64,000 nt of DNA from an uncultured Clostridia bacterium (GTDB taxonomy: Bacteria > Bacillota > Clostridia > TANB77 > CAG-508), in contig CALXAT010000003.1 of the NCBI GenBank assembly GCA_944386365.1, forward strand, positions 12,407-76,406, given 5' to 3'. Numbering within the stretch: the first letter of the stretch is position 1; every line of letters starts with the position of its first letter. This document shows, in pieces, positions 1-64,000 of the stretch. A model generated the notes under the pieces. It did not search any database. It was not told where the DNA came from and saw only the letters and a list, made by a program, of their open reading frames with translations. The position numbers and the translations under genes are program-made.

Positions 1-48
1 CCTTTCTTTGCTTATTATTTATATAGCTATTTTCATAATTTGAATTGT

Positions 49-78
49 GGGCTAGATTAAGCTAATCCAGCCCATTTT
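49..78 (+). terminator. Rho-independent terminator for a + strand gene lying left of the window
   Basis: Stem GGGCTAGATTA (49-59) / TAATCCAGCCC (63-73) with one mismatch and a 3-nt loop, then ATTTT. Confidence 0.4.
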
Positions 79-112
79 GAAGTTAAAATTATTAATTCGT
101 TAGGGTAAGTAG

Positions 113-361
113 TTAAGTAAAGTAATATATGCACAAATTTTTAGAAGTCTCATGTAGCATTGAATATTTGACACTATTGAAAAGTCTAGGTTTATCTCCA
201 TATTTACTTCTTACTTCTAGTTGACCATTACTGGTTAGAGATATTGTCTGCAAAATATCATTTCCTTTCTCAACTTTCAAAAAGTCCCCCTTATCATTTT
301 CTATAAAATGATAACCTTGTTTCCGCAATTCGTTTAAATTATTAATAATTACTCCTAACAT
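113..361 (-). CDS. Hypothetical small protein (82 aa)
   Basis: ORF with GGAGG (374-370) 8 nt upstream of the ATG at 361. No recognisable motif. Confidence 0.55.
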   Translation of the reverse strand: MLGVIINNLNELRKQGYHFIENDKGDFLKVEKGNDILQTISLTSNGQLEVRSKYGDKPRLFNSVKYSMLHETSKNLCIYYFT

Positions 362-435
362 GCGCTATTCCTCCATTTATAAAATACCAAAACTTTATGT
401 TTCTTTTTGAATTATACTACATAATCCGTTAAAAT

Positions 436-1083
436 TCAATATAATTTCGGCTTCAGCTCAAGATAAATTGGCTTTTCTTCTTTTATCATTGTTGGTTTTC
501 CATGTCCTGGATAAACAATTGTATTATCTGGAAGTTTCAAAAGTTTATTAATAATCGAATCCATGATGGCCTCTCTACTTCCTGTTGGTAAATCTGTTCT
601 GCCCCATGTTCCACGAAATAACGTATCACCAGAAAACAAGCAACCTTCTTTTTCACAATATAAACTAGTTGATCCTTTCGTATGCCCTGGTGTATGAATA
701 ACTTCAAATTCTAAGTTTCCTAGATGTATTAAATCCTTATCATCTATTCTAGAATCTGCTTCTAGTTCTATTGGTGGTAAATCAATTATCATGGAAAGAT
801 TAATGTTTACATCATTTAAGCCCATACTATCAAATCGATGAATTAATATTTTCCCACCACATACTTGTTTTAATTCACTAACACCTGCTATATGGTCTCC
901 ATGACAATGGGTTAAATAGATATATTTCAATCTTCCTTTTAGAATATGGATCATTTCAACAATTTTATCTACATCTCCTGCTGGGTCTATAACCATAATT
1001 TCTTTGCTTTCTTCATCAAAGATAATATAGCAATTTGTTGGATCTCCTATCCATGTATTAATCTTTAGTTCTTTTAAAATCAT
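436..1083 (-). CDS. MBL-fold metallo-hydrolase (GloB/YcbL-like)
   Basis: 215 aa. Has the metallo-beta-lactamase motif THCHGDH, a downstream HTPGHT and GD..F/R.D segments. Sits in an operon position after relA. Confidence 0.85.
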   Translation of the reverse strand: MILKELKINTWIGDPTNCYIIFDEESKEIMVIDPAGDVDKIVEMIHILKGRLKYIYLTHCHGDHIAGVSELKQVCGGKILIHRFDSMGLNDVNINLSMIIDLPPIELEADSRIDDKDLIHLGNLEFEVIHTPGHTKGSTSLYCEKEGCLFSGDTLFRGTWGRTDLPTGSREAIMDSIINKLLKLPDNTIVYPGHGKPTMIKEEKPIYLELKPKLY

Positions 1084-1130
1084 GTATTCTCCCTTCTAAA
1101 CGATGAGACATGCAACATCTTGAGAAAAGG

Positions 1131-1173
1131 TCTGTCCCTTTTGTTTCATTTTGAAACAATTTGACACGTCCCT
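1131..1173 (-). repeat. 43-nt intergenic element, copy A (40/43 identical to 54641-54683)
   Basis: + strand sequence is tctgtcccttttgtttcattttgaaacaatttgacacgtccct. It starts 5 nt after the relA stop in transcript orientation. It contains the hairpin TTGTTTCA-AAA-TGAAACAA flanked by two GGGAC boxes. Confidence 0.8.
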
Positions 1174-1178
1174 ATCGT

Positions 1179-3389
1179 TTATTTCTTTCTCTTTACATCA
1201 TAAACACTGTCTACTTTTCTAACAACTCTTTGTGCTTTGTTCAACTCATCTAGGTTCTCTACTTCAAGGGTAATGTCAATAATTGCAATTCTCTCTTTGG
1301 TTGTTTTTGTATTAACACCTAATATATTTACCTTTGTTGTTGCTAATTCTTTTAGGATATCTACTAGTAAACCTGTTCTATCATTTGAGAATATTTCAAT
1401 TTCTGCTTGGTATTCTGATTTTTCTTCATTATACCATTCTACATCTATCATTCTATTTTCTTCAGATATCAAGTCTTTTACATTGCGGCAATCTTTTCTA
1501 TGAACAGATACCCCTCTTCCTTTTGTAATATATCCTACAATTTCATCTCCTGGAAGGGGATTACAACATTTTGAAAGTTTTACTAAACAATTGTCAATTC
1601 CTTTTACAATAACACCTGAACTAGATGGTTTTGGTTTCTTTTGTTTTGCTTTTTTTAGTTCTTCTAATTTCTTTTCAATATCTTCTTCTTCGTGTTCTTT
1701 TCGATATTCTTGAAGCATCCTTGCAATTACTTTTCCTGATGAATTTGCTCCAAATCCAACAGCTGCATACATTTCATCCAAGTTTTTATATTTGTATTTT
1801 TCAAGCATCGGATCAATATATTCTGGTTTAAATAAATCTGCATGTGAAAATCCAATCCTTTTTAATTCTTTCTCAACTAAATCTTTTCCTTTTTCAATAT
1901 TTTCTGCTTTTTGTGCTTTTTTAAACCAACTTTTGATTCTATTTTTAGCAGTTGAACTTTTTACAAATTTAAGCCAATCTCTACTTGGTCCTTTAGAATT
2001 ATCAGATGTAATAATTTCTACGATATCTCCACTTTGTAATGGTGTTATAATTGGCATCATCTTGCTATTAATTTTACAACCTGTCATTCGATTTCCAATC
2101 TCAGCATGTATGCTGTAAGCAAAATCAATAGGTGTTGCACCTCTTGGCAAAACTTTTATTGCCCCTTTGGGTGTAAACACATATACTTCGTCTTCAAATA
2201 ATTCTGTTTTTAATGTATTTAAGAATTCTTGAGGATCTTCTAATTCCTTTTGCCATTCTAAAGTTTCTCTAAGCCATGCAAGCTTATCTGGCTCAACTTT
2301 TACAGATTGTTTTTTTCCAAAATAACTTGCTTCTTTATATGCCCAATGGGCAGCAATACCAAATTCTGCTACTTTGTGCATCTCCCATGTTCTAATTTGT
2401 ACTTCAAATGGTGTTCCTTTTTCTCCAAGTAATGTTGTATGAATAGATTGATACATATTTGGTTTAGGAACAGCTATATAATCCTTAAATCTACCTGGCA
2501 TTGGACTATATAATTCGTGAACAACCCCTAATGCTGCATAACAATCTTTTACAGAATTTACCAAAATTCTCAAAGCAAATAAATCATAAATCTGATCTAA
2601 TGTTTTATTGTCCCTTTTCATTTTTCGATAAATACTATATAAATGTTTTGCTCTTCCTGTTACTTCTGCATCTATTCTTTGTTTCTTTAAGGCAACTCGT
2701 ATATCTGCCATAATCTTTTCAATAAATTTTGTTCTTTCTTCTCTTTTCTTATTAATGCCTTCTACTAACTCATGATATTCTTCTGGCTCTAAATATTTAA
2801 ATGCTAAATCTTCTAATTCCCATTTCAATGAATAAATTCCGAGTCTATTTGCAAGTGGTGCATATAACTCTCTTGTTTCTTTAGCATTCGCAATTTGTCT
2901 ATCTCTTCTTAAGTATTTTAAAGTTCTCATATTATGAAGTCTATCTGCAAGTTTTATTAATATAACACGTATATCTTTTCCCATTGCCAAAAACATTTTT
3001 CGATAATCTTCTACTTGTTGTTCTTCTACTGATGCAAATTGAATCGTACTTAACTTAGTAACACCTGCTACCATATCTGCTATTTCATTTCCAAATAAAT
3101 CTCTTAAATCTTTATCCGTTACATCTGTATCTTCTACAATATCATGAAGAAGCGCCGCACAAATTGTACTATCATCTAATCCAATATCAGCCAAGATATA
3201 AGCAACATTAAGAGGGTGAATAATATATGGTTCACCTGAACTTCTTTTTTGGTCTTTATGTTTTTCTCTTGCTAAATTATATGCCTTCATAATTAGTTTT
3301 GTATCTACTCTTCTGGAATGTTCTTTTCTTTTATTAATAATATCTTGTATTGTAACTTCTTTTTTTGCTTCTTGCATATATGTATTCAC
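1179..3389 (-). CDS. relA: Bifunctional (p)ppGpp synthetase/hydrolase RelA/SpoT (Rel)
   Basis: 736 aa. Has the HD hydrolase (HPLNVAYILA, LLHDIVEDT), the RelA/SpoT synthetase core, and TGS and ACT-like C-terminal regions. GTG start at 3389. Confidence 0.95.
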   Translation of the reverse strand: MNTYMQEAKKEVTIQDIINKRKEHSRRVDTKLIMKAYNLAREKHKDQKRSSGEPYIIHPLNVAYILADIGLDDSTICAALLHDIVEDTDVTDKDLRDLFGNEIADMVAGVTKLSTIQFASVEEQQVEDYRKMFLAMGKDIRVILIKLADRLHNMRTLKYLRRDRQIANAKETRELYAPLANRLGIYSLKWELEDLAFKYLEPEEYHELVEGINKKREERTKFIEKIMADIRVALKKQRIDAEVTGRAKHLYSIYRKMKRDNKTLDQIYDLFALRILVNSVKDCYAALGVVHELYSPMPGRFKDYIAVPKPNMYQSIHTTLLGEKGTPFEVQIRTWEMHKVAEFGIAAHWAYKEASYFGKKQSVKVEPDKLAWLRETLEWQKELEDPQEFLNTLKTELFEDEVYVFTPKGAIKVLPRGATPIDFAYSIHAEIGNRMTGCKINSKMMPIITPLQSGDIVEIITSDNSKGPSRDWLKFVKSSTAKNRIKSWFKKAQKAENIEKGKDLVEKELKRIGFSHADLFKPEYIDPMLEKYKYKNLDEMYAAVGFGANSSGKVIARMLQEYRKEHEEEDIEKKLEELKKAKQKKPKPSSSGVIVKGIDNCLVKLSKCCNPLPGDEIVGYITKGRGVSVHRKDCRNVKDLISEENRMIDVEWYNEEKSEYQAEIEIFSNDRTGLLVDILKELATTKVNILGVNTKTTKERIAIIDITLEVENLDELNKAQRVVRKVDSVYDVKRKK

Positions 3390-3415
3390 TTCCCTTTTTT
3401 CCTTTTTATATGAAT

Positions 3416-5107
3416 CTATATTGATTTCATGATATCTTTCATATTAATTTGTAGTGTGTCTACACCATTAAAAGTATTGATTTCTAATACACCTACAACA
3501 TCTATTTTATCGCCTATTCTATATTCTTCTACCAAACTTCCCATATTAAACCCAATAGCATTTACGACTGTATTTCCTTCTTTTAATGTTAATTTCAAAT
3601 GTTTTCCTTCTGATAATGCTCTAATAGAATCAATCTTCAAATTTTTAAAAGCAAATACAGGCATTTTATTTCCTTCACCATAAGGCTCTAATTCTTTTAA
3701 GCTTTCTACCATTTCTTTATTAATACTACTAAAATCTATTTTAGCATCTATATGAATAATAGGAACAATCTCATCTATCTTTGATTCTTTAGCTATTTGT
3801 TCAAATTCTTTCTTAAAAGCTTCAAATTTTTCTTTTTTAATTGTAATTCCAATAGCCATACTATGTCCACCAAATTTTTCAATGGTATCTGTACATTTTG
3901 ATAATGCTTCGTATAGATCAAATCCAGGGATACTTCTTCCTGAACCTGTTCCGATTCCATCTTCTTCAAAACTTAATAAAATACTTGGCTTAAAATACAT
4001 TTCTGTTATTTTAGATGAAACAATTCCGATAACCCCATGATGCCAATTATGTCCTCCTACAATAATTGTCGCATTTTCATTTAAATTTTCTTCTTCTATT
4101 TCTTTAATAGCACTTTCAAATATCTTTTTTTCTGTATCTTGTCTTAATCGGTTATATTCATTTAATTTTGCTGTTAATGTTGAAACTTCATTTAAGTTCT
4201 TTGATAAAAATAACTGCAATGCATCTTCTGCTTTTCCCATTCTTCCACAAGCATTAATTCTTGGTGCAATTCCAAAAGAAATACTATTAGAATCAATTTT
4301 TGTATAACCTGATGCATTTATAATAGATCTTAATCCCATATTTTGGGTTTGCTTAATTAATAACAAACCTAATTTTGCAATCACTCTGTTTTCATCTATT
4401 AATGGAACAATATCTGATATCGTTCCTATACAAACAATGTCTAAATATTTCAAGTATTCTTCTTCTTTTAAACCTAACTTCATTCCAATTGCTTGTATAA
4501 GTTTAAAAACAACACCTACTCCTGCTAATTCGCGAAATGGATATGTACTGTCTTTTCGTTTATTATCAATTACTGCTAATGCTTTTGGTAATGTATTCCC
4601 TGGTTCATGATGATCTGTTACAATTGTCTCAATTCCTAAGTGATTTGCATATTCAATTTCTTCTATAGCAGAAATTCCACAATCTACAGTTATCATTAAT
4701 TCGCAAGCCTCATTATGTATTTTCTCAATGGCATTTTTATTTAATCCATATCCTTCATTTAATCTGTTTGGAATGTATTGAGATACCTCTAATCCTCTAT
4801 CTTTTAGAAAACTTTTTAAAACCGTAATACTGGTAATCCCATCCACATCATAATCTCCATATATGGTTACTTTTTCTTGTTTTTCTATTGCTTTTATAAT
4901 CCTATCTACTGCTTTTTCCATATCGGTTATGAAAAATGGGTCATGGAAATCATTTCTTGTTGGATTCAAAAATAGCCTAATTTGTTCTTCATTTACAATA
5001 TTTCTATTGGCAAGTATGGTTGCTAATAGTTTATTTAGATGATATTTATTTGATAATTCTTCTACTTTTTCTTCATCTACTTCATATATTTGCCACTTTT
5101 TATTCAT
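3416..5107 (-). CDS. recJ: Single-stranded-DNA-specific exonuclease RecJ
   Basis: 563 aa. Has DHH motifs (YGDYDVDGITS, VDCG, VTDHHEP) and DHHA1 (GGHSMA). Confidence 0.93.
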   Translation of the reverse strand: MNKKWQIYEVDEEKVEELSNKYHLNKLLATILANRNIVNEEQIRLFLNPTRNDFHDPFFITDMEKAVDRIIKAIEKQEKVTIYGDYDVDGITSITVLKSFLKDRGLEVSQYIPNRLNEGYGLNKNAIEKIHNEACELMITVDCGISAIEEIEYANHLGIETIVTDHHEPGNTLPKALAVIDNKRKDSTYPFRELAGVGVVFKLIQAIGMKLGLKEEEYLKYLDIVCIGTISDIVPLIDENRVIAKLGLLLIKQTQNMGLRSIINASGYTKIDSNSISFGIAPRINACGRMGKAEDALQLFLSKNLNEVSTLTAKLNEYNRLRQDTEKKIFESAIKEIEEENLNENATIIVGGHNWHHGVIGIVSSKITEMYFKPSILLSFEEDGIGTGSGRSIPGFDLYEALSKCTDTIEKFGGHSMAIGITIKKEKFEAFKKEFEQIAKESKIDEIVPIIHIDAKIDFSSINKEMVESLKELEPYGEGNKMPVFAFKNLKIDSIRALSEGKHLKLTLKEGNTVVNAIGFNMGSLVEEYRIGDKIDVVGVLEINTFNGVDTLQINMKDIMKSI

Positions 5108-5222
5108 ATTCCTCTCCTAATTTTAATTTTTCTATATTGTATACCATTTTCTCTATTTTTAAAAGGGGGTAATGTTAATTTGTTAAATAAATCTTATGGA
5201 AATAAGCTTATGTATGTTAAGC

Positions 5223-5251
5223 TTGAAAAGGATTACATAATGTGATATACT
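5223..5251 (+). promoter_or_regulatory. Sigma-A type promoter for the M20 hydrolase gene
   Basis: TTGAAA (5223-5228), 17-nt spacer, TATACT (5246-5251), with TG at 5243-5244 (extended -10). An AAGCTTA/TAAGCTT inverted repeat abuts the -35. Confidence 0.55.
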
Positions 5252-5282
5252 TTCTATGATTTTTTTGAAAGGAAAATAAATT

Positions 5283-6666
5283 ATGGAAGAAGAACGTATT
5301 ATTAAATTAGAAGATTTTTTTGATTTTGATTCAAAAGAACCAATCAATCGATTAGCTTACACAGAAGAAGATATGAAATATAAGATAAAAATTATTGAAA
5401 AAATGAAGGCACTAGGCATGCAAATAACCCTTGATAAAGCAGGAAATATTTGTGGTACGATTTCTGTTCGGAAATCATCCTCAAAAAACAATTGCTATTG
5501 GTTCTCACACAGATTCTGTTTACGATGGAGGACAATTTGATGGCCCTGTTGGTGTTGTAGTAGGTCTTCAAACAGCCGAAAGCCTAATAAAAAGCAAAAA
5601 ATGTACAGGAATTATTAAAGTTCCTATCTATGCTTGTGAAGAATCTAGTCGATTTGGCAATGCTTGTTTAGGAAGTAAATACTTAGATGGTACAATTACA
5701 GAAGAAGATTTTTCTTCTATTGTAGATCAAAATGCTTTAAAGCAAGGAAAAACGATTACTTTACAAGAGGCTATCAATTTTGCAAATTCCTATCTAAAAG
5801 AACATGTTGCGGGTATTCAAGAAGTTGATAAAATATTTGATACAGTTGATTATTCTCTAGAAGCACATATTGAACAATATGATAACTTAAAAAAAGCTTA
5901 TAAAAAAAGTAAACAAGATACAGTTGGTATCATCAATTCTATTGGTTCAGCAGTAAGAATTAAGTATGATGTAGAGGGACAAGCCAATCATACAGGTTCT
6001 ACTCCTATGAAGAAAAGAAAAAATGCAGTTGATGCCACTGCTTATATTGGTAAAAAAATTCGAAAACTTGGAAAACTTTATGAAAAACAAGGTCTTGGCA
6101 GGGCTAGTCAAGTTGAAATTAATACACCTGGACACAATGGTAGTTTTAATCAAATACCAAACCAAGCAAATGGCTTAATTGATTTTCGTCTTCAAGGAAA
6201 AAACACCCCTGAAACCGTATTAGAAGATTTCGAAAATATTAGACAGCAAGTAGAAACCAAAACTAAAACCAAAATTACTCCAACACTTGTATCAAAAGGT
6301 ACTCCTGTTGTTACAAGTAAAGAACTAAATCAAAAATTAACCACTATTTGCAATCAAAAAGGTATCCAAGCAATAGAAATGCCTTCATATCCTGGTCAAG
6401 ATACAGGCTATATACCAGCCAAAGAAAAGACAATGATATTTATTCCTTCTACAGGTGGAAGTCATAACCCTGAAGAACATACAAAAAAGAAATTCATTCA
6501 ACCTGCAACACGACTTTTTACACAATTATCTAAAGAACTATTAGAAGAAAGATTTAGAGATGCTCAAAAAGTGTCTATTGCTCCTAAATCAAATTATGAA
6601 TCTTCACACATTCCTACTTCTAAGACTGCTAATCGTGATTCTGGTTATGAGAATGTGTTAGGTTAA
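5283..6666 (+). pseudogene. M20-family amidohydrolase (allantoate amidohydrolase / N-carbamoyl-L-amino-acid hydrolase type) interrupted by a +1 frameshift near 5457
   Basis: Frame 1 (5283-5540) encodes ...LDKAGNICG. Frame 2 from 5458 continues RFLFGNHPQKTIAIGSHTDSVYDGGQFDGPVG, the contiguous family pattern. One extra base around 5457 separates the two frames. Confidence 0.8.
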
Positions 6667-6826
6667 TATAATTTCTGTAAAATATTCTTCTTAAAGACAA
6701 TAAATATAAATTTGGTTTTTCTTCCTTCTCCAAATCTCCCTCTTCTAAATCTTTTGCAAAAATTCTAATCTTGTGTCTAACACATCAAATTCATCAATGA
6801 TTCCTTTTTGTAAAGTTATTTTTGTA

Positions 6827-6852
6827 GCACCATAAATATTGGTGCATTTTTT
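6827..6852 (+). terminator. Rho-independent terminator about 160 nt after the M20 stop
   Basis: GCACCA (6827-6832), 7-nt loop, TGGTGC (6840-6845), then ATTTTTT. Confidence 0.5.
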
Positions 6853-6981
6853 GTACTCCAATAGCTTTCTGAATGTCTTTTTTCTTCATTTTACTTACTT
6901 CTCTCTTCTTTTATTTATATAAAAATATTATTGTAACATGGTTTATTTTTGCTTTCAACAAGTAAATATTAGTAAAACTTA

Positions 6982-7854
6982 CTAATATGCTTCTATCTCC
7001 TCAATAATTTCTTTTCCTGTCATCTCACAATGAATATTGATTCTCTTGATATAGTTTCTGTCTAAATCCTTAAAATAGTTCATTCCAATATCATATATTT
7101 GAAAATCGATTCCGTTATTTTTTAACGTTGTTACTGTTTCACTTGTATAGGCACCATAAGGATAAGCAAATATTTTTAATTCTTGTTTTCCCAAATGTTC
7201 TTCTATTTTGTCATAAGATGCTTTTACATCATCACGCAGTTCTCGGACAGAACGTTTATCATAGAAAACATGTTTTTTGCTATGACTACCAATTTCTACT
7301 AGACCACTATTTTGCATTTCTAAACATTCTTCCCAGCTTAAATATTTTATACCATCCATTTCTTGGCCAATTTTATCTGTTACAATAAAAATAGATGCTT
7401 TCACTTGATACTGTTTCAAAATCGGATAGATATATTCATAATTACTGTAATATCCATCATCAAATGTTATCACCAGTGGCTTATTTGGAAGGTCTATTTT
7501 TCCACTATCTGCAAGTGCCAATTCTTTCATAGATATGATTGTATATCCATTTTCTAAAAATGTTTTTATATTTTCTTCAAAACTTTCTGGTGTATTTATA
7601 TAATTAAAATTGTCTGGGTCACTATCAGGAACTGCTTTTACAAAATTATGATATAGCAATATAGGAATTTTTACATCATTTCTTTTACTCTGTTTATTTT
7701 GTTTAATAACAATAGCAATTCCAAAGGCAATCACAACCATTATCAAACATATGATTATCAATTTCTTTTTTGTACGCAATTTAACTTCACCTCTTTGTAT
7801 TATATTTATTGTAGACTTTTTTTGACACTTATCACTATTTTTCGACAGTTTCAT
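6982..7854 (-). CDS. Membrane-anchored polysaccharide deacetylase (NodB domain; IcaB/PgaB-like role)
   Basis: 290 aa. Has one N-terminal TM helix, then VITFDDGYYSNY and IGSHSKKH motifs of the carbohydrate esterase 4 family. Confidence 0.85.
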   Translation of the reverse strand: MKLSKNSDKCQKKSTINIIQRGEVKLRTKKKLIIICLIMVVIAFGIAIVIKQNKQSKRNDVKIPILLYHNFVKAVPDSDPDNFNYINTPESFEENIKTFLENGYTIISMKELALADSGKIDLPNKPLVITFDDGYYSNYEYIYPILKQYQVKASIFIVTDKIGQEMDGIKYLSWEECLEMQNSGLVEIGSHSKKHVFYDKRSVRELRDDVKASYDKIEEHLGKQELKIFAYPYGAYTSETVTTLKNNGIDFQIYDIGMNYFKDLDRNYIKRINIHCEMTGKEIIEEIEAY

Positions 7855-7876
7855 AAGATACTATGAGGTGATAAAA

Positions 7877-9151
7877 ATGTTTTTCATATCTTTAATAATT
7901 GCATTATTATGTCTTATCTGCTCAATATGTATCAATATTAATTGGATTGCTGACATTTCATGTTATTTAGGCTATTTCTTGGCAATTTATCTCGTAACTT
8001 TTGTAGCCATTATTCCAGGATTTAATTATATTTTTAACTTAATTAGTTTGTTATTTCATAAAAAAGGAAAAAAATCCTGCACTAAAAAAGACGATGATGT
8101 TACGATTTTAATACCAGTATATAATGCAAAACAATCAATACAAGAAACACTTGATTCCATCAAAAAACAAAAATATTGTGGGAAGATTTATGTAAAAATC
8201 ATTGATGATGGTTCAACTGATGGAACTTTAGAATTACTAAAATCAATGAATTTAGATTCTAATATGACATTGATAGAAACCAAACACCAAGGAAAAGCAA
8301 ATGCACTTAACAAAGGATTACAAACTGTATGTACAGATTATACCATTACAATTGATAGTGATACAATTTTGCATCCATTAGCTATAAGAAATATAATGAA
8401 AACATTAATAAATTCCAATAAAAAAACAGCTGCAACTGCAGGTTGTTTATTTGTAAAAAATGCAAAAAAGAACTTTATTACAAAACTACAAGAATGGGAT
8501 TATACCTTAGGTATATTTGGTGTAAAACTTGTTCAAGGAAATTACAATTCCACTTTAGTTGCCCAAGGTGCTTTTAGTGCCTATAAAACAAAACTATTAA
8601 AAGAAATTGGTGGATGGCAAAATTGTGTAGGAGAAGATATTGTTTTAACTTGGAAATTATTAAGTAAAGGTTATGAAACCAATTTTGCAAAAAATGCGAT
8701 TGCTTATACGGTTGTTCCAGAAAAATATAGGGCTTTAGGTAAACAAAGAAAAAGATGGGCTAGAGGTATGATAGAAGCTTTTAAAAAGAATAAAACATTC
8801 ACATCAAAAAAGATGTCGTTGAAATCTAAATGCTTAATATTCTTCAATATCTTTTTCCCTTTTATCGATTTAGCACTTCTTATATTTGTACCACTTAGCT
8901 TAATCTTCTTAGCATTTGGAAATCCGTTATTACTTGGTTGGATTTCTTTACTGGTTATTCCATTAGGACTATTATTATGCTTACTAATCGAAATCAAAAG
9001 AAAGAATATGCTAAAAGAAATTGATTGTAAATTAGAAAGAAGAAGCATCTTAGCTTTTATTGCTTATATTTTAATATATGCTTTTATCTTGGCTCCTTAT
9101 TGTTTAATGGGATATATTTCAGAATGTATAAATTTAAAAAAGAAATGGTAA
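7877..9151 (+). CDS. Processive family-2 glycosyltransferase, IcaA/PgaC-like (poly-beta-1,6-GlcNAc synthase type)
   Basis: Motifs LIPVYN, IIDDGSTDGT, IDSDT, GEDIVLT and QRKRWARG (QxxRW). TM helices at both ends. The ATG at 7877 lies 8 nt after GAGG; the ORF track begins at a GTG at 7868. Confidence 0.85.
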   Translation: MFFISLIIALLCLICSICININWIADISCYLGYFLAIYLVTFVAIIPGFNYIFNLISLLFHKKGKKSCTKKDDDVTILIPVYNAKQSIQETLDSIKKQKYCGKIYVKIIDDGSTDGTLELLKSMNLDSNMTLIETKHQGKANALNKGLQTVCTDYTITIDSDTILHPLAIRNIMKTLINSNKKTAATAGCLFVKNAKKNFITKLQEWDYTLGIFGVKLVQGNYNSTLVAQGAFSAYKTKLLKEIGGWQNCVGEDIVLTWKLLSKGYETNFAKNAIAYTVVPEKYRALGKQRKRWARGMIEAFKKNKTFTSKKMSLKSKCLIFFNIFFPFIDLALLIFVPLSLIFLAFGNPLLLGWISLLVIPLGLLLCLLIEIKRKNMLKEIDCKLERRSILAFIAYILIYAFILAPYCLMGYISECINLKKKW

Positions 9152-9161
9152 CTATTATATA

Positions 9162-9197
9162 GGAAAGGAACTACATGTTCCTTCCTTTTCTCTTTTT
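9162..9197 (+). terminator. Rho-independent terminator of the GT2 gene
   Basis: GGAAAGGAAC / GTTCCTTCC stem (one bulge), 5-nt loop, then TTTTCTCTTTTT. Confidence 0.7.
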
Positions 9198-9220
9198 AGT
9201 ATAGAGTAATTGGTATTTTC

Positions 9221-9249
9221 TTGAAGTATACATAATTTTATGTTATAAT
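9221..9249 (+). promoter_or_regulatory. Strong sigma-A promoter of the HD-domain gene
   Basis: TTGAAG (9221-9226), 17-nt spacer, TGtTATAAT (9241-9249). Confidence 0.65.
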
Positions 9250-9337
9250 AAAAGGTGATAACATTGTTGTAAAAGTCTTCCTTGCGAGACATCACGATTT
9301 TGCAAGAGGACATTTAATTAAAAAGGAGGAACACACT

Positions 9338-10510
9338 ATGTTAAACAAAGAAATTTTGAATTTCGAAAATCTCAAAGCAGTCAACGAGGCATTCAAACGC
9401 CTCAACATTCTGCGTCGGTGGACATCCGTTACCACTGATGACAAGTACAACGAACTGGCAAAACAGGCGTTGAATTGCATCACTGCCTATATGCTTGCAT
9501 CCGTTTCTGAAGCTAATGGTAACATTGTCAATTGGGAACGTTTTCCTAAGATTGCTATTTACCGTGCGTTTCAGAAGGTTTACGTGTATTTCGATACAGG
9601 TGAACACATCATTGATGAGATTTGCCGCATTGGACAGATTAACAAGGATGCTTTTAACAAGGCAACCACGGAAATTATTCAGGAACTCACCAATGAAGAT
9701 TTTTCTGATTTTCTGTCCGAAGGTATCGGAACCAATGAAATGCGCATCTATCGCGCAGCAACTAAAATTGCAACCTTGGTAGAACTCGAGGAAAATTCTT
9801 CATTAATGAAGAATACTGGCGAATACAGAGACAAGTTTTCTGAAATCCAGCATTCTTTGGAGAAATTTTCTGATATTCCTGGTGTAGCTGAATTTTCTGA
9901 CCCCAGTGGAGATTTCTTCAAGTTACTCTTGAAGATTTCAAAGCTTAGAAATCAGAACCGCTGGGCAGTACAGCCTTACACTGTAAACTGTTCTGTTCTG
10001 GGGCATCTGTTTGACACAGGCGTACTGGCCTACTTTATTGGCTTAGAGCATTTCGAAGGTGAGGAAAAAATCGCCACAAAAATGTTCTTTATGGGAATTT
10101 TCCACGACCTCGCAGAGGTGTGGACTAGTGATGTTCCCTCTCCTATTAAAGACAGAATACCAGGATTTCGGGCAGCGACAGAAAAATATGAAGATTTGAT
10201 GCTTGAGCGCAATCTTTATAGTAAGGTACCTGACTTCTTGGAAAAAGCAATCCGCTCAGTCATGTTTGAAGAAGAAGCAAACTCTTCTTATTACAAACTG
10301 ATGAAAGCGGCAGACTACCTGTCCGCCGACTCAGAATGTTGGAGACAGTATGTCGCTGGATCGCGTGATCTGTACTTCTTGTCTCCTGGGATTATGGGAT
10401 ATGACGACAAGTTAACCAATGGCAACTTGTTTCTCCCTCCCATCTGCAAGTCACTTCATGATTACTTTCTGAAATATAGTCAGAAAGTGATGCAGCAATT
10501 CGAGATTTAA
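9338..10510 (+). CDS. HD-domain phosphohydrolase, YfbR/HD_3-like; apparently a tandem fold with a degenerate N-terminal half
   Basis: 390 aa. The C-terminal half has LRNQNRW...LGHLFD...FHDLAEVWTSDVPSPIKD (H..HD..D). The N-terminal half repeats the RLNILRRW...helix pattern without the metal ligands. AAAGGAGG lies 8 nt before the ATG. G+C is about 47% in hand-counted line 9361-9420. Confidence 0.7.
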   Translation: MLNKEILNFENLKAVNEAFKRLNILRRWTSVTTDDKYNELAKQALNCITAYMLASVSEANGNIVNWERFPKIAIYRAFQKVYVYFDTGEHIIDEICRIGQINKDAFNKATTEIIQELTNEDFSDFLSEGIGTNEMRIYRAATKIATLVELEENSSLMKNTGEYRDKFSEIQHSLEKFSDIPGVAEFSDPSGDFFKLLLKISKLRNQNRWAVQPYTVNCSVLGHLFDTGVLAYFIGLEHFEGEEKIATKMFFMGIFHDLAEVWTSDVPSPIKDRIPGFRAATEKYEDLMLERNLYSKVPDFLEKAIRSVMFEEEANSSYYKLMKAADYLSADSECWRQYVAGSRDLYFLSPGIMGYDDKLTNGNLFLPPICKSLHDYFLKYSQKVMQQFEI

Positions 10511-10516
10511 AATCAT

Positions 10517-10559
10517 CCAGACAGCCTTGCTCTCTTTGAGCTTGGCTGTTTGGTTTTTT
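10517..10559 (+). terminator. Rho-independent terminator of the HD gene
   Basis: CCAGACAGCC (10517-10526) pairs with GGCTGTTTGG (10544-10553). There is an inner GCTC/GAGC stem, then TTTTTT. Confidence 0.75.
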
Positions 10560-10657
10560 ATTACCTTATTTTATAAAATCTATATACATATAGCATATTT
10601 TTATTGTTTATGATATAGTTAAATAAATTCTAATTTATTAAGAGGTGATATATATAT

Positions 10658-11413
10658 ATGATAATCGACAGTTTTGATAATCAATCAGAAGCAAAAATTA
10701 ATCCAAAGCCAAAAGAAAATAGATTAACATGTGATGCTTGCATTATCACATTTTCAAATATTATAGAAGACTATGTTCTTAGCCATTACGATTGTGAAAA
10801 AATTGGTGAGCTAAAATTTGTAACTGGTCCCCTATCTGTTTATCAGTTAGCATATAAAGGTAAAATCATTGCATTTTATAAAACCTATATGGGTGCACCT
10901 ACTGCTGTTGGCGCTTTAGAAGATGCTACTGAACTATTGGATACCAATCAGTTTATTGTATTTGGTGGAGCAGGCTCTTTAGATAAAGAAATCTCTCATG
11001 GTAAAATTATGGTTCCAACATATGCTTATCGAGATGAAGGAACTTCTTATCATTATGCCTCACCTAGTGATTATATTAAAATAGAAAATGCTTCTATTGT
11101 TTCAAACTTTATGAAAGAACATCATCTTCCTTTTGTAGAAGGAAAAACTTGGACAACAGATGGTTTTTATAGAGAAACACTTCATAATTTTGAAAAAAGA
11201 AAACAAGATGGCTGTATTTCAGTAGAAATGGAATGTTCTGCATTACAAGCAGTTTGTAATTTTAGAAATCTAGAATTATATTATTTCTTAACCAGTGGTG
11301 ATTTACTAGATGCTCCTGTATGGGATAGTCGAAAAAAAGAAAATGATTTAACTGGAACACAACATGATTCTACTCATTTTGAAATTGCATTAGAATTAGC
11401 AGTTTCAATATAA
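10658..11413 (+). CDS. Nucleoside phosphorylase family protein (PNP/UDP family 1, uridine-phosphorylase-like)
   Basis: 251 aa. Has FGGAGSL, a YRDEGTSYHY segment and VEMECSAL, which are characteristic of the family. G+C is typical of the host. Confidence 0.75.
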   Translation: MIIDSFDNQSEAKINPKPKENRLTCDACIITFSNIIEDYVLSHYDCEKIGELKFVTGPLSVYQLAYKGKIIAFYKTYMGAPTAVGALEDATELLDTNQFIVFGGAGSLDKEISHGKIMVPTYAYRDEGTSYHYASPSDYIKIENASIVSNFMKEHHLPFVEGKTWTTDGFYRETLHNFEKRKQDGCISVEMECSALQAVCNFRNLELYYFLTSGDLLDAPVWDSRKKENDLTGTQHDSTHFEIALELAVSI

Positions 11414-11508
11414 ATTTATAGGTTGAAAATTGACAAATGTAAATTAATATGTTATTATTTAGTTACAAAATAAATGAACTTTGAATATCGTTAGTGTTCA
11501 AATCATAA

Positions 11509-11543
11509 AAGTATGTGTACCGCGAATGCACATACTTTTTTTT
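11509..11543 (+). terminator. Rho-independent terminator (+ strand) after the phosphorylase gene
   Basis: AAGTATGTG / CACATACTT 9-bp stem, 11-nt loop containing ACCGCGAAT, then a T8 run. Confidence 0.75.
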
Positions 11544-11546
11544 ATG

Positions 11547-11577
11547 CTAAAAAATAGAGCAGACCGCGAATCTGCCC
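11547..11577 (-). terminator. Rho-independent terminator (- strand) closing the feoAB-small ORF unit
   Basis: On the minus strand: GGGCAGA-TTCGCGG-TCTGCTC followed by TATTTTTT. The loop is the complement of the same ACCGCGAAT 9-mer. Confidence 0.65.
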
Positions 11578-11593
11578 TACGACTAAATACAAG

Positions 11594-11734
11594 CTAGTTA
11601 GTCTTAACTTTGTTGTCATTTTGCATTTGTTGTTTTTGCTGCTCTACCTGTTGTTGTAAGAAAAAGTTTTTTTCTTTTTCTTTTATGTACTTGTCAACAA
11701 AATACAAAATTAAATCGCTAGTATTCAAAATCAT
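11594..11734 (-). CDS. Possible small Gln/Lys-rich protein (46 aa) downstream of feoB
   Basis: Hand-translated as MILNTSDLILYFVDKYIKEKEKNFFLQQQVEQQKQQMQNDNKVKTN. GGGAGG lies only 2 nt before the ATG (8 nt before the TTG at codon 3). The ORF is followed by the minus-strand terminator. It is below the ORF-track length cutoff. Confidence 0.3.
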   Translation of the reverse strand: MILNTSDLILYFVDKYIKEKEKNFFLQQQVEQQKQQMQNDNKVKTN

Positions 11735-11910
11735 AACCTCCCTTCCGCCTTTAAGAAAAGGCTGGCCTTCTCTTTGCGTAAGGTTGGTAATATATTACAA
11801 TATTTTACATTAAAAAACAAGCGAACAGTAAAATTTTCCTAAAAAGTTTTAATATAAATACATATTTGCACCAAATCCTTTGATTTTACTAACATATTCT
11901 TTCCTTAAAT

Positions 11911-14037
11911 CTAAAAAACATGATAAACCAAAGTTGTCAACATACAAAGAACAATTCCACAAACCGTTGGAATTAGAAAACCAATTGCTGTCCATTTCCA
12001 ACTTCCAGTTTCTTTTTTAATGGTAAGTAAAGTTGTCGCGCAAGGAAAATGAAACACTGTAAATAGCATGACATTAATTGCTGTTAATATCGTCCAACCA
12101 TTTTGTCTTAAAATTTCTCCTATGGCAAATGTATCTTCCATATTGACCAATGATGTTCCTTGCATATAACACATAAGAATAATCGGAAGTACAATTTCAT
12201 TTGCAGGTATCCCAAATATAAAGGCTGTTAGAATATACCCATCTAATCCCATCAGTTTTGCAAATGGTTCTAAAAAATTTGCTATAATTGTTAATAAACT
12301 TTGTCTTTGCACTCCAATATTGGCAAATAACCATATGACAAGTCCCGCAGGAGCTGCAACCGCAATTGCTCTTCCTAATATAAAGATGGTTCTGTCAAAA
12401 ATAGATCTAACTAACACTTTTAAAAATTGTGGTTTTCGATATGGTGGTAATTCTAATACAAAGGATGATGGCATTCCCTTTAATATGGTTTTAGATAAAA
12501 TTTTAGATATAACTAATGTCATAATAATACCTAAAATAATGACTAAAATAACGCATAAAGTAGATAAAATAGAGGCACCAATTCCTCCTATTGTCCCTGC
12601 TATAAATATGGTTGCAATCGTAATTAAAAAAGGAAATCTTCCATTACATGGAACTAGATTATTGGTTAATATTGCAATTAATCTTTCTCTTGGGGAATCT
12701 ACGATTCTACATCCTGTTACGCCACAGCTATTACACCCAAATCCCATACACATGGTAATCATTTGTTTCCCACTACAACAAGCTTTTTTGAAAAATCCAT
12801 CCATATTAAATGCAATTCTTGGTAAATATCCCAAATCTTCCAATATTGTAAATAATGGAAAAAAGATAGCCATTGGTGGTAACATAACCGATATGACCCA
12901 TGTTAATGTTTGATAGACGCCTAGTATTAGCATATTTGATAGCCATTCAGGAGAATGTATATATGTAGCAAATTCTATTAATTTTTCTTGTATATTGCCA
13001 AATAAACGAAATAGAATTTGTGAAGGATAATTAGCTCCTACAATGGTAATCCAAAATATAAGCAATAAAAATAATATCATAATTGGAATGCCATATTTTT
13101 TAGAAGTTAAAATTTTATCAATTTTTCTATCTCTATTGGCATAATCCTTGTTTTCAAATTTACATACCGTTTTTCCTATTTTTTCTGCATCTTTTACAAT
13201 AGTTGATACGATTTCTTCTTTAAATGCTTCTTTAGTAATATCTTCCTTTTCTAATTTCTCTAAAGCTTTTTTTCTAGATTCTTTTATATGAATATTATCC
13301 ATCAACTGTATATTTAAATTTTTTTCTATTTCTTTTAAAATACCTTCTTCCCCATCTAGAACTTTTATACTTATCCATCTTGCTAATTTTCCCTTTATGT
13401 TATATTTTTCCATAATTATTTTTTCTATTTCATAAATCGCTTTTTCTATATTTTCATCATACTGTACTTGGTATGTCTGATATATTTTTTCTTTTCCATT
13501 ACATACACTTCTAATTACCTTCAATAAATTATTTAATGTCTTTTTCTTTCTGGCTATAACCCCTACAACCGGTACTTTTAATATGTTAGATAATGCTTCT
13601 AAATCAATCTTTATTTTCTTTTTTTTCGCTTCATCTAATAAATTAACACAAACAATTAGATTATCTGTAATTTCTATGATTTGTAATACTAGATTTAAAT
13701 TTCTTTCTAAAGAAGTGGCATCAACAACAACAATTGTGCTATCTGGATTCCCAAAACAAATATAGTTTCTAGCAATTTCTTCTTCTTCTGAATGAGACAT
13801 AATGGAATATGTACCAGGAATATCAACAATTTCGTATTCTTCTCCTCTATACTCAAAATATCCAGTTGCATTTGCAACTGTCTTACCTGTCCAATTACCC
13901 GTATGTTGATTCATTCCTGTTAGATTATTAAATATAGTTGATTTTCCAACATTAGGATTTCCTGCTAATGCAATTGTATACGCACTTTTTCGTTTTGTTT
14001 CCTTTTGCTTGATAGATAACTTTTCTATTTTATTCAT
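11911..14037 (-). CDS. feoB: Ferrous iron transporter FeoB
   Basis: 708 aa. Has the N-terminal G domain (GNPNVGKSTIFNNLTG, DIPGTYS) followed by a polytopic membrane domain. Confidence 0.95.
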   Translation of the reverse strand: MNKIEKLSIKQKETKRKSAYTIALAGNPNVGKSTIFNNLTGMNQHTGNWTGKTVANATGYFEYRGEEYEIVDIPGTYSIMSHSEEEEIARNYICFGNPDSTIVVVDATSLERNLNLVLQIIEITDNLIVCVNLLDEAKKKKIKIDLEALSNILKVPVVGVIARKKKTLNNLLKVIRSVCNGKEKIYQTYQVQYDENIEKAIYEIEKIIMEKYNIKGKLARWISIKVLDGEEGILKEIEKNLNIQLMDNIHIKESRKKALEKLEKEDITKEAFKEEIVSTIVKDAEKIGKTVCKFENKDYANRDRKIDKILTSKKYGIPIMILFLLLIFWITIVGANYPSQILFRLFGNIQEKLIEFATYIHSPEWLSNMLILGVYQTLTWVISVMLPPMAIFFPLFTILEDLGYLPRIAFNMDGFFKKACCSGKQMITMCMGFGCNSCGVTGCRIVDSPRERLIAILTNNLVPCNGRFPFLITIATIFIAGTIGGIGASILSTLCVILVIILGIIMTLVISKILSKTILKGMPSSFVLELPPYRKPQFLKVLVRSIFDRTIFILGRAIAVAAPAGLVIWLFANIGVQRQSLLTIIANFLEPFAKLMGLDGYILTAFIFGIPANEIVLPIILMCYMQGTSLVNMEDTFAIGEILRQNGWTILTAINVMLFTVFHFPCATTLLTIKKETGSWKWTAIGFLIPTVCGIVLCMLTTLVYHVF

Positions 14038-14125
14038 AAACGCCTCCTTTATTTTCTTTTGTTACCTATTGTATTGTATATAAATTATTCTTTTTTTGTG
14101 ACTATTTTTTACTTGTATCAAAGGT

Positions 14126-14359
14126 TTACAAAACTTTTATTTTTATATTTTCTGCATCTTCTTTTCGAATAGCAATTAAACTCCCTCTAAATTCAAAAGC
14201 TCTAGGATCTCCGGATGGACTTATTAAAACTGGTTTTATATTGGTTCCTTCTATCAAGCCTAAATCTAACAATCTTCTTTTTATCGTTTCTTCCCCTATA
14301 ATTTTATTGACAATTCCTATTTCTCCAATTGCTAATTCGTTTACTGTTTTTTCCTTCAT
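14126..14359 (-). CDS. feoA: Ferrous iron transport protein FeoA
   Basis: 77 aa with an SH3-like FeoA pattern (RRLLDLGLIEGT...). Lies immediately upstream of feoB. Confidence 0.9.
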   Translation of the reverse strand: MKEKTVNELAIGEIGIVNKIIGEETIKRRLLDLGLIEGTNIKPVLISPSGDPRAFEFRGSLIAIRKEDAENIKIKVL

Positions 14360-14451
14360 CTACATATAGCACCTCCATATTATGTTTAGTATATAGTATT
14401 CTTTTTTTTATTTTATGTTCAAGGTACTTTCTCCTTTACCCGAACAAAAGG

Positions 14452-14480
14452 TTGACATGGGACTATATTTATGGTAAGAT
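14452..14480 (+). promoter_or_regulatory. Candidate sigma-A promoter in the feoA / membrane-protein divergent spacer
   Basis: TTGACA (14452-14457), 17-nt spacer, TAAGAT (14475-14480). It lies about 207 nt upstream of the GTG at 14687. Confidence 0.35.
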
Positions 14481-14686
14481 AAATAGGTAGGAATTATATA
14501 TATTTTAAAATAAAAAACGATTTATTCTCTTGGTCTTAGTTACTGAGAATTTTTTATTTATTTATGTTTTATAATCAAATAAATCCATAAAAACAAACAT
14601 AAATTATGCATTACATATACATTATCATAAATTATGATAATCTAAAGATACCTTTTAAAATTATTATTTAGAAAGGAGTTGTTTTT

Positions 14687-15721
14687 GTGACGAAAAAAAT
14701 TGATTTTGAAAGAATTTTTAAAACCATGCAAAGATATCTAAAAAAGTTTTTTAAGATATTACCAAATGTTGTTATTCCATTACTTATCATGGTATTTATA
14801 CAAAATTGTTTTGGAACAAATCATAGTGTCATTGGAATTATTTTAATATTTGTCTGTATGTTAAAAGTAAATGAATTAAAAAGTGTTAAAACCTATATGC
14901 AAATGTCTTTTATGATGATTGTAATAGCTATCTTGGCAAGTGTTGCTAGTTTGAATTTATATACTTCCGTTGTCTTTAATCTAATAATTCCATTTATCAT
15001 TATTTATTTAACTACGGCAAAACAAAAAGAATCCAATTACTTTTTATATGGATATGAATATATTATGTTTCAAAGCTATCCCATTTCTATAGCAGAAATC
15101 CCTTTACGTATTTTAACAATCATCATAGCTTTAACTATTTGTTATATCTATATGAAATTTTATAATAGAAAAGAAAAAATTGATCATAATCTTGTTTCTG
15201 ATTTTGATTTAGTTGTATATAATATAAAACATATTAAAAAGGAACTAAATTTTAAGATTCCTAGAATTCGTTTTGCTGTTCGTACAGCCTTTATTTTATG
15301 GATTACTTGTGTTTTTATGGATTTTGTAACAGACAGAACCGTTAGAAGTTATTGGCTACCTTTAATTACCTATAGTTGTTTAGAAATTGATAATCAAAAA
15401 CAAAAAAGTAAACTACTTTCGCAAATTGGTGGTGCCACAATAGGAATTGGTATATTTATCATATTTTTCCATTGGATTCCTACAAACGCTTTGTTGGTTT
15501 TCATGGCAATTGCATTTACAGCTTTATTTACCATAAATAATCAATATCTAAAAAAAGCCATTGGTACAATTCTTGGTATGAGTTTTGTTATACCATCTCT
15601 AGGAGAATTTGGTGCAATTCTTTTAAGATATACATATGTTATGGTTGCTATATTTATTATTGCCATTTTTGAATATTTAAGAATTGTTGTCAGAAAAATT
15701 GAACGTCAAATTGCACAGTAA
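14687..15721 (+). CDS. Polytopic integral membrane protein (possibly FUSC/ArAE-like); function unknown
   Basis: 344 aa with multiple hydrophobic helices. GTG start 9 nt after AAAGGAG. Confidence 0.6.
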   Translation: MTKKIDFERIFKTMQRYLKKFFKILPNVVIPLLIMVFIQNCFGTNHSVIGIILIFVCMLKVNELKSVKTYMQMSFMMIVIAILASVASLNLYTSVVFNLIIPFIIIYLTTAKQKESNYFLYGYEYIMFQSYPISIAEIPLRILTIIIALTICYIYMKFYNRKEKIDHNLVSDFDLVVYNIKHIKKELNFKIPRIRFAVRTAFILWITCVFMDFVTDRTVRSYWLPLITYSCLEIDNQKQKSKLLSQIGGATIGIGIFIIFFHWIPTNALLVFMAIAFTALFTINNQYLKKAIGTILGMSFVIPSLGEFGAILLRYTYVMVAIFIIAIFEYLRIVVRKIERQIAQ

Positions 15722-15722
15722 T

Positions 15723-15760
15723 GTGCAATTTTTTGCATTATTGCACTTATTATATTTTTA
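15723..15760 (+). terminator. Terminator-like hairpin after the membrane protein gene
   Basis: GTGCAAT (15723-15729) / ATTGCAC (15740-15746), followed by a T-rich tract. An alternative TTGCACA/TGTGCAA pairing overlaps the stop codon. Confidence 0.4.
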
Positions 15761-15859
15761 TGATAAAATTTTTTCTGTAAAAGTATATTTATTAAAAATT
15801 TATATAATTATATTATTTTTATTATATATTGCACATATACTTTTACAGGAGGATTTTAT

Positions 15860-16852
15860 ATGAAAAATAAATATAAAGTAGCTATTGTTGGTGCCAGTGG
15901 TCTTGTTGGAAGAACCGCTTTAAAAGTATTGGAAGAAAAAAGTTTTCCAAATATTCAATATACCTTATTCTCTTCTGAAAAGTCTGCTGGTAAAAAAATC
16001 GAATTTTTAGGAACGAATTATATTCTTCAAGAATTAAAAGAAGATTCTTTTGACCAAAAATTTGATTATGCCATTTTTTGTGCAGGAGGAGATATTTCTA
16101 AAAAATATATACCATTAGCAGTTGAACACAATTGTATTTGCATTGATAATAGTAGTGTATATAGAATGGATAAAAATGTTCCTTTAGTTGTTCCAGAAGT
16201 AAACATGCAAGAAGCCTTTAAAAACAAAGGAATTATTGCCAACCCAAATTGTTCTACTATTCAAGCAGTTGTTCCTTTAAAACCATTAGATGATGCATAT
16301 CATATAAAACGAATTGTATATTCAACATATCAAGCAGTTTCTGGTGCTGGAAGAGAAGGTATTGAGGACTTAGAAAACGGAATAAATGGATTTGCTCCAA
16401 AAAAATTTCCCTATCCTATCTTTAATAATTGTTTACCGCACATAGATGTTTTTATGGAAGATGGTTATACAAAAGAAGAACACAAGATGATTAATGAAAC
16501 TAGAAAAATTTTAAATAAACCTGATTTACCTATTACTGCTACAACCGTCCGTGTTCCTGTTTTAAATTGTCATAGTGAATCTATTAATATCGAATTTGAA
16601 AAAGAATTTGATCTATATGATGTAAGACAATTATTACAAAACTTCCCTGGTGTTATTGTCGTAGATGATATAGAAAAAAATTATTATCCTATTGCTACAA
16701 AGGCTGACGGATATGACGAAGTCTTTGTTGGAAGAATTCGAAGAGATTTTAGTATTAAAAATGGACTTAATTTATGGGTTGTAGCAGACAATCTTAGAAA
16801 AGGAGCCGCTAGTAATGCTATTCAAATTTTAGAAAATATGATTGCTGTATAA
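15860..16852 (+). CDS. asd: Aspartate-semialdehyde dehydrogenase
   Basis: 330 aa. Has the Rossmann start VAIVGASGLVG and an active-site NPNCSTIQ. Confidence 0.93.
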   Translation: MKNKYKVAIVGASGLVGRTALKVLEEKSFPNIQYTLFSSEKSAGKKIEFLGTNYILQELKEDSFDQKFDYAIFCAGGDISKKYIPLAVEHNCICIDNSSVYRMDKNVPLVVPEVNMQEAFKNKGIIANPNCSTIQAVVPLKPLDDAYHIKRIVYSTYQAVSGAGREGIEDLENGINGFAPKKFPYPIFNNCLPHIDVFMEDGYTKEEHKMINETRKILNKPDLPITATTVRVPVLNCHSESINIEFEKEFDLYDVRQLLQNFPGVIVVDDIEKNYYPIATKADGYDEVFVGRIRRDFSIKNGLNLWVVADNLRKGAASNAIQILENMIAV

Positions 16853-16873
16853 ATCATGAATTTATAATTATAC

Positions 16874-16917
16874 AAAAAAAGATATATTGCTAAATAAATA
16901 GTAATATATCTTTTTTT
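16874..16917. terminator. Bidirectional terminator between asd and the convergent small membrane gene
   Basis: AAAGATATATT (16878-16888) / AATATATCTTT (16903-16913), flanked by an A-run and a T-run. Confidence 0.6.
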
Positions 16918-16928
16918 ATAAATTTCAA

Positions 16929-17270
16929 TTATACATTTTTCCATAACCAATCTAAACTATTATCTACACTCTTTTTCTCCATTTTTTTAGCTTCCATATC
17001 ATCAACCCATAAATATGCAAAAAATGAAATAAAGACAAATACAAAATCAATTGCCACACATCTTGCAAGAATTGGTAGCATATCTTGATATGGTTCTGCT
17101 AACGTAATTAATTGTGCAGCATGCATAATTAATATAATTAAATAAGCAAACAATACAATTCCTGTTATATAACTTTTCTTTAACTCTTGTGCTAAAAATA
17201 TTAAAAGTATTGTTGCTGCAAGCATTAATAATAAATTTAGAATGTTTGATATATCAAAAATAAACATCAC
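16929..17270 (-). CDS. Small membrane protein (113 aa, about 3 TM)
   Basis: ORF with three hydrophobic helices. No recognisable family. Confidence 0.5.
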   Translation of the reverse strand: MMFIFDISNILNLLLMLAATILLIFLAQELKKSYITGIVLFAYLIILIMHAAQLITLAEPYQDMLPILARCVAIDFVFVFISFFAYLWVDDMEAKKMEKKSVDNSLDWLWKNV

Positions 17271-17378
17271 AACGCCCCCTAAAACTATAACATTATGTTA
17301 TCATTTTATCTTTAATATATCAATGCTTTTTATTTTACATTTATGTTACAAATTCATTACATAAAGCTTTTAGGTTTC

Positions 17379-18743
17379 TTATTTTAATTTTTTCTCAATT
17401 AAATCTGCTATTTCTCTTGCTCTTTTGGTTATGTATTCTTGATTTTCCCCTTCAATCATAACTCTAACTAAAGGTTCTGTTCCTGATGGTCTTATCAATA
17501 CTCTTCCATTTCCATCAAATTCTTTTTCTAAATTTTGAATAGCATTTTTTATATCCTCATCTTTTTCATAGTCATATTTTTTATTGGCATTTACTTTTGC
17601 ATTAATTAATACTTGTGGATATAATTTTATGATACTTGCTAGTTCAGATGCTTTTTTATCTTCTTCTAATATAGTTTGTATCAACATTAAAGAAGTTAAA
17701 ATTCCATCTCCTGTTGGATTATAATCTAGTAATATAATGTGTCCAGATTGTTCTCCTCCTAAATTATATCCTTCTTTTAGCATTTCTTCTAATACATATC
17801 TATCTCCAACTTTTGTTTGTATTAATTGTAATCCATTTTTTTCAGCATATTTATTTAATCCTAAATTACTCATAACTGTTGCAACAATTGTATCTTTGTT
17901 TAGTTTTCCTTTTTTTCTTAGACTTGAAGATATAATTGCCAATAATTTATCCCCATCAATTTCATTGCCTTTTTCATCTATTGCTAAACATCTATCTCCA
18001 TCACCATCATAAGCAATTCCTAAACTTAATTTATGATCTACTACATATTTTTTTAAGTTTTCTAAATGTGTAGAACCACAATTATCATTAATGTTAATAC
18101 CATCTGGATGATTATTAATGATTTCATAATGAATTCCTAAATCCTTAAAAACTTTTTCTGCCACTACTGAAGTAGCACCATTTGCTGTATCTATCGCAAC
18201 TACAAAATCATCTTTTAAATGTTTTTCAATATTATCATCAAAATGTTTTCTAAAGAAATATACATATTCATTTATTAAATCAAAACAATATTCTGCTATT
18301 CCAATTTTTTCGTTCTTTGCTGTTAATTCTTCTAATCTTCCTGAATCCATCACTTCTTCTATTTCTTCTTCTAATGCGTCTGGTATTTTCATTCCTTTAT
18401 TACTAAAGAATTTTATTCCATTAAATTCAAATGTATTATGTGATGCAGATATAACAACACTGGCATCTGCTTTTAATTTTCTTGTTAAATATGCAACAGC
18501 TGGTGTTGGTATAACACCTAACAATTTAACATTTGCACCATAACTTAAAAAACCTGCTGTCATAGCACTTTCTATTAGAGTCCCTGATATACGTGTATCT
18601 CTTCCTATTAAAATTGTTGGTGTATGGTCTGTATGTTTTGATAATACATATGCCCCTGCTTTTGCAACTTTATATACTAATTCTGGCGTTAATTCTGTAT
18701 TTGCTATCCTTCTAATTCCATCTGTTCCAAAATATTTTCTCAT
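17379..18743 (-). CDS. glmM: Phosphoglucosamine mutase
   Basis: 454 aa. Has the start MRKYFGTDGIRR, the phosphoserine loop SASHN, and DGDGDR. Confidence 0.95.
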   Translation of the reverse strand: MRKYFGTDGIRRIANTELTPELVYKVAKAGAYVLSKHTDHTPTILIGRDTRISGTLIESAMTAGFLSYGANVKLLGVIPTPAVAYLTRKLKADASVVISASHNTFEFNGIKFFSNKGMKIPDALEEEIEEVMDSGRLEELTAKNEKIGIAEYCFDLINEYVYFFRKHFDDNIEKHLKDDFVVAIDTANGATSVVAEKVFKDLGIHYEIINNHPDGININDNCGSTHLENLKKYVVDHKLSLGIAYDGDGDRCLAIDEKGNEIDGDKLLAIISSSLRKKGKLNKDTIVATVMSNLGLNKYAEKNGLQLIQTKVGDRYVLEEMLKEGYNLGGEQSGHIILLDYNPTGDGILTSLMLIQTILEEDKKASELASIIKLYPQVLINAKVNANKKYDYEKDEDIKNAIQNLEKEFDGNGRVLIRPSGTEPLVRVMIEGENQEYITKRAREIADLIEKKLK

Positions 18744-18834
18744 ATTTTTACTTCCTTTCTATAAATCAATATCTTTTTATTTTATTAAATTTTTAATATT
18801 AATTCATATTATTCTAATTTGTTTACTATATTCT

Positions 18835-19617
18835 CTATTTTTTAAAATTCATTATAATTTTTTCTTTTAATGTTAGTTTAAAATCTAATGGTTCCTCTAT
18901 TTCAATCTTTTTATTACGTAATACTAATTTAGGATTGGTTGTTGTTAATTCTTCTAATTTTTCTTCCCCTATAATATTGGCAATTTCATCTAATATCTTT
19001 GGTATTCTTGGATAAATTGTATTTTGTCTATGAACGTCAGATCCCAAAAAATGTATCATATTATTCTCAAAGAATTTTTTTACAATCATTTGTGCTTTTT
19101 CACCATATTGCCCTATGATACTTCCATAATTTGCTTGCATTAGAACACCCTTTTCAATTAAATCATATACTAAATCAGGATCTTTTTGTACAAAGCTATA
19201 TCTTTCTGGATGTGCTAATATAGGAACTAATTTATATTGTAACATATCATATATGACATCATATAAATTCATAGGCTCTGCATTTAATGGTAACTCAAAT
19301 AAAACATAACTTGTATCATTAATTGTTGATGCCTTTCTTTTTTCTAACAATTCTATAATATTATCTGTAAAATATATTTCATTTCCTAAATATAAATTGG
19401 TATCTATATTTTTTGTTTTTAAATTTTCTAAAATTGCTTTTACCCATACTTCCCTTTCTGGGACATCTGTTTCATAATAATTTTCCATATAATGTGAAGT
19501 AGAAATAATTGCCTCAAACCCAGCCTTTTCTGCTTCTTTGATTAAATTAAATGTTTCTTCTATACTTCTTGAACCATCATCTATATTTGGTAATATATGT
19601 GAATGAAAATCTATCAT
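18835..19617 (-). CDS. cpsB: Capsule tyrosine-protein phosphatase, PHP family (CpsB/YwqE type)
   Basis: 260 aa. Has the start MIDFHSHILPNIDDGS and later SDVH / AHPERY motifs. Confidence 0.9.
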   Translation of the reverse strand: MIDFHSHILPNIDDGSRSIEETFNLIKEAEKAGFEAIISTSHYMENYYETDVPEREVWVKAILENLKTKNIDTNLYLGNEIYFTDNIIELLEKRKASTINDTSYVLFELPLNAEPMNLYDVIYDMLQYKLVPILAHPERYSFVQKDPDLVYDLIEKGVLMQANYGSIIGQYGEKAQMIVKKFFENNMIHFLGSDVHRQNTIYPRIPKILDEIANIIGEEKLEELTTTNPKLVLRNKKIEIEEPLDFKLTLKEKIIMNFKK

Positions 19618-19761
19618 TTTTTCTTTTGCTCCTTTTTTGTTAATTTATAGCGTCTCTATTAGTATACATTTAACTTAAAAATTTTTCAATATGTATTTAA
19701 AATTTTGTTTAAATTTGACGATTTTTGTAATCTGTTTTTATACTATCCTGTTCTATTTTTA

Positions 19762-19803
19762 CTATAAAAATAGGAACTATCTAAAATAGACAGCTCCTAT
19801 TTA
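19762..19803 (-). terminator. Hairpin between the BY-kinase and phosphatase genes (weak terminator or attenuator)
   Basis: AATAGGAACT (19769-19778) / AGCTCCTATT (19792-19801) with one mismatch; T-rich on the minus strand. Confidence 0.35.
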
Positions 19804-19811
19804 TTTTTATT

Positions 19812-20801
19812 TTATGTTTTATTATTTAAATTCTTTTTTTCTTTGTCCAAATACTCATTAATTTGATTTAATATATCTGTTGTTTTCTCTATAGAAACGC
19901 CACCTTCATCTTTTATATTAATTTTATTTTGTAATGCCTTTGGAACTTCCTCATTTTTTCGTTCCACTTCTCGAGCATTTCTTGTTGACTGAGGATTTTC
20001 TGGTCTTACTCTTTTTTTCATTTCTTCTATTTTATTTTGTCTAGATCCAGAATTTCTAATTAATGGAGAACTTTTGATATTTCTATTTTTTGTACTCGTC
20101 ATAGTGGTAGAACCATAATAATATGATTTTTCATATTTTCTAGCAGATATTGGTATTTTATTTAATACGACTCCAGCAATTTTTCCTCCAACATTTTGAA
20201 TATTCGTAACAATCTTCTTCAAATCATCTTTTTTCGTTTGCTTATATGCTGTAACAATAATCGTAGAATCCACTATTCTTGAAAGAATAATCGCATCTGT
20301 TACTAATTCACATGGTGTTCCATCAATAATAATGATATCACATATTTCTTTTAACCTATCTAATAAATTAACCATTTTGGTTGAAATCAACAATTCTGAT
20401 GGATTTGGTGGGATATTTCCTGCTGGTATTATATATAAATTAGGTACTTGTGTATCTTGTATATAATCTGCTAAATCTTCTGATACTTCTTCACCTTCAT
20501 CCATATTTACGCCTGATAAATAATTAGATAATCCTGGTCTTGGAGCTACATCAAATATGGTATATTGTCTACCTTTTCTCATATCTGCATCAATTAAAAT
20601 AACACGTTTTCCTGCTTGTGCAAAAATAACGGCTAAATTTGATGTTACCCAACTTTTTCCTTCTCCTGGTAAAGTTGATGTTACTAACAATGTTTTTAAC
20701 TTATTGTTTGTATTCATAAACTGTATATTGGTTCTCAATGTTCTAAAAACTTCTGAAACAGGAGACTTCGGATCTCTATGTGCTATTAATTCTTTCTTCA
20801 T
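19812..20801 (-). CDS. cpsD: Capsule BY-kinase (CpsD/YwqD type) with a C-terminal extension of about 100 aa
   Basis: 329 aa. Has Walker A STLPGEGKS, Walker A'/B-like VILIDADMRK and IIIDGTP, and the tyrosine cluster KSYYYG. A Lys/Arg/Asn/Glu-rich tail follows. Confidence 0.88.
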   Translation of the reverse strand: MKKELIAHRDPKSPVSEVFRTLRTNIQFMNTNNKLKTLLVTSTLPGEGKSWVTSNLAVIFAQAGKRVILIDADMRKGRQYTIFDVAPRPGLSNYLSGVNMDEGEEVSEDLADYIQDTQVPNLYIIPAGNIPPNPSELLISTKMVNLLDRLKEICDIIIIDGTPCELVTDAIILSRIVDSTIIVTAYKQTKKDDLKKIVTNIQNVGGKIAGVVLNKIPISARKYEKSYYYGSTTMTSTKNRNIKSSPLIRNSGSRQNKIEEMKKRVRPENPQSTRNAREVERKNEEVPKALQNKINIKDEGGVSIEKTTDILNQINEYLDKEKKNLNNKT

Positions 20802-21532
20802 TATCTTCTACCTCCCCTTTTCTTTAGCTTTTCCATTTCCATATCATATATTGGTATAGAAGCCAATACCGGAACTTTTACATATTTTTCTATATCTTCT
20901 TGTGTTTTTACAGTTGTATCTAGCATATTTGCAATTAATACATACATGACTGCTATAACTACTCCCATAACAGTAAATATTGCTACATCTTTCATGTGAT
21001 TAATATTGGAAGGCTCATCTTCAACGGTTGCTTCATCTACTATGTATACATTGTTTATTTTATAGATTTCTCCCGCTATTTTTTCTTTAAATACATTTGC
21101 TATTTCATTTGCTATTTTCGCTGCATATTCAGGATTTTCATTTGATACGGTTATTTCTATTAATTCTGTATCTTCAACTGATGTAACTTGTACATTTTTT
21201 CTTAACTCGTCCTCATCTACTGGAATTCCAAGATTTGCAATAACTTGTCCTAATATATTCTTGCTTTTTACTAATTCACTATATGTTGCAACCAATTTTG
21301 AGTTAATTGTTAAATCTGTTGTTGTAATTGTTTCTGTTGTTTGATCATCTGGATTACTACTATTTTCTGTTCCTGCCAATACTAGGGTTGTTGATGAACT
21401 ATACATTGGTGTTGTAAATCCTACTGTATATATAATGCCAATAACCATAAATATTAGTATAATTAATATGATTTGAACTTTTTTATTCCAAAACATTTGA
21501 AAAAGTTCTTTTAAGTCTAATTCTTCCATCAT
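20801..21532 (-). CDS. cpsC: Chain-length determinant / BY-kinase modulator (Wzz, CpsC/YwqC type)
   Basis: 243 aa with two TM helices flanking an extracellular Wzz-like domain. There is a 1-nt overlap with cpsD. Confidence 0.85.
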   Translation of the reverse strand: MMEELDLKELFQMFWNKKVQIILIILIFMVIGIIYTVGFTTPMYSSSTTLVLAGTENSSNPDDQTTETITTTDLTINSKLVATYSELVKSKNILGQVIANLGIPVDEDELRKNVQVTSVEDTELIEITVSNENPEYAAKIANEIANVFKEKIAGEIYKINNVYIVDEATVEDEPSNINHMKDVAIFTVMGVVIAVMYVLIANMLDTTVKTQEDIEKYVKVPVLASIPIYDMEMEKLKKRGGRR

Positions 21533-21618
21533 TTCCTCCTTTTATTTTTTTGTTTTTTATCTTTTGATTCATACCTTATTAGTATACAATTTTATATGTA
21601 TTTTTGCAATATTTTTGT

Positions 21619-21653
21619 CTAAAAAAGGTAAGATATTTAATATATCTTACCTT
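21619..21653 (-). terminator. Rho-independent terminator closing the HTH-ATPase-HNH cassette
   Basis: Perfect 12-bp stem AAGGTAAGATAT (21625-21636) / ATATCTTACCTT (21642-21653) with a 5-nt loop, followed on the minus strand by TTTTTT. Confidence 0.8.
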
Positions 21654-21744
21654 AAAAATATGGTTTATAATTGTTTTTCTAATGATTTTGACCTTTTTAT
21701 GACTTTTATTGTCAGTATGCAAACAAACTTGTTTCATAATTTAG

Positions 21745-22752
21745 TTATGAAATATTTTCATCAAATAACGTATCTATAATATCATTTTTTAATTTACTTA
21801 AGGATACATTTTTTATTTCTTCTTTAGATGTATATCCTAAAATAAATTTTAATACATTTTCATCTTGCGAAATTGTTGTTCCTAATCTTTGATTATATAC
21901 ATCTATAATTTTCTCATTCATACTCTTGTGCTTTTGAATAATATTTTTAACAACATTCCTATGTGCTCCATCATATATTTCTTCTATATTTAATATCCTT
22001 GCATTCTTTAAAAATCTCCCATATTTATCTTCCATATCTTCCTTTTGTATTTTTATTTTGTAATCTGGCAATTCATAAGTAAATACTTTTTTATCTTCTA
22101 CCCCTTCTTCAAATGGGTACATATTTATATCATAATGAAAACTTTTTTCTCTCTTTTTTTGATTACAAATTTTACAAGATGGTATTAAATTATATAGTGA
22201 TAATGCAAATATAGGATATTCTGATTTTGAATAATAATGGTCAAAATCAGGTCTAATAACTTTATTTTTTCCTTTCATTATTGTATTGGTATACTCTCTA
22301 TTACAATAAGGACAAACATTCACATTTAAAATGCTCATAATTTCATATGCCATATTGCCTTTAGATATTATCTCTCCATAATTAAATATATCTCTTAATA
22401 AATAATTCATTATTTTTTGTTCAAAAGAAAACTCTAATTTCACACCTCTTTTAGGAATTAATTTTTCAAACGTTTCTGCATATTGATCATATATATTTAA
22501 GATTGTTTTCATATCACCGCTTATCAATTGCTCTAAATCATTTTTTATCCTTGTATTTAAAAAGGTATTTGCTTCTTTTATAAATTCATCTATTTCTGTT
22601 ATTTTTTCCTTATTCTTCGTTCTTCTTTTATTTATAATTTTTTCTTTGTCATGCACTTGTTTCTTTGTAATTTTGTTAATAACTACTTTTGGCTTTATTT
22701 TTTGTGTATATTGTTCTATATTATAGGTATTCATTGGATTAATTTTTATCAT
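21745..22752 (-). CDS. HNH endonuclease (PtuB / TIGR02646-like) with a Lys-rich N-terminal region and a C-terminal helical extension
   Basis: 335 aa. The motif is C147-P-Y-C150 ... D171-H172 ... N188 ... C193-K-I-C196-N197 (CxxC..DH..N..CxxCN). The start overlaps the ATPase stop by 14 nt. An alternative ATG at 22734 lies 4 nt after that stop. Confidence 0.8.
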   Translation of the reverse strand: MIKINPMNTYNIEQYTQKIKPKVVINKITKKQVHDKEKIINKRRTKNKEKITEIDEFIKEANTFLNTRIKNDLEQLISGDMKTILNIYDQYAETFEKLIPKRGVKLEFSFEQKIMNYLLRDIFNYGEIISKGNMAYEIMSILNVNVCPYCNREYTNTIMKGKNKVIRPDFDHYYSKSEYPIFALSLYNLIPSCKICNQKKREKSFHYDINMYPFEEGVEDKKVFTYELPDYKIKIQKEDMEDKYGRFLKNARILNIEEIYDGAHRNVVKNIIQKHKSMNEKIIDVYNQRLGTTISQDENVLKFILGYTSKEEIKNVSLSKLKNDIIDTLFDENIS

Positions 22753-24673
22753 ATTTATCTCTCATTTCATTAATATTATTTCTTATTAGATTTTCACCTA
22801 TCTCATCTATCATTTTTATATCATCTGCTGTAATGTCTTTATTCTTTATTTTTCCAATAAGATTTCTTATTTTCTCTTCTGAAAATGCTCCAATTGTATC
22901 CTCCATGAAATATTTATCTAATAGCAAATATAGTATATTCCCTGCAAAAGTTCTTTCATTTTCTTGTTTTCCTAATGTTATAACACTATCCTTTTTTAAG
23001 TCTGACAATACATATGGAGAATTTGAAGTAAATATAATTTGAATATTACGGTCTGCATAATTTGTATTAAAAAACTTAATAATTAAATAGATTAACTTTC
23101 TTTGCCATTCTGGATGAAAATATAAGTCTGGTTCATCTAAAATGATTAATAAGTTTTTATTTGTACCTATCTTATCATTATGAATTGCTACGTAAAAACT
23201 TGAATAGAGATTTAACAAGGCTTGTTCTCCTGAACTCAAACCTTTAAATTCAATATTAAACATATTTAGAAGATTTTTATCATGCTTCACTATATCACAA
23301 AACATTTTGATTTGCTTTTTTGAAAGAAGTATAATGGGTATAAAACTTTTTAATATCGTATCTTTTTTCAAATTAGATTCTTTTGAAAATAATTCATTAC
23401 AGATTATTTCTGTTTCGTTTGCATCAATTATTTTCTTTAAATTTTCAATCGTTTTTATGTATTTTTTATTGATTCCTGTAAAAAATTGATTCCATTCATC
23501 CATCCATGAATTTATAGTTTCTGTCCTATATGTCTTTTGACATATCGCTCGCAATTTATTTTGATTTAGTTTGATTATTTTATCTAAAAATGATAAAAAC
23601 ATTTTTTCTGGCTCATCATCTTGTATTTCATTTAATATTTCTTTCATATATGCAATAATGAGATTTGTATTCATTTCATTATATAATTCTTCAAAAAACT
23701 GATCGATTAGTATGAATTGCACTGTATAAATAACTTTTTCTTTATCTTTAGTATTTATTATCTTTTCTAATAACTTTTCATAAATTTGTTTTTCTTTATC
23801 ACTTGGTTCTATGTCTAAATGTCCTACTAATTTTTCATTTTTGTCATCTATTTTTTTTCTGAAGTATCTTAATTCATCTAATGAAGATTCAAACATCCCC
23901 ATTTGATTATAACATTTCGGAACCATTGTCAAATTCTCAAAATTAAATATTCTATCTTCATTTAAGTATACTAAGTTTCGTATTGTCATTTCTTTTTTAG
24001 CTTCTTGTATATTTTGAGAATATAAAAATCTTTCATCTATATATTGTTCATTAATAAGACCTCTATTTAATAGCCTTTGTGTATTCCCGTACTTTTTATA
24101 TATAGCTTCTTCTAATGAAACATTAATAAAGTGATTATTGAATTTAGACGGTAGAATTTGCCTATTTCGTATATTTAATACATTTGAGGAATAGATGGTT
24201 GTCATTTTATCTGTTACTGATTTACAAATACTATCAGCTGTTTCTCTCTGTTCATATGATATTATTTTAGGTTTTTCTTCACATTCTATTTGTATGTTCT
24301 TTGCTAATTCTTTTTCTAAATATATTTTAAATTTATTTTCATGCTTAAGTACTAAAATAAAATTATAATTTTTATAATGATTTGTAAATAATATTTGTGT
24401 AAGTAAATGTAATAAAACAGATTTTCCCGAACCATTTTTTCCTATTATCGCTGTTATATTTGATATATTTCCATTTTCTTTTAAATTATAAAAATTTGGT
24501 ATATAATTTTCATTTTTAATGATTTTCAATCTTTTATTTTTATAGCTTATTCTATATTTGTCAGAAAAATTAAAATCTGTCTTTGAAAGATTTTTACTCG
24601 TTTCTTTTGATATTTCATAATTTTCTATATTTTCTTCTAATCTAAAATAACATAATTCTATTTCATTTTCCAT
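22739..24673 (-). CDS. Large ABC/SMC-type ATPase (PtuA / AAA_15-AAA_21-like)
   Basis: About 644 aa. Walker A GKNGSGKS is at ORF-track residues 80-87. A helical insert of about 390 aa follows, then signature-like GLSSGEQ (480), Walker B LLIILDEPD, and IIFTSNSP (H-loop region). The ATG at 24673 lies 8 nt after GGAG; the ORF track starts at a TTG at 24679. Confidence 0.8.
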   Translation of the reverse strand: MENEIELCYFRLEENIENYEISKETSKNLSKTDFNFSDKYRISYKNKRLKIIKNENYIPNFYNLKENGNISNITAIIGKNGSGKSVLLHLLTQILFTNHYKNYNFILVLKHENKFKIYLEKELAKNIQIECEEKPKIISYEQRETADSICKSVTDKMTTIYSSNVLNIRNRQILPSKFNNHFINVSLEEAIYKKYGNTQRLLNRGLINEQYIDERFLYSQNIQEAKKEMTIRNLVYLNEDRIFNFENLTMVPKCYNQMGMFESSLDELRYFRKKIDDKNEKLVGHLDIEPSDKEKQIYEKLLEKIINTKDKEKVIYTVQFILIDQFFEELYNEMNTNLIIAYMKEILNEIQDDEPEKMFLSFLDKIIKLNQNKLRAICQKTYRTETINSWMDEWNQFFTGINKKYIKTIENLKKIIDANETEIICNELFSKESNLKKDTILKSFIPIILLSKKQIKMFCDIVKHDKNLLNMFNIEFKGLSSGEQALLNLYSSFYVAIHNDKIGTNKNLLIILDEPDLYFHPEWQRKLIYLIIKFFNTNYADRNIQIIFTSNSPYVLSDLKKDSVITLGKQENERTFAGNILYLLLDKYFMEDTIGAFSEEKIRNLIGKIKNKDITADDIKMIDEIGENLIRNNINEMRDKYDKN

Positions 24674-24770
24674 TAACAATTCTCCTATCTATAAATTCTC
24701 TATAAAATTATTTTATTACTTCTTCTCGATATTCTAGTATTTCTTTATCATATATCGTTTGTAAATTTAG

Positions 24771-24992
24771 TCAAAATGTAGATTTTACTCCAAATACATA
24801 TTCTAAAGCCTTGGCAAACTTAGGTGAAATTTCTTTTTCTCCATTTATAACTTCACTAACGTGTTTGGCAGAAAAAACCGTTCTTTCTGCCAACTCTTCT
24901 TGATTCATATTATTTTCTTCTAATTTTTCTTTTATACTTATTCCTGGATGTATAATAAAATCAAGTGATACACCAGTTATATTTGTGTGCAT
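24771..24992 (-). CDS. HigA/VapI-type XRE-family HTH protein (73 aa) with no partner toxin
   Basis: The pattern IIHPGISIKEKLEENNMNQEELAERTVFSAKHVSEVINGEKEISPKFAKALEYVFG matches the HigA antidote HTH pattern (HPGE.L.E...s...lA....v....i..i..g...it...A..L...fG). It is the first gene of the cassette. Confidence 0.75.
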   Translation of the reverse strand: MHTNITGVSLDFIIHPGISIKEKLEENNMNQEELAERTVFSAKHVSEVINGEKEISPKFAKALEYVFGVKSTF

Positions 24993-25103
24993 AATAATCC
25001 ATTACTCCTCTCACTATTTTTAATATCTTAATCGGTCGTTTTTCAATTATACTATTCTATTTTAAATTTTGCTCTCTTTTCCGTCATTTTTATCTATTTG
25101 ATA

Positions 25104-25132
25104 ATTATACCATCTTTTTTCCTAATTGTCAT
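25104..25132 (-). promoter_or_regulatory. Sigma-A promoter of the HTH-ATPase-HNH cassette
   Basis: Minus strand: ATGACA (25132-25127), 17-nt spacer, TGgTATAAT (25112-25104). Confidence 0.55.
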
Positions 25133-25170
25133 TATTTTATCCATTTATATTTTCATTGTATATTCACACA

Positions 25171-25204
25171 ATAAAAAGCAAAAAATGTAGGAAATTTCCT
25201 ACAT
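25171..25204 (-). terminator. Rho-independent terminator of the beta-helix protein gene
   Basis: Perfect palindrome ATGTAGGAAATTTCCTACAT (25185-25204) 2 nt after the stop, followed on the minus strand by TTTTTGCTTTTT. Confidence 0.8.
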
Positions 25205-25206
25205 TT

Positions 25207-27849
25207 TTATTCTATACCTAAAATTATCTTTCTCATTATAGAAACATCACTTATTGATACTTCTTCATTTAAATTTGCATCGGCAGCTAATTTTTGTATG
25301 TCATTTAATTCTTCTATCTCTGTAAGATATTTACGAGCAATACTAACATCTGTTAAAGTAAGTTTTCCGTCACCGCTTATATCACCTAACACAATTAATG
25401 TAAACTCTTTTCCGTTACTATCTTCTAAGATATCTCCTGTTGAAATAATGTCTTCTTCTGTTAATTCTTTATCTTCATGTTTGATAGTATAGTCATCTTG
25501 CAATAATGTAAATGTTTCCTTAAATTCTTTCATAGTTGTTTCTGAATCTATATTCATAATATTATTATCTTTTATCTGATAGCCATCTTTATTATACATA
25601 ATATAAAACTTTACTTTTGAAACATTTCCAGCTTTATCAGTAGCTGTTAATTCATATTGTCCTTCGTCTGTTAATTCACTTCCTAAAGAATATCCTTTTA
25701 CAACTTGTCCATCTAATGTTAATTGAACTGTTTCTAATTGTTTATCACTAACATTTGGAATAATACTTTTAGCATATATCTTTTCATTTTCTACACCTGA
25801 AATTTGAGGTGGACTTTTATCTATTGTTATATTTACATTCTTCTCTTCTGATTGTCCATCATAATTTGAATATTTAGCTTCTACTGTATAAATTCCATTA
25901 TCTGATAATTTTACTTCTGTATTATTAACCTCATTTCTATTTATTATTACCTGGGTTTGTATTCCCTCAGTTTCTTCATATTTTATAGTTATATCTTTAT
26001 TAGTTATCGTGTCATTATTAATATTTTCTCCATCGCTATTTAATATTTGCACTTCCTTTTTATATGATAATGGTATACTTAAATTAATTCCTATTTGTTT
26101 TAAATTCTGATAAAATTCTTGATAAAACAACTTTATACCTCTTCCTGAAGTAGTTTCATAATTTTTAATATCTATTTTTTCTGGCAGTTTATATATTCCT
26201 GTTATATTTCCACTATCACTTCCAGTATAATATTCATTATTATAAAACATGTATAAATTATTATCATTATATTTTGAATTTTGATCATCAATTTTTAATC
26301 CATCTATAAAAATATTTGGCAAATATAAATCATATCCAAAATTATGGAGAATATTCGTATCATCATATGATACCTTAAAATATACTAATTGTTGTGCATT
26401 TTTAGGTTTGTATGTACAATTCGTAATATATATATTTCCATCCCATGTACTTCCATAATCTTGCCTTAGCTCAATCAAATAATTATTTGATAATATTGTT
26501 GAATTAGATATATTCAAATTTCCGCTACCTATAACAGTTATTCCCTTTACTCCTATTGTACAATTATTAATAGTAAGATTATGAACGCCTGTATGGGAAT
26601 CAATTCGATTTAATGTACAATCTTCATATGTAACATCTTTTGCATAATGTGTTCCTCCTATCCCCCATCTATTTTCATCTTCTATATCATTTGAACTAAC
26701 ATTTCTAATTTCTATATTAACAACATTTTCTAAAAATAAATCATAATTTGATTTTTTTTCATATTTATGTGAAAATAAAATACAATCCTTTATATCAACA
26801 TCTGCAACTTCATATAGATATATAAATCCTTTATATGGTCCTCCTATATAATCTTTATTGTTAACTGTATGATTTATATTTTGTATAATTGTATTGCTTC
26901 TTTTACAACATATATTTCTATAAAAATATCCTGTATCTTGTTCATATTTTTCCTCCGGCAATATAGTAACAAAATTACCATTTTCTACTGTTACAGTTTC
27001 TTCTGGTATTGGCATAATTAATATTTCAGATATATTATCAAAATCCCATTGAATTTCATTTAATATATTTCCTTCATTATCAATTTTAAAAATATCTCTT
27101 TGTGATTTTCCTTCATCTTGATTAGTTCCATATCTTATATATTGCATTTTATCTTCATTGTAAACAATACACATTGCATTTCCATATCCAGATAGTTTAG
27201 GAATCTTTGTTGTCATTTTATTAATTTTTATATTTTCTAGAATATTTTTATCAGTAATTGTTATCGCAGCTTGTTTTGATTCTATTACAAACATCATACA
27301 CTTTCTTGTATCTAAATTATTTATCTCTTCATCATGTATTATAAAAGTCGCATTATTCCAATCTGTACTTGTCTGAATTGGAATAAACTTTGTTTGTTCT
27401 AATTTATATATATGATATGTATCTAATGTCGCCTTAACATTATAACCATAATAATTGGCATATACATGTGCATCATAAATTGCCTGATAATTGTCAAATC
27501 CTTCTTCTGAACTTGTTCCAAAGCTTTCATACGTTATGTATTTATTTCCTTGTTCGTCTGTATATACCGGTATATCTTTATGACTCTCTACTATTTCTTG
27601 TATTCCTTTTGAATTTTCTGCTAATGGTGCAAAAATATTATTGTTAAACTCACTTACTTCATCTATTGTATCATACCAATTTTCCTTCATTTCTTTTAGT
27701 TCATTTGGATTGCTATTTTCTGTTTTGTTTATACTGTTTGAAAAATATATATAAGCTAAAATTAATACTAAAAGTATGCTATTTAGTACCAAAAATTTTT
27801 TCAAAGTTTTCATTATCTTGATTTTATTTAGTCTTCTTATATTTTTCAC
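25207..27849 (-). CDS. Secreted or anchored right-handed beta-helix protein with Ig-like modules and a C-terminal dockerin-like domain (putative polysaccharide depolymerase/lyase)
   Basis: 880 aa. Has an N-terminal signal/anchor. Repetitive N.T/NCTI turns (NLTINNCTIGVKGITVIGSGNLNISNSTILSNN) are typical of pectate-lyase-fold proteins. The C-terminus carries two EF-hand-like segments, DISGDGKLTLTD and DANLNEEVSISD. GTG start 6 nt after AAAGGAG. Confidence 0.6.
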   Translation of the reverse strand: MKNIRRLNKIKIMKTLKKFLVLNSILLVLILAYIYFSNSINKTENSNPNELKEMKENWYDTIDEVSEFNNNIFAPLAENSKGIQEIVESHKDIPVYTDEQGNKYITYESFGTSSEEGFDNYQAIYDAHVYANYYGYNVKATLDTYHIYKLEQTKFIPIQTSTDWNNATFIIHDEEINNLDTRKCMMFVIESKQAAITITDKNILENIKINKMTTKIPKLSGYGNAMCIVYNEDKMQYIRYGTNQDEGKSQRDIFKIDNEGNILNEIQWDFDNISEILIMPIPEETVTVENGNFVTILPEEKYEQDTGYFYRNICCKRSNTIIQNINHTVNNKDYIGGPYKGFIYLYEVADVDIKDCILFSHKYEKKSNYDLFLENVVNIEIRNVSSNDIEDENRWGIGGTHYAKDVTYEDCTLNRIDSHTGVHNLTINNCTIGVKGITVIGSGNLNISNSTILSNNYLIELRQDYGSTWDGNIYITNCTYKPKNAQQLVYFKVSYDDTNILHNFGYDLYLPNIFIDGLKIDDQNSKYNDNNLYMFYNNEYYTGSDSGNITGIYKLPEKIDIKNYETTSGRGIKLFYQEFYQNLKQIGINLSIPLSYKKEVQILNSDGENINNDTITNKDITIKYEETEGIQTQVIINRNEVNNTEVKLSDNGIYTVEAKYSNYDGQSEEKNVNITIDKSPPQISGVENEKIYAKSIIPNVSDKQLETVQLTLDGQVVKGYSLGSELTDEGQYELTATDKAGNVSKVKFYIMYNKDGYQIKDNNIMNIDSETTMKEFKETFTLLQDDYTIKHEDKELTEEDIISTGDILEDSNGKEFTLIVLGDISGDGKLTLTDVSIARKYLTEIEELNDIQKLAADANLNEEVSISDVSIMRKIILGIE

Positions 27850-27894
27850 TTATTTCTCCTTTATATAAATATCCTATTATATTATATACCTTTT

Positions 27895-27939
27895 ATATAA
27901 CAAAAATGTTACATAATCTTTAAGATTTTGTAACATTTT
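27895..27939. terminator. Terminator at the end of the main cps operon (after ugd)
   Basis: AAAATGTTACA (27903-27913) / TGTAACATTTT (27929-27939) with an inner AATCTT/AAGATT stem. T-runs on both strands. Confidence 0.65.
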
Positions 27940-27954
27940 TATACTTATATTTTC

Positions 27955-29265
27955 TTATTTATTCATATTATTAATTGTTTTTCTTCCTATAGATTCATAT
28001 ATCATTTTTACTTTTTTAACTTCATTTAAATCATAACAATTACGTCCATCAAGTACTATTGGTGTTTTCATTAATTCGCTGTATTTATCTAACTCTATAT
28101 TTTTAATTTCATCCCATTCTGTAAATATGAAACATATATCTGCATTTTTTAACGTTTCCTCTATATTATTACAGTATGTAATTTCTTTAGGATATATTTT
28201 CTTAAAGTTCTTTTCTCCTACTGGATCATATGCTTTAATATTAGCTCCTTCATCTAATAATATTGGCATATTATATAAAGATGGTGCCTCCCTTAAGTCA
28301 TCCGTATTTGGCTTGAAAGTAAGTCCTAATACTGCTATATTTAGTCCTTCAAAATCAGCATAATATTTTCTTGCTTTTTTTATTAATTTTAATTTCTGAT
28401 TGCTATTAACTTCTATTGCTGCTTTAATTGTCTTTAATTCATAATCATTAAAATTAGCTAACCAACTTAGTGCTTTTGTATCCTTTGGGAAACAAGAACC
28501 ACCATATCCAATACCAGCATTTAAGAATTTATTTCCTATTCTTGCATCCATTCCCATACCTTTAGCTACGTCTTGAATATTTGCCCCAACGATTTCACAT
28601 AAATTAGCAATTTCATTCATGTATGAGATCTTTAATGCTAAGAAATCATTTGAAGCATATTTAATCATTTCAGCACTTTCTCTATCTGTTATAACATATG
28701 GTTGTCCAAATCCGTCATATACTTCCTTCATAACTTTTTCTGCAAATTTTGAATTTACACCTATTACTATTCTTTGTGCGTGTAATGTATCTCTTACCGC
28801 TGTTCCTTGTGATAAAAATTCCGGATTAGAAACAACTTCTATTCTTACCTTATTTTTTAGGTTACTATTCAAATATTTTTCTATCTTCTTATTGGTTCCA
28901 ATTGGTACTGTTGATTTTATAACAACTATTACATCTTTTTTTACATTTTCTGCTATTTCTTTTGCAACTTCATATACATATTTTAGATTTGCACTACCAT
29001 CTTTTTTCTCTGGTGTTCCTACTCCTACAAATATAACATCAGCATCTTCATATGCTTTCTTACTATCTAATGTAAATTTAAGTCTTTCTCTATTCTTTTT
29101 CATTAGTTCTTCCAAACCTGGTTCAAATATAGGACTTTTTCCTTCATTTAAAATCTTAATTTTACTTTCATCTACATCTACACATGTAACACTATGTCCC
29201 ACCTCTGATAAACATACTCCCGTTACTAATCCTACATAACCTGTTCCTGCTACTACTATTTTCAT
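27955..29265 (-). CDS. ugd: UDP-glucose 6-dehydrogenase
   Basis: 436 aa. Has MKIVVAGTGYVGLVTG and the catalytic GGSCFPKD. Confidence 0.93.
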   Translation of the reverse strand: MKIVVAGTGYVGLVTGVCLSEVGHSVTCVDVDESKIKILNEGKSPIFEPGLEELMKKNRERLKFTLDSKKAYEDADVIFVGVGTPEKKDGSANLKYVYEVAKEIAENVKKDVIVVIKSTVPIGTNKKIEKYLNSNLKNKVRIEVVSNPEFLSQGTAVRDTLHAQRIVIGVNSKFAEKVMKEVYDGFGQPYVITDRESAEMIKYASNDFLALKISYMNEIANLCEIVGANIQDVAKGMGMDARIGNKFLNAGIGYGGSCFPKDTKALSWLANFNDYELKTIKAAIEVNSNQKLKLIKKARKYYADFEGLNIAVLGLTFKPNTDDLREAPSLYNMPILLDEGANIKAYDPVGEKNFKKIYPKEITYCNNIEETLKNADICFIFTEWDEIKNIELDKYSELMKTPIVLDGRNCYDLNEVKKVKMIYESIGRKTINNMNK

Positions 29266-29266
29266 T

Positions 29267-30682
29267 TTATTCCTCTCCTTTTCTAAATTTTATAACTTTT
29301 ATAACATCTTTAAATGTTAATAATCCATATATTAAAACTCCAAATACAACTTGAAGAATTATACAGCATAAATCATTGCTTATTAAATAATTTATTGGAT
29401 AAATTAATATATACATAATTAATGCGCATAAAAAATATTTTACAAATGTACCCATGTATTGACTTAGTTTTAATTCTTTCCATACAGCTATAGATTGAAC
29501 AAACATAACTGAAAACTCTGCTAAAATCGTTCCTACAACAGCTCCCATTGCATTATATTTAGGAATCAATATACAATTAGTTACCATATTTATAACTGCT
29601 CCTATACTTACCGATATTATATATACCTTGTCTTTTTCTTTCGGTATTAAATATTGTGTTCTTAATACATTTGCAAAAGCTATAAATATAATTGTAACTG
29701 ATAAGTATTTCATTAATATTCCTGTTTCTGCAAATTCAGCTCCAAAATATATTGGTGCAAATTTTTCTCCAATAGCCATAATTCCAGCTGTCATTGGAAA
29801 AGCAACTAACAAAATTAATTTTATAGATTTTCTTATATATTCTTTTGCTTCTTGTTCTTTATCATTTTGCATTAAATTAGACATTCTTGGAAGCATTACT
29901 GTTCCAACTGCCGTAATAATACTTGTCGGTATATTAATTACCTTTTCTCCATTTTCAAATAAAGCTACATACTTTATATCAGCCATATTACCTAACATAA
30001 CTTTATCTATAACCTTATATAAGCTCACTGCAATAACTGGTATAAATAAAATTAAATTTGGTTTTATATGTTGTATCACTTCACTAGCCGTTACTTTTTG
30101 TAGCTTTATTTCTTTTCTTAAAAACCCCCATAAAAATATTTGACTAATAAAATTAGATAAAGACATAATCACCGTATATATATATATATCTTCTGGTTTT
30201 TTTACAAAAATAAATATACTTAAAACAGACAATACTTTTACGATAATATTTCTAGTTACTGTTATTTTAAATTTTTCCAGACCGAAAAAAAACCAATTTA
30301 TATCTATAGCACTTCCCAATAAATATATGATTTGTATTAATGCTATTTCATGATATTTACATAAACCTGAAAATGCATATATGGTATATATTATTATAAC
30401 TATCAATCCTACTAAAATTTGCATCAAATATATAGAACAAAATTTTCTAGAAGCATCATTCTTATCTTCTCTAACTTGTGCAATTGTTCTATTACCGTAA
30501 TTATTTAGTCCTAATAATATAAATAAGGAAAAATAATAAACTACTGAATATGAGTATGAATATTGTCCTAAAACATCTGCTCCCATAACTCTTGAAATAT
30601 AAGGTGCGGTTATTAATGGTAATATGATTATTAATATTTGATAAATTACATTGTATGATATATTTTTCTTTATGTTTTCCAT
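29267..30682 (-). CDS. wzx: Wzx-type oligosaccharide flippase (MOP/PST family)
   Basis: 471 aa, about 12-14 TM helices, polysaccharide biosynthesis protein pattern. Lies 1 nt from ugd. Confidence 0.8.
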   Translation of the reverse strand: MENIKKNISYNVIYQILIIILPLITAPYISRVMGADVLGQYSYSYSVVYYFSLFILLGLNNYGNRTIAQVREDKNDASRKFCSIYLMQILVGLIVIIIYTIYAFSGLCKYHEIALIQIIYLLGSAIDINWFFFGLEKFKITVTRNIIVKVLSVLSIFIFVKKPEDIYIYTVIMSLSNFISQIFLWGFLRKEIKLQKVTASEVIQHIKPNLILFIPVIAVSLYKVIDKVMLGNMADIKYVALFENGEKVINIPTSIITAVGTVMLPRMSNLMQNDKEQEAKEYIRKSIKLILLVAFPMTAGIMAIGEKFAPIYFGAEFAETGILMKYLSVTIIFIAFANVLRTQYLIPKEKDKVYIISVSIGAVINMVTNCILIPKYNAMGAVVGTILAEFSVMFVQSIAVWKELKLSQYMGTFVKYFLCALIMYILIYPINYLISNDLCCIILQVVFGVLIYGLLTFKDVIKVIKFRKGEE

Positions 30683-30696
30683 TCCAATTCCCTTCT

Positions 30697-31704
30697 TTAG
30701 ATTCTTATAAACTGTTTCACTTTAGGTATTTTACTTATTATTATAGAGCAAACTAAACTAATCACAATCGCGCATATCCACATAACAATAGCATATAATG
30801 GACCTTTTTCATGATAAGACAAATTTAGAATATTTATAATCATCGGATGTAAAATATATATTCCCATTATATAATTTGATAAATACTCAATTATTCTTTT
30901 AAACCTATATCCCTCAATTTTTATACTATTTAACAAATTAAAGATAGATATTACCCATAAAATAATTATTAAATTACCATATATATATTCAGAATTTATT
31001 GTAAAGCTTATTTTTACAAATAATTGATATTGATAAACAAAACTAATAATAGTTAATATCGTAGTAATAATAATATTTTTCTTAATAGTTATATTATTTT
31101 GAATATATCTACTATAATATCCACCCATAAAAAAGTATAAAAACCATATCCATATTCTAAAACATTGAGGAATATTTTCTAATATGTTTGTATTATATTT
31201 AACATACATATAATTAAATATAATATCAATGATCACACTAATTGATAATATCAAAATGATTACGTTTCTAAATTTGTTTTTATTATCAAAAATTTTAAAT
31301 TTATAAAGTATTGGTAATATAATATATATTATAATTAATGCCCAAAAAAACCATAAATGTGCCAATGCACCATCTTGTGTAAATGTTCCTAAAAATATAC
31401 TTAATACATTAGTAATTCCTTTTTTTCTTATTGAATCTAATATAACATAAGCAAGTGTCCAAAACACAATAACAAGTAATATGTTTTTTGTTTTATGCAA
31501 CACATATTTGTAATCTATTTTCTCTTTTTTTAATAATAAATATCCATTTACCATTAAAAATAATGGTACTGCACATCTAGAAATATAATATAGTATTGGA
31601 TTATGTATTAGTTCTAATTGATAATTTCTTTGAGTGTGTAAAGCAACTACAAAGAAACAAGCTAATATTTTTATCAAATCAATATTCAAATTTCTCTTGT
31701 TCAT
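30697..31704 (-). CDS. Acyltransferase-3 family membrane O-acetyltransferase
   Basis: 335 aa. The start NIDLIKILACFFVVALH is typical of acyltransferase_3. Polytopic. Confidence 0.8.
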   Translation of the reverse strand: MNKRNLNIDLIKILACFFVVALHTQRNYQLELIHNPILYYISRCAVPLFLMVNGYLLLKKEKIDYKYVLHKTKNILLVIVFWTLAYVILDSIRKKGITNVLSIFLGTFTQDGALAHLWFFWALIIIYIILPILYKFKIFDNKNKFRNVIILILSISVIIDIIFNYMYVKYNTNILENIPQCFRIWIWFLYFFMGGYYSRYIQNNITIKKNIIITTILTIISFVYQYQLFVKISFTINSEYIYGNLIIILWVISIFNLLNSIKIEGYRFKRIIEYLSNYIMGIYILHPMIINILNLSYHEKGPLYAIVMWICAIVISLVCSIIISKIPKVKQFIRI

Positions 31705-32849
31705 AATTCTTCCTTTTCTTCTCTCTTACTAATAATCTTTTTATATAATAAGCTAGCTAATATTATTAAAAGTGTATTAAACTGTATTTTAAATAATGTA
31801 TTTTCAAACATCGCATTAATGCCATATACTAACCATAGCATAATTATACTATATTCCTTTCTTTTATATAGGTCCCTTGTTATTGTAAGCATTATCAAAT
31901 ATATTATAATGTAAGCTATAAGTCCATATCGTAATAAAACAACTAAATAAGAATTATCTAATACCCATGGTTGTTCACTATTAGCTCTAGCTTCTTGCGT
32001 ATATTTCATTTCAATATCATTACCTAATAAATTAATGTCATAATATTCTAAGAATTGAGATGCATATGCTATCCTATTAGATAATAAGTCATTTAATTGT
32101 ACAGCCCATTCCCTATTTTCTCTATAATTATTAGCAAGTAAAATTGAAATAATAGTAAAAATAAGAAATGAATTAATAATAAGTAACTTCATAAATTTAA
32201 AATTTATAATATTAATATGTTTTCTTAATATTATCATTATTAAAAATAATATTCCCAAGCATATTTGACTTGTTCTACTATTAGAAAAATAATTAATTAA
32301 AATTATTGACAATAATACATATACATAATCTACAAATTTTAGTTTTTTAAACCTTAATAAAACAAGGTCTATACATATAACTAATAAATACTGCCCAAAA
32401 TTATTGGGATGTGCAAATCCCATTGAACTACGCATAGTTCCATCTTCTCTATACATAAAATAGTTTTCTGTTAATCCGATGTTATATAACAATATAACAA
32501 CACACATAAATATTATCCTTATAATAACATCTAATTTTATAAATTTCTTAAATTCTATATCTCCAAAAGCAATAGATAAAATAAATACTTTTAGTAATAA
32601 ATTATCTTTACTTTTTATTGTGACTAGAATAAGTATTATTGTTACTATTATTAATCCTATTAAAGTTTTATAATTATATTTATTTATTATAACACTATTT
32701 ATAGCTGCTAATATTAATATCCCTAGTCCTATATTATTTATAATTGATATTAAATTTTCAAATAGTATGACTTTTGAAAACATTTCAGAGAAAATAATCA
32801 TAATATAGCCAATAAAGAACAATAATTCACTTACTTTTACTTTTTTCAT
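31701..32849 (-). CDS. wzy: Wzy-type repeat-unit polymerase (O-antigen polymerase/ligase-like)
   Basis: 382 aa, polytopic, with a large loop (SSMGFAHPNNFGQ). Has 4-nt overlaps with both neighbours. Confidence 0.65.
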   Translation of the reverse strand: MKKVKVSELLFFIGYIMIIFSEMFSKVILFENLISIINNIGLGILILAAINSVIINKYNYKTLIGLIIVTIILILVTIKSKDNLLLKVFILSIAFGDIEFKKFIKLDVIIRIIFMCVVILLYNIGLTENYFMYREDGTMRSSMGFAHPNNFGQYLLVICIDLVLLRFKKLKFVDYVYVLLSIILINYFSNSRTSQICLGILFLIMIILRKHINIINFKFMKLLIINSFLIFTIISILLANNYRENREWAVQLNDLLSNRIAYASQFLEYYDINLLGNDIEMKYTQEARANSEQPWVLDNSYLVVLLRYGLIAYIIIYLIMLTITRDLYKRKEYSIIMLWLVYGINAMFENTLFKIQFNTLLIILASLLYKKIISKREEKEEL

Positions 32850-33847
32850 CTGTTTTTTCCTTTTTTTAATTTTAAATATATATATCTATTCATATTACTT
32901 GTAAACAATTTTTCAAACATTAGTCTGTACTCAAAATTACGAATTATCTTATCCGCTTTTTTACTATAATGTCTTTTTCCCTTTAAATCTATATCCTTAA
33001 AATACTTTTTAAACATATAAAATATGGCTTTTCTATCCCATTTATTATCAAAATATCTTAACTTGTTAAACTGATAATAATAATGTATTGCTTCTGCAAA
33101 AACAATTTTATTTTCATAGATTTCTTTTTGATTTATTTTAATGTAAAAATCTCTTATACACTTAAAAGTATCAATTATTCCAAGTATTTTAAATGTATAT
33201 GTCCTAGAAATACTTCCATCTAATATTCTATATTTATATATATATTGATTTGTTATATATACATTATTACAATAAATTAAATATTTTACAAAAAAATCTA
33301 AATCCTGACCTATTTTTACATGATCAAATAATAATTTTTCTTTTTTAATTTTTTCTAAATTATAAATTTTTGTTCCTGGTTTAGGATCTGCTACACACAA
33401 TTCTAAAATTTCTTCACCGGTTATTATTTTATTTTCTTTATAATCCTGAACTATTGAAAGTATATTTCCATCTTTATCAATTTTTTTATAATTTCCTATA
33501 ACTAAATCGATTTTCTCTTTTTCTATTTTTTCTAAATCTATATTATTTATCATGTTATCTTCTAACTCATCATCTGCATCTAAAAATATTACCCATTTAC
33601 CGTTAGCCTCTTCTATTCCTCTATTTCTAGCATAAGTAGCACCTTTATTCTCCTGATATATATATTTTATCTTATCATTTTTATTTGCATATTTTTTTAA
33701 TATTTGTTCTGTATTATCTGTTGAACCATCATTTATTACGATTATCTCATAATCATTTTGAATCTCTTGCTTTTCAATTGATTCTATACATTTTTGAATA
33801 TATTGATCACAATTATATGCTGGTATTATAAAACTTATTTTTTTCAT
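32846..33847 (-). CDS. Family-2 glycosyltransferase
   Basis: 333 aa. Has ISFIIPAYNC, VINDGSTDNT and LDADDE. Confidence 0.88.
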   Translation of the reverse strand: MKKISFIIPAYNCDQYIQKCIESIEKQEIQNDYEIIVINDGSTDNTEQILKKYANKNDKIKYIYQENKGATYARNRGIEEANGKWVIFLDADDELEDNMINNIDLEKIEKEKIDLVIGNYKKIDKDGNILSIVQDYKENKIITGEEILELCVADPKPGTKIYNLEKIKKEKLLFDHVKIGQDLDFFVKYLIYCNNVYITNQYIYKYRILDGSISRTYTFKILGIIDTFKCIRDFYIKINQKEIYENKIVFAEAIHYYYQFNKLRYFDNKWDRKAIFYMFKKYFKDIDLKGKRHYSKKADKIIRNFEYRLMFEKLFTSNMNRYIYLKLKKGKNR

Positions 33848-33858
33848 TTTTCCTCCCC

Positions 33859-34812
33859 TTATTTTTCTAAACTTGTATTTATATCATAATACTCTTTTGG
33901 AAAAAATTTTTGTTTTAACTTAACGATTATAGCTCTAAACCTATTTATTTTACTATTTTCATATTTTGTCCATTTATCAATAAATTCTTTAAATTCTTTC
34001 TTTTTAAAAATATCATATAATAATTGTAATTGCATTATATGTAAATTATGATAAGCAGGACTTGCTATAGTTTTCTTCAAATCATAGTTAGACCAATATT
34101 TTCTATCATATTCCTTTATTTTTTGAGATAATGTTTCTATTGTTTTTTCTAAAATTTTCCTATACTTTTCTTCTTTTTCAATAAGACAAAAATCATATAA
34201 TCCAAATATAGAAAATATCCAACCATTTAATACTGATAAATTATACTCTGACACATATTCTTGAAATATTACACTATCATCCTGATATAAGCATGTTCCT
34301 CCATCTTTTACATCTTTTATCATAAAATCTATTGCCTTTTTTGCTGCATCAAAATATTTTTTTTCATTTTTTTGTGTATAAGCTCTAAGTAAAACAGAAA
34401 CCCCCTGACTTTGGCACATAGACGATTGTGTTTTGTGAGCCTTATCTCTTAACTTTGCAAAACAATCCCACATTCCGTCATTTTCTTGATTTTCTATTGC
34501 CCAATTTGCAATCTTAAAAAATTTATCTAAATATTCTTCTTTATTTTCCAATAAAAATAAATCATAAAGACCTAATCCATACTGAAAAATTGAAATTGGA
34601 AAATATGCTTTAACTCCTGCTATTGTTGTATTTACAGGTATACCATCTTCATCTAAAACGGTATTATTTGATACTTTATTGGTTAAATCATTATAATATC
34701 CTTTTATTTCTGTTGCTGAATATATTCTTCCTACCCCTTGTTTAACATTAAATGTACTTTTGCCTGTCAGCATATCTTTCCATCTTTTTATCAATTTTAA
34801 TTTATTCTTCAT
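33859..34812 (-). CDS. D-glucuronyl C5-epimerase C-terminal-domain family protein
   Basis: 317 aa. SSMCQSQGVSVLLRAY, LNGWIFSIFGLYD, YWSNYDL and YHNLHIMQLQLL...FKEFIDKWTKY align with my recollection of the human GLCE C-terminal domain (SAMAQGQAISTLVRAY, LNGFMYSLIGLYD, YDL, YHTTHINQLQLL..FKEFVKRWKSY). Confidence 0.75.
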   Translation of the reverse strand: MKNKLKLIKRWKDMLTGKSTFNVKQGVGRIYSATEIKGYYNDLTNKVSNNTVLDEDGIPVNTTIAGVKAYFPISIFQYGLGLYDLFLLENKEEYLDKFFKIANWAIENQENDGMWDCFAKLRDKAHKTQSSMCQSQGVSVLLRAYTQKNEKKYFDAAKKAIDFMIKDVKDGGTCLYQDDSVIFQEYVSEYNLSVLNGWIFSIFGLYDFCLIEKEEKYRKILEKTIETLSQKIKEYDRKYWSNYDLKKTIASPAYHNLHIMQLQLLYDIFKKKEFKEFIDKWTKYENSKINRFRAIIVKLKQKFFPKEYYDINTSLEK

Positions 34813-34836
34813 GATATACTTCCTCTCTGATATTTT

Positions 34837-36663
34837 TTATATTTTCCAATTAATTGCATTAAAATCACACATAAATTTATTTAAAACAACACTAGATTTA
34901 TATTCAAATGATTTTTTATAATTATTTTTTGAAATATCTGTTAACTCTTCTGGATGTTTTATAGCATATTTAATAACTTCTTTTAGATTCTCTTTTCCAT
35001 TTTCCTTTTGACTATATATGTATCCATTTTGTTTATCAATTACAATATATTTATTATAACATATATCACTTGCAATAACTGGTAGCCCAGCAGAATACGC
35101 ATCTATGATTGTTGCTGGAAAGCCTTCTCTTTTATGTATACTTGGAAATACATATATATCATAGGCACTTAATATTTTAGTAACTTCTTCATTTTTGGCT
35201 ACTCCCTTATAATTTATATAATCAACGTTTTCTATATTCTTTATATCTTGCTTTGCATTTTCAAATATTGGACCATAAATATCTAATAATAAATTTACGC
35301 CTTCTTCTCTTAATTCTTTCACAACTTGAATAATTGTATCAATCCCTTTTTCTTTGCATACTCTTGCTAAGAAAACTAATTTTAATTCTTTATTCTTTAT
35401 TTTTTCAAAATTTTCTATATTTATATAATTTTCATCTGGTTTAAAATTTTCAAATAATTTTATATTATTTAAATTATATTTTTTTTCAAAATCTTCTTTA
35501 ACTTTTTGAATTTCCACAAAATTTACTTGACTATTTTTCAACACTTCAAGCATTATTTTTTTATTTCTTTTTCCTCTTTGCTCTATTTCATTTAAAATAT
35601 ATCCATTTATTATAACAAAACAATATTGGAACTTCTTATTTAATTTTCTTTTTATATATATTATTGGGCATACAATTTTTCTTCCTCGAGAAGAAACTGC
35701 TATAATTACTTTTCTATTTGTAAAAATCAATGATGTAATAAACTTAATTCTATTAAAAATCGTTGTATCATATGTATTGTATTTCTTCATTTTGTATTCT
35801 TTTTCTAAGTATTTTAGCATATTTTTATTTTTTATTCCAGGACCTTGCAAATCATCTATTGGTCCATAAAAATTAATTATATTTCTGTTTTTTTTTATAT
35901 ATATTCTTTTTTTACATGCATTCCATGCATATCCAATAAAACAAAAACATGATTTTAATAAACTTAGTTTTTCAATTTTTCTGTATAAAAACCATGTTCC
36001 TTTTACAGCTTTAAATTTATTACTAGACAAAGAATTCGAAACAATTCTATAATCTGCTAGAGGTTTATCTATTCCATAACATTTATATCCAGCTTTTAAA
36101 ATTTGACACCATGTAGCAGCATCTTGTCTTCTTCTTATGTTTGGCATAATTAGTAAGTTTTTATTTACTATTTCTGTATCAACCATTACTCCTACTGTTT
36201 GTATGATTGTATTTCTAAGAAAAAATTCATAGTTAATTTCGCTTGGTATAATTACTGTTTTTTTATAATTATTTTCTTCATCAATTTTTTTATAACTGGT
36301 ACATGAGAAACCAACTTTGTGTTCCTCCATAAATTTAATTTGTTCTTCAATCTTCTCTTTTTCCCATAAGTCATCTGCATCTAGATATGCAATATATCTT
36401 CCTGTTGATTGCTGTAAAGCAAAATTTCTTGCTACTGCCGCACCAGAATTTTCTTCTAATTTAAAATATTTAATTCTATTATCTTTTTCCATATACTTTT
36501 TTATAATACTAGCTGAATTATCGGTTGATAAATCATCTACTAATATAAGTTCCCAATTTGGATAAGTTTGATTTTGAACACTTTCTATTGTTTGGCCTAT
36601 GTATTTTTCACAATTATATACAGGAGTTATTATTGAGACTTTCTCATTTAATTCCTCTTTCAT
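34837..36663 (-). CDS. Two-domain glycosyltransferase: N-terminal GT2 fused to C-terminal GT4 (GT-B)
   Basis: 608 aa. The N-terminal domain has VSIITPVYNC, LVDDLSTDNS and YLDADD. The C-terminal domain has LVFLARVCKEKG and FVFPSIHKREGFPATIIDAYSAGLPVIASD. Confidence 0.82.
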   Translation of the reverse strand: MKEELNEKVSIITPVYNCEKYIGQTIESVQNQTYPNWELILVDDLSTDNSASIIKKYMEKDNRIKYFKLEENSGAAVARNFALQQSTGRYIAYLDADDLWEKEKIEEQIKFMEEHKVGFSCTSYKKIDEENNYKKTVIIPSEINYEFFLRNTIIQTVGVMVDTEIVNKNLLIMPNIRRRQDAATWCQILKAGYKCYGIDKPLADYRIVSNSLSSNKFKAVKGTWFLYRKIEKLSLLKSCFCFIGYAWNACKKRIYIKKNRNIINFYGPIDDLQGPGIKNKNMLKYLEKEYKMKKYNTYDTTIFNRIKFITSLIFTNRKVIIAVSSRGRKIVCPIIYIKRKLNKKFQYCFVIINGYILNEIEQRGKRNKKIMLEVLKNSQVNFVEIQKVKEDFEKKYNLNNIKLFENFKPDENYINIENFEKIKNKELKLVFLARVCKEKGIDTIIQVVKELREEGVNLLLDIYGPIFENAKQDIKNIENVDYINYKGVAKNEEVTKILSAYDIYVFPSIHKREGFPATIIDAYSAGLPVIASDICYNKYIVIDKQNGYIYSQKENGKENLKEVIKYAIKHPEELTDISKNNYKKSFEYKSSVVLNKFMCDFNAINWKI

Positions 36664-36666
36664 TTT

Positions 36667-37359
36667 TTACTTTGCTCCTTCTTTTTTTAATACTGATATT
36701 GCTGTTTTAAAAAATATTTTTACATCTAATTTAAAAGACATATTGTCTACATAATATAATTCCATCATCATTCTTTGTTCATACGTAGTATCACTTCTAC
36801 CATTTGCTGCCCAATAACCTGTTAAACCTGGTGTAACACTTAAAAATTTTTCTTTGTTATTTCCATACTTTTCTAGTTCTTCTTCAATGACTGGTCTTGG
36901 ACCAATTATTGATAGTTCTCCTTTTAATATATTAATTAATTGTGGTAATTCATCTAAACTGGTTTTTCTTAAAAATTTTCCTATTTTGGTTATTCTTGGA
37001 TCATTTTCTAGTTTAAAATTTTCTTTAAATTCTTTCATTTGTTCCGGAGTAAATTTCTTAATTAAATCCTCTGCATTTGGAACCATACTTCTAAATTTAT
37101 ATATTCCAATTTCTTTACCATTTTTACCTATTCTTTTATGTTTAAAAAATACTGGACCATCTGATTCTTTTTTTATAAGTATTGCTATTATTAAAAAAAC
37201 AGGTGATAAAACAATTAAACCTATTAATGATAACGAAAAATCCATTATTCTTTTTATGTATTTGTATATATTTATTTCCTTTAATATTTCTCTGGTACCT
37301 TTATTAGGTATAATCACAATATCATTTGTATAATTTAATGATTCATTTCTGACATCCAT
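36667..37359 (-). CDS. Initiating undecaprenyl-phosphate sugar-phosphate transferase (small monotopic PGT, bacterial sugar transferase family)
   Basis: 230 aa. Has KRIMDFSLSLIGLIVLSP, YKFRSM and DELPQLINILKGELSIIGPRP. Confidence 0.9.
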   Translation of the reverse strand: MDVRNESLNYTNDIVIIPNKGTREILKEINIYKYIKRIMDFSLSLIGLIVLSPVFLIIAILIKKESDGPVFFKHKRIGKNGKEIGIYKFRSMVPNAEDLIKKFTPEQMKEFKENFKLENDPRITKIGKFLRKTSLDELPQLINILKGELSIIGPRPVIEEELEKYGNNKEKFLSVTPGLTGYWAANGRSDTTYEQRMMMELYYVDNMSFKLDVKIFFKTAISVLKKEGAK

Positions 37360-37411
37360 CTTCTATTTTTCCCCCTATAAAATATATAAATTCCCAAATT
37401 TCGACACATAT

Positions 37412-37440
37412 ATTATACTACATTACCCCTATTATGTAAA
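37412..37440 (-). promoter_or_regulatory. Sigma-A promoter ahead of the initiating transferase (main cps operon)
   Basis: Minus strand: TTTACA (37440-37435), 17-nt spacer, TATAAT (37417-37412). Confidence 0.55.
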
Positions 37441-37463
37441 TACCTTTGGTATGACTTTTTGTG

Positions 37464-37961
37464 TCATCTTTCTAATTGTTTTATATGTTTTTTACTATAT
37501 TTATAATATATTTTCTTTACTAAAACTATTAGCAACGCTCCTAATATGACACCTAAGGTATCTATATATACATCTGTTATTTTTGGTGTTCTTCCTGGAG
37601 AAAAGCTTTGGTGAAATTCATCTGATGCTGCATACAACATACCTAATCCAACTGTTATAAGTATTCTCCATTTATTCTTCATTTTATATGTACTTACAAA
37701 TCCCATTAATAATAATCCTACTAATGTATAAATTGAAAAATGTGCTAATTTCCTAATAATTTTTTCTGTTCTATGAGATATTTCATTTTTTTGTTCTTCA
37801 TTCAAATTATTATATATATTCGACTTTTCTAATATTGCCTTTGTTATTCTCTGACTTATTCCACCTGACACTTCTCCGTCTTGACTAGAAAATCCAAATA
37901 TAATAAAAAATGTACCTAATAACAATAGTATTAATATAACCCTCAAAATATTTATTTTCAT
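37464..37961 (-). CDS. VanZ-like family membrane protein
   Basis: 165 aa. Has KLAHFSIYTLVG and SDEFHQSFSPGRTPKITDVYIDTLG. Confidence 0.8.
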   Translation of the reverse strand: MKINILRVILILLLLGTFFIIFGFSSQDGEVSGGISQRITKAILEKSNIYNNLNEEQKNEISHRTEKIIRKLAHFSIYTLVGLLLMGFVSTYKMKNKWRILITVGLGMLYAASDEFHQSFSPGRTPKITDVYIDTLGVILGALLIVLVKKIYYKYSKKHIKQLER

Positions 37962-37989
37962 GCTTCTCTTCCTAAATTTAACTTTAACC

Positions 37990-38024
37990 TCAAAATATGA
38001 CTAGAGTCTTTCTCTAATCATATT
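37990..38024 (-). terminator. Terminator-like hairpin after the LCP gene
   Basis: AATATGACTAGAG (37994-38006) / CTCTAATCATATT (38012-38024). The single mismatch becomes G-U on the minus strand; a T-rich tract follows. Confidence 0.45.
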
Positions 38025-38079
38025 TGATTGATTTTATTTTTTTAATTTTAATTTTCTTTGTTATAATTTTTTTATTTAA

Positions 38080-39123
38080 TTAATTTGTGTAACCAGTTTT
38101 TTCTATAATTTCATTACTAATTTCTTTCACTCTATCTGATGGTGTATAATCTGTTTCACCAAAAGCTTCTTCATGTAATTGTTTTACATTACTTTCTAAT
38201 GTAACTGGTACACCATACCATCTGTCCAAAGTAATTCCTTTCGTCTCATATGGCCATCCTATACTATCTGTTACTTTGAAACTTGCTACACTTGGTAATA
38301 ATCCAAAAATATCACTTGCTGTAATATTGGTATATACTTCTGGTAAAATTTGATCAATGATTTGATTCATTTCACTAATACTTTTGGTTTTAAATTTTTC
38401 TGCCATAGCTTCTACCACTGTTCTCATTCTTTCTGCTCTTTTGTAGTCTCCACCTTCTGTATATCGAATTCTTGAATATGCTACTGCTTGTACACCATCT
38501 AATGTTTGTGTTCCAGAAGATGTTATTTTTTCTGTAGATAATCCTGTCACTTTAGATGTTTCATTTATATAACTATTTATATATTGTACCTCTTCTGGCT
38601 GAACATTAATTGTAACGCCACCTAATGCATTAATTGCTTCTGCTACTGCATCAAAGTTTACTGTTACAAACTCTGTAATATTTAAATCAAAGTTTTCATT
38701 TAATGTTTTTAACGCAAGTGGTGCTTCTCCATAAGAATATGCATGTGTTATTTTATCTAAACCATGTCCTTCGATATTTACATATGTATCTCTATATACA
38801 GATATCAATTTTACTTCTTTTGTACTATTATTAATACTTGCAATAATAATACAATCACTTCTATTACCTTTACCTAAACTACTATCTCTACTATCAATTC
38901 CAAATAAAGCAATATTTCTATATCCTGATAAATTTTCTTCAGCTTGCGAAGACACCCCTAGAGTCGTTTCATCTATATCTACTTGTTGCATTTTATTTAA
39001 TTTACTATTAATAAATATGAAAATACTTCCTACAATTAAGACTAAAAGTATCACAAGTATTAATACAACAATTCCAAATATTTTTAATCCTTTTTTCCCT
39101 GTTTTTTCTTTATCTTTACTCAT
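38080..39123 (-). CDS. LytR-CpsA-Psr (LCP) family glycopolymer ligase
   Basis: 347 aa. Has an N-terminal TM helix, then NIALFGIDSRD, RSDCIIIASIN and ISVYRDTYV. Confidence 0.9.
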   Translation of the reverse strand: MSKDKEKTGKKGLKIFGIVVLILVILLVLIVGSIFIFINSKLNKMQQVDIDETTLGVSSQAEENLSGYRNIALFGIDSRDSSLGKGNRSDCIIIASINNSTKEVKLISVYRDTYVNIEGHGLDKITHAYSYGEAPLALKTLNENFDLNITEFVTVNFDAVAEAINALGGVTINVQPEEVQYINSYINETSKVTGLSTEKITSSGTQTLDGVQAVAYSRIRYTEGGDYKRAERMRTVVEAMAEKFKTKSISEMNQIIDQILPEVYTNITASDIFGLLPSVASFKVTDSIGWPYETKGITLDRWYGVPVTLESNVKQLHEEAFGETDYTPSDRVKEISNEIIEKTGYTN

Positions 39124-39274
39124 TTTTTACCTCTTATTATTTTTTATTTTTATTTTCTTCAACATTATACTATTATATATATTTTTTTACAAGTTTTTCA
39201 TTCATTTTTCTAAAATTTTAAACTGTAATAGCAATTTTATAGTTATTACTTAATCCTAAATATATTTTTATATA

Positions 39275-39337
39275 TAAAAAAAGAAAAACATATTCTTCTT
39301 ATCCTTTTACAGGAGAATTCGATATTATATGTTTTTC
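39275..39337 (-). terminator. Rho-independent terminator of the repeat-protein gene
   Basis: Perfect 11-bp arms GAAAAACATAT (39283-39293) / ATATGTTTTTC (39327-39337), followed on the minus strand by a T7 run. Confidence 0.6.
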
Positions 39338-39376
39338 TCTCTTTATCTATGCATTTTTACTTTTGGGTTTTATGAT

Positions 39377-39823
39377 TTAATGAGATGTATATCCATACTT
39401 CATTTCTATTTCTGCTAGCTTATAGTCTAGTTTTTTATGTTCAAATTCATTTTTTACAATATATTCATCAATTTTTTTGCTAAGTTCATTTTTAGTTCTT
39501 GTTTGTTCATTTAAAATTTGTGCTAGATTTACATTTGTAATAACATCTATTTTATTTGCTATATCTGTAATTTTATCATTTACACTTGCAAATCCTTCTT
39601 CCATTTTATTATTTACATTTGCTATTTCTTTGTCTATTTTATCATTTACGCTTGCAAATCCTTTATCCATTTTATCATTTACATTTGCTATTTCTTTGTC
39701 TATTTTATTATTTACACTTGCAATTTCTTTATCTATCTTATTGTTTACATTTGCTATTTCTTCGTTTGTTTTATTAAATTCTAATTGTAATTTATTCCAT
39801 AAATCATCAAATGTTTTAATCAT
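39377..39823 (-). CDS. Coiled-coil protein built from tandem 11-residue repeats; function unknown
   Basis: 148 aa. Has at least 6 tandem copies of the 11-mer [EG]-[IF]-A-[NS]-V-N-[ND]-K-[IM]-[DE]-[KE]. No TM segment or signal peptide. Confidence 0.7.
   Translation of the reverse strand: MIKTFDDLWNKLQLEFNKTNEEIANVNNKIDKEIASVNNKIDKEIANVNDKMDKGFASVNDKIDKEIANVNNKMEEGFASVNDKITDIANKIDVITNVNLAQILNEQTRTKNELSKKIDEYIVKNEFEHKKLDYKLAEIEMKYGYTSH
39556..39770. repeat. 33-bp (66-bp super-period) tandem DNA repeats inside the coding region
   Basis: Units start with TTGC at 39556, 39586, 39619, 39652, 39685, 39718 and 39751. They alternate between TTGCAAATCC... and TTGCTATTTC... types. Confidence 0.85.
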
Positions 39824-40145
39824 ATCTTTTCCTCCTTTTTCGAATTAAATTTTTAAAATGAAATCAACTATATTTTATACTTTATAATAAAATATAATTT
39901 TTTTAGATAAAAATTTTTATGAACAAAATCTCATCTTCAGGATGAAATGAATCTAGATAAAAAATATGTGAATCTAAATTAGAAATAAAATCTTTATATC
40001 CCCTTATCTATAAAAAAACATAGATAAATGATGTTTGTATTGTAACATATCTATCTATGCTTTTCAAATTTATTTTTCCTATTTTTTGTAATTTTTTGAT
40101 GTATTAGCTTTACTTTTCTTTTGTTTTGGAACTATATCTTTCTTT

Positions 40146-41855
40146 TTACATTTTATCTGGCATTTCTATTCCTAACAAATTTGCTCCTATTTTTAACACT
40201 TTTCCTGCTGCATATGTTAAATATACTCTTGCATTTTGAATCTCTTTATCTTCTACTAGTATTTTATTATCATTATAGAAATTGCTAAACGCTTTTGCCA
40301 AATCTATTAAATATCTTGATAATATAGATGGTTCTTCTTTATCTGTTACTTGCTCTAATATATTCTCAAAATTATATAATAATTTGATAATATTTTTAGA
40401 GGTTTCATCTAAAAGCTTATCATATTGAACTTCTTCTATTTTTGGTACATATCCAGCTTTTTCTAAAACACTTTTGGTACGTACATATGTGTATTGAATA
40501 TATGGTCCTGTTTCTCCTTGGAAATTTAATACTTGATTCCAATCAAATATTTCATCTTTTATTCTACTATTCGACAAATCATTAAAGATAACAGCGCCTA
40601 CACCAACTTTTTTTGCCACTTCTTCTTTATTTTGTAGTTCTGGATTTTTTTCTTCTATAATTTCTTTTGCTCTTGCTATGGCTTCATTTAACAATTCTTC
40701 TAACTTAACAATATTACCTTCTCTTGTTGACATTTTTCCTGTTGGTAATGCCACCATACCAAATGGTACATGTTTTAATCCATTTGTATATTTTTCATCT
40801 ATCCCAAGTAATTTGGCTACTTCAAATACTTGCTTAAAATGTAAAGTTTGCTCATAGGATACAACATATAATGCTTTATCAAAATCATAGGTTCTTGCTC
40901 TATACAAAATAGCAGCTAAGTCTCTAGTAGCATATGTCGTTGAACCATTTGATTTTTGTATAATACATGGTGTATTAATTCCTTTATCTTCTAAGTTAAT
41001 TATTTTAGCACCTTGTGATTCTTCTAATTTTCCTGATTTTTCTAATATTTGTATAACTTCTGGCATCTTATCTGAGTAAAAAGCTTCTCCATTCCATGAA
41101 TCAAAATGACTTCCTAATAAATCATATACTTTTTGAAATTCTTTTAAACTTAGACTTCTAAATTTTTCCCATATTTCTGTACAATATGAATCTCCTTCTT
41201 CTAAAAGTTTAAAATTCATTCTACATTGTTCTAAAACTTTTTCATCTTCTTTACATAGTTGATTGATTCTAACATAGATTTTTGTTAATTCATTGATGGG
41301 ATCTTTTTCTATGTCATATTCTTTTCCCCATAATTTATATCCTTCAATTAATTTTCCAAATTGAGTTCCATAATCTCCCAAATGATTAATTCCTATTGTG
41401 TGATACCCTAAATATTTATAAATATTATATAATGCACCACCAATTACCGTTGAACGTAAATGGCCTATATGAAATGGTTTTGCAATATTCGGCGCTGAAT
41501 AATCAATGACAATATTCTTACCTTTTCCAATTTCTGATTTTCCATATTCTTCGTGATTTGCAATTTCTTGTAATACTTCTTTTATCATTTGTTCTTGATG
41601 GATATAAAAGTTTAAATAACCACCAGCAACTTCTACCTTATCGATTATTTTTTCATCGATTTTTATCTGATTTTTAATATCTTCCGCTATCATTTGTGGT
41701 GCTTTTTTTAATTCCTTGGCTAATCGAAAACAAGGAAATGCATAATCTCCATTATTGGTATCTTTTGGTATTTCTATATAACTTTCTAATTCTTTTTCAT
41801 TTATATTTACAATCTCTGCAATTTCTTTTGCGATTATGTTTTTAAAATTGATCAT
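40146..41855 (-). CDS. argS: Arginine--tRNA ligase
   Basis: 569 aa. Has the class I HIGH region (PFHIGHLRS) and a typical ArgS N-terminal and anticodon-binding layout. Confidence 0.95.
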   Translation of the reverse strand: MINFKNIIAKEIAEIVNINEKELESYIEIPKDTNNGDYAFPCFRLAKELKKAPQMIAEDIKNQIKIDEKIIDKVEVAGGYLNFYIHQEQMIKEVLQEIANHEEYGKSEIGKGKNIVIDYSAPNIAKPFHIGHLRSTVIGGALYNIYKYLGYHTIGINHLGDYGTQFGKLIEGYKLWGKEYDIEKDPINELTKIYVRINQLCKEDEKVLEQCRMNFKLLEEGDSYCTEIWEKFRSLSLKEFQKVYDLLGSHFDSWNGEAFYSDKMPEVIQILEKSGKLEESQGAKIINLEDKGINTPCIIQKSNGSTTYATRDLAAILYRARTYDFDKALYVVSYEQTLHFKQVFEVAKLLGIDEKYTNGLKHVPFGMVALPTGKMSTREGNIVKLEELLNEAIARAKEIIEEKNPELQNKEEVAKKVGVGAVIFNDLSNSRIKDEIFDWNQVLNFQGETGPYIQYTYVRTKSVLEKAGYVPKIEEVQYDKLLDETSKNIIKLLYNFENILEQVTDKEEPSILSRYLIDLAKAFSNFYNDNKILVEDKEIQNARVYLTYAAGKVLKIGANLLGIEMPDKM

Positions 41856-42179
41856 ATCGTCTCCATTCCCTTCTTTGAACTTTAAAAAATATGCTTTAAA
41901 TATTTTAATTTCGTCTTTTCTTATTTTTCTTACAAGATTATATTATGTTTATTCATAAAAGTCAATTCAATTATTGTGTTTAACTTTATTGATAATGTTT
42001 AATTTTTGCAATTTTGATTATTTCTTGATATACTATATATTATATTCGCCAATTGCGGATATGTCTTGTAACTTTAGCCATATCTTAATTGACTTGTTTT
42101 TATAACATTATATTTAGGTATGGTATAACGTGTTTCGCAAGAAATACTGCTCTTTTCTATTGAAAGGAGGATGGGAAGC

Positions 42180-42416
42180 ATGCCAAAGCATAACATTGCT
42201 TTCCTGGGAAGTGGAGTTGCTCTTTTGACAACTCTGATTCTCGCAATTATGGCTGTTTATATCTCCTACATCGCTCCCCAAAAGGAAGGTTTTATCTTCT
42301 ATCTGGGATTATCGAGTTTAGGCTTTGTCTTTATCTCGGTTTTATTATTTAGATGGGGACATAAACTGCTCATGGCAGAGCAATTGCAAAAAATGTTGGA
42401 TGACGCCAACGATTAG
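42180..42416 (+). CDS. Small two-TM membrane protein (78 aa) of foreign base composition
   Basis: The ATG at 42180 lies 9 nt after AAAGGAGG; the ORF-track ATG at 42171 abuts the SD. There are two hydrophobic helices. G+C is about 43% in hand-counted line 42181-42240. Confidence 0.6.
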   Translation: MPKHNIAFLGSGVALLTTLILAIMAVYISYIAPQKEGFIFYLGLSSLGFVFISVLLFRWGHKLLMAEQLQKMLDDAND

Positions 42417-42436
42417 CATTGTTATTCTGCAAAATG

Positions 42437-42472
42437 CCGGTGATAACTTTTACGTTGTCACTGGTATTTTTA
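42437..42472 (+). terminator. Rho-independent terminator of the small membrane protein gene
   Basis: CCGGTGATAAC (42437-42447) / GTTGTCACTGG (42454-42464), 11 bp including two G-U pairs, 6-nt loop, then TATTTTTA. Confidence 0.6.
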
Positions 42473-42551
42473 TTGCTTTTTCTCTATTTTATTGTTATAC
42501 TATTTTTAGATTTATTTTATACTATTTAATATATTGATAGGAGGTAATACT

Positions 42552-43280
42552 ATGTCTACTGCTCATAATGAAGCAAATTTAGGGGATATTGCAAAAACAG
42601 TTATTATGCCAGGCGATCCACTTCGTGCTAAACATATAGCAGAAAAATTTTTAGAAAATTATAAATTAGTCAATCAGGTAAGAAATATCTATGCCTATAC
42701 AGGAGATTATAAAGGGAAGGAAATAACCGTTATGGCTTCTGGAATGGGAATGCCTAGTATGGGAATTTATTCTTATGAATTATTTAAATTTTATGATGTT
42801 GATAATATTATTAGAATTGGTTCTTGTGGTGCCTATGTTCCTGAACTAAATCTATTTGATATTATTTTAGCTAAGTCTATTTTTAGTGAAAGCAATTTTG
42901 CTTTATCTTTTCATAATGATGATTGTCATATGATAAATACAAATGAAGCATTAAATCAAAAAATAAAAGAAACCGCTACTGAAAATCATATTTCAATTGT
43001 TGAAGGGAATACAATCTGTAGTGACTGTTTTGATCCATATATGACACAAGAAGATTTTGATAGTTTTATGGCAAGAGTTCCTAAAGATTTTAATGCTTTA
43101 GGCGCTGAAATGGAAGCCTTTGCTTTATGCTATAACGCAAAACTTTTAAATAAAAAGGCAACTTGTTTAATGACTGTTGTCGACTCAAGATTTAAAACAC
43201 AGGTTGCTACATCTGATGAAAGAGAAAATGGATTAGATAATATGATAAAAATTGCTTTAGATACAAGTTTAAAATGTTAA
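42552..43280 (+). CDS. deoD: Purine nucleoside phosphorylase, DeoD type
   Basis: MSTAHNEANLGDIAKTVIMPGDPLRAKHIAEKFLE matches the DeoD N-terminus. The ATG at 42552 lies after AGGAGG; the ORF track starts at a TTG at 42534. Confidence 0.9.
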   Translation: MSTAHNEANLGDIAKTVIMPGDPLRAKHIAEKFLENYKLVNQVRNIYAYTGDYKGKEITVMASGMGMPSMGIYSYELFKFYDVDNIIRIGSCGAYVPELNLFDIILAKSIFSESNFALSFHNDDCHMINTNEALNQKIKETATENHISIVEGNTICSDCFDPYMTQEDFDSFMARVPKDFNALGAEMEAFALCYNAKLLNKKATCLMTVVDSRFKTQVATSDERENGLDNMIKIALDTSLKC

Positions 43281-43329
43281 ATATTTATGGTTTTTAAATA
43301 CTTATAAATAAATTGTTTTAAATAAAAAA

Positions 43330-43366
43330 TGGAACGTTTTGACATGTCCCTAACGTTCCATTTTTT
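43330..43366. terminator. Bidirectional terminator between deoD and greA
   Basis: TGGAACGT (43330-43337) / ACGTTCCA (43353-43360), flanked by an A-run and a T-run. The 15-nt loop carries TTTGACATGTCCCT, a 13/14 match to the core of the 43-nt element. Confidence 0.75.
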
Positions 43367-43367
43367 C

Positions 43368-43844
43368 TTATTTTTTTATAGATAATATTTTATATTTCAT
43401 AACACCTGCTGGTGCATTTACTTCTACTACTTGATTCTTTTTAGCTCCTAATAGAGCTTCTCCTAATGGTGATTCATTTGATATTTTATTTTCAGCTAGA
43501 TTTACTTCTGTTGAACCTACGATTGTATATTCAATTTTTTCATTAAATTCAACATCTAACACTCTTACTTTATTTCCAATTTGAACAGTTTCTGTATCGA
43601 TATCTTTTTCATCTATTATTTTTGCATGTCTTAATTTATTTTCTAATTCAGCAATTTTTACCTCGTTTTCTGCTTGTGCATTTTTGGCTTCATCATATTC
43701 TGAATTCTCAGATAAATCTCCAAATCCTAATGCCACCTTTATTCTATCTGCTATGTCTGCTCTTTTTTCTGTTTTTAAAAAGTTTAATTCCTTTTCTAAA
43801 TTATTATACCCTTCTTGTGTTAATATAACTTCTTTTTCTTCCAT
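43368..43844 (-). CDS. greA: Transcription elongation factor GreA
   Basis: 158 aa. Has the N-terminal coiled-coil with DLSENSEYDEAK and the C-terminal FKBP-like domain. Confidence 0.95.
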   Translation of the reverse strand: MEEKEVILTQEGYNNLEKELNFLKTEKRADIADRIKVALGFGDLSENSEYDEAKNAQAENEVKIAELENKLRHAKIIDEKDIDTETVQIGNKVRVLDVEFNEKIEYTIVGSTEVNLAENKISNESPLGEALLGAKKNQVVEVNAPAGVMKYKILSIKK

Positions 43845-43985
43845 AGTAATTCCTCCTTGAATTGTTTACTATTTTTTTGTACTTTACATATATTACGGCA
43901 GAAAATGAAATTTGTCAATACAAATCTCATTTTTTCACTATACTTTTTTATTTCACTAAATTAATTTTTTAAAATTCTAATCATT

Positions 43986-44579
43986 TTAATCTTTTAAATA
44001 TTTCTTTATTCCTCTCATATAATCTATACCAGAAAATATAGTCGCTATAGTCTGGACAATCATCATAAAGGTAACAACTGCATTTAATACAAAGTCTCCT
44101 CCTTGTAATGTTCCATCAAAACATTGTCCAAATGCATGTAAATCTAGAAATGCTAAAATAATAGCTAACATTTGTGTCACTGTTTTTAGTTTTCCCCATT
44201 TTGATGCTGCAATTACTTCTCCACCTTTTTCTACAGCTATTAATCTATATCCTGATACTAAAAATTCTCTTGCTAATACAATGATTGGTATCCAAGCTGG
44301 AAGTTTATTCATTTCTACTAGCATAAGCATTGCTGACAATACTAAAATTTTATCAGCTAATGGATCTAAAAATTTTCCAAATGCTGTTACTTGATTTTTA
44401 CTTCTTGCTATATATCCATCTAATTTATCTGTTAGTGAGGCTAATATAAAAATTAGGTCAATAATCAAATAAGATATTGGTATTCCCCATAAATTTCCTT
44501 CTATTCCTAAAAATGGTATAATTACCATTATAGGAACTAAAATCATCCTAAATATTGTTAATTTATTTGGTAGATTCAT
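43986..44579 (-). CDS. pgsA: CDP-diacylglycerol--glycerol-3-phosphate 3-phosphatidyltransferase
   Basis: 197 aa. Has the CDP-alcohol phosphatidyltransferase motif DKLDGYIARSKNQVTAFGKFLDPLADK. Confidence 0.9.
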   Translation of the reverse strand: MNLPNKLTIFRMILVPIMVIIPFLGIEGNLWGIPISYLIIDLIFILASLTDKLDGYIARSKNQVTAFGKFLDPLADKILVLSAMLMLVEMNKLPAWIPIIVLAREFLVSGYRLIAVEKGGEVIAASKWGKLKTVTQMLAIILAFLDLHAFGQCFDGTLQGGDFVLNAVVTFMMIVQTIATIFSGIDYMRGIKKYLKD

Positions 44580-44605
44580 CCTTCTCTCCCCTTTATTTTT
44601 TATTT

Positions 44606-45823
44606 TTATTTTAACATTTCCATTGCTTTTTGTAATTGTGTATCTTTGCTTCTATCTATATTAAATACATCTTCCACATCTTCTGGTAATTCCACTGTTT
44701 CATCTGGTTCAATACCTACTTTATTGATTTCTGTCCTATTTGGCGTTAAATATTTTTCTGTTGTTATTTTTAGTCCACTACCATCTGGAAGTGTTAATAT
44801 TTGTTGTATAACACCTTTTCCATATGTTTTTGTTCCTACTATTTTTGCTTTTCCTAAATCTTTTAATGCGCCTGCTAATATTTCTGACGAACTAGCTGTA
44901 TTTTCATTTGTCAAGATAATTACTGGCATATTAATAATTGGATCATTTTCTGATTTTTCTACTGTTTCATTGTTATTTTTATCTACTTCATAAAGCAACA
45001 CAGAATCTTTGTCTGCAATATAGTCTGCTATTTTTAAAGCTTCATCTACGATTCCTCCACCATTATTTCTTAAGTCTATAATTAATGAAGTAATTCCTTG
45101 TGATTGTAGCTCTTCAAATTTTGACTTAAATTCTTCTGCCGTATTTTCATCAAATGAAGAAAATTCTATATATCCTATATGATTTTCTAAAACCTCTCCT
45201 TCTACAGGATTTACAATAATATTCTCCCTTGTAATTTCAAAATCAAGGGTATCATTTCCTCTTAATATTTGTAATTTTACAGTACTACCGGCTTCTCCTT
45301 TTATCTTTGTTGAAATTGCTGTCATATCTTCTGCTGTACATTCTTCTCCATTAACAGATAGAATTAAATCTCCTGGTTTAATGCCTGCCTTTTCTGCTGG
45401 GCTATTTTTGATTGGAGATAAGACCATAATTCTATTAGATTCTGTATCTTGTACCATATATATTCCAATACCAACAAAATTTCCCATTGTATCCTCTAAA
45501 TAGTCATTCATATCTTCTTTAGAAATATATTCTGTATAAGGGTCGCCTAATCCTTCTATATATCCTTTTATAGCCCCTTCTTTTAAACTTTCTTCATCCA
45601 CTTCGCCTAAATAATATTTGTTTATTAGGGCTTTATATGTATCTAATGTTTGTGAAATATCTTGACTTTCATCAGATGTCATTAAAGTTAAATATTTATT
45701 TAAACTATCTCCTTTTACAAAATATTGATAAAACCAAATTGAAGTAATGATAAATGTTATAAATGCTACTAAAACAATCAGCATTATAATTTTATATACT
45801 TTATATCTTTTTTTCTCCTCCAT
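44606..45823 (-). CDS. ctpA: Carboxy-terminal processing protease (S41 family, PDZ-containing)
   Basis: 405 aa. Has an N-terminal TM helix, a PDZ domain (GIKPGDLILSVNG), IIDLRNNGGG, TASSSEILAGALKD and KGVIQ. Confidence 0.9.
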   Translation of the reverse strand: MEEKKRYKVYKIIMLIVLVAFITFIITSIWFYQYFVKGDSLNKYLTLMTSDESQDISQTLDTYKALINKYYLGEVDEESLKEGAIKGYIEGLGDPYTEYISKEDMNDYLEDTMGNFVGIGIYMVQDTESNRIMVLSPIKNSPAEKAGIKPGDLILSVNGEECTAEDMTAISTKIKGEAGSTVKLQILRGNDTLDFEITRENIIVNPVEGEVLENHIGYIEFSSFDENTAEEFKSKFEELQSQGITSLIIDLRNNGGGIVDEALKIADYIADKDSVLLYEVDKNNNETVEKSENDPIINMPVIILTNENTASSSEILAGALKDLGKAKIVGTKTYGKGVIQQILTLPDGSGLKITTEKYLTPNRTEINKVGIEPDETVELPEDVEDVFNIDRSKDTQLQKAMEMLK

Positions 45824-45887
45824 TTGTTTCCTTCCTTTCGCTAATATTTTATATATTTATTATATTTCACAATCCAATAGCAAATTC

Positions 45888-45930
45888 CAAAAAGAGAGAT
45901 TAAAGGAACATTCCTTAATCCCTCTTTTTT
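45888..45930. terminator. Bidirectional terminator between the last M23 gene and ctpA
   Basis: GAGAGATTAAAGGA / TCCTTAATCCCTC stem (bulge plus one mismatch that is G-U on the minus strand), flanked by an A5 run and a T6 run. Confidence 0.5.
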
Positions 45931-45947
45931 AATTACAGAATGTCTTT

Positions 45948-47249
45948 TTAAAAGTATAAGTTAGGATTTACCCTACAATCGTCTCCATACTTTGTAGCAC
46001 TATAGCTATATGTATATGGTGCCTTTCTTACTTCAAAATGTAAATGTGGCCCTTCTGAATTTCCTGAATTACCACTTTTCATAATCATTTGTCCTTGTGA
46101 AACAATTTGTCCTTCTGATACACAAATTGATCCAGGTGTTCCGTGTGCATACCAAGTTTGCAATCCATTTGCATGTTGAATAACCACATACGTTCCATAA
46201 CTGGTTGTTAAACTATTGGTTGTTAACACAACACCATCTGCCGCTGCATATACAGGTGTTCCAATACTTACACCATAATCAATTGCGCCATGAAATTTTC
46301 CACTTGAATAATAACCATTACAAGTAACGGTTCCGCCATTTACAGGTCTAATAAATCCTCCTGCATTGGATGTTCCACTACTCGAACTGCTACCACTTGA
46401 GCTACTACTACCTGTGCTACCATTTGAACTTGAACTTCCACCTGAAGAACTAGAACCACTTGATGATGTATTTCCTGTAGATGGTTTCTTATTGGCTAAT
46501 TCTTCTAATTGTTTCTTATATTTTTCTTGTGCCACTTGAATATCATTCAAAATTTTCTGATTATCTCTTGTTAAGTCATCAATTTCTTGTTGCAAATCTT
46601 GCTCTTCTTGTGATAATTGAGATACATATTTACTTTTTTCATTTTTTGCTGTTTCTAATTGAACAGATTTACTTTCTTTTTCTGCTTTAGAACTATCTAG
46701 CTCTTTTTTATTATTTTCTAATGTCGTTTTCGCATCTTCTATTTCTTGTTTTTCATCTTCTATTTTTTGCATCAAATTCATATCTGCTTCCGCAATTTGA
46801 GAAATCAAATAATAATTTGAAATTAAATCTGTCAAACTATCTGAAGAAAGTAACACATCCAAGAAGGAAGTTTCACCAGCTTCATAAGTTGCTACTAACC
46901 TTTTTTCTAGTAATTCTTGCTGTTTATCATAATCTTGTTGTTTTTCGTTTATTTGATTTTCAGCATCTGTTATCTGTGTATTTAAATCATTAATTTTGTA
47001 ATCTAATTCTCCAATTTGACTTTCATAATCAGCTATTTGACTATTTAACGCATCTACTTGCTTTTGTACATCACTTTTTTCTTGAGAGACCTGGTCTTTT
47101 TGTTCTTGTGTTTCATCTATTTTCTTTTTTGTATCTGCCTGTTGGTTTTGTAAATCGGATATTTCATCGGCATATACAATTACATTATATTGTAACATGA
47201 CTATGATAATAACTAATCCCAGCAGTATTTTAAAAAATACTTTTTTCAT
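45948..47249 (-). CDS. Coiled-coil + M23 (LytM) peptidase, paralog 3, with a Ser/Gly linker
   Basis: Has a signal peptide, a long coiled coil, the linker GNTSSSGSSSSGGSSSSNGSTGSSSSSGSSSSSGTS, and the M23 motifs HGAID and GPHLHFEV. The ATG at 47249 follows GGAGGG. Confidence 0.88.
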   Translation of the reverse strand: MKKVFFKILLGLVIIIVMLQYNVIVYADEISDLQNQQADTKKKIDETQEQKDQVSQEKSDVQKQVDALNSQIADYESQIGELDYKINDLNTQITDAENQINEKQQDYDKQQELLEKRLVATYEAGETSFLDVLLSSDSLTDLISNYYLISQIAEADMNLMQKIEDEKQEIEDAKTTLENNKKELDSSKAEKESKSVQLETAKNEKSKYVSQLSQEEQDLQQEIDDLTRDNQKILNDIQVAQEKYKKQLEELANKKPSTGNTSSSGSSSSGGSSSSNGSTGSSSSSGSSSSSGTSNAGGFIRPVNGGTVTCNGYYSSGKFHGAIDYGVSIGTPVYAAADGVVLTTNSLTTSYGTYVVIQHANGLQTWYAHGTPGSICVSEGQIVSQGQMIMKSGNSGNSEGPHLHFEVRKAPYTYSYSATKYGDDCRVNPNLYF

Positions 47250-47284
47250 ATGTTCCCTCCTTAAAATTAATATCACATAATTTA

Positions 47285-48463
47285 TTAAGGTAAATATGGT
47301 GTTGGATTAACGGGTACTCCATTTACTCTTACTTCAAAATGTAAGTGATATCCTGTTGAATTTCCTGTTGTTCCTACACTCATAATTTGTTGTCCTTGAC
47401 TTACATTTTGTCCTGCACTTACTAATCTTGAACCTGGTGCCCCATGTGCATATAATGTCATTGTTCCATCATGATGATTAATAACGATATATTCTCCATA
47501 ACTTCTATAATTTCCATTTGCATATTTTAAAGCTGTTGAAGTAACAACTGTTCCTGCTTTCGCAGCTAATACTGGTTTTCCAGAAATTCCTGCTCCACTA
47601 AAATCTACGCCTGTATGTCCACTATATCCCATCCAACCGGTTGTAATACTATATCCTACAATTGGTCTTATATAGCCACTTGAACTTGGATTATTTGTAA
47701 TGTTAGAAACATTAGATTTACTTGCATTTGCAGCCTCTTGTTTTGCAATTGCTGCTAATTGTGCTTGTATATCTCTTTTATCTTGTTCAAATTGTTCTAA
47801 CTCTGCTTGTGTGTTTTTCTCATCTTCATTTAATTGTGCCACATAAGAATCCTTTTGTGCTTTTGCACTCTGTAGTTCTGTTGATTTTTGTTGTTTCTCT
47901 GCTCTTGTACTATCTAATTCTTGTTTACTTGTTTCAAGCGTTTGTTTTGCTGTTTCGATTTCTTCCTGTTCTTTCTTAATTTTGTCCATTAATTCCATAT
48001 CACTTTCGTTTATTTCAGATATCATATAATAATTAGATATTAAATCTGTTAAACTTTTTGAAGATAATAAAACATCTAAATATGAAATTTCTCCTGCTTC
48101 ATAGGTTGCAACTAATCTTTTTTCTAATAATTCTTGTTTATCATCATATTCACTTTGTTTTTCATTTATCTTATTTTGTGCTTCTTGTATTTGTGTATTC
48201 ATATCAGATATCTTCTCATCTAAACTATCTATTTCTGATTGATAAGATGAAATTTGCGTAATCAAATCTTCAACTTGTTGCAATGTTTCTGATTTTTCTG
48301 AATTAATATTCTCTAATTGCTCTTTTGCTTCTTCTATTTTTTTATCTGTTTCATTACTACTTGCATTTAATTCCGATTTTGTTGCAGCAATTACTGTATT
48401 ATATTGTAATAAAATAATTGTTATGGTTACCATTCCTATTATTTTAAGACTTATTTTTTTCAT
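47285..48463 (-). CDS. Coiled-coil + M23 (LytM) peptidase, paralog 2
   Basis: M23 motifs HTGVD and GYHLHFEV. Its coiled-coil segment QELLEKRLVATYEAGEISYLDVLLSS is nearly identical to that of paralog 3. The ATG at 48463 lies 9 nt after GAGGAG. Confidence 0.88.
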   Translation of the reverse strand: MKKISLKIIGMVTITIILLQYNTVIAATKSELNASSNETDKKIEEAKEQLENINSEKSETLQQVEDLITQISSYQSEIDSLDEKISDMNTQIQEAQNKINEKQSEYDDKQELLEKRLVATYEAGEISYLDVLLSSKSLTDLISNYYMISEINESDMELMDKIKKEQEEIETAKQTLETSKQELDSTRAEKQQKSTELQSAKAQKDSYVAQLNEDEKNTQAELEQFEQDKRDIQAQLAAIAKQEAANASKSNVSNITNNPSSSGYIRPIVGYSITTGWMGYSGHTGVDFSGAGISGKPVLAAKAGTVVTSTALKYANGNYRSYGEYIVINHHDGTMTLYAHGAPGSRLVSAGQNVSQGQQIMSVGTTGNSTGYHLHFEVRVNGVPVNPTPYLP

Positions 48464-48496
48464 TTTGTTTCTCTCCTCTTTTTTCATTCTGTTTTT

Positions 48497-49708
48497 CTAA
48501 TTTACGGTATTTGTGTTTTCATTGTCTGTATTCTTATCTTGATTTTGTGATTCTGGAATTACGCCATTTGTAATATATTCTATTGGGTTTGTTACCACAC
48601 CATTAATTCTAACTTCAAAATGTGCATGTGGTCCTGTTGAATATCCAGTTGATCCTACTTTTAAAATTGCTTCATTTCTTTTTACAGTTTGTCCTACAGT
48701 TACTAAAATTTCTGAACCATGTGCATATAATGTTGAAATGCCTCCACCATGATCAATCATTACCATCTTTCCATAAGCTGTATTATATTCTGCTTTTGTA
48801 ACAATTCCATCATTGGCTGCTACAAAGTTGGCTCCTATTGGCGCACTAATATCTACACCTGTATGCAACTTATACTGTCCAGTAATGGGATGTACCCTCA
48901 TTCCATAATTAGAGGTAATTTTGGTATATCCTGGTACTGGCCAAGCAAGCACGCCTCCTATATATTCTGTATCTAATCCTTGCTTTGCAAGTTCTAATAT
49001 TTGTTCATTTACAGCTTCGTATTGTGCTGTAATTTCATCAATTTGTGCTTGTTTTGCTTTTTCCTCATCTGACAACCTTGAAATATAATTTTCTCTTAAT
49101 GTCTTTGTATTTTGCAATACAGTTGATGTTTTGGTTTGTGTTTGTAAAGCTGTTGCTAAAGTTGCTTGATTTTTTTCTAATTTTTGTTTTGATAATTCTA
49201 TTTCTTTCTTTTCTGTTTCTACTTCATCTAATAAATCTTTATCCATAGATGTAATTTCTGTAATCAAATAATATCCTGATAAAAATTCTGAAAGATCTTT
49301 TGATTTTAATAGAACATCTATATATTGTGTGTCACCAGATTCATATATGGCAACTAGTCGTTTTTCCATTATGTCTTTTTGTTTTTCATATTTTTTCTCT
49401 GCAACATCTAATTGTGACTGAATATTTGAGATTTCTTCTTGTAATTCTTTTACCTGTGTATCTAATTCAGACATCTTGTCTTCAGATTTTTTTATTTTTT
49501 CATCTAATTTTTCTATTTGTTGCAAATTTTCTGACAACTGGCTTTGTACTTCTTCTAGTTGATCATTAGATTCTGTAAGTTGATCTTGTAAATCCTGTTG
49601 CTGATTCTGTAAATCTGTTAAGTTATTATCACTATCTTCTGCATATACAGTTGTTATATATGTACAAATGATTATAAAAGCTAAAACAATACATAAAATT
49701 TTACGCAT
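48497..49708 (-). CDS. Coiled-coil + M23 (LytM) peptidase, paralog 1
   Basis: 403 aa. Has a signal peptide, a coiled coil, and the M23 motifs HTGVD and GPHAHFEV. Lies directly downstream of ftsX. Confidence 0.88.
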   Translation of the reverse strand: MRKILCIVLAFIIICTYITTVYAEDSDNNLTDLQNQQQDLQDQLTESNDQLEEVQSQLSENLQQIEKLDEKIKKSEDKMSELDTQVKELQEEISNIQSQLDVAEKKYEKQKDIMEKRLVAIYESGDTQYIDVLLKSKDLSEFLSGYYLITEITSMDKDLLDEVETEKKEIELSKQKLEKNQATLATALQTQTKTSTVLQNTKTLRENYISRLSDEEKAKQAQIDEITAQYEAVNEQILELAKQGLDTEYIGGVLAWPVPGYTKITSNYGMRVHPITGQYKLHTGVDISAPIGANFVAANDGIVTKAEYNTAYGKMVMIDHGGGISTLYAHGSEILVTVGQTVKRNEAILKVGSTGYSTGPHAHFEVRINGVVTNPIEYITNGVIPESQNQDKNTDNENTNTVN

Positions 49709-49719
49709 GCTCTACTCCT

Positions 49720-50622
49720 TTATACTTTTAAATATTTTCTCATAGAAATTATACTTCCTATTGCACCAATTCCTATTCCTAATAGCATATACACAACTAT
49801 AATTGAACTGAACATATCTGAAAAACTTACTAAGCTTACACCTATCGTTTTCATAAATTGTGAATTTACCATTTGTTCCGCAATAAAATTATAGGCAACC
49901 GCCACTATCAAAATAGAAATTGCACTTGCTATAATTCCTATAATCATACCTTCTACAATGAAAGGCCATCTAATAAATCCATTTGTTGCTCCTACATATT
50001 TCATAATAGATATTTCTTTTCTTCTTGCATGTACTGTTAATTTAATTGTATTTGCAATAATAAATATAGATATGATTACAAGTAAAGCTAAAATAACACC
50101 TGTAACAATTTTTATACCATTTGCTAAATCTATTAATGTTGATACTGTTTCATTTGAACTTGTAATCTTTTTTACATTTGGCAATTTGGATATTTCATCT
50201 TGAACTTGCTGACTTAATGTCAAGTCTGTTAATGTAACCACATAAGAAGCTGTAAAAATATTATTTTCTCCATCATATCCTTCTAATAAATCCTCATTAT
50301 CTGAAAATCTTTCTTTCATTTGATCTAATGCTGCTTCCTTTGAGCGGTATTCTATTGTATTAACACCATTTATCTGCTTTATTTCTTCACCTAATTCTTG
50401 CACTTGCTCATCTGTTGCTTCTTCTGTAGCAAATACTTGTATTCCTTGTGCATCTTCTACTTCTTGTACAAAATGATTGATATTTTCGCTTAATATTAAA
50501 AATACACCAAATATAATCATCGTTGCACACATTATCATTAATGATGCACCTGTCGATTTTTTATTCTTAAATACATTGCTAAATCCTTCTCCAACTAAAT
50601 AACCTAATATATTATATTTCAC
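49720..50622 (-). CDS. ftsX: Cell division ABC transporter permease FtsX
   Basis: 300 aa with 4 TM helices and a large first extracellular loop. There is a 4-nt overlap with ftsE. Confidence 0.9.
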   Translation of the reverse strand: MKYNILGYLVGEGFSNVFKNKKSTGASLMIMCATMIIFGVFLILSENINHFVQEVEDAQGIQVFATEEATDEQVQELGEEIKQINGVNTIEYRSKEAALDQMKERFSDNEDLLEGYDGENNIFTASYVVTLTDLTLSQQVQDEISKLPNVKKITSSNETVSTLIDLANGIKIVTGVILALLVIISIFIIANTIKLTVHARRKEISIMKYVGATNGFIRWPFIVEGMIIGIIASAISILIVAVAYNFIAEQMVNSQFMKTIGVSLVSFSDMFSSIIVVYMLLGIGIGAIGSIISMRKYLKV

Positions 50623-51299
50623 AATTCATACCCACCTTTTTCATCATCTTTTATGATTTCACCTTTTCTTATGTGAATAACTCTTTTTTTCATTTTATCT
50701 ACAATATCCTTTGCATGTGTTGCCACAACAACCGTTGTCCCTCTCATATTAATATCATTTAATAATGTCATAATATCCCATGCTGTATCTGGATCTAAGT
50801 TTCCTGTTGGCTCGTCTGCAATTAGCATAGATGGATTATTTACCAATGCTCTTGCAAGTGCCACTCTTTGTTGTTCTCCTCCTGATAATTCATTTGGATA
50901 CATTTTTGCTTTTCCACTTAATCCAACTAATGAAAGTACCATTGGAACTTGTCTTCTAATATGTCTTGGTGTTGCTCTTACAATATACATAGCATATGCA
51001 ACATTATCATATACTGTTTTGTCTGGTAAAAGTCTGAAATCTTGAAATACAACTCCCATACTTCTTCTTAAATATGGAATTCTATTTGGTTTTAAAAATG
51101 TTGTATCTTTCCCATTAATAATAATATTTCCTGAAGTTGGCTCTTCTTCTTTTAAGATTAGTTTAATTAATGTAGATTTTCCACTACCTGAAGATCCAAC
51201 TAAAAAAGCAAATTCGCCTTTATCTATTCTAAAATTAGCATTTTTGACTGCTTTTGTTCCTGTGTCATACGTCTTTGTAACATTTCTAAATTCAATCAT
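50619..51299 (-). CDS. ftsE: Cell division ATP-binding protein FtsE
   Basis: 226 aa. Has GSSGSGKST, LSGGEQQR and LIADEPTGNLD. Confidence 0.93.
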   Translation of the reverse strand: MIEFRNVTKTYDTGTKAVKNANFRIDKGEFAFLVGSSGSGKSTLIKLILKEEEPTSGNIIINGKDTTFLKPNRIPYLRRSMGVVFQDFRLLPDKTVYDNVAYAMYIVRATPRHIRRQVPMVLSLVGLSGKAKMYPNELSGGEQQRVALARALVNNPSMLIADEPTGNLDPDTAWDIMTLLNDINMRGTTVVVATHAKDIVDKMKKRVIHIRKGEIIKDDEKGGYEL

Positions 51300-51399
51300 C
51301 TTTTGCTCTCCTTATATATTTTTTTGCATAATATTCTATTATATATTTTATTCTTTCTAATCATAACAATAAAGAACAAAATTTGCAATAGTTTTTACA

Positions 51400-51450
51400 T
51401 AAAAAAACGATAGAAAATGTTGGTTTTTTTGCATTTTCTATCGTTTTTCT
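51400..51450 (-). terminator. Rho-independent terminator upstream of ftsE (ends the 143-aa gene transcript)
   Basis: Perfect 13-bp stem ACGATAGAAAATG (51407-51419) / CATTTTCTATCGT (51432-51444), flanked by an A7 run and a T5 run. Confidence 0.75.
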
Positions 51451-51491
51451 CTGTTTTTCATCATTTCAAAAAATTCACATAAAATTCACAA

Positions 51492-51923
51492 TTAATCATC
51501 ATGTTTTACAGTATAATCACATACTATTTTCCCTTTTTTATTTTGAATTGCCTCTTTAATAGCTTGAAGAGATTTCCTATTTCCTTGTATTATCGCATTT
51601 GTTTCTTCATCTTCCTCATATTCTATATTACTCGTATCAACATCTTCATAAAGAATTACTTTATTAGTACTTTGTAATGGAGTACTAAGACTCTCTTGTT
51701 CTATAATTTTATCTTCATATACAAAATATCTTGAAGATGCACCGTCAACTGCTGACATATCTACGTTTGTTATTATAAATTTATAATCATCTGGTATTTT
51801 ATATTTCAATCCATATCCTTCTCCTCCCATTCTTGTTTTCAATCCTACTGTCACCAAAATAATTATAATAATTCCTATTAGTATGATTATTCCTATTGCA
51901 CTCTTACTTATCTTCTTTTTCAT
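51492..51923 (-). CDS. Membrane-anchored hypothetical protein (143 aa)
   Basis: ORF with a single N-terminal TM helix. No family recognised. Confidence 0.5.
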   Translation of the reverse strand: MKKKISKSAIGIIILIGIIIIILVTVGLKTRMGGEGYGLKYKIPDDYKFIITNVDMSAVDGASSRYFVYEDKIIEQESLSTPLQSTNKVILYEDVDTSNIEYEEDEETNAIIQGNRKSLQAIKEAIQNKKGKIVCDYTVKHDD

Positions 51924-51990
51924 ATTTTATCCCCTCTAAATTCATATTTTCAGCTGTGTAAAAAATTTTCTTTTCCTTCATTTTCCATTT

Positions 51991-52500
51991 CTAGCACGCC
52001 TCTTGTTTTCTTCCAAATAGGTTTAAAATTTTCTCTAAAATTTTTTGCCAAAAATATTTCTTTTGTGGTACATAAATTTGCATCCATTTTCCAGTTTCAT
52101 TATTTGGGCTTTGTTCTACAGTTTGTTTTGTTTCTGCACCCTCATTTTGATTACGTAATAAAGCTGCTTTATCTTCTTCACTTATTGTTTGCTTTCCAAT
52201 TGATGCTAATGCTTCGTCTATTACTGTATTTTCTGTTTTTTTACTTTTTTGCTTATATGTATCTGAGTCTAAAAAATTCATAATTTCTGTTTGAATAAGC
52301 ATAATTTCACTCAAAAATTCTATAGCCTGTGTATTGTTGCTCTCAATATCTTTTCGTATTTCTTCTATTTTTTTTACAATCCAATCTGCTTTTTCTTTAT
52401 CCACTTTCTCAATTTTTTCTGCTTTTTGATAAATATTTGCCAAACTATTCATAATGGCATTTTGTATTTTATTTACTTTTTCTTCTTTTTCACTATTCAT
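51991..52500 (-). CDS. Hypothetical helical protein (169 aa)
   Basis: A Lys/Glu-rich ORF in operon orientation. No family recognised. Confidence 0.45.
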   Translation of the reverse strand: MNSEKEEKVNKIQNAIMNSLANIYQKAEKIEKVDKEKADWIVKKIEEIRKDIESNNTQAIEFLSEIMLIQTEIMNFLDSDTYKQKSKKTENTVIDEALASIGKQTISEEDKAALLRNQNEGAETKQTVEQSPNNETGKWMQIYVPQKKYFWQKILEKILNLFGRKQEAC

Positions 52501-52525
52501 TTTTTTCTCCTTTGTACTTTTTTCT

Positions 52526-53455
52526 TTAATTGTTTTTTATTGTTTGTATAATTCCTTCACTTGTAAGTCCAAAATATTTCATTAATTCTACAGCATTTCC
52601 TGATTTTCCAAAAGTATCTTTAATTCCTAATCTTATTAATTTACATGGATATTCCTCTGTTAAAACTTCTGCAATTGCACTTCCTAATCCACCAATTATA
52701 CTATGGTCTTCAATAGAAATTAACTTCTTCGTTTCTTTTGCTGATTTAATAATCATTTCTTTATCAATTGGTTTGATGGTATGAACATCTACAACTCTTA
52801 TATAAATGCCTTCTTTCTCTAATTCCTCTTTTGCTTTTAAAGCTTCTGCAACAACCACGCCTGTTGCAAATATCGTTGCATCTGTTCCTTCTCCTATTTG
52901 AATTGCTTTTCCAATTTCAAATTTTTGATTTTCTTCATAAATTCCTGGTGTTGCCAATCTTGCTAATCGCATATATACAGGTCCTTTTATCTTTGCAATT
53001 TCTTCTACCAAATATTTTGTTTTTACATCATCAGATGGACAAAGAACTGTCATATTTGGTAAAGCTCTCATTAATGCTAAATCTTCTAACATTTGGTGGG
53101 TTGCTCCATCTTCTCCAACTGTAATGCCACAATGGGTTGCACATATTTTTACATTTAAATTTGGATAACAAATACTTGCACGTATTTGATCATAGGCTCG
53201 TCCTGCTGCAAAAGCTGCAAAAGTACTTACATAAGGTATTTTTCCACAAGATGCCATTCCTGCTGCTACACCCATCATATTAGCTTCTGCAATTCCCATA
53301 TCAAAAAATCTATCTGGAAATTTTTTAGCAAATATACTTGTTTTAGTAGCTGCTGATAAGTCTGCATCTAGTACAACAATCTTTTTATTTTCTTCTCCCA
53401 ATTTTTCTAAAGCCTCTCCATAACTTTGTCTTGTTGCTTTCTTTTCCTCTTTCAT
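52526..53455 (-). CDS. Transketolase, C-terminal (pyrimidine-binding + C-terminal domain) subunit
   Basis: MKEEKKATRQSYGEALEKLG...VVLDADLSAATKT...FFDMGIAEANMMGVAAGMA is typical of the split transketolase B subunit. The ATG at 53455 lies 9 nt after AGGAG. Confidence 0.88.
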   Translation of the reverse strand: MKEEKKATRQSYGEALEKLGEENKKIVVLDADLSAATKTSIFAKKFPDRFFDMGIAEANMMGVAAGMASCGKIPYVSTFAAFAAGRAYDQIRASICYPNLNVKICATHCGITVGEDGATHQMLEDLALMRALPNMTVLCPSDDVKTKYLVEEIAKIKGPVYMRLARLATPGIYEENQKFEIGKAIQIGEGTDATIFATGVVVAEALKAKEELEKEGIYIRVVDVHTIKPIDKEMIIKSAKETKKLISIEDHSIIGGLGSAIAEVLTEEYPCKLIRLGIKDTFGKSGNAVELMKYFGLTSEGIIQTIKNN

Positions 53456-53524
53456 AAAATTAACTCCTTTCATTTATGTTTTAAAACACATTTTTAGTAT
53501 ACTTTTATCCATTAAGACATCCTA

Positions 53525-54427
53525 TTACAAGGTCGCTCCAATCATACCTGCATCATTGCCTAATATGGCTGTCTGTATAATGATTTCTTTTCTCTCATTA
53601 AACAATAACTTCTCTTCTATTATCTTTCTTTTCAATTTTTCTAAGAATATTTCCTCATAAAATACAAAACTTCCACCAATGCCAATCGCTTCTGGTTCAA
53701 AAATATTTACTAAATTAGATATTCCAATACTTAAATATTCTATATATTGCTCAATAAGTTTATTGATTTCTGTATAATATGGGTTTTCTTTATTGTTTTT
53801 TCGCAATATATCTAATAAATCTTTTCCACTTGTTTTTTCGTCCACATTTAATATTTCTCTTAAATTATCTTTAAAAGCTTTCATGGAAGCATATTTTTCC
53901 CAGCAACCTTTTTTTCCACATTTGCATACCTTTCCATCTTTTTCTATAATCATATGTCCAAATTCACATCCTGGCAAAGCCCCTGTATCTAATAATTCAT
54001 TATTGATGATAACAGCGCCTCCTATACCTGTTCCTAGTGTTAAAAATATACTTCTTTTATATGATTTTAAAGTTCCATATACATTTTCAGCAATTGCCGC
54101 ACATTTGGCATCATTTCGAATTTTTATTGGTATCTTGATTTTTTCTTGTAAATTTTTGACAATTGTATAATTTTTCAAACCTAAGTTCACAGATTTTAGT
54201 ACGGTTCCCTCTTTGACAGTCCCTGGAATAGCAATTCCGATTTCAGAAATTTTATATTGATGCACAAACCCTTCTACTTTTTCGATTATATATTCTTCTA
54301 TAACTTTTTTTATATTATTTTTTTCAGTTGTTGTTATTCTTTTTTCTGTTTTTTCTATTATTTTTCCTTTCGTATCCATTATACCTATGGCAATATGACT
54401 ACCACCTAAATCAATCCCTATCTTCAT
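53525..54427 (-). CDS. ROK family glucokinase
   Basis: 300 aa. Has MKIGIDLGGSHIAIG, LTLGTGIGGAVI and the zinc motif GHMIIEKDGKVCKCGKKGCWE. Confidence 0.88.
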   Translation of the reverse strand: MKIGIDLGGSHIAIGIMDTKGKIIEKTEKRITTTEKNNIKKVIEEYIIEKVEGFVHQYKISEIGIAIPGTVKEGTVLKSVNLGLKNYTIVKNLQEKIKIPIKIRNDAKCAAIAENVYGTLKSYKRSIFLTLGTGIGGAVIINNELLDTGALPGCEFGHMIIEKDGKVCKCGKKGCWEKYASMKAFKDNLREILNVDEKTSGKDLLDILRKNNKENPYYTEINKLIEQYIEYLSIGISNLVNIFEPEAIGIGGSFVFYEEIFLEKLKRKIIEEKLLFNERKEIIIQTAILGNDAGMIGATL

Positions 54428-54560
54428 TTTGGCTTCACCACTTTCTTAATTTATATAGGCTACTTCATCTTTTTTGATTATATCATAAGGTTTTAAAAAA
54501 AGCATTATATTCTAATAATTTTTTCAGGTAATTTAAAAGAATTGTAAAGGTTTAAAACCG

Positions 54561-54602
54561 TAATAAAAACACAGTATATTTATAAAATTTATAAATATAC
54601 TG
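54561..54602 (-). terminator. Rho-independent terminator of the pilus operon
   Basis: 15-bp arms CAGTATATTTATAAA / TTTATAAATATACTG (54572-54602), followed on the minus strand by TGTTTTTATTA. Confidence 0.7.
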
Positions 54603-54640
54603 CATTTTCATCATGATTTATATTATTGAGCTCAATAAGT

Positions 54641-54683
54641 TCTGTCCCCTTTGTTTCATTTTGAAACGATTTGACACGTCCCC
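54641..54683 (-). repeat. 43-nt intergenic element, copy B (40/43 identical to 1131-1173)
   Basis: + strand sequence is tctgtcccctttgtttcattttgaaacgatttgacacgtcccc. It starts 2 nt after the pilC stop in transcript orientation. Confidence 0.8.
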
Positions 54684-54685
54684 AA

Positions 54686-56032
54686 TTAAACACCATATGC
54701 TGAGAATAAGAAATTTCCCATATAGACTTGAACACATGGAACTAATACAACTAGTACAAAGAAGATTAATACAACTCCAACGATTGCATATACTACTTGT
54801 GGCAATACCTTCATGATCTTTTCCATAATATTATCTATATCGATTTGCATATATTCTACTAGTTTTTCCATCATTTCTGCTAAGTCTGTTTGCATACCGA
54901 TTTTTAACATTTCTGTTATCATTGATTTTGCTAAACCAGATTCCTCAAATGGTTCTATCCAAGAACTACCTGTTAGCATATTATTAATAGAAGTTTCTAT
55001 CATAGATAGCATTACATAGTTTTTAATTACATTTTTACTTACTTCTATAGAATCTTGTATTCTCATTCCATTTCTTAAATTTAACAACATTGCTTTTAAA
55101 AATCTTGAAAAATCAAGCGCGAATATCAATTCCCCGAATATTGGCATTTTATATTTAAAATAGTGAAAATTATATTTTCCTTTTGGTGTATTAATATAAA
55201 ATAATATAATTCCTGCCACCACTACCAATACAATGACTGGTACATACCAATAAGCAATCATCACATCAACTACATCTGCAAACCATAAGGTAATTGCTGG
55301 AAGTTGTTCATCTGTTCCTAATTCATCAAATATTCCTTGAATCGTAGGTATTGCGACTAATGTTCCTACAAAAAGCATTACTAAAAGTAATACAAATTGT
55401 ACAATATTTGGTATTAAGATAGATCTCAATTTTCTATTTAAAGCATCTGTTTCATCTAAATATTTTACGGCTTGTTCTAGGGAGTTAGTAAGTGAACCTG
55501 ATAATTCTCCTACTTTTATCATATTCACATAAATATATGGAAATACATTTGAATAATATTCCATTGTTGTATAAATATTTTCACCCGCTTCAACACCAGC
55601 TAATATATCTTCCAATATTCCCTTAAAAGATACATTTTCTGTACTTTGAATAATTGTTTCCAAAGCATGTATATTATTAAAGTTAGCTTTCTTTAATAAA
55701 TAAAAGTTTTGTGTAAATATCATAATATCTCTATTGGTAATTTTTTCTGTTTTCGCAAAATAAAGATTAATTTTTTCTTTTGTTGTTAGTTGTTTAGCCT
55801 TACTTTTACCTATATTAGTTGTATTTACATTTTTCATGATTTCTTCTATATTGGTAATATTCTTTTTAGCTTTTTTTTGTTGTTTACCTATATATCTAAT
55901 TTGCTCCACATCTATTGGTAACAATCCATTGCTTTTTAATGTTTTTAACAATGTCTGCTTACTAGGTGATTCTATTTTATTTCTTACAACTAATCCAGAT
56001 TTCGTCATAGCTCTATATACATAAGTTGGCAT
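54686..56032 (-). CDS. pilC: Type IV pilus platform protein PilC (GspF/T2SSF family)
   Basis: 448 aa with two T2SSF repeats and 3 TM helices. AAGGAGG lies ahead of the ATG. Confidence 0.9.
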   Translation of the reverse strand: MPTYVYRAMTKSGLVVRNKIESPSKQTLLKTLKSNGLLPIDVEQIRYIGKQQKKAKKNITNIEEIMKNVNTTNIGKSKAKQLTTKEKINLYFAKTEKITNRDIMIFTQNFYLLKKANFNNIHALETIIQSTENVSFKGILEDILAGVEAGENIYTTMEYYSNVFPYIYVNMIKVGELSGSLTNSLEQAVKYLDETDALNRKLRSILIPNIVQFVLLLVMLFVGTLVAIPTIQGIFDELGTDEQLPAITLWFADVVDVMIAYWYVPVIVLVVVAGIILFYINTPKGKYNFHYFKYKMPIFGELIFALDFSRFLKAMLLNLRNGMRIQDSIEVSKNVIKNYVMLSMIETSINNMLTGSSWIEPFEESGLAKSMITEMLKIGMQTDLAEMMEKLVEYMQIDIDNIMEKIMKVLPQVVYAIVGVVLIFFVLVVLVPCVQVYMGNFLFSAYGV

Positions 56033-56054
56033 TTTTACCTCCTTTTATTTTCCA

Positions 56055-57161
56055 TTAATTTTTACTTGTGCTTTTTCTTATTTTTAATTGCATAATGGTT
56101 CTATTTAGAATTTCTACATTTTTCTCCTCTATTTGTGATTTAGCTTGATCTAAAGTAATTTTATCTTCTACAAATAGTTCTGCTAATGAATTAATTAATC
56201 CTATGCTTCCTTTTTCTAAATTACTTTGTATAGCATCTTCTATTTCTGATACACTTAATTTATCTTTTCTAATAATTCCAGCTACTACATTATCTACTAC
56301 CATAACCTCTGGAACCAAAACCAATTTTCCACTTGTACCTTTTAATAATCTTTGTGAAACAACTAATTTTAGTAATGCAGATAATAAATACTTAATACTT
56401 GATTGATCTCTAACTTCATAGAAGTTTATCATTCTATCAATTGTTTCTGCACAAGATTTTGTGTGTAATGTTCCAATAACAAGATGTCCTGATTCAGCCA
56501 TTTCAATTGCAGCTTCCATTGTTACTTTATCCCTAATTTCTCCTATTACTAGAATATCACAATCTTCTCTTAAAGAATTCTTTACACCATCACTAAAAGT
56601 TAATACATCTCTTCCTTTTCCTACTTCTTTTTGTACAATTAACGATTTCTTAGAATGATGTTTATACTCGATTGGGTTTTCTAATGTTAAAATCTTTTTA
56701 TTTTGATTTTCATTTATATAATCTATCATAGAATTTAATGTTGTACTCTTACCAGAATTTGTTTTTCCAGTAACCAATATTAATCCTTGAGGTTGATAGG
56801 TCATTCTTCTAACAACATCTGGTATTCCTAATGATTCATATGGTGGTAACTCATTTTTAATAAGTCTTAATGTACATGTAGGAATTTCATCTGAAGACGA
56901 AATATTTACCCTTAAACGTATATCTTTATATTCATAAGATAAATCTAATTTTTTTGTTGAATTATATACTTCATCTTTATCGATATTTCCTTTTACCAAA
57001 TAATCATATGCCTCAGCCATATCCTCCTCAGTAAGTTCTTTCATTTCCTCTATTGCAACTAGATCTCTTGCAATTCTAAGCATTGGTTTGTTACCACATA
57101 TCATGTGAACATCTGATGCATCTTTTTCCATTGCAATATCTAGAATTCTATCCATATTCAT
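56055..57161 (-). CDS. pilT: Type IV pilus retraction ATPase PilT
   Basis: Has ASDVHM, Walker A GKTNSGKST, and Asp/His boxes (VIGEIRD, GHLVIGTLHT). The ATG at 57161 lies 8 nt after GGAGG; the ORF track starts at 57188. Confidence 0.88.
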   Translation of the reverse strand: MNMDRILDIAMEKDASDVHMICGNKPMLRIARDLVAIEEMKELTEEDMAEAYDYLVKGNIDKDEVYNSTKKLDLSYEYKDIRLRVNISSSDEIPTCTLRLIKNELPPYESLGIPDVVRRMTYQPQGLILVTGKTNSGKSTTLNSMIDYINENQNKKILTLENPIEYKHHSKKSLIVQKEVGKGRDVLTFSDGVKNSLREDCDILVIGEIRDKVTMEAAIEMAESGHLVIGTLHTKSCAETIDRMINFYEVRDQSSIKYLLSALLKLVVSQRLLKGTSGKLVLVPEVMVVDNVVAGIIRKDKLSVSEIEDAIQSNLEKGSIGLINSLAELFVEDKITLDQAKSQIEEKNVEILNRTIMQLKIRKSTSKN

Positions 57162-57191
57162 ATATTTTTCCTCCTTAGCAATTTGCATAAA

Positions 57192-58823
57192 TTAGAAGAA
57201 CAATAACTTTTTATTTAATTCTTCTAATGTTGTTTCTCCTCTTAATACTTTTCTAATACCATCAACAATTAGTGGTCTATAACCTTCCTCTAATGCTTTT
57301 TTTCTGATTTCCATACTTGAAGCACCTGAAACAATTAACTCTTTTAATTCATCTGTAATATTCAAAATCTCAAAAATTCCAATTCTGTCATAAAAACCTG
57401 TGCCATTACAATAATCACAACCTAATGAATCATATGTTTTTATATTGCTCAAATCTACTGTTTCACCATATTTTTCTAGTATTGTTTTTATAATGTCTTT
57501 TTCTTCTTTTGTAAATTCTCTTTCACGTTTACATTTAGGACAAATTCTTCTAACAAGTCTTTGTGAAATAGCTGTTGCTAATGTACTAGCTATATCATAA
57601 TCTGAAACACCAATTTTTCTCAATCTATTAATAACTTCTATACTATCAATCGTATGAATAGTAGACAATACATAATGTCCCGTTTGTCCTGCTTGTACAG
57701 CTATTTCAGCAGTTTCTCTATCTCTAATTTCTCCTACTAAGATAATATCCGGATCTTGTCTTAATACTGTTCTCAATGCACCAGCAAAAGTTGTTCTGTT
57801 ATCAATTTCTATTTGGTTTAATCCAGGTATTCTAATTTCAACCGGATCTTCAATTGTCGTTATATTGATTTCTGGCTTATTTAAATAATCTATGATGCTA
57901 TATAAAGAAGTTGTTTTTCCTTCTCCTGTTGGCGCTGCAATAATTGTAATACTATTCCTTTTATTAATGCTTTTCTTAAATGCTTCTTCTTCTCCATAAT
58001 ATCCCAAATCAAATATATTTTTAATATTTGTATTTTTCTTTAACAATCTTAAAACAAATTTTTCTCCATATACATTTGGTTGTGAAGATACACGAATATT
58101 ATAATCTTCATAAAGTAATATTCTACCATCTTGTGATTCTTGTTTTTCCTGATGCATATTGGATATTGCTTTTAATCTTCCGATTAATTGATGTTGTTTT
58201 TCTTTATCTAAATTAGCTGCTGTAAATAATTCTCCATCAATTCTATATCTTACTCTAACAGAATTTGCCATTGGTTCAATGTGAATATCACTGGCTCTTT
58301 TTTCAATTCCTGTTTTTATAATGCTATCTACTAAATTGATAACCGTAACACCTGTCTCATTAATATCTGTATTAGCTTTTCCTTCTAAGGATTTTAATAT
58401 TTTAAGAATATCCTTTTCAAAGGTAATATAGGTTTCCATAATTAAACCTTTATTTAAAAACAATAATCTGATTGTTTCTATACTTTTTTTATTAACCGTA
58501 TTTGCAAAACATACCTTAATCTTTCCATTTTCTATTTCGAATGGAATGGCTTTATTTTTCTTAGCAATATCTAGAGAAATGTAATCTTCTATATTAATTT
58601 TTATAATGCCTCTACTTAATAGCATTCCTTTTTCCCCTAAAATATCTCCAATAGCCGTAATTAATATATAGGGATCACATACATTTAGCTCATATAAACA
58701 ATCTCCTATTTTTACATTGGGATGATTTCTTTGATATTCCAAAGCTCTTTCTATATCTTCTTCGCCAACAATTCCCCTTTTAACTAATTCAACGCCAATC
58801 GGTTGTCTTCTTTTTAATTCCAT
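57192..58823 (-). CDS. pilB: Type IV pilus assembly ATPase PilB (GspE family)
   Basis: 543 aa. Has Walker A APTGEGKTT, VGEIRD, and the tetracysteine motif CPKC...CDYC. Confidence 0.92.
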   Translation of the reverse strand: MELKRRQPIGVELVKRGIVGEEDIERALEYQRNHPNVKIGDCLYELNVCDPYILITAIGDILGEKGMLLSRGIIKINIEDYISLDIAKKNKAIPFEIENGKIKVCFANTVNKKSIETIRLLFLNKGLIMETYITFEKDILKILKSLEGKANTDINETGVTVINLVDSIIKTGIEKRASDIHIEPMANSVRVRYRIDGELFTAANLDKEKQHQLIGRLKAISNMHQEKQESQDGRILLYEDYNIRVSSQPNVYGEKFVLRLLKKNTNIKNIFDLGYYGEEEAFKKSINKRNSITIIAAPTGEGKTTSLYSIIDYLNKPEINITTIEDPVEIRIPGLNQIEIDNRTTFAGALRTVLRQDPDIILVGEIRDRETAEIAVQAGQTGHYVLSTIHTIDSIEVINRLRKIGVSDYDIASTLATAISQRLVRRICPKCKREREFTKEEKDIIKTILEKYGETVDLSNIKTYDSLGCDYCNGTGFYDRIGIFEILNITDELKELIVSGASSMEIRKKALEEGYRPLIVDGIRKVLRGETTLEELNKKLLFF

Positions 58824-58848
58824 CGTCCAAACCTCTCTTTCATAGTTT

Positions 58849-59298
58849 TTATTTTACTAAGGTATATGTCGTTACTCTTTCGAAATTGTCACCTTTTATT
58901 GTAACCGTTACTGTCGTTTTGTCATTTTCTTCTTTTGACTCAAAATCACAATCTGTTATATTTTCCGCAATTTTAACTGTATTCATATATATACCCTTAT
59001 TTTCTGGTATAAATGTGTATTGATTTCCACTTGAAAAAACAATATATTTTTGGTTTCCACTTTCGTCATCACTTTCGGTTTCTCCTATATCTAATATTTT
59101 ATTTCCTTTTCTATTGACTTCCTCTGCAAAATAGGAATTAAATTTTGTATATTGTTGATTCAAATCTTCACTTACAGAATTTATATCTACATTTTTATAA
59201 AAATAAGATGTCAAAACAGATATAACAGATACTACAATTAACATAACAATCACATATATAATTACAGATATTAAAGTAACTCCTTTTTCAGATTGCAT
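58849..59298 (-). CDS. Minor pilin-like protein (prepilin-type leader, Ser at +5)
   Basis: MQSEKG|VTLISVIIYVIVMLIVV, followed by a beta-rich domain. AAGGAG lies ahead of the ATG. Confidence 0.65.
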   Translation of the reverse strand: MQSEKGVTLISVIIYVIVMLIVVSVISVLTSYFYKNVDINSVSEDLNQQYTKFNSYFAEEVNRKGNKILDIGETESDDESGNQKYIVFSSGNQYTFIPENKGIYMNTVKIAENITDCDFESKEENDKTTVTVTIKGDNFERVTTYTLVK

Positions 59299-59309
59299 TT
59301 TCTATCTCC

Positions 59310-59717
59310 TTAATTATTTTTTGTAACAACAGTTGACAAATCAACTGTTTCAGTAGAATTACCGTCTTTGTAAGATATTTCTACTGTAACTTTTTTTACT
59401 AAACCAGGTACAAGCGTATCATTTTCTTTATTTTCTTCTAAATCTGCATAATCTGTTATTGTAATTTTTTTATGATACCCTGTATCTTCTATATTTTCTT
59501 CTCCTGCTAGTGTATCGATTGTATCAAAATCTGCTGCCTTTATTTTTTCTATTTCATTTATTGCATAATTGGTAGCTTCTGATCTTCTTTCTACAGATTT
59601 TGAATTTGAATTAATATTATATATCAGTGTAGCAATAATAGCTACAAACAGCGTTATGATAATGATTGAAACTGTAATATCAATACCTGTTATTCCTTTT
59701 TCACTCTTTATATTCAT
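59310..59717 (-). CDS. Minor pilin-like protein (prepilin-type leader, Asp at +5)
   Basis: MNIKSEKG|ITGIDITVSIIIITLFVAII from the ATG at 59717 (AAGGGA 7 nt upstream). The ORF track starts at a TTG at 59750. Confidence 0.6.
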   Translation of the reverse strand: MNIKSEKGITGIDITVSIIIITLFVAIIATLIYNINSNSKSVERRSEATNYAINEIEKIKAADFDTIDTLAGEENIEDTGYHKKITITDYADLEENKENDTLVPGLVKKVTVEISYKDGNSTETVDLSTVVTKNN

Positions 59718-59742
59718 AAATATCCCTTTCTTTAGTTTCTTA

Positions 59743-60558
59743 CTAAACAAAAAATTTATACCAAGCTAATACAAATAATAAATTGACAATATTTGACACA
59801 CCTAAATAAAATCCATAATCCACATCTTTGCCATAATTTTTTTCTTCTCTTCTAACTTTTTTCTTTATATTTTGTATTTTATGTAATAAAAGATTAATTG
59901 CGACAGCAAGTGATGTCATTATAATTGTATTGATCATCACATATTCTCCTGTAAATATTACCATCGTAATAGCTGTTAAGATAACACCATGAACATAACT
60001 ATTTTTAGCATATCTTTTTAAAGTTACGGTATCTAAGATTAATATAAGGATATAAAATACTAAATATATAATATATCTATATATACTATCCTTTTCTACT
60101 ATACATAGATATACTATATATGCTATAGATAGTAAAATACCATACATAGATATTGATTTTTCTATTTTTCTATTTTCTAAATCAATTCCTGCCATTATAA
60201 AAACAAAACACAAATAAAGTGCCATAAATGCACCCTCTGCCAATACAGTTACCTTTAAATTATCTATAGATATATTCATTAAATATGCTACTAATAAAAA
60301 TAGAACTCCTGATAATATTTCAATAATAAGATATCTAGGTCTGATTTTTTCTTTACAATATCTACATCTTCCTAATAAGAATATATAACTAAATACAGGT
60401 ATCAAGTCTAAAAAACCTAATTTATGATTGCAATTAGGGCAATAAGAATGTGTATGTGTTATATCTTGTCTCTTAGGTATTCTATATATAGCTAATGTAA
60501 AAAAACTACCAAATACAGTACCCATTATGAATATTAATATATATAGTAGTATATCCAT
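59743..60558 (-). CDS. pilD: Prepilin peptidase PilD (A24 family)
   Basis: 271 aa. Has the CPNC...CRYC zinc-finger region and a polytopic A24 core. Confidence 0.88.
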   Translation of the reverse strand: MDILLYILIFIMGTVFGSFFTLAIYRIPKRQDITHTHSYCPNCNHKLGFLDLIPVFSYIFLLGRCRYCKEKIRPRYLIIEILSGVLFLLVAYLMNISIDNLKVTVLAEGAFMALYLCFVFIMAGIDLENRKIEKSISMYGILLSIAYIVYLCIVEKDSIYRYIIYLVFYILILILDTVTLKRYAKNSYVHGVILTAITMVIFTGEYVMINTIIMTSLAVAINLLLHKIQNIKKKVRREEKNYGKDVDYGFYLGVSNIVNLLFVLAWYKFFV

Positions 60559-60635
60559 TTTTTCTCCTTTGCTAAAGTTTAAACTCTTTTCTTTTTATCT
60601 ATTTTTTATTATTTCTTTTTCCTTTTTTAATATTT

Positions 60636-60667
60636 AAGCCATACACACTTTAGTGTGCGTATGGCTT
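60636..60667 (-). terminator. Stem-loop just after the distal pilin gene (partial terminator or stabiliser, no U-run)
   Basis: AAGCCATACACAC / GTGTGCGTATGGCTT-type stem (one bulge) 13 nt after the pilin stop. Unusually GC-rich for this genome. Confidence 0.45.
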
Positions 60668-60679
60668 AAATTTATAGAA

Positions 60680-61219
60680 TTATGTTCTATCGGTTGTTAC
60701 AATTGATCCTATTTCAAATGTATTTCCTTTAACTCCTACATAAATCTCGATTTTTGCATTAGTTTTATTTGTTGCTGACTTATAATCATCTGTTTCATAA
60801 GTTATTTTTACACCTGTTGTATAACCAGCTGGTATACCATCTGTTCCTGTAGCTGCTACTTGTGTTGTTGGTTCTATAGTTTTATAACCTTTTGTTGTAG
60901 TTAGATCATTTCTTAATTGACCTATTACTGTTTCTTTTCCTGCAGTATCACTTGCTGTACCTAATTTATCTGCATCAGATGCTAACCATCCTGTTGATGT
61001 TTCAACTGCCTTTTGTTCTGCAAACATTTTAGCAGCTTGTACTGCTAAATTTACTTCCTCTTTTACTTGTCCCTCAATTTGTGAAACTTTAGCATTATTA
61101 GCTTGTGTTAAGATTCCATTATCACCTGTAAGCATTGCGATTGAAACTCCCGCTAAAATTAACAAAACAATAATTGTAATAACTAATGCAATTAATGTAA
61201 TACCTTTTTGATTTCTCAT
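60680..61219 (-). CDS. Type IV pilin, paralog 1 (Ala at +5)
   Basis: MRNQKG|ITLIALVITIIVLLILAGVSIAML. The ATG at 61219 was chosen by homology with paralog 2; the ORF track starts at 61237 inside the GGAGG. Confidence 0.75.
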   Translation of the reverse strand: MRNQKGITLIALVITIIVLLILAGVSIAMLTGDNGILTQANNAKVSQIEGQVKEEVNLAVQAAKMFAEQKAVETSTGWLASDADKLGTASDTAGKETVIGQLRNDLTTTKGYKTIEPTTQVAATGTDGIPAGYTTGVKITYETDDYKSATNKTNAKIEIYVGVKGNTFEIGSIVTTDRT

Positions 61220-61244
61220 TTTTATAAAATCCTCCATAAATATT

Positions 61245-61751
61245 TTATATCAAATCAATTACATCTGCTGCTGCTGATCCTCTAGTTGCTTTCATACTAG
61301 TAACTGTAAAATTATTTCCTGAAATAGTAATTTCTGCCACAATTTTAGCTGAACTATAATTTGTTGCAGCACTATAATCTGAACTTGTATATGTGATAGT
61401 CAATGTTCCTGTTCCTGCAGAAAATGCATAATTACTATTTAAATCATTTTTCATTTGCCCAATTACTGTTTCAGCATTTGCAGCATCAGTATTTGTTCCT
61501 ATATTACTTTGAGCTAACCATCCTGTTGATGTCTCAACTGCTTTTTGCTCTGCATACATTTTTGTTGCTTGTATAGCCAAATTAATTTCTTCCTTTACTT
61601 GTCCTTCGATTTGTGACATTTTAGCATTGTTGGCTTGTGTTAATATTCCATTATCACCTGTTAACATAGCAATTGAAACTCCTGCTAAAATTAATAAAAC
61701 AATAATTGTGATTACTAAAGCGATTAATGTAATACCTCTTTGGTTTCTCAT
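61245..61751 (-). CDS. Type IV pilin, paralog 2 (Ala at +5)
   Basis: MRNQRG|ITLIALV... The first 80 residues are 74/80 identical to paralog 1 and the C-terminal domain is divergent. AAGGAGG lies ahead of the ATG. Confidence 0.75.
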   Translation of the reverse strand: MRNQRGITLIALVITIIVLLILAGVSIAMLTGDNGILTQANNAKMSQIEGQVKEEINLAIQATKMYAEQKAVETSTGWLAQSNIGTNTDAANAETVIGQMKNDLNSNYAFSAGTGTLTITYTSSDYSAATNYSSAKIVAEITISGNNFTVTSMKATRGSAAADVIDLI

Positions 61752-61828
61752 TTTGTTTATCCTCCTTTTCTTTTGAAATAATTATATATATAATTTATGT
61801 TAAAAAACATAACGTTAATAACGAATTT

Positions 61829-62290
61829 TTATTTTGTTCCTTTGTCAGGAAAATATTGTGATCCTGAACTTGTTGTATTATTTGTGCTACTTGAACTATT
61901 AGAACTTCCTGAATTACTTGAAGTACTTGAACTACCTGAACCAGAATTGCTTCCTGTACTTCCACTATTTTGATTTGTATCTTCTCCTGAACTTGAAGAA
62001 GTATCATATGATGAAAATGGATTTGGTTTTCCTGGTACATACGTATTTATTCTTTCATAGTTATTTAAATCCGTAGCATCTATACTATATGTTAATATTA
62101 CTTGTTCATCGTCAACTCCGTCGCTTTTACTTAATTCCTCTTTTATATTTTCTGGAGTTGTATAAGATACCTCATCTGGTATAATCTTATTACTTGGTAC
62201 ATATTCATATAATAATACGCCAAGTACTAAAATAATTGCTAAACATAGTAATAACATAATAATAATTTCTTTTATAATTTTTTTAGTCAT
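61829..62290 (-). CDS. Pilus-cluster membrane-anchored protein with a Ser/Gly/Asn-rich tail
   Basis: 153 aa. Has an N-terminal TM helix and the C-terminal tail SSSSGEDTNQNSGSTGSNSGSGSSSTSSNSGSSNSSSSTNNTTSSGS. AAGGAG lies ahead of the ATG. Confidence 0.6.
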   Translation of the reverse strand: MTKKIIKEIIIMLLLCLAIILVLGVLLYEYVPSNKIIPDEVSYTTPENIKEELSKSDGVDDEQVILTYSIDATDLNNYERINTYVPGKPNPFSSYDTSSSSGEDTNQNSGSTGSNSGSGSSSTSSNSGSSNSSSSTNNTTSSGSQYFPDKGTK

Positions 62291-62304
62291 AATACACTCC
62301 TTTA

Positions 62305-63019
62305 CTATTTTGCTGTATTAGTTGAATTTGTTGTGTTAGTTGTATTAGTTGTGCTATTTGTGTTAGTACTATTGGTTGTATTCGTATTTGCTGTATTTTG
62401 ATCTGTATCACTTGTTGTTCTTGTGTCTATTGAAGATATACCTTCTATTGGTATATTCTTGCATACAAATGTTGCTTGTAATTCTGAAGTAGATGAACCT
62501 GCTTTCATTGAAAAATCTTCTATTTTAAAAGCTAAATCAGAATCATCTTCTATACTTCTTATAAATTCAGATATTCCTACATAACTTCCAACGGCTGTAA
62601 AATTGATATTATATACATCTTGTCCGCCTGTTCCGTTGTGTTAATGCCATATCTATATTGACTCCATTACTAGTTGCATGTGTACCTATTTCTGTCCATA
62701 AAAAATCTAAATTATAATTAGATAATTGGCTTGCTGTTTGGACATCACTTGTATCACTAACTGCAACCATATCTTCATAGGATTTCTTTTCTTCTTCTAA
62801 TTTTTTCATACTTGCATTCAAATCATTAACTTTGCCTGGAAAAGTAGAACTAGCCAATTTTGTGGCTTCAGTAACCGTTTCTTCTAAATTTGCATTTTCA
62901 TCTTGTATTTCTTTTATTCCCCAGACACTAAATCCTCCTATATGGATTCCACTGATAATCGTAAAAATGGTTAATGCTAACCCAAGTGCTATTAATATTA
63001 AAATTAATAATTTTTTCAT
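62305..63019 (-). pseudogene. PilO-like pilus assembly protein split by a frameshift between 62612 and 62640
   Basis: The N-terminal frame (63019-62609) ends ...GVNIDMALTQRNRRTRCI*. The other frame is open from 62640 and reads GTGGQDVYNINFTAVGSYVGISEFIRSIEDDSDLAFKIEDFSMKAGSS..., a typical PilO C-terminal pattern, ending in a Thr/Asn-rich tail. Confidence 0.7.
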
Positions 63020-64000
63020 GGTAAATCTCCCTCTATTTTAACTTTAATAACATTGTTTTCTTGTTGTCCTGAAGTAGAAATTACATTTGTTAAATACATA
63101 CCTGTATCTAATTTTGCTTTAAACATACCTAGCTGTTCATATTTATTAGATTGTGCTTCTATTACTATATGTGTTCCTGTTGTATTTTGTATTGAAGTAA
63201 TTTGTACATTTTCAGGTATTATAAACATAATAGAATCTAATAGGTTTGGTATGGCATCTCTTGTTTTACTTGCATCTGTAATTCTATCATTTAAATCTTG
63301 TAAATTTTGAATCATTTCTGTATAATCATTTGTCCTTGAATCAATTTTGGTTTTATCATTATCTACCAATTGAATTTGGGCATTTGTATGACTTATGGAT
63401 TCTTGTGCTTGTTGTTCTTTACTTTCCATCTGATTTTTTAATAATACAGAAAATCCACTATAGATTACAAATAATAATAATAATCCTGCAGCTGTTCTCA
63501 ATAAACTGATTTCTGTTTTATCTAACTTTTCTCCTAAATCATTTGTAAACCAACCAGCCTTTGCTAATTTTCCTTTTTTTTCTTTACCTGGTGTAACTTC
63601 TATTTTTAACCAATCTGGAATTTTATCATAAAAATTTTGTTTCTTAAAGTTAATTCCTTGTATACCTTGACCTAGCCCTGATAAAGCTAGAGAAATGGCT
63701 GAATTTACCTCTATATAATCTTGTATACTAATATCTTTGGTTGGATTAATGAAATATGGTTTTAAAATTTCACAATCTATTTCACTTAAATATTCTTGGA
63801 AGTATAAATCCAAATTGTTTATTAGTGTTGCTGTTCCTGTTAAATATACTTTTGTGATTTTTTCTTCGCTTTCATTTATAATTTTTCTTACATTTCCTAC
63901 TATATTATATAATGTTGGCATAATATCCTCAAGATAACCAATTTCTGATTCTTGAAGATCTTTTCCTTCTGATGTATATATTGTTGTGTTCTTACATATT
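63016..64000 (-). CDS. PilM-PilN fusion protein (5' end beyond the window)
   Basis: The reading frame is open to the window edge. It has a PilM-like actin-fold C-terminus (VYLTGTATLINNLDLYFQEYL), then a TM helix (LLRTAAGLLLLFVIYSGFSVLL) and a PilN-like coiled-coil/ferredoxin domain. There is a 4-nt overlap with the pilO-like gene. Confidence 0.7.
   Translation of the reverse strand, partial: ICKNTTIYTSEGKDLQESEIGYLEDIMPTLYNIVGNVRKIINESEEKITKVYLTGTATLINNLDLYFQEYLSEIDCEILKPYFINPTKDISIQDYIEVNSAISLALSGLGQGIQGINFKKQNFYDKIPDWLKIEVTPGKEKKGKLAKAGWFTNDLGEKLDKTEISLLRTAAGLLLLFVIYSGFSVLLKNQMESKEQQAQESISHTNAQIQLVDNDKTKIDSRTNDYTEMIQNLQDLNDRITDASKTRDAIPNLLDSIMFIIPENVQITSIQNTTGTHIVIEAQSNKYEQLGMFKAKLDTGMYLTNVISTSGQQENNVIKVKIEGDLP

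Follow-up and report, generated by a model that had tools for sequence, protein, structure and literature searches.

An ATPase gene followed by an HNH-nuclease gene lies in the capsule locus of an uncultured Clostridia bacterium from the gut, raising the questions of what such a pair does there and whether the small helix-turn-helix (HTH) reading frame upstream belongs to it. The whole stretch of DNA analysed, 64,000 nucleotides, is referred to as the window. We give a probability of roughly 0.72 to the pair being a two-gene immune module of the PtuA/PtuB type ("Septu-like") that degrades nucleic acids and belongs to candidate family PDC-M62. The following features were located by position in the window.

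25181-25208, minus strand: upstream intrinsic-terminator hairpin (terminator scan; dG -13.0 kcal/mol, z -5.4)
25104-25132, minus strand: sigma-70-type promoter-like site, ATGACA-17-TGgTATAAT (top-scoring site of the region, 11/12 plus the TG extension)
24964-25017, minus strand: remnant of a HigB/RelE-like toxin gene, its last 18 codons (tblastn against a 105-aa protein of L002)
24708-24992, minus strand: decayed HigA-type HTH gene (73-aa ORF at 24771-24992)
22739-24673, minus strand: PtuA-like ABC-type ATPase (PDC-M62A), 644 aa (PADLOC PDC-M62A, 3.4e-72 over residues 28-640)
21745-22752, minus strand: PtuB-like HNH nuclease (PDC-M62B), 335 aa (PADLOC PDC-M62B, 1.4e-53 over residues 28-329)
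21617-21653, minus strand: downstream intrinsic-terminator hairpin, followed by T6 (dG -13.5 kcal/mol, z -5.3)
21719-25203, no strand: segment of ~3.5 kb present or absent relative to the empty site of related species L030 (blastn and alignment)

Layout and boundaries of the cassette

The three co-directional reading frames of the original prediction were re-found, all on the minus strand: a 73-aa HTH protein, a 644-aa ABC-type ATPase and a 335-aa HNH protein, the start of the last overlapping the ATPase stop by 14 nt. The ATPase may start at a TTG (ORF 22739-24679) or at the ATG at 24673 (644 aa, with AGGAG 7 nt upstream). The position claimed for the cassette, between the capsule biosynthesis block and the Wzz/BY-kinase/phosphatase block, was confirmed, with polysaccharide genes (an 880-aa dockerin protein and UDP-glucose dehydrogenase) on one side and Wzz/BY-kinase/CpsB on the other. 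No other defence genes adjoin the cassette in the window.

The extent of the segment was defined against L030, where a short spacer stands in its place. Window positions 30643-25204 were matched by blastn to L030 positions 4321-9788, and window positions 21657-15727 to L030 positions 9872-15872. Homology stops at 25204 on the upstream side (blastn) and restarts in the alignment at ~21718, roughly 27 nt past the HNH stop. No integrase, transposase, terminal repeats or target duplication was found at the edges of the indel. The low G+C originally pointed out was correct (0.23) but is no foreign mark, the adjoining capsule genes having values of 0.20-0.27.

The cassette had also been credited with its own TGnTATAAT promoter and with bracketing terminators. 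The site at 25132-25104 was the best of the region and is the likely promoter for a transcript of HTH stump, ATPase and HNH genes, although the region holds 34 promoter-like sites against 36 expected by chance in AT-rich DNA. Both hairpins fold stably. The upstream one comes right after the stop codon of the gene for the 880-aa dockerin protein, where the segment missing in L030 has its upstream edge. The downstream one, whose G-C pairs are too few for the terminator scan to have caught it, is kept at the L030 empty site, there 3' of the 880-aa gene; it would end the cassette transcript but is ancestral to the locus and lies outside the inserted unit.

The ATPase-HNH pair and its relatives

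The ATPase carries GKNGSGKS (78-85, Walker A), GLSSGEQ (478-484, signature), LLIILDEPD (508-516, Walker B at 508-514) and FTSNSP (548-553), and the HNH protein carries C147-P-Y-C150, D171-H172, N188 and C193-K-I-C196-N197. These motifs, noted from the start, were read in the translations and are conserved in the family alignments. Walker A, signature and Walker B are intact in the ATPase, as are the catalytic His and Asn in the HNH protein, and the catalytic residues of the pair are invariant across 67 and 97 homologs (97 being the HNH set). The H-loop position of the ATPase is Asn551.

In the ATPase an N-terminal beta-rich extension (1-70) is followed by the split head, an insert (~90-465) and a C-terminal helical extension (575-644). 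The insert is hypervariable, as seen in two independent lineages, and the C-terminal extension is the most conserved region outside the motifs. The HNH protein was divided into an N-terminal helical domain (9-142), a zinc-finger beta-beta-alpha-Me core (143-205) and a C-terminal helical bundle (242-332).

The pair was assigned by sequence to PDC-M62, a PADLOC candidate family that is predicted to be anti-phage and is related, in a long form, to Septu PtuA/PtuB; 145 such families have been put forward as predicted candidates, PDC-M62 among them. Both proteins match the family HMMs over essentially their whole length, and gene order, overlapping ORFs, protein sizes (A ~600-750 aa; B ~330-400 aa) and the long N-terminal region of the nuclease agree with the family. 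PADLOC also assigns the Bacillus cereus and L005 pairs to it. The ~100 additional residues of the HNH protein and the ~75 residues before Walker A, originally taken as novelties, thus belong to the defining PDC-M62 architecture, being covered by end-to-end HMM matches; the pair is a new member of a known candidate family. The clade of the window is nevertheless a small divergent branch (12 of 3,980 HNH-family representatives at 1e-30 or better) in which the H-loop His is replaced by Asn, and the setting of the pair is a capsule locus instead of an RM, BREX or defence island.

Among Pfam families, AAA_21 and AAA_15 were matched by the ATPase, with SMC_N and AAA_23 weaker, and an HNH family was matched by the nuclease only at threshold. 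The ATPase family profile ranked Ec78 PtuA first (6e-21), followed by Septu PtuA (1e-17), AriA (6e-16), OLD (4e-10) and Rad50 (2e-8). The ATPase model was of moderate confidence (pLDDT 77.5) and poor in the insert; all of the 16 best Foldseek matches were PtuA chains, at low TM-scores of 0.24-0.45. The AF2 model of the HNH protein had a pLDDT of 94, and its sole significant PDB match by fold or sequence was the retron I-A HNH nuclease (PtuB) 9n69_F. Profile and predicted structure both place PtuA and PtuB, from Septu and from type I-A retrons, nearest among solved proteins.

With Septu (E. coli Septu, PDB 8EE4/8EE7/8EEA) the pair shares a two-gene operon with the ATPase before the HNH gene, an ABC/SMC-type split head with an insert and, at the C-termini, a conserved extension (ATPase) and a helical domain (nuclease). 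It differs in its ATPase, which is ~180 aa longer with a larger insert and has the Walker A Lys at 84 (43 in EcB88), and in its HNH protein, which is ~100 aa longer through an additional N-terminal helical domain. Sequence similarity is confined to the Walker B/H-loop region and the HNH core, and the PADLOC PtuA and PtuB HMMs match partially (~1e-15 and ~1e-7). In the B. cereus group PDC-M62 and Septu calls largely coincide, on the same genes (PMC11811056). The best PDB matches were 9vkz, 9kjx and 9n69, from the type I-A retron pair (Ec78/Eco7, Ec83), which comprises PtuA, PtuB, a reverse transcriptase and an ncRNA; no reverse transcriptase ORF was found next to the pair and no ncRNA was detected in a family search. 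The curated retron-Ec78 models failed (PtuA NF041760 at 39 bits against a cutoff of 500; TIGR02646 at 13.7 against 52). The label "Septu-like" was right about the nearest relatives in profile and fold but imprecise as to family. PARIS AriA, OLD/Gabija and AbiL-type AAA_21 ATPases belong to the same ABC-type AAA_15/AAA_21 superfamily but were matched more weakly than PtuA, and have TOPRIM, DUF4435 or RloB nuclease domains or partners in place of a separate HNH protein.

If the solved PtuAB complexes of Septu and of retron I-A are a guide, the ATPase would oligomerise via its head and insert domains and hold the nuclease by its C-terminal helical extension, which would pair with the nuclease C-terminal helical bundle; this contact and the stoichiometry are assumed. 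PtuA CTE-PtuB CTD pairing is described in PMC12819146. Transcription would probably begin at 25132-25104 and end at the ancestral terminator at 21617-21653. In the uninfected cell the nucleotide-bound complex would keep the nuclease silent. The replacement of the H-loop His by Asn suggests that ATP may stay bound for the most part, as a ligand or switch, instead of being quickly hydrolysed as fuel. A cue from the phage, which the hypervariable insert domain probably senses, would set the nuclease free to nick DNA and/or cleave a tRNA, which would stop phage replication at the price of growth arrest. In the Septu literature, defence is abolished by Walker and HNH mutants, tRNA-Tyr is cleaved and DNA is nicked.

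The HTH reading frame upstream of the pair

The 73-aa HTH protein had been taken as a dedicated gene leading the operon. A three-gene system, in which it regulates transcription of the ATPase-HNH operon or controls the operon like an antitoxin, would suit an ORF that is co-directional, lies between the promoter-like site and the ATPase gene, retains a complete HTH_3 domain (4.5e-10) and is kept in every sampled strain of the species of the window; a HigA-type HTH gene also stands directly upstream of the pair in L002-type carriers. The ORF ends, however, at a TGA (24771-24773) in place of a conserved Trp codon, beyond which the frame continues for 20 further codons to a stop at 24708-24710. 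TIGR02607 (HigA) scored 33.3 bits for the ORF as called and 54.7 bits with the TGA read as Trp (cutoff 47.7). Over 90 aa the stump shares 85.6% identity with the N-terminal part of a HigA-HTH/M78-peptidase protein of L002 (363 aa), which has Trp at this position; the same TGA occurs in L001, L171, L173 and L176. In the window the ancestral gene has lost its M78-peptidase half, and upstream stands the higB remnant, 67% identical to residues 88-105 of the 105-aa L002 protein, which has weak HigB/YoeB Pfam matches.

The frame is a homologue of the HigA HTH of a HigBA toxin-antitoxin system with a HigA-M78 (IrrE-like) fusion, but the copy in the window is non-functional as such, its toxin reduced to 18 codons and its antitoxin truncated with a nonsense codon. 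Intact HigB/HigA-M78 genes occur in L029, a relative lacking the ATPase-HNH pair. Other carriers have no leader gene or a different one, the place upstream of the pair being taken by a membrane-protein ORF (L005-type), an IS element (L015) or AbiL genes (L108), and no conserved HTH partner was found among distant family members. The three-gene system is accordingly improbable, and the ORF is a relic of an adjoining HigBA-M78 module that the pair does not need. Toxin-antitoxin debris next to the pair comprises this HigBA stump and Panacea-domain genes.

Distribution of the pair and alternative roles

The HNH gene lies immediately 3' of the ATPase gene in ~55 metagenome loci, distant relatives included. 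Both genes are missing together from L029 and L030, and on the L108 contig the pair has moved alone as a 2.96-kb unit adjoining AbiLi/AbiLii. Inherited, lost and moved jointly, the two genes are a functional unit. The block is not invariably conserved in related capsule loci and its distribution is sporadic: none of 80 related species was found to carry the pair, and L030 among them has a clean empty site. In four lineages of the gut Clostridia clade it occupies the same slot directly upstream of Wzz. Wzz identity among these lineages is 60-100%, and the divergence of the pair tracks that of the flanks. The cassette is not a recent private insertion, because the slot is shared by lineages whose Wzz proteins are only 60% identical; the pair has long been carried in this clade at the junction where the variable half of the capsule locus meets the constant one, and has been repeatedly lost.

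The pair looks fixed within the species of the window (23 of 23 contigs). Such fixation, with synteny across deep divergence, is not typical of defence genes and would allow a role in the capsule locus instead of or besides phage defence, in which a nuclease guided by the ATPase would drive recombination or serotype switching at that junction, or the pair would police or maintain the locus; in L005 and L010 the same pair stands beside different variable capsule regions. This role is unlikely, given that the 80 related species, all lacking the pair, still make this kind of locus, that distant family members never adjoin Wzz or a BY-kinase, that an identical pair stands alone beside AbiL in L108, and that the promoter-like site and terminator set the pair apart from the capsule transcripts.

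It is likewise unlikely that the pair is selfish, an addiction module or a mobile nuclease (toxin-antitoxin-like or homing-like) kept by costly loss or by spread with no host benefit. PtuAB-type effectors are toxic once released, the pair moves as a discrete unit and toxin-antitoxin debris lies nearby, but the indel edges bear no mobility genes or repeats, clean loss on many occasions (80 non-carriers) indicates that the pair is not strongly addictive, and a hypervariable insert domain points to antagonistic co-evolution more than to neutrality. A role in housekeeping DNA repair, as an ABC ATPase and its nuclease partner of the RecF, RecN or SbcCD/Rad50-Mre11 kind, is suggested by SMC_N, AAA_23 and Rad50/SMC heads among the weaker matches but is effectively refuted by distribution (absence from the 80 related species) and profile ranking, the Rad50/SMC matches (~1e-8) lying at least 12 orders of magnitude below PtuA (6e-21) and covering the Walker A region only, while the ATPase has no coiled-coil of SMC length and its partner is an HNH protein, not an Mre11 phosphoesterase.

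No relatives of the pair were found on viral contigs. The B. cereus pair lies in a defence island, adjoined by McrBC, Abi_C/AbiJ, a caspase-like peptidase and SLATT, and the family is present on 54 plasmids.

Layout and family of the ATPase-HNH pair

The cassette is a real feature and lies where the original prediction had placed it. Three co-directional ORFs were located within 21619-25208 of the window:

24771-24992, minus strand: HTH ORF, 73 aa
22739-24673, minus strand: ATPase gene, 644 aa, ATG at 24673, AGGAG 7 nt upstream
21745-22752, minus strand: HNH nuclease gene, 335 aa

The ORF lister put the ATPase start at a TTG two codons before this ATG. The 3' end of the ATPase gene and the start of the HNH gene share 14 nt on the same strand, as had been described. 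The hairpins proposed as terminators folded far better than shuffled sequences, both upstream (25181-25208, -13.0 kcal/mol, z -5.4) and downstream (21617-21653, -13.5 kcal/mol, z -5.3). The promoter-like ATGACA-17-TGgTATAAT (25132-25104) was the best site in the region, but sites of its class were no commoner there than in shuffled sequence. The low G+C content was reproduced (0.23) but is equalled by the surrounding capsule genes (0.20-0.27). Base composition is therefore no mark of foreignness, and a foreign insertion argued from it was ruled out.

Pfam searches returned HTH_3 for the HTH ORF, AAA_21 and AAA_15 for the ATPase and a threshold-level HNH match for the nuclease. Profile comparison with PADLOC was decisive for the family, assigning both proteins to PDC-M62 over essentially their full length. 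The ATPase matched PDC-M62A (PDLC04735) with E 3.4e-72 (residues 28-640, profile 12-598 of 633) and the nuclease PDC-M62B (PDLC04743) with E 1.4e-53 (residues 28-329, profile 6-323 of 328), and the A and B genes are adjacent on one strand with their 14-nt overlap. The PDC systems are 145 candidates predicted by 'guilt-by-embedding' (bioRxiv 10.1101/2024.01.29.577857), and the genes called PDC-M62 in the B. cereus group are largely also called Septu (PMC11811056). No published anti-phage test of PDC-M62 was found in the literature searched. Because the matches are full length, the HNH protein exceeding PtuB by ~100 aa and the ~75 residues ahead of Walker A, both of which had been considered unusual, are standard for a family that existing models already describe. 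The pair is a further member of a known candidate defence family close to Septu, with no new architecture; it is not a new kind of system. Notable in this member are its embedding in a capsule locus, its pattern of fixation and loss, its variant H-loop and its hypervariable insert.

The earlier Septu-like reading held as to closeness but was imprecise. The PtuA and PtuB HMMs match only partially. PADLOC PtuA HMMs reached about 1e-15 (~2e-15) in the C-terminal third of the ATPase only, and PtuB HMMs reached 2.5e-7 with the nuclease, both much weaker than the PDC-M62 models. The ATPase scored 39 bits against NF041760 (NCBIfam PtuA of the retron Ec78 pair; cutoff 500) and the nuclease 13.7 bits against TIGR02646 (HNH; cutoff 52.15). 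Searches of the PDB with single-protein sequences gave marginal matches only and family profiles were needed; that of the ATPase was built from 67 homologs.

Matches of the ATPase family profile in the PDB
Retron Ec78 PtuA: 6e-21
Septu PtuA (8EE4): 1e-17
PARIS AriA: 6e-16
OLD: 4e-10
Rad50/SMC: about 1e-8

The sole significant PDB match of the HNH protein, by sequence and by fold, was 9n69_F, the HNH nuclease (PtuB) of a type I-A retron. Unlike the type I-A retrons Ec78/Ec83, the pair has no adjacent RT gene and its neighbours are capsule genes. A retron link was ruled out, as there is no RT gene, ncRNA family or tRNA gene in the window, nor any Rfam family at gathering score.

The motifs reported earlier are present and conserved in homologs. 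Those of the ATPase are GKNGSGKS (78-85), GLSSGEQ (478-484) and LLIILDE (508-514), in which G78, N80, G81, G83, K84, S480, G482, D513 and E514 are invariant across the 67 homologs. It is an ABC-type ATPase with the Walker A, signature motif and Walker B of PtuA. The canonical H-loop His is missing: whereas distant homologs keep it, residue 551 is Asn in the capsule-linked clade (46/67 sequences), which also sets the clade apart from Septu. The N551 codon lies at 23021-23023 of the window, in a 'FTSNSP' motif present throughout the clade. A natural His-to-Asn variant of this kind is relevant to the question whether ATP is merely bound or also hydrolysed.

In the nuclease the motif CPYC...DH...N...CKICN spans 147-197, and D171-H172, N188, N197 and the CxxC...CxxC zinc site are conserved in homologs. 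Its AF2 model (pLDDT 94) has an N-terminal helical domain (9-142), a beta-beta-alpha-Me core (143-205) and a C-terminal helical bundle (242-332), so that catalytic His and Asn are followed by a helical domain as in PtuB. The ATPase model had a pLDDT of 77.5 with a poorly predicted insert; its best 16 Foldseek matches were PtuA chains, with low TM-scores. Outside the nucleotide-binding motifs, conservation in the ATPase is highest over its last 70 residues. The PtuA of PtuAB complexes has a C-terminal extension that grips PtuB at its helical C-terminal domain (PMC12819146), and counterparts of both elements are present and conserved in the pair. We put the probability that the pair is a PtuAB-like defence module at about 0.7.

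The observed basis for a mechanism consists of intact catalytic residues, tight two-gene coupling, PtuA/PtuB-like folds and defence-island contexts elsewhere; its steps are modelled on Septu and retron I-A work. By analogy, an ATPase oligomer would hold the nuclease via its C-terminal helices, and nucleotide binding would keep the nuclease silent. With Asn in the H-loop, ATP hydrolysis is probably slow or absent, as in stand-alone Septu PtuA, which is reported to be ATPase-deficient. A phage cue would free the nuclease, leading to DNA nicking and/or tRNA cleavage and hence to growth arrest. Should the pair be active, Septu-type immunity would extend to an uncultured gut Clostridia lineage of very low G+C, and PDC-M62 would gain a compact natural test case with intact catalytic motifs and natural sensor-domain alleles.

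The HTH ORF as a relic

The HTH ORF had been described as a dedicated gene heading a three-gene operon. It is a decayed HigA, and the system has two genes. The ORF halts at a TGA while the frame runs on for 20 more codons ('...STF*LNLQTIYD...'), and the TGA stands at the conserved Trp of the HigA 'FWLNLQ' motif (24708-25017, minus strand). The score against TIGR02607 (HigA; cutoff 47.7) was 33.3 bits as called and 54.7 bits with the TGA read as Trp. Over 90 aa the ORF shares 85.6% identity with the N-terminal part of a 363-aa protein of the related locus L002, where the Trp is present and the HigA HTH is joined to a Peptidase_M78/IrrE-like C-terminal domain. A 105-aa HigB/YoeB-like gene lies upstream in L002; its last 18 codons survive in the window (24964-25017), which has no intact HigA with an adjacent HigB. 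Toxin and HigA-M78 fusion are intact, at 105 and 363 aa, in L002-L004 and in another related locus, L029. The TGA is common to all sampled strains of the window's species.

Other carriers have different leaders. This position is held by a membrane protein of 177-195 aa in loci of the L005 type, by AbiL genes in L108 and, in L015, by an IS element with HTH_28 and rve integrase-core ORFs (6474-7834) directly upstream of the ATPase gene. L029 keeps its HigB/HigA-M78 genes and lacks the pair. Because the HTH gene is decayed, the leaders differ and HigBA occurs without the pair, the functional unit is, as judged from sequence, the two-gene ATPase-HNH pair. A dedicated regulatory role of the HTH protein is quite unlikely, being contradicted by this pseudogene evidence.

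Distribution of the pair and its place in the capsule locus

In carriers found via the ATPase the pair always lay directly upstream of the Wzz/BY-kinase/CpsB/phosphoglucomutase (PGM) genes, and the genes upstream of it were polysaccharide genes that differed between loci. Amino acid identity to the window drops in parallel for the pair and its flanks, and the slot upstream of Wzz is shared by the pair in four deep lineages.

Amino acid identity of related loci to the window
L001: ATPase 96%, HNH 99%, Wzz 99.6%, PGM 99%
L002/L015: ATPase 65-66%, HNH 70-71%, Wzz 78-81%, PGM 91% (L015)
L005/L010: ATPase 43%, HNH 44%, Wzz 60%, PGM 85%

Invariable conservation was suggested at first by 17 loci that had all been located via the ATPase. 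A Wzz-anchored scan of species-representative genomes reversed this. It brought in 80 related species, all uncultured gut Clostridia sampled from human, chicken, rabbit, mouse and rumen, and the pair was sought within 10 kb. Neither ATPase nor HNH was found within 10 kb of Wzz in any of the 80 species, while 17/17 known carriers were detected as a positive control; the block is not invariably conserved in related capsule loci.

Two natural empty sites delimit the unit. L030 has the same 880-aa dockerin gene, flanks of about 82% nt identity and the window's downstream terminator, with a short spacer in place of window ~21719-25203; in L029 the missing stretch is just the 3.0-kb ATPase+HNH segment of L002. 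The indel edges in the window showed neither repeats nor an integrase or transposase. Within the window's own species the cassette looks fixed, being present in 23/23 contigs bearing an identical BY-kinase or CpsB. The 880-aa protein, encoded immediately upstream of the cassette (25207-27849, minus strand), carries a C-terminal type I dockerin domain in this polysaccharide locus; an orthologue of equal length occupies the same place in L030, and a 980-aa dockerin protein in L015.

In L108 the pair alone is 96% nt-identical to L005/L010, over 2.96 kb, and is immediately preceded by a DUF6414 gene and an AbiLi/AbiLii system (4676-10959). The match covers these 2.96 kb only and the flanks are unrelated, which points to movement of the pair as a discrete unit. 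Genes for a GH10-dockerin protein and a CBM_X2 surface protein stand on either side. Some 55 metagenome loci from more distant relatives invariably have the HNH gene directly behind the ATPase gene, and in none is Wzz near the pair. The B. cereus PDC-M62 pair lies between McrBC, caspase-like peptidase, AbiJ/Abi_C and SLATT genes. The HNH family comprises 3,980 representatives at E ≤ 1e-3 and 12 at ≤ 1e-30, and was found on 54 plasmids. A phage or prophage origin was rejected, with no relatives in IMG/VR viral contigs and one weak partial match in 50,697 phage records.

Most simply, the pair would have resided for long at this capsule-locus junction, been cleanly lost repeatedly and now and then moved as a unit; recombination may also have carried it from one capsule locus to another. 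The locus is a clean example of a candidate defence module embedded in a surface-polysaccharide locus, and its population pattern could inform the joint inheritance of phage-receptor loci and intracellular immunity. Synteny would favour a capsule-related function, which is nevertheless distinctly improbable in view of the absence from the 80 species and the stand-alone copies elsewhere. That the pair is a selfish addiction module is very unlikely. The chance of a housekeeping repair ATPase (RecF/RecN/SbcC-Rad50) is practically negligible, with Rad50/SMC at about 1e-8 against PtuA at 6e-21 and the pair lacking in the 80 related species.

The slot as a dedicated defence hotspot was not supported. 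Non-carriers mostly have a sortase trio, UDP-glucose dehydrogenase or dockerin/cohesin-like proteins there, and a few slots hold accessory genes such as Rpn/Transposase_31 or HTH-Panacea. The trio, conserved in 22/71 related species (L018 7951-9986 and 21 other loci among L018-L097), encodes a secreted or anchored protein of 171-184 aa, a ~205-aa sortase and a ~282-aa membrane protein without Pfam match. A Transposase_31/Rpn-like gene fills the slot in four related species. In the carrier L011 a 348-aa gene (MqsA-like zinc finger, HTH_3 and SocA_Panacea domains) and a 42-aa ORF are inserted between the HNH gene and Wzz (11090-12536). L109 and L110 resemble L011, with Wzz displaced by about 1.7 kb, and three non-carrier species (e.g. 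L068) have a comparable gene of 351 aa immediately upstream of Wzz.

Variation in the ATPase insert

The ATPase insert (~90-465; window 23280-24410, L005/L010 8265-9390) is by a wide margin the most variable stretch of the whole locus. The window and L001 differ at 94 nt over 12.3 kb, and 45 of these differences are in the ATPase gene (binomial p 3e-13). Between L001 and L176, independent assemblies of variant-allele strains, the count is 11/18 (p 1.6e-5), with no differences in the HTH, HNH, Wzz or BY-kinase genes. The amino acid changes cluster at residues 151-287 and 431-447. In an independent locus pair, L005 and L010, all 62 ATPase differences lie within residues 89-463, and sequence entropy over 32 clade clusters peaks at residues 301-450. 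Hypervariability of the insert is thus seen in two independent lineages in which nuclease, Wzz and BY-kinase are nearly invariant. The variation sits between Walker A and the signature motif, and the nucleotide-binding lobes, C-terminal extension and nuclease are constant. Variation concentrated in the insert in this way is what one would look for in a domain whose partner changes fast. Positive selection (dN/dS above 1) was not found. Since dN/dS is about 0.5 and dS is raised too, the sequences appear better described by mosaic exchange of divergent alleles.

The capsule-embedded clade might couple receptor and immunity, with a Septu-like module kept over long evolutionary time where the variable and constant halves of the capsule locus meet, the insert reading capsule-type-specific phage parts, such as depolymerase tail fibres or spikes, and sensor alleles and serotypes being exchanged and selected together. 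L005 and L010 fit this, differing in capsule variable regions and ATPase inserts while HNH, Wzz and BY-kinase are about 98-99% identical, as does the reported sensitisation of Septu by a phage tail fibre. Such coupling is unlikely, and simple physical linkage with allele mosaicism explains the same data. The L001 and L176 contigs both break at position 1, precisely where the HTH stump lies ahead of the cassette, so the serotype linked to their ATPase alleles is unreadable; heterogeneity among strains in the capsule variable region may have caused the breaks. Between L005 and L010, variation has another local hotspot in the C-terminal tail of the BY-kinase, whose gene has 24 nt differences at its 3' end (12501-12800) in an otherwise almost identical 5-kb stretch.

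What the first reader, a model, noticed from the sequence alone, without database searches (positions are those of the whole stretch)
33859..34812. D-glucuronyl C5-epimerase-like gene in a Gram-positive capsule locus next to ugd
The 317-aa protein carries, in order:
- SSMCQSQGVSVLLRAY;
- LNGWIFSIFGLYD;
- YWSNYDL;
- YHNLHIMQLQLL..FKEFIDKWTKY.

These mirror the C-terminal catalytic domain of animal heparan-sulfate glucuronyl C5-epimerase (PF06662) as I recall it. With UDP-glucose 6-dehydrogenase (27955-29265) in the same operon, the polymer probably contains glucuronic acid. That residue could be epimerised at the polymer or oligomer level to iduronic acid. Iduronate-containing bacterial surface polysaccharides are rare, and only a few bacterial members of this family have been studied. 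In a host-associated organism this would be a glycosaminoglycan-mimicking capsule.
Basis: partly seen in the sequence, partly recalled or inferred. Interest (0 to 1): 0.65.

Follow-up and report, generated by a model that had tools for sequence, protein, structure and literature searches.

The report
Minimal glucuronyl C5-epimerase in capsule operon
This gene from an uncultured chicken-gut Clostridia bacterium encodes a stripped-down bacterial relative of the animal enzyme that turns glucuronic acid into iduronic acid. It sits in a surface-polysaccharide operon, and this kind of gene was already catalogued and is widespread, though no Gram-positive member has been tested biochemically.

Summary
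Window 33859-34812 is a 317-aa ORF, but on the minus strand. It carries every quoted motif and hits PF06662 at E 4e-40.

All five key GLCE catalytic residues are present: E185, Y186, N196, Y243 and Y254. They are 58-59/59 conserved in the family. A confident AlphaFold model (pLDDT 93.7) matches only GLCE structures strongly.

The gene lies in a tight Wzy-dependent operon: initiating transferase, GT2-GT4 fusion, epimerase, GT2, Wzy, O-acyltransferase, Wzx, TuaD-type Ugd.

The protein has no signal peptide or TM segment, while Wzy polymerises outside the cell. It therefore most likely epimerises GlcA to IdoA on the undecaprenyl-PP-linked repeat unit before flipping, not on the finished polymer. 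Three findings fit this:
- 34 of 39 non-redundant related loci have a GT4-like gene immediately upstream.
- Natural GT4-, GT2- and Wzx-epimerase fusions exist.
- The related loci carry Ugd of two different lineages.

UDP-GlcA-level epimerisation is the main rival.

"GAG mimicry" is not supported, because the locus predicts an O-acetylated tetrasaccharide repeat.

The class is already known. Raedts 2011 catalogued it, NCBI names homologues, and there are about 3,200 clusters at 50% identity. This is a new member of a known kind and of moderate-to-low interest.

The parts
33859..34812 (-). 317-aa single-domain GLCE-type (PF06662) uronyl C5-epimerase. Predicted cytoplasmic. Catalytic equivalents are E185, Y186, N196, Y243 and Y254.
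34837..36663 (-). 608-aa bifunctional glycosyltransferase: N-terminal GT2 domain (TuaG-like) fused to a C-terminal GT1-family (GT4-like) domain. The GT4-like half is the conserved upstream partner of the epimerase in related loci.
36667..37359 (-). Initiating polyprenyl-phosphate hexose-1-phosphate transferase (Bac_transf, WbaP/EPS_sugtrans-like); start of the tight operon.
32846..33847 (-). GT2 glycosyltransferase, 11 nt downstream of the epimerase; lies in the serotype-variable centre of the locus.
31701..32849 (-). Putative Wzy repeat-unit polymerase: about 8 TM-like segments and a weak Wzy_C hit below the Pfam cutoff.
30697..31704 (-). Acyl_transf_3 membrane O-acyltransferase.
29267..30682 (-). 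Wzx-type flippase (Polysacc_synt / MurJ-like).
27955..29265 (-). UDP-glucose 6-dehydrogenase (TuaD-type); the only sugar-nucleotide precursor gene in the locus and the supplier of UDP-GlcA.
38080..39123 (-). LytR-CpsA-Psr (LCP) family protein, the probable ligase that attaches the polymer to the cell wall.
18835..21532 (-). CpsC (Wzz), CpsD (tyrosine-kinase-type ATPase) and CpsB (phosphatase) regulatory module, separated from the rest of the locus by an inserted defence-like gene pair.

Best explanation
The gene encodes a minimal, single-domain, cytoplasmic member of the GLCE (PF06662) hexuronyl C5-epimerase family. It works inside a Wzx/Wzy-dependent cell-wall/capsular polysaccharide pathway.

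Proposed sequence of events:
1. Ugd makes UDP-GlcA.
2. The initiating transferase and the GT2-GT4 fusion build an undecaprenyl-PP-linked oligosaccharide containing GlcA on the cytoplasmic face of the membrane.
3. The epimerase abstracts the C5 proton of that GlcA and re-protonates from the opposite face, giving L-IdoA. The residues involved are the Tyr254/Glu185 pair with Tyr186, Asn196 and Tyr243, as in human GLCE Tyr578/Glu499.
4. A following transferase and/or Wzx pulls the reversible reaction forward.
5. Wzy polymerises the flipped unit, and LCP attaches the polymer to the wall.

What is shown: family membership, fold, catalytic-residue conservation, lack of export signals, operon structure, and the conserved GT4 partner and natural fusions. 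What is inferred: GlcA as substrate, IdoA as product, and the lipid-linked oligosaccharide as the level of action.
For: Family and active site:
- PF06662 at E 4e-40.
- GLCE is the only PDB sequence hit, and E-Y, N, Y, Y align to human E499/Y500/N510/Y560/Y578 (residue list from PMC13308652 citing Debarnot 2019).
- These residues are 58-59/59 conserved in the family.
- The AF2 model has pLDDT 93.7. The top 8 Foldseek hits are GLCE at E ~2e-11, about 10^7-fold better than the next fold class.

Location and operon:
- No signal peptide or TM segment: maximum KD19 is 1.49 and the N-terminus is hydrophilic.
- The operon is tight, with gaps of -4 to +24 nt, and includes ugd.
- The Ugd is TuaD-type UDP-Glc dehydrogenase, and no other precursor gene is nearby.

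Related loci:
- In 7 of 8 sampled loci the linked dehydrogenase is a UDP-Glc dehydrogenase, drawn from two different lineages.
- 34 of 39 non-redundant loci have a GT1-family (GT4-like) gene immediately upstream.
- Natural fusions of the domain exist with GT4 (both orders), GT2 and a Wzx flippase whose tail is predicted cytoplasmic.
- The block from the initiating transferase through the GT fusion to the epimerase is conserved with L003, while the GT2/Wzy/acyltransferase centre is swapped.

Precedents:
- The archaeal Agl32 (unrelated active site) epimerises GlcA on a lipid-linked glycan before flipping (PMC13308652).
- E. coli O112ab has a 323-aa PF06662 gene in its O-antigen cluster and IdoA in its O-antigen (PMC3068255, PMC7685785).
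Against: - No biochemical or compositional data exist for this organism, which is uncultured.
- No short Gram-positive member of the family has been assayed. The only characterised bacterial enzyme (Bermanella, 448 aa) was tested on polymer.
- GLCE needs substrates of at least 6 sugars in a long cleft (PMC13308652), whereas a repeat-unit intermediate here would have only 2-4 sugars.
- The Wzx fusion is a single metagenomic protein and could be an assembly or gene-calling artefact.
- The E. coli O-antigen literature assumes a UDP-L-IdoA route instead.
- Transcription evidence is weak: short contigs at 90-95% identity from a related strain.
Confidence: 0.6

Rival explanations
1. Nucleotide-sugar-level epimerase. 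The protein converts UDP-alpha-D-GlcA to UDP-beta-L-IdoA in the cytoplasm, and the conserved neighbouring GT4-like transferase is a dedicated IdoA transferase that uses that donor.
For: The protein is cytoplasmic. It is tightly coupled, and sometimes fused, to one glycosyltransferase family, as expected for a donor-maker plus donor-user pair. The E. coli O-antigen review lists a proposed UDP-L-IdoA pathway for O112ab, explicitly without experimental data (PMC7685785).
Against: - Every characterised member of the fold (human, zebrafish, Bermanella) acts on chain-incorporated GlcA bound in a cleft of the alpha-helical domain (PMC13308652, PMC4432689).
- The model is a bare alpha/alpha barrel with no recognisable nucleotide-binding domain.
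- The active site is shared with GLCE well beyond the five catalytic residues: S130, M132, Q134, R143, Y235, D236 and H258 are all conserved with human GLCE.
- The Wzx fusion places the domain at the lipid-linked unit rather than at a soluble pool.
Confidence: 0.17
2. Same chemistry but a different outcome. The enzyme epimerises another hexuronic acid (for example GalA or an N-acetyl-hexosaminuronic acid), or the epimerisation is partial and sub-stoichiometric, so the product is not a regular IdoA-containing repeat.
For: In Sporomusa and other Negativicutes loci the gene adjacent to the epimerase is a UDP-ManNAc-dehydrogenase-like enzyme (411 bits against a 459-bit cutoff) rather than Ugd. This suggests substrate diversity within the family. 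GLCE reactions are reversible. C. perfringens Hobbs 10 polysaccharide was estimated at only about 7% IdoA (PMC3068255).
Against: In this locus the only precursor gene is a UDP-Glc 6-dehydrogenase. There is no UDP-GlcA 4-epimerase and no HexNAc dehydrogenase in or beside the locus. Close relatives at 57-65% identity also carry Ugd.
Confidence: 0.13
3. Not an epimerase. The protein is a six-hairpin glycan-cleaving enzyme (a lyase, or a GH88-like unsaturated glucuronyl hydrolase) that trims or recycles the uronic-acid polymer.
For: There is a weak GH88 Pfam hit (25.7 bits, just under the 26.6 cutoff) and a trace pectate-lyase similarity. The alpha/alpha-barrel fold is shared with lyases and hydrolases. 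Lyases use the same C5 proton abstraction.
Against: GLCE matches are about 10^7-fold better than any hydrolase or lyase in Foldseek E-value. The GLCE-specific catalytic set is complete and invariant. The protein is cytoplasmic, and it sits mid-operon between, or is fused to, biosynthetic glycosyltransferases.
Confidence: 0.04
4. Polymer-level epimerase acting on the finished capsule outside the cell, as in animal GAG or alginate maturation.
For: GLCE and the Bermanella enzyme act at polymer level. Extracellular family members do exist: P0276 has a signal peptide, three CWB2 cell-wall-binding repeats and the epimerase domain.
Against: The window protein has no signal peptide, TM segment or wall-binding domain. 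In a Wzx/Wzy pathway the polymer is formed only on the outer face of the membrane (established knowledge of the pathway).
Confidence: 0.05

Closest known systems
[quoted passage not shown]
   Same: The PF06662 domain and the alpha-helical barrel fold (rmsd 2.3-3.2 A over about 210-220 columns). All five key catalytic residues are shared (E499/Y500/N510/Y560/Y578 correspond to E185/Y186/N196/Y243/Y254), as are further active-site residues such as the SxMxQ motif, R143, Y235-D236 and H258.
   Different: The protein is 317 aa against 617 aa. It lacks the N-terminal beta-hairpin dimerisation domain and the central beta-sandwich; the alignment jumps over roughly residues 230-384 of the human protein. 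It is cytoplasmic rather than Golgi-lumenal. Its substrate cannot be N-sulfated heparosan, and it probably acts on a short lipid-linked oligosaccharide. Identity is 26-28%.
Short prokaryotic PF06662 proteins in CPS/O-antigen clusters catalogued by Raedts et al. 2011 (T. tengcongensis 312 aa, B. cereus 307 aa, Ruminococcus sp. 302 aa, E. coli O112ab / S. boydii 15 323 aa)
   Same: Same size class and single-domain architecture, embedded among glycosyltransferases in type-specific surface-polysaccharide clusters. For O112ab the O-antigen is known to contain L-IdoA (PMC3068255, PMC7685785).
   Different: None of these has been assayed. I could not align the window protein to those exact sequences because they were not retrievable here. 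The window's version follows a GT2-GT4 fusion in a Gram-positive LCP/CpsBCD locus.
Bermanella marisrubri RED65_08024 (the only biochemically characterised bacterial GLCE homologue; Raedts 2013)
   Same: A bacterial PF06662 protein that converts GlcA to IdoA in vitro. Sequence alignment suggests a GLCE-like mechanism (PMC13308652, PMC4432689).
   Different: It is 448 aa from a marine gammaproteobacterium and was assayed on O-desulfated heparin/HS polymer. Its native substrate is unknown.
Halobacterium salinarum Agl32 (archaeal GlcA C5-epimerase of N-glycosylation)
   Same: It works the way proposed here: a single alpha-helical-domain enzyme that epimerises GlcA to IdoA on a short lipid-linked glycan before translocation, and it needs flanking sugars (PMC13308652).
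   Different: It is not a family member. It lacks the GLCE catalytic residues and is structurally closer to AGE-superfamily enzymes (PMC13308652). The window protein has the full GLCE catalytic set.
Alginate mannuronan C5-epimerases (AlgG, AlgE1-7) and dermatan-sulfate epimerase DSepi1
   Same: The same type of reaction: C5 epimerisation of a chain-incorporated hexuronic acid.
   Different: They have unrelated folds (right-handed beta-helix; DSepi1 toroid plus beta-sandwich), act outside the cytoplasm at polymer level, and share no sequence similarity (PMC3068255, PMC13308652).

Membership tests
PF06662 / GLCE-type D-glucuronyl C5-epimerase family | Significant match to the C5-epim_C profile above the gathering threshold | tested here: met
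   E 4.2e-40, 137.7 bits against a cutoff of 23.3, profile positions 26-188 of 188
PF06662 / GLCE-type D-glucuronyl C5-epimerase family | Alpha-helical barrel catalytic-domain fold as in GLCE crystal structures | tested here: met
   AF2 model with pLDDT 93.7 and pTM 0.92. The Foldseek top 8 hits are all GLCE (E ~2e-11, rmsd 2.3-3.2 A); the next fold class is at E ~1e-4.
PF06662 / GLCE-type D-glucuronyl C5-epimerase family | Catalytic residues E499, Y500, N510, Y560 and Y578 (human numbering; PMC13308652 citing Debarnot 2019) | tested here: met
   They align to E185, Y186, N196, Y243 and Y254 (the Y578F mutant 6i01 marks the column). Conservation among 59 homologues is 58, 58, 59, 59 and 59.
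PF06662 / GLCE-type D-glucuronyl C5-epimerase family | Three-domain animal architecture (N-terminal beta-hairpin, central beta-sandwich, C-terminal helical domain) forming a dimer | tested here: not met
   The protein is 317 aa. The model is helical with only short strands, and the alignment to human GLCE skips the beta-sandwich region. This feature defines animal GLCE, not the Pfam family, so the protein is a minimal-core member.
PF06662 / GLCE-type D-glucuronyl C5-epimerase family | Demonstrated GlcA to IdoA conversion | not testable with these tools
   This needs an enzyme assay or polymer composition analysis. The organism is uncultured.
Prokaryotic short PF06662 epimerases of surface-polysaccharide clusters (Raedts 2011 class) | Single-domain protein of about 300-325 aa encoded among glycosyltransferases in a type-specific CPS/O-antigen cluster | tested here: met
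   The 317-aa protein lies between a GT2-GT4 fusion and a GT2 in a Wzx/Wzy locus. Most of the best 150 family representatives are 290-340 aa. The centre of the locus is swapped relative to L003.
Prokaryotic short PF06662 epimerases of surface-polysaccharide clusters (Raedts 2011 class) | Genetic linkage to UDP-GlcA supply | tested here: met
   A TuaD-type Ugd is in the same operon. A UDP-Glc dehydrogenase of either of two lineages is present in 7 of 8 sampled related loci.
Wzx/Wzy-dependent Gram-positive capsule / wall-polysaccharide locus | Initiating phosphoglycosyl transferase, Wzx flippase, LCP ligase and the CpsB/C/D module | tested here: met
   Bac_transf E 3e-67, Polysacc_synt E 8e-33, LytR_cpsA_psr E 1e-36, CpsB E 4e-60, Wzz E 1e-17, CpsD-type ATPase
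Wzx/Wzy-dependent Gram-positive capsule / wall-polysaccharide locus | Wzy polymerase | tested here: inconclusive
   The Wzy_C hit scores 25.2 bits, below the 31.7 cutoff. The protein has about 8 TM-like segments over 382 aa and sits between a GT and the acyltransferase. There is no NCBIfam hit.
Bacterial glycosaminoglycan-like capsule (heparosan / chondroitin / hyaluronan type) | Disaccharide-repeat polymer made by a processive synthase and exported by an ABC or synthase-dependent route | tested here: not met
   The locus has an initiating transferase plus three separate GT domains, Wzx, Wzy and an O-acyltransferase. That predicts a block-polymerised, O-acetylated tetrasaccharide repeat.
GH88 unsaturated glucuronyl hydrolase | Pfam PF07470 match above the gathering threshold | tested here: not met
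   25.7 bits against a 26.6 cutoff. GH88 structures match only at Foldseek E ~1e-3.

The most novel reading that the evidence does not exclude
The cytoplasmic minimal GLCE-type epimerase and its almost invariably adjacent (sometimes fused) GT4-like transferase form a portable two-gene module. The module installs L-iduronic acid into undecaprenyl-PP-linked repeat units before flipping. Because it is present in hundreds of gut Firmicutes and Actinobacteria, including most Collinsella genomes sampled, IdoA would be a common component of gut-commensal surface glycans rather than a rarity. That would give a bacterial oligosaccharide-level counterpart of animal GAG epimerisation and a source of small soluble epimerases for chemo-enzymatic work.
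Probability: 0.45. Interest if true: 0.55.

Novelty: new member of a known kind. Interest (0 to 1): 0.3.

Why it matters
L-iduronic acid is regarded as a hallmark of animal glycosaminoglycans and as very rare in bacteria. Only one bacterial C5-epimerase has been assayed, and its native substrate is unknown.

This locus offers a clean, compact test case: one Ugd, one epimerase and a small set of transferases. It could settle where and on what substrate the short bacterial enzymes act.

The conserved GT4-epimerase pairing and the fusions found here point to action on lipid-linked intermediates. They also suggest that IdoA-containing surface polymers may be common in gut commensals, which would matter for host lectin and GAG-binding-protein interactions and for phage receptors.

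Small, soluble, single-domain epimerases are also attractive tools for chemo-enzymatic synthesis of IdoA-containing oligosaccharides.

The gene itself is an expected, already annotatable member of a catalogued class, so the finding is useful but not surprising.

Tried and rejected
- The sigma-70 promoter scan was uninformative in this 27%-GC DNA: 150 sites found against 147 expected. Only the terminator-like hairpin after the dockerin gene was used.
- The primary papers (Raedts 2013 PMC3750135, Debarnot 2019 PMC6452739, Qin 2015 PMC4335203) are not held. Catalytic-residue assignments therefore rest on secondary citation in PMC13308652 and PMC12834895, plus the Y578F mutant sequence in PDB 6i01.
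- I could not retrieve the E. coli O112ab, Bermanella or C. perfringens sequences, so no direct comparison with them was made.
- The V. cholerae VPS paper (PMC3901696) cites GLCE only in its reference list and gave nothing on a PF06662 role.
- I tested the hydrophobic moment of the terminal helices as a sign of membrane association. They are strongly basic (+5 and +6, conserved) but no more amphipathic than the barrel helices, so I give this little weight.
- Metatranscriptome mapping gave only short contigs at 90-95% identity from a related strain. This is weak expression evidence, and DNA carry-over cannot be excluded.
- NCBIfam has no model that captures this protein.
- I considered and rejected C. 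perfringens as the source organism. The only matches are uncultured Clostridia MAGs.
Full report
**1. Observation**

Window 33859-34812 holds a 317-aa ATG-started ORF, but on the minus strand; the plus-strand reading is full of stops. A GGAGG-like ribosome-binding site (AGAGAGGAAG) precedes the start codon.

The Pfam model PF06662 (C5-epim_C) matches at E 4.2e-40, 137.7 bits against a cutoff of 23.3, over residues 129-283. NCBIfam has no specific model for the protein. The only sequence-level matches in the PDB are human and zebrafish GLCE, at E 2e-23 to 2e-19.

**2. Active site and fold**

The key GLCE catalytic residues are E499, Y500, N510, Y560 and Y578 (PMC13308652, citing Debarnot 2019; mechanism summary in PMC12834895). 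In the HMMER alignment they correspond to E185, Y186, N196, Y243 and Y254. The PDB entry 6i01 carries F at the Y578 column, which pins that position. Among 59 homologues spanning 46-83% identity, these five positions are conserved 58, 58, 59, 59 and 59 times.

Other residues shared with human GLCE are also invariant in the family: S130, M132, Q134, R143, Y235-D236, H258 and Q77-Y78.

An AlphaFold2 model built on that alignment is confident, with mean pLDDT 93.7 and pTM 0.92. Its eight best Foldseek matches in the PDB are all GLCE chains (E ~2e-11, rmsd 2.3-3.2 A over about 210-220 columns). The next class (GH76, cellobiose 2-epimerase, GH88, lyases) appears only at E ~1e-4.

The protein equals the GLCE helical domain alone. 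A weak collinear N-terminal match (query 38-90 to human about 179-230) and the main match (query 76-285 to human about 384-609) bracket the human beta-sandwich, which is absent here. The N-terminal beta-hairpin dimerisation domain is absent too.

**3. Genomic context**

All genes below are on the minus strand. In transcription order they are:
- LCP (38080-39123)
- VanZ-like (37464-37961)
- Bac_transf initiating transferase (36667-37359)
- a 608-aa fusion of a TuaG-like GT2 domain with a GT1-family domain (34837-36663)
- the epimerase (33859-34812)
- GT2 (32846-33847)
- a weak Wzy candidate with about 8 TM-like segments (31701-32849)
- Acyl_transf_3 (30697-31704)
- Wzx (29267-30682)
- Ugd (27955-29265)
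- an 880-aa dockerin-bearing protein (25207-27849)

From the initiating transferase to ugd the intergenic gaps are only -4 to +24 nt. A terminator-like hairpin follows the dockerin gene. CpsC, CpsD and CpsB lie further downstream, beyond an inserted defence-like gene pair.

The dehydrogenase scores 549 bits on the TuaD UDP-glucose 6-dehydrogenase model, against at most 200 bits on UDP-ManNAc dehydrogenase models. No other sugar-nucleotide gene lies in or beside the locus. GlcA is therefore the only locus-specific sugar.

One initiating transferase plus three GT domains predicts a tetrasaccharide repeat that is O-acetylated and Wzy-polymerised. That is not a GAG-like disaccharide polymer.

**4. 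Source organism**

The window is identical to chicken-gut metagenome contigs. It is closest to an uncultured Clostridia MAG from chicken, L003, where the epimerase is 91% identical. Window GC content is 27%.

**5. Where the enzyme acts**

The protein has no signal peptide and no TM segment. Its maximum 19-residue hydropathy is 1.49, and that peak falls in the buried VLNGWIFSIFGLYD helix; the N-terminus is hydrophilic and basic. In a Wzx/Wzy pathway the repeat unit is built on undecaprenyl-PP at the cytoplasmic face and is polymerised only after flipping (established knowledge of the pathway). A cytoplasmic enzyme therefore cannot see the polymer. It can see UDP-GlcA or the lipid-linked oligosaccharide.

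Comparative evidence favours the lipid-linked oligosaccharide:

- (i) Among 39 non-redundant related loci from reference genomes, 34 have a homologue of the GT1-family (GT4-like) half of the window's fusion immediately upstream on the same strand, usually with overlapping or near-touching stop and start codons. The genomes include Clostridia, Bacilli, Lachnospiraceae, Collinsella, Bifidobacterium, Olsenella, Sporomusa and a Bacteroides MAG. About half of the loci have a second GT4 immediately downstream.
- (ii) Natural fusions of the epimerase domain exist with GT4 in both orders (P0149; P0183, P0238, P0207), with GT2 (P0271), and with a Wzx-type flippase (P0227). In P0227 the final TM segment is followed by a strongly basic linker, which places the epimerase domain on the cytoplasmic side.
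- (iii) Relative to L003, the block from LCP to the epimerase (84.5% DNA identity) and the block from Wzx to the dockerin gene (81.8%) are conserved, while the GT2/Wzy/acyltransferase centre is replaced. The epimerase therefore belongs with the conserved early assembly steps.
- (iv) The fold offers a carbohydrate cleft and no nucleotide-binding domain. Every characterised member acts on chain-incorporated GlcA (PMC13308652, PMC4432689).
- (v) The archaeal Agl32, although it has a different active site, sets a precedent for GlcA-to-IdoA conversion on a lipid-linked tetrasaccharide before translocation (PMC13308652).

The family also includes clearly extracellular members. P0276 has a signal peptide, three CWB2 cell-wall-binding repeats and the epimerase domain, and presumably acts at polymer level. 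The window protein is not of that type.

**6. Substrate**

In 7 of 8 sampled related loci the linked dehydrogenase is a UDP-glucose 6-dehydrogenase. These belong to two lineages that are only about 30% identical to each other, TuaD-type and E. coli PRK15057-type. Recruitment of non-orthologous Ugd genes argues for a functional link to UDP-GlcA rather than for inherited synteny.

In Sporomusa and other Negativicutes, the gene directly adjacent to the epimerase is UDP-ManNAc-dehydrogenase-like instead. Some subclades may therefore act on a different uronic acid.

**7. Rivals**

- The UDP-L-IdoA route is assumed for E. coli O112ab, without experimental data (PMC7685785). It stays open at about 0.17.
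- A different or partial epimerisation outcome: about 0.13.
- Polymer-level extracellular action: about 0.05.
- A lyase or hydrolase role: about 0.04. The GH88 hit is below threshold.

**8. What is already known**

Raedts et al. 2011 (PMC3068255) screened prokaryotic genomes and listed exactly this kind of protein:
- Thermoanaerobacter tengcongensis, 312 aa
- Bacillus cereus, 307 aa
- Ruminococcus sp., 302 aa
- Bacteroides sp., 305 aa
- E. coli O112ab and S. boydii 15, 323 aa; their O-antigen contains L-IdoA

They noted that the genes are embedded among glycosyltransferases and proposed roles in type-specific CPS and O-antigens. They also recalled that IdoA was first found in a prokaryote in a Clostridium perfringens Hobbs 10 polysaccharide.

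NCBI already names homologues 'D-glucuronyl C5-epimerase family protein'. The family is large. An exhaustive HMMER search against 1.84 billion representatives found 3,211 clusters at 50% identity at E <= 1e-3 and 1,715 at E <= 1e-10, and most are single-domain proteins of 290-340 aa.

As of 2026, the only bacterial enzyme with demonstrated activity is still Bermanella marisrubri RED65_08024 (PMC13308652).

**9. Verdict**

It needs three corrections:
- The gene is on the minus strand.
- The level of action is probably the lipid-linked repeat unit, not the polymer.
- The GAG-mimicry claim is not supported.

This is a new member of a known, catalogued kind. What this analysis adds is the cytoplasmic-topology argument, the conserved GT4-epimerase pairing, and the Rosetta-stone fusions. 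Expression evidence is weak: short metatranscriptome contigs at 90-95% identity from a related strain. Interest is moderate-to-low, at 0.3.

Noticed in passing
window 21745-24679 (-): A 646-aa AAA_15/AAA_21 ATPase and a 335-aa HNH protein overlap by 14 nt. Their best PADLOC matches are candidate defence system PDC-M62 A (E 3e-72) and B (E 1e-53), with weaker matches to Septu PtuA/PtuB. The pair, with a small HTH gene called upstream of it in the identical contig L001, sits inside the polysaccharide locus and separates ugd and the dockerin gene from cpsC/D/B.
   Followed up: partly
window 25207-27849 (-): An 880-aa protein is co-directional with and immediately downstream of ugd, and a terminator-like hairpin follows it. 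It has an N-terminal signal/anchor, a stretch (392-479) weakly similar to a phage tailspike (8x8m, E 2e-4), which suggests a beta-helix glycan-active domain, and a C-terminal type I dockerin (E 6e-8). It is 78% conserved in L003. It may be a secreted depolymerase or modifying enzyme for the polymer; its function is unknown.
   Followed up: partly
L020, L022, L077, L082 (Sporomusa and other Negativicutes), about 10950-12250 in each locus: In these loci the gene directly downstream of the epimerase homologue is UDP-ManNAc-dehydrogenase-like (411 bits against a 459-bit cutoff in L020) rather than a UDP-glucose dehydrogenase. This hints at a subclade acting on ManNAcA, with a possible L-GulNAcA product.
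   Followed up: partly
window 30644-33835 versus L003 10973-15756: There is a serotype-like cassette swap. The flanks are 82-85% identical at DNA level to the closest reference MAG, but the central GT2/Wzy/acyltransferase segment is replaced by unrelated sequence of a different length.
   Followed up: yes
proteins P0276, P0192, P0268, P0227: Other architectures exist in the family: signal peptide plus three CWB2 repeats plus epimerase (an extracellular, wall-bound form); tandem double epimerase domains (676 and 1150 aa); and a Wzx-epimerase fusion.
   Followed up: partly
window 45948-49708 (-): Three tandem paralogues (442, 400 and 403 aa) of PcsB-like peptidoglycan hydrolases, each with a coiled-coil CC_PcsB domain and a Peptidase_M23 domain, lie next to a CtpB-like S41 protease at 44606-45823.
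   Followed up: no
L004, L009, L010 (gene immediately downstream of the epimerase): In the Clostridium sp. CAG:389 group the downstream neighbour is a DUF4422 protein (E 5e-67) instead of a GT4 or GT2.
   Followed up: no
window 33859-34812, residues 2-16 and 288-303 of the protein: Both terminal helices are strongly basic (net +5 and +6), and this is conserved across the family (median +5 and +6, with K298/Q301/K302 invariant). These segments have no counterpart in the GLCE alignment. They might contact the membrane or the pyrophosphate-lipid; this was not tested.
   Followed up: partly
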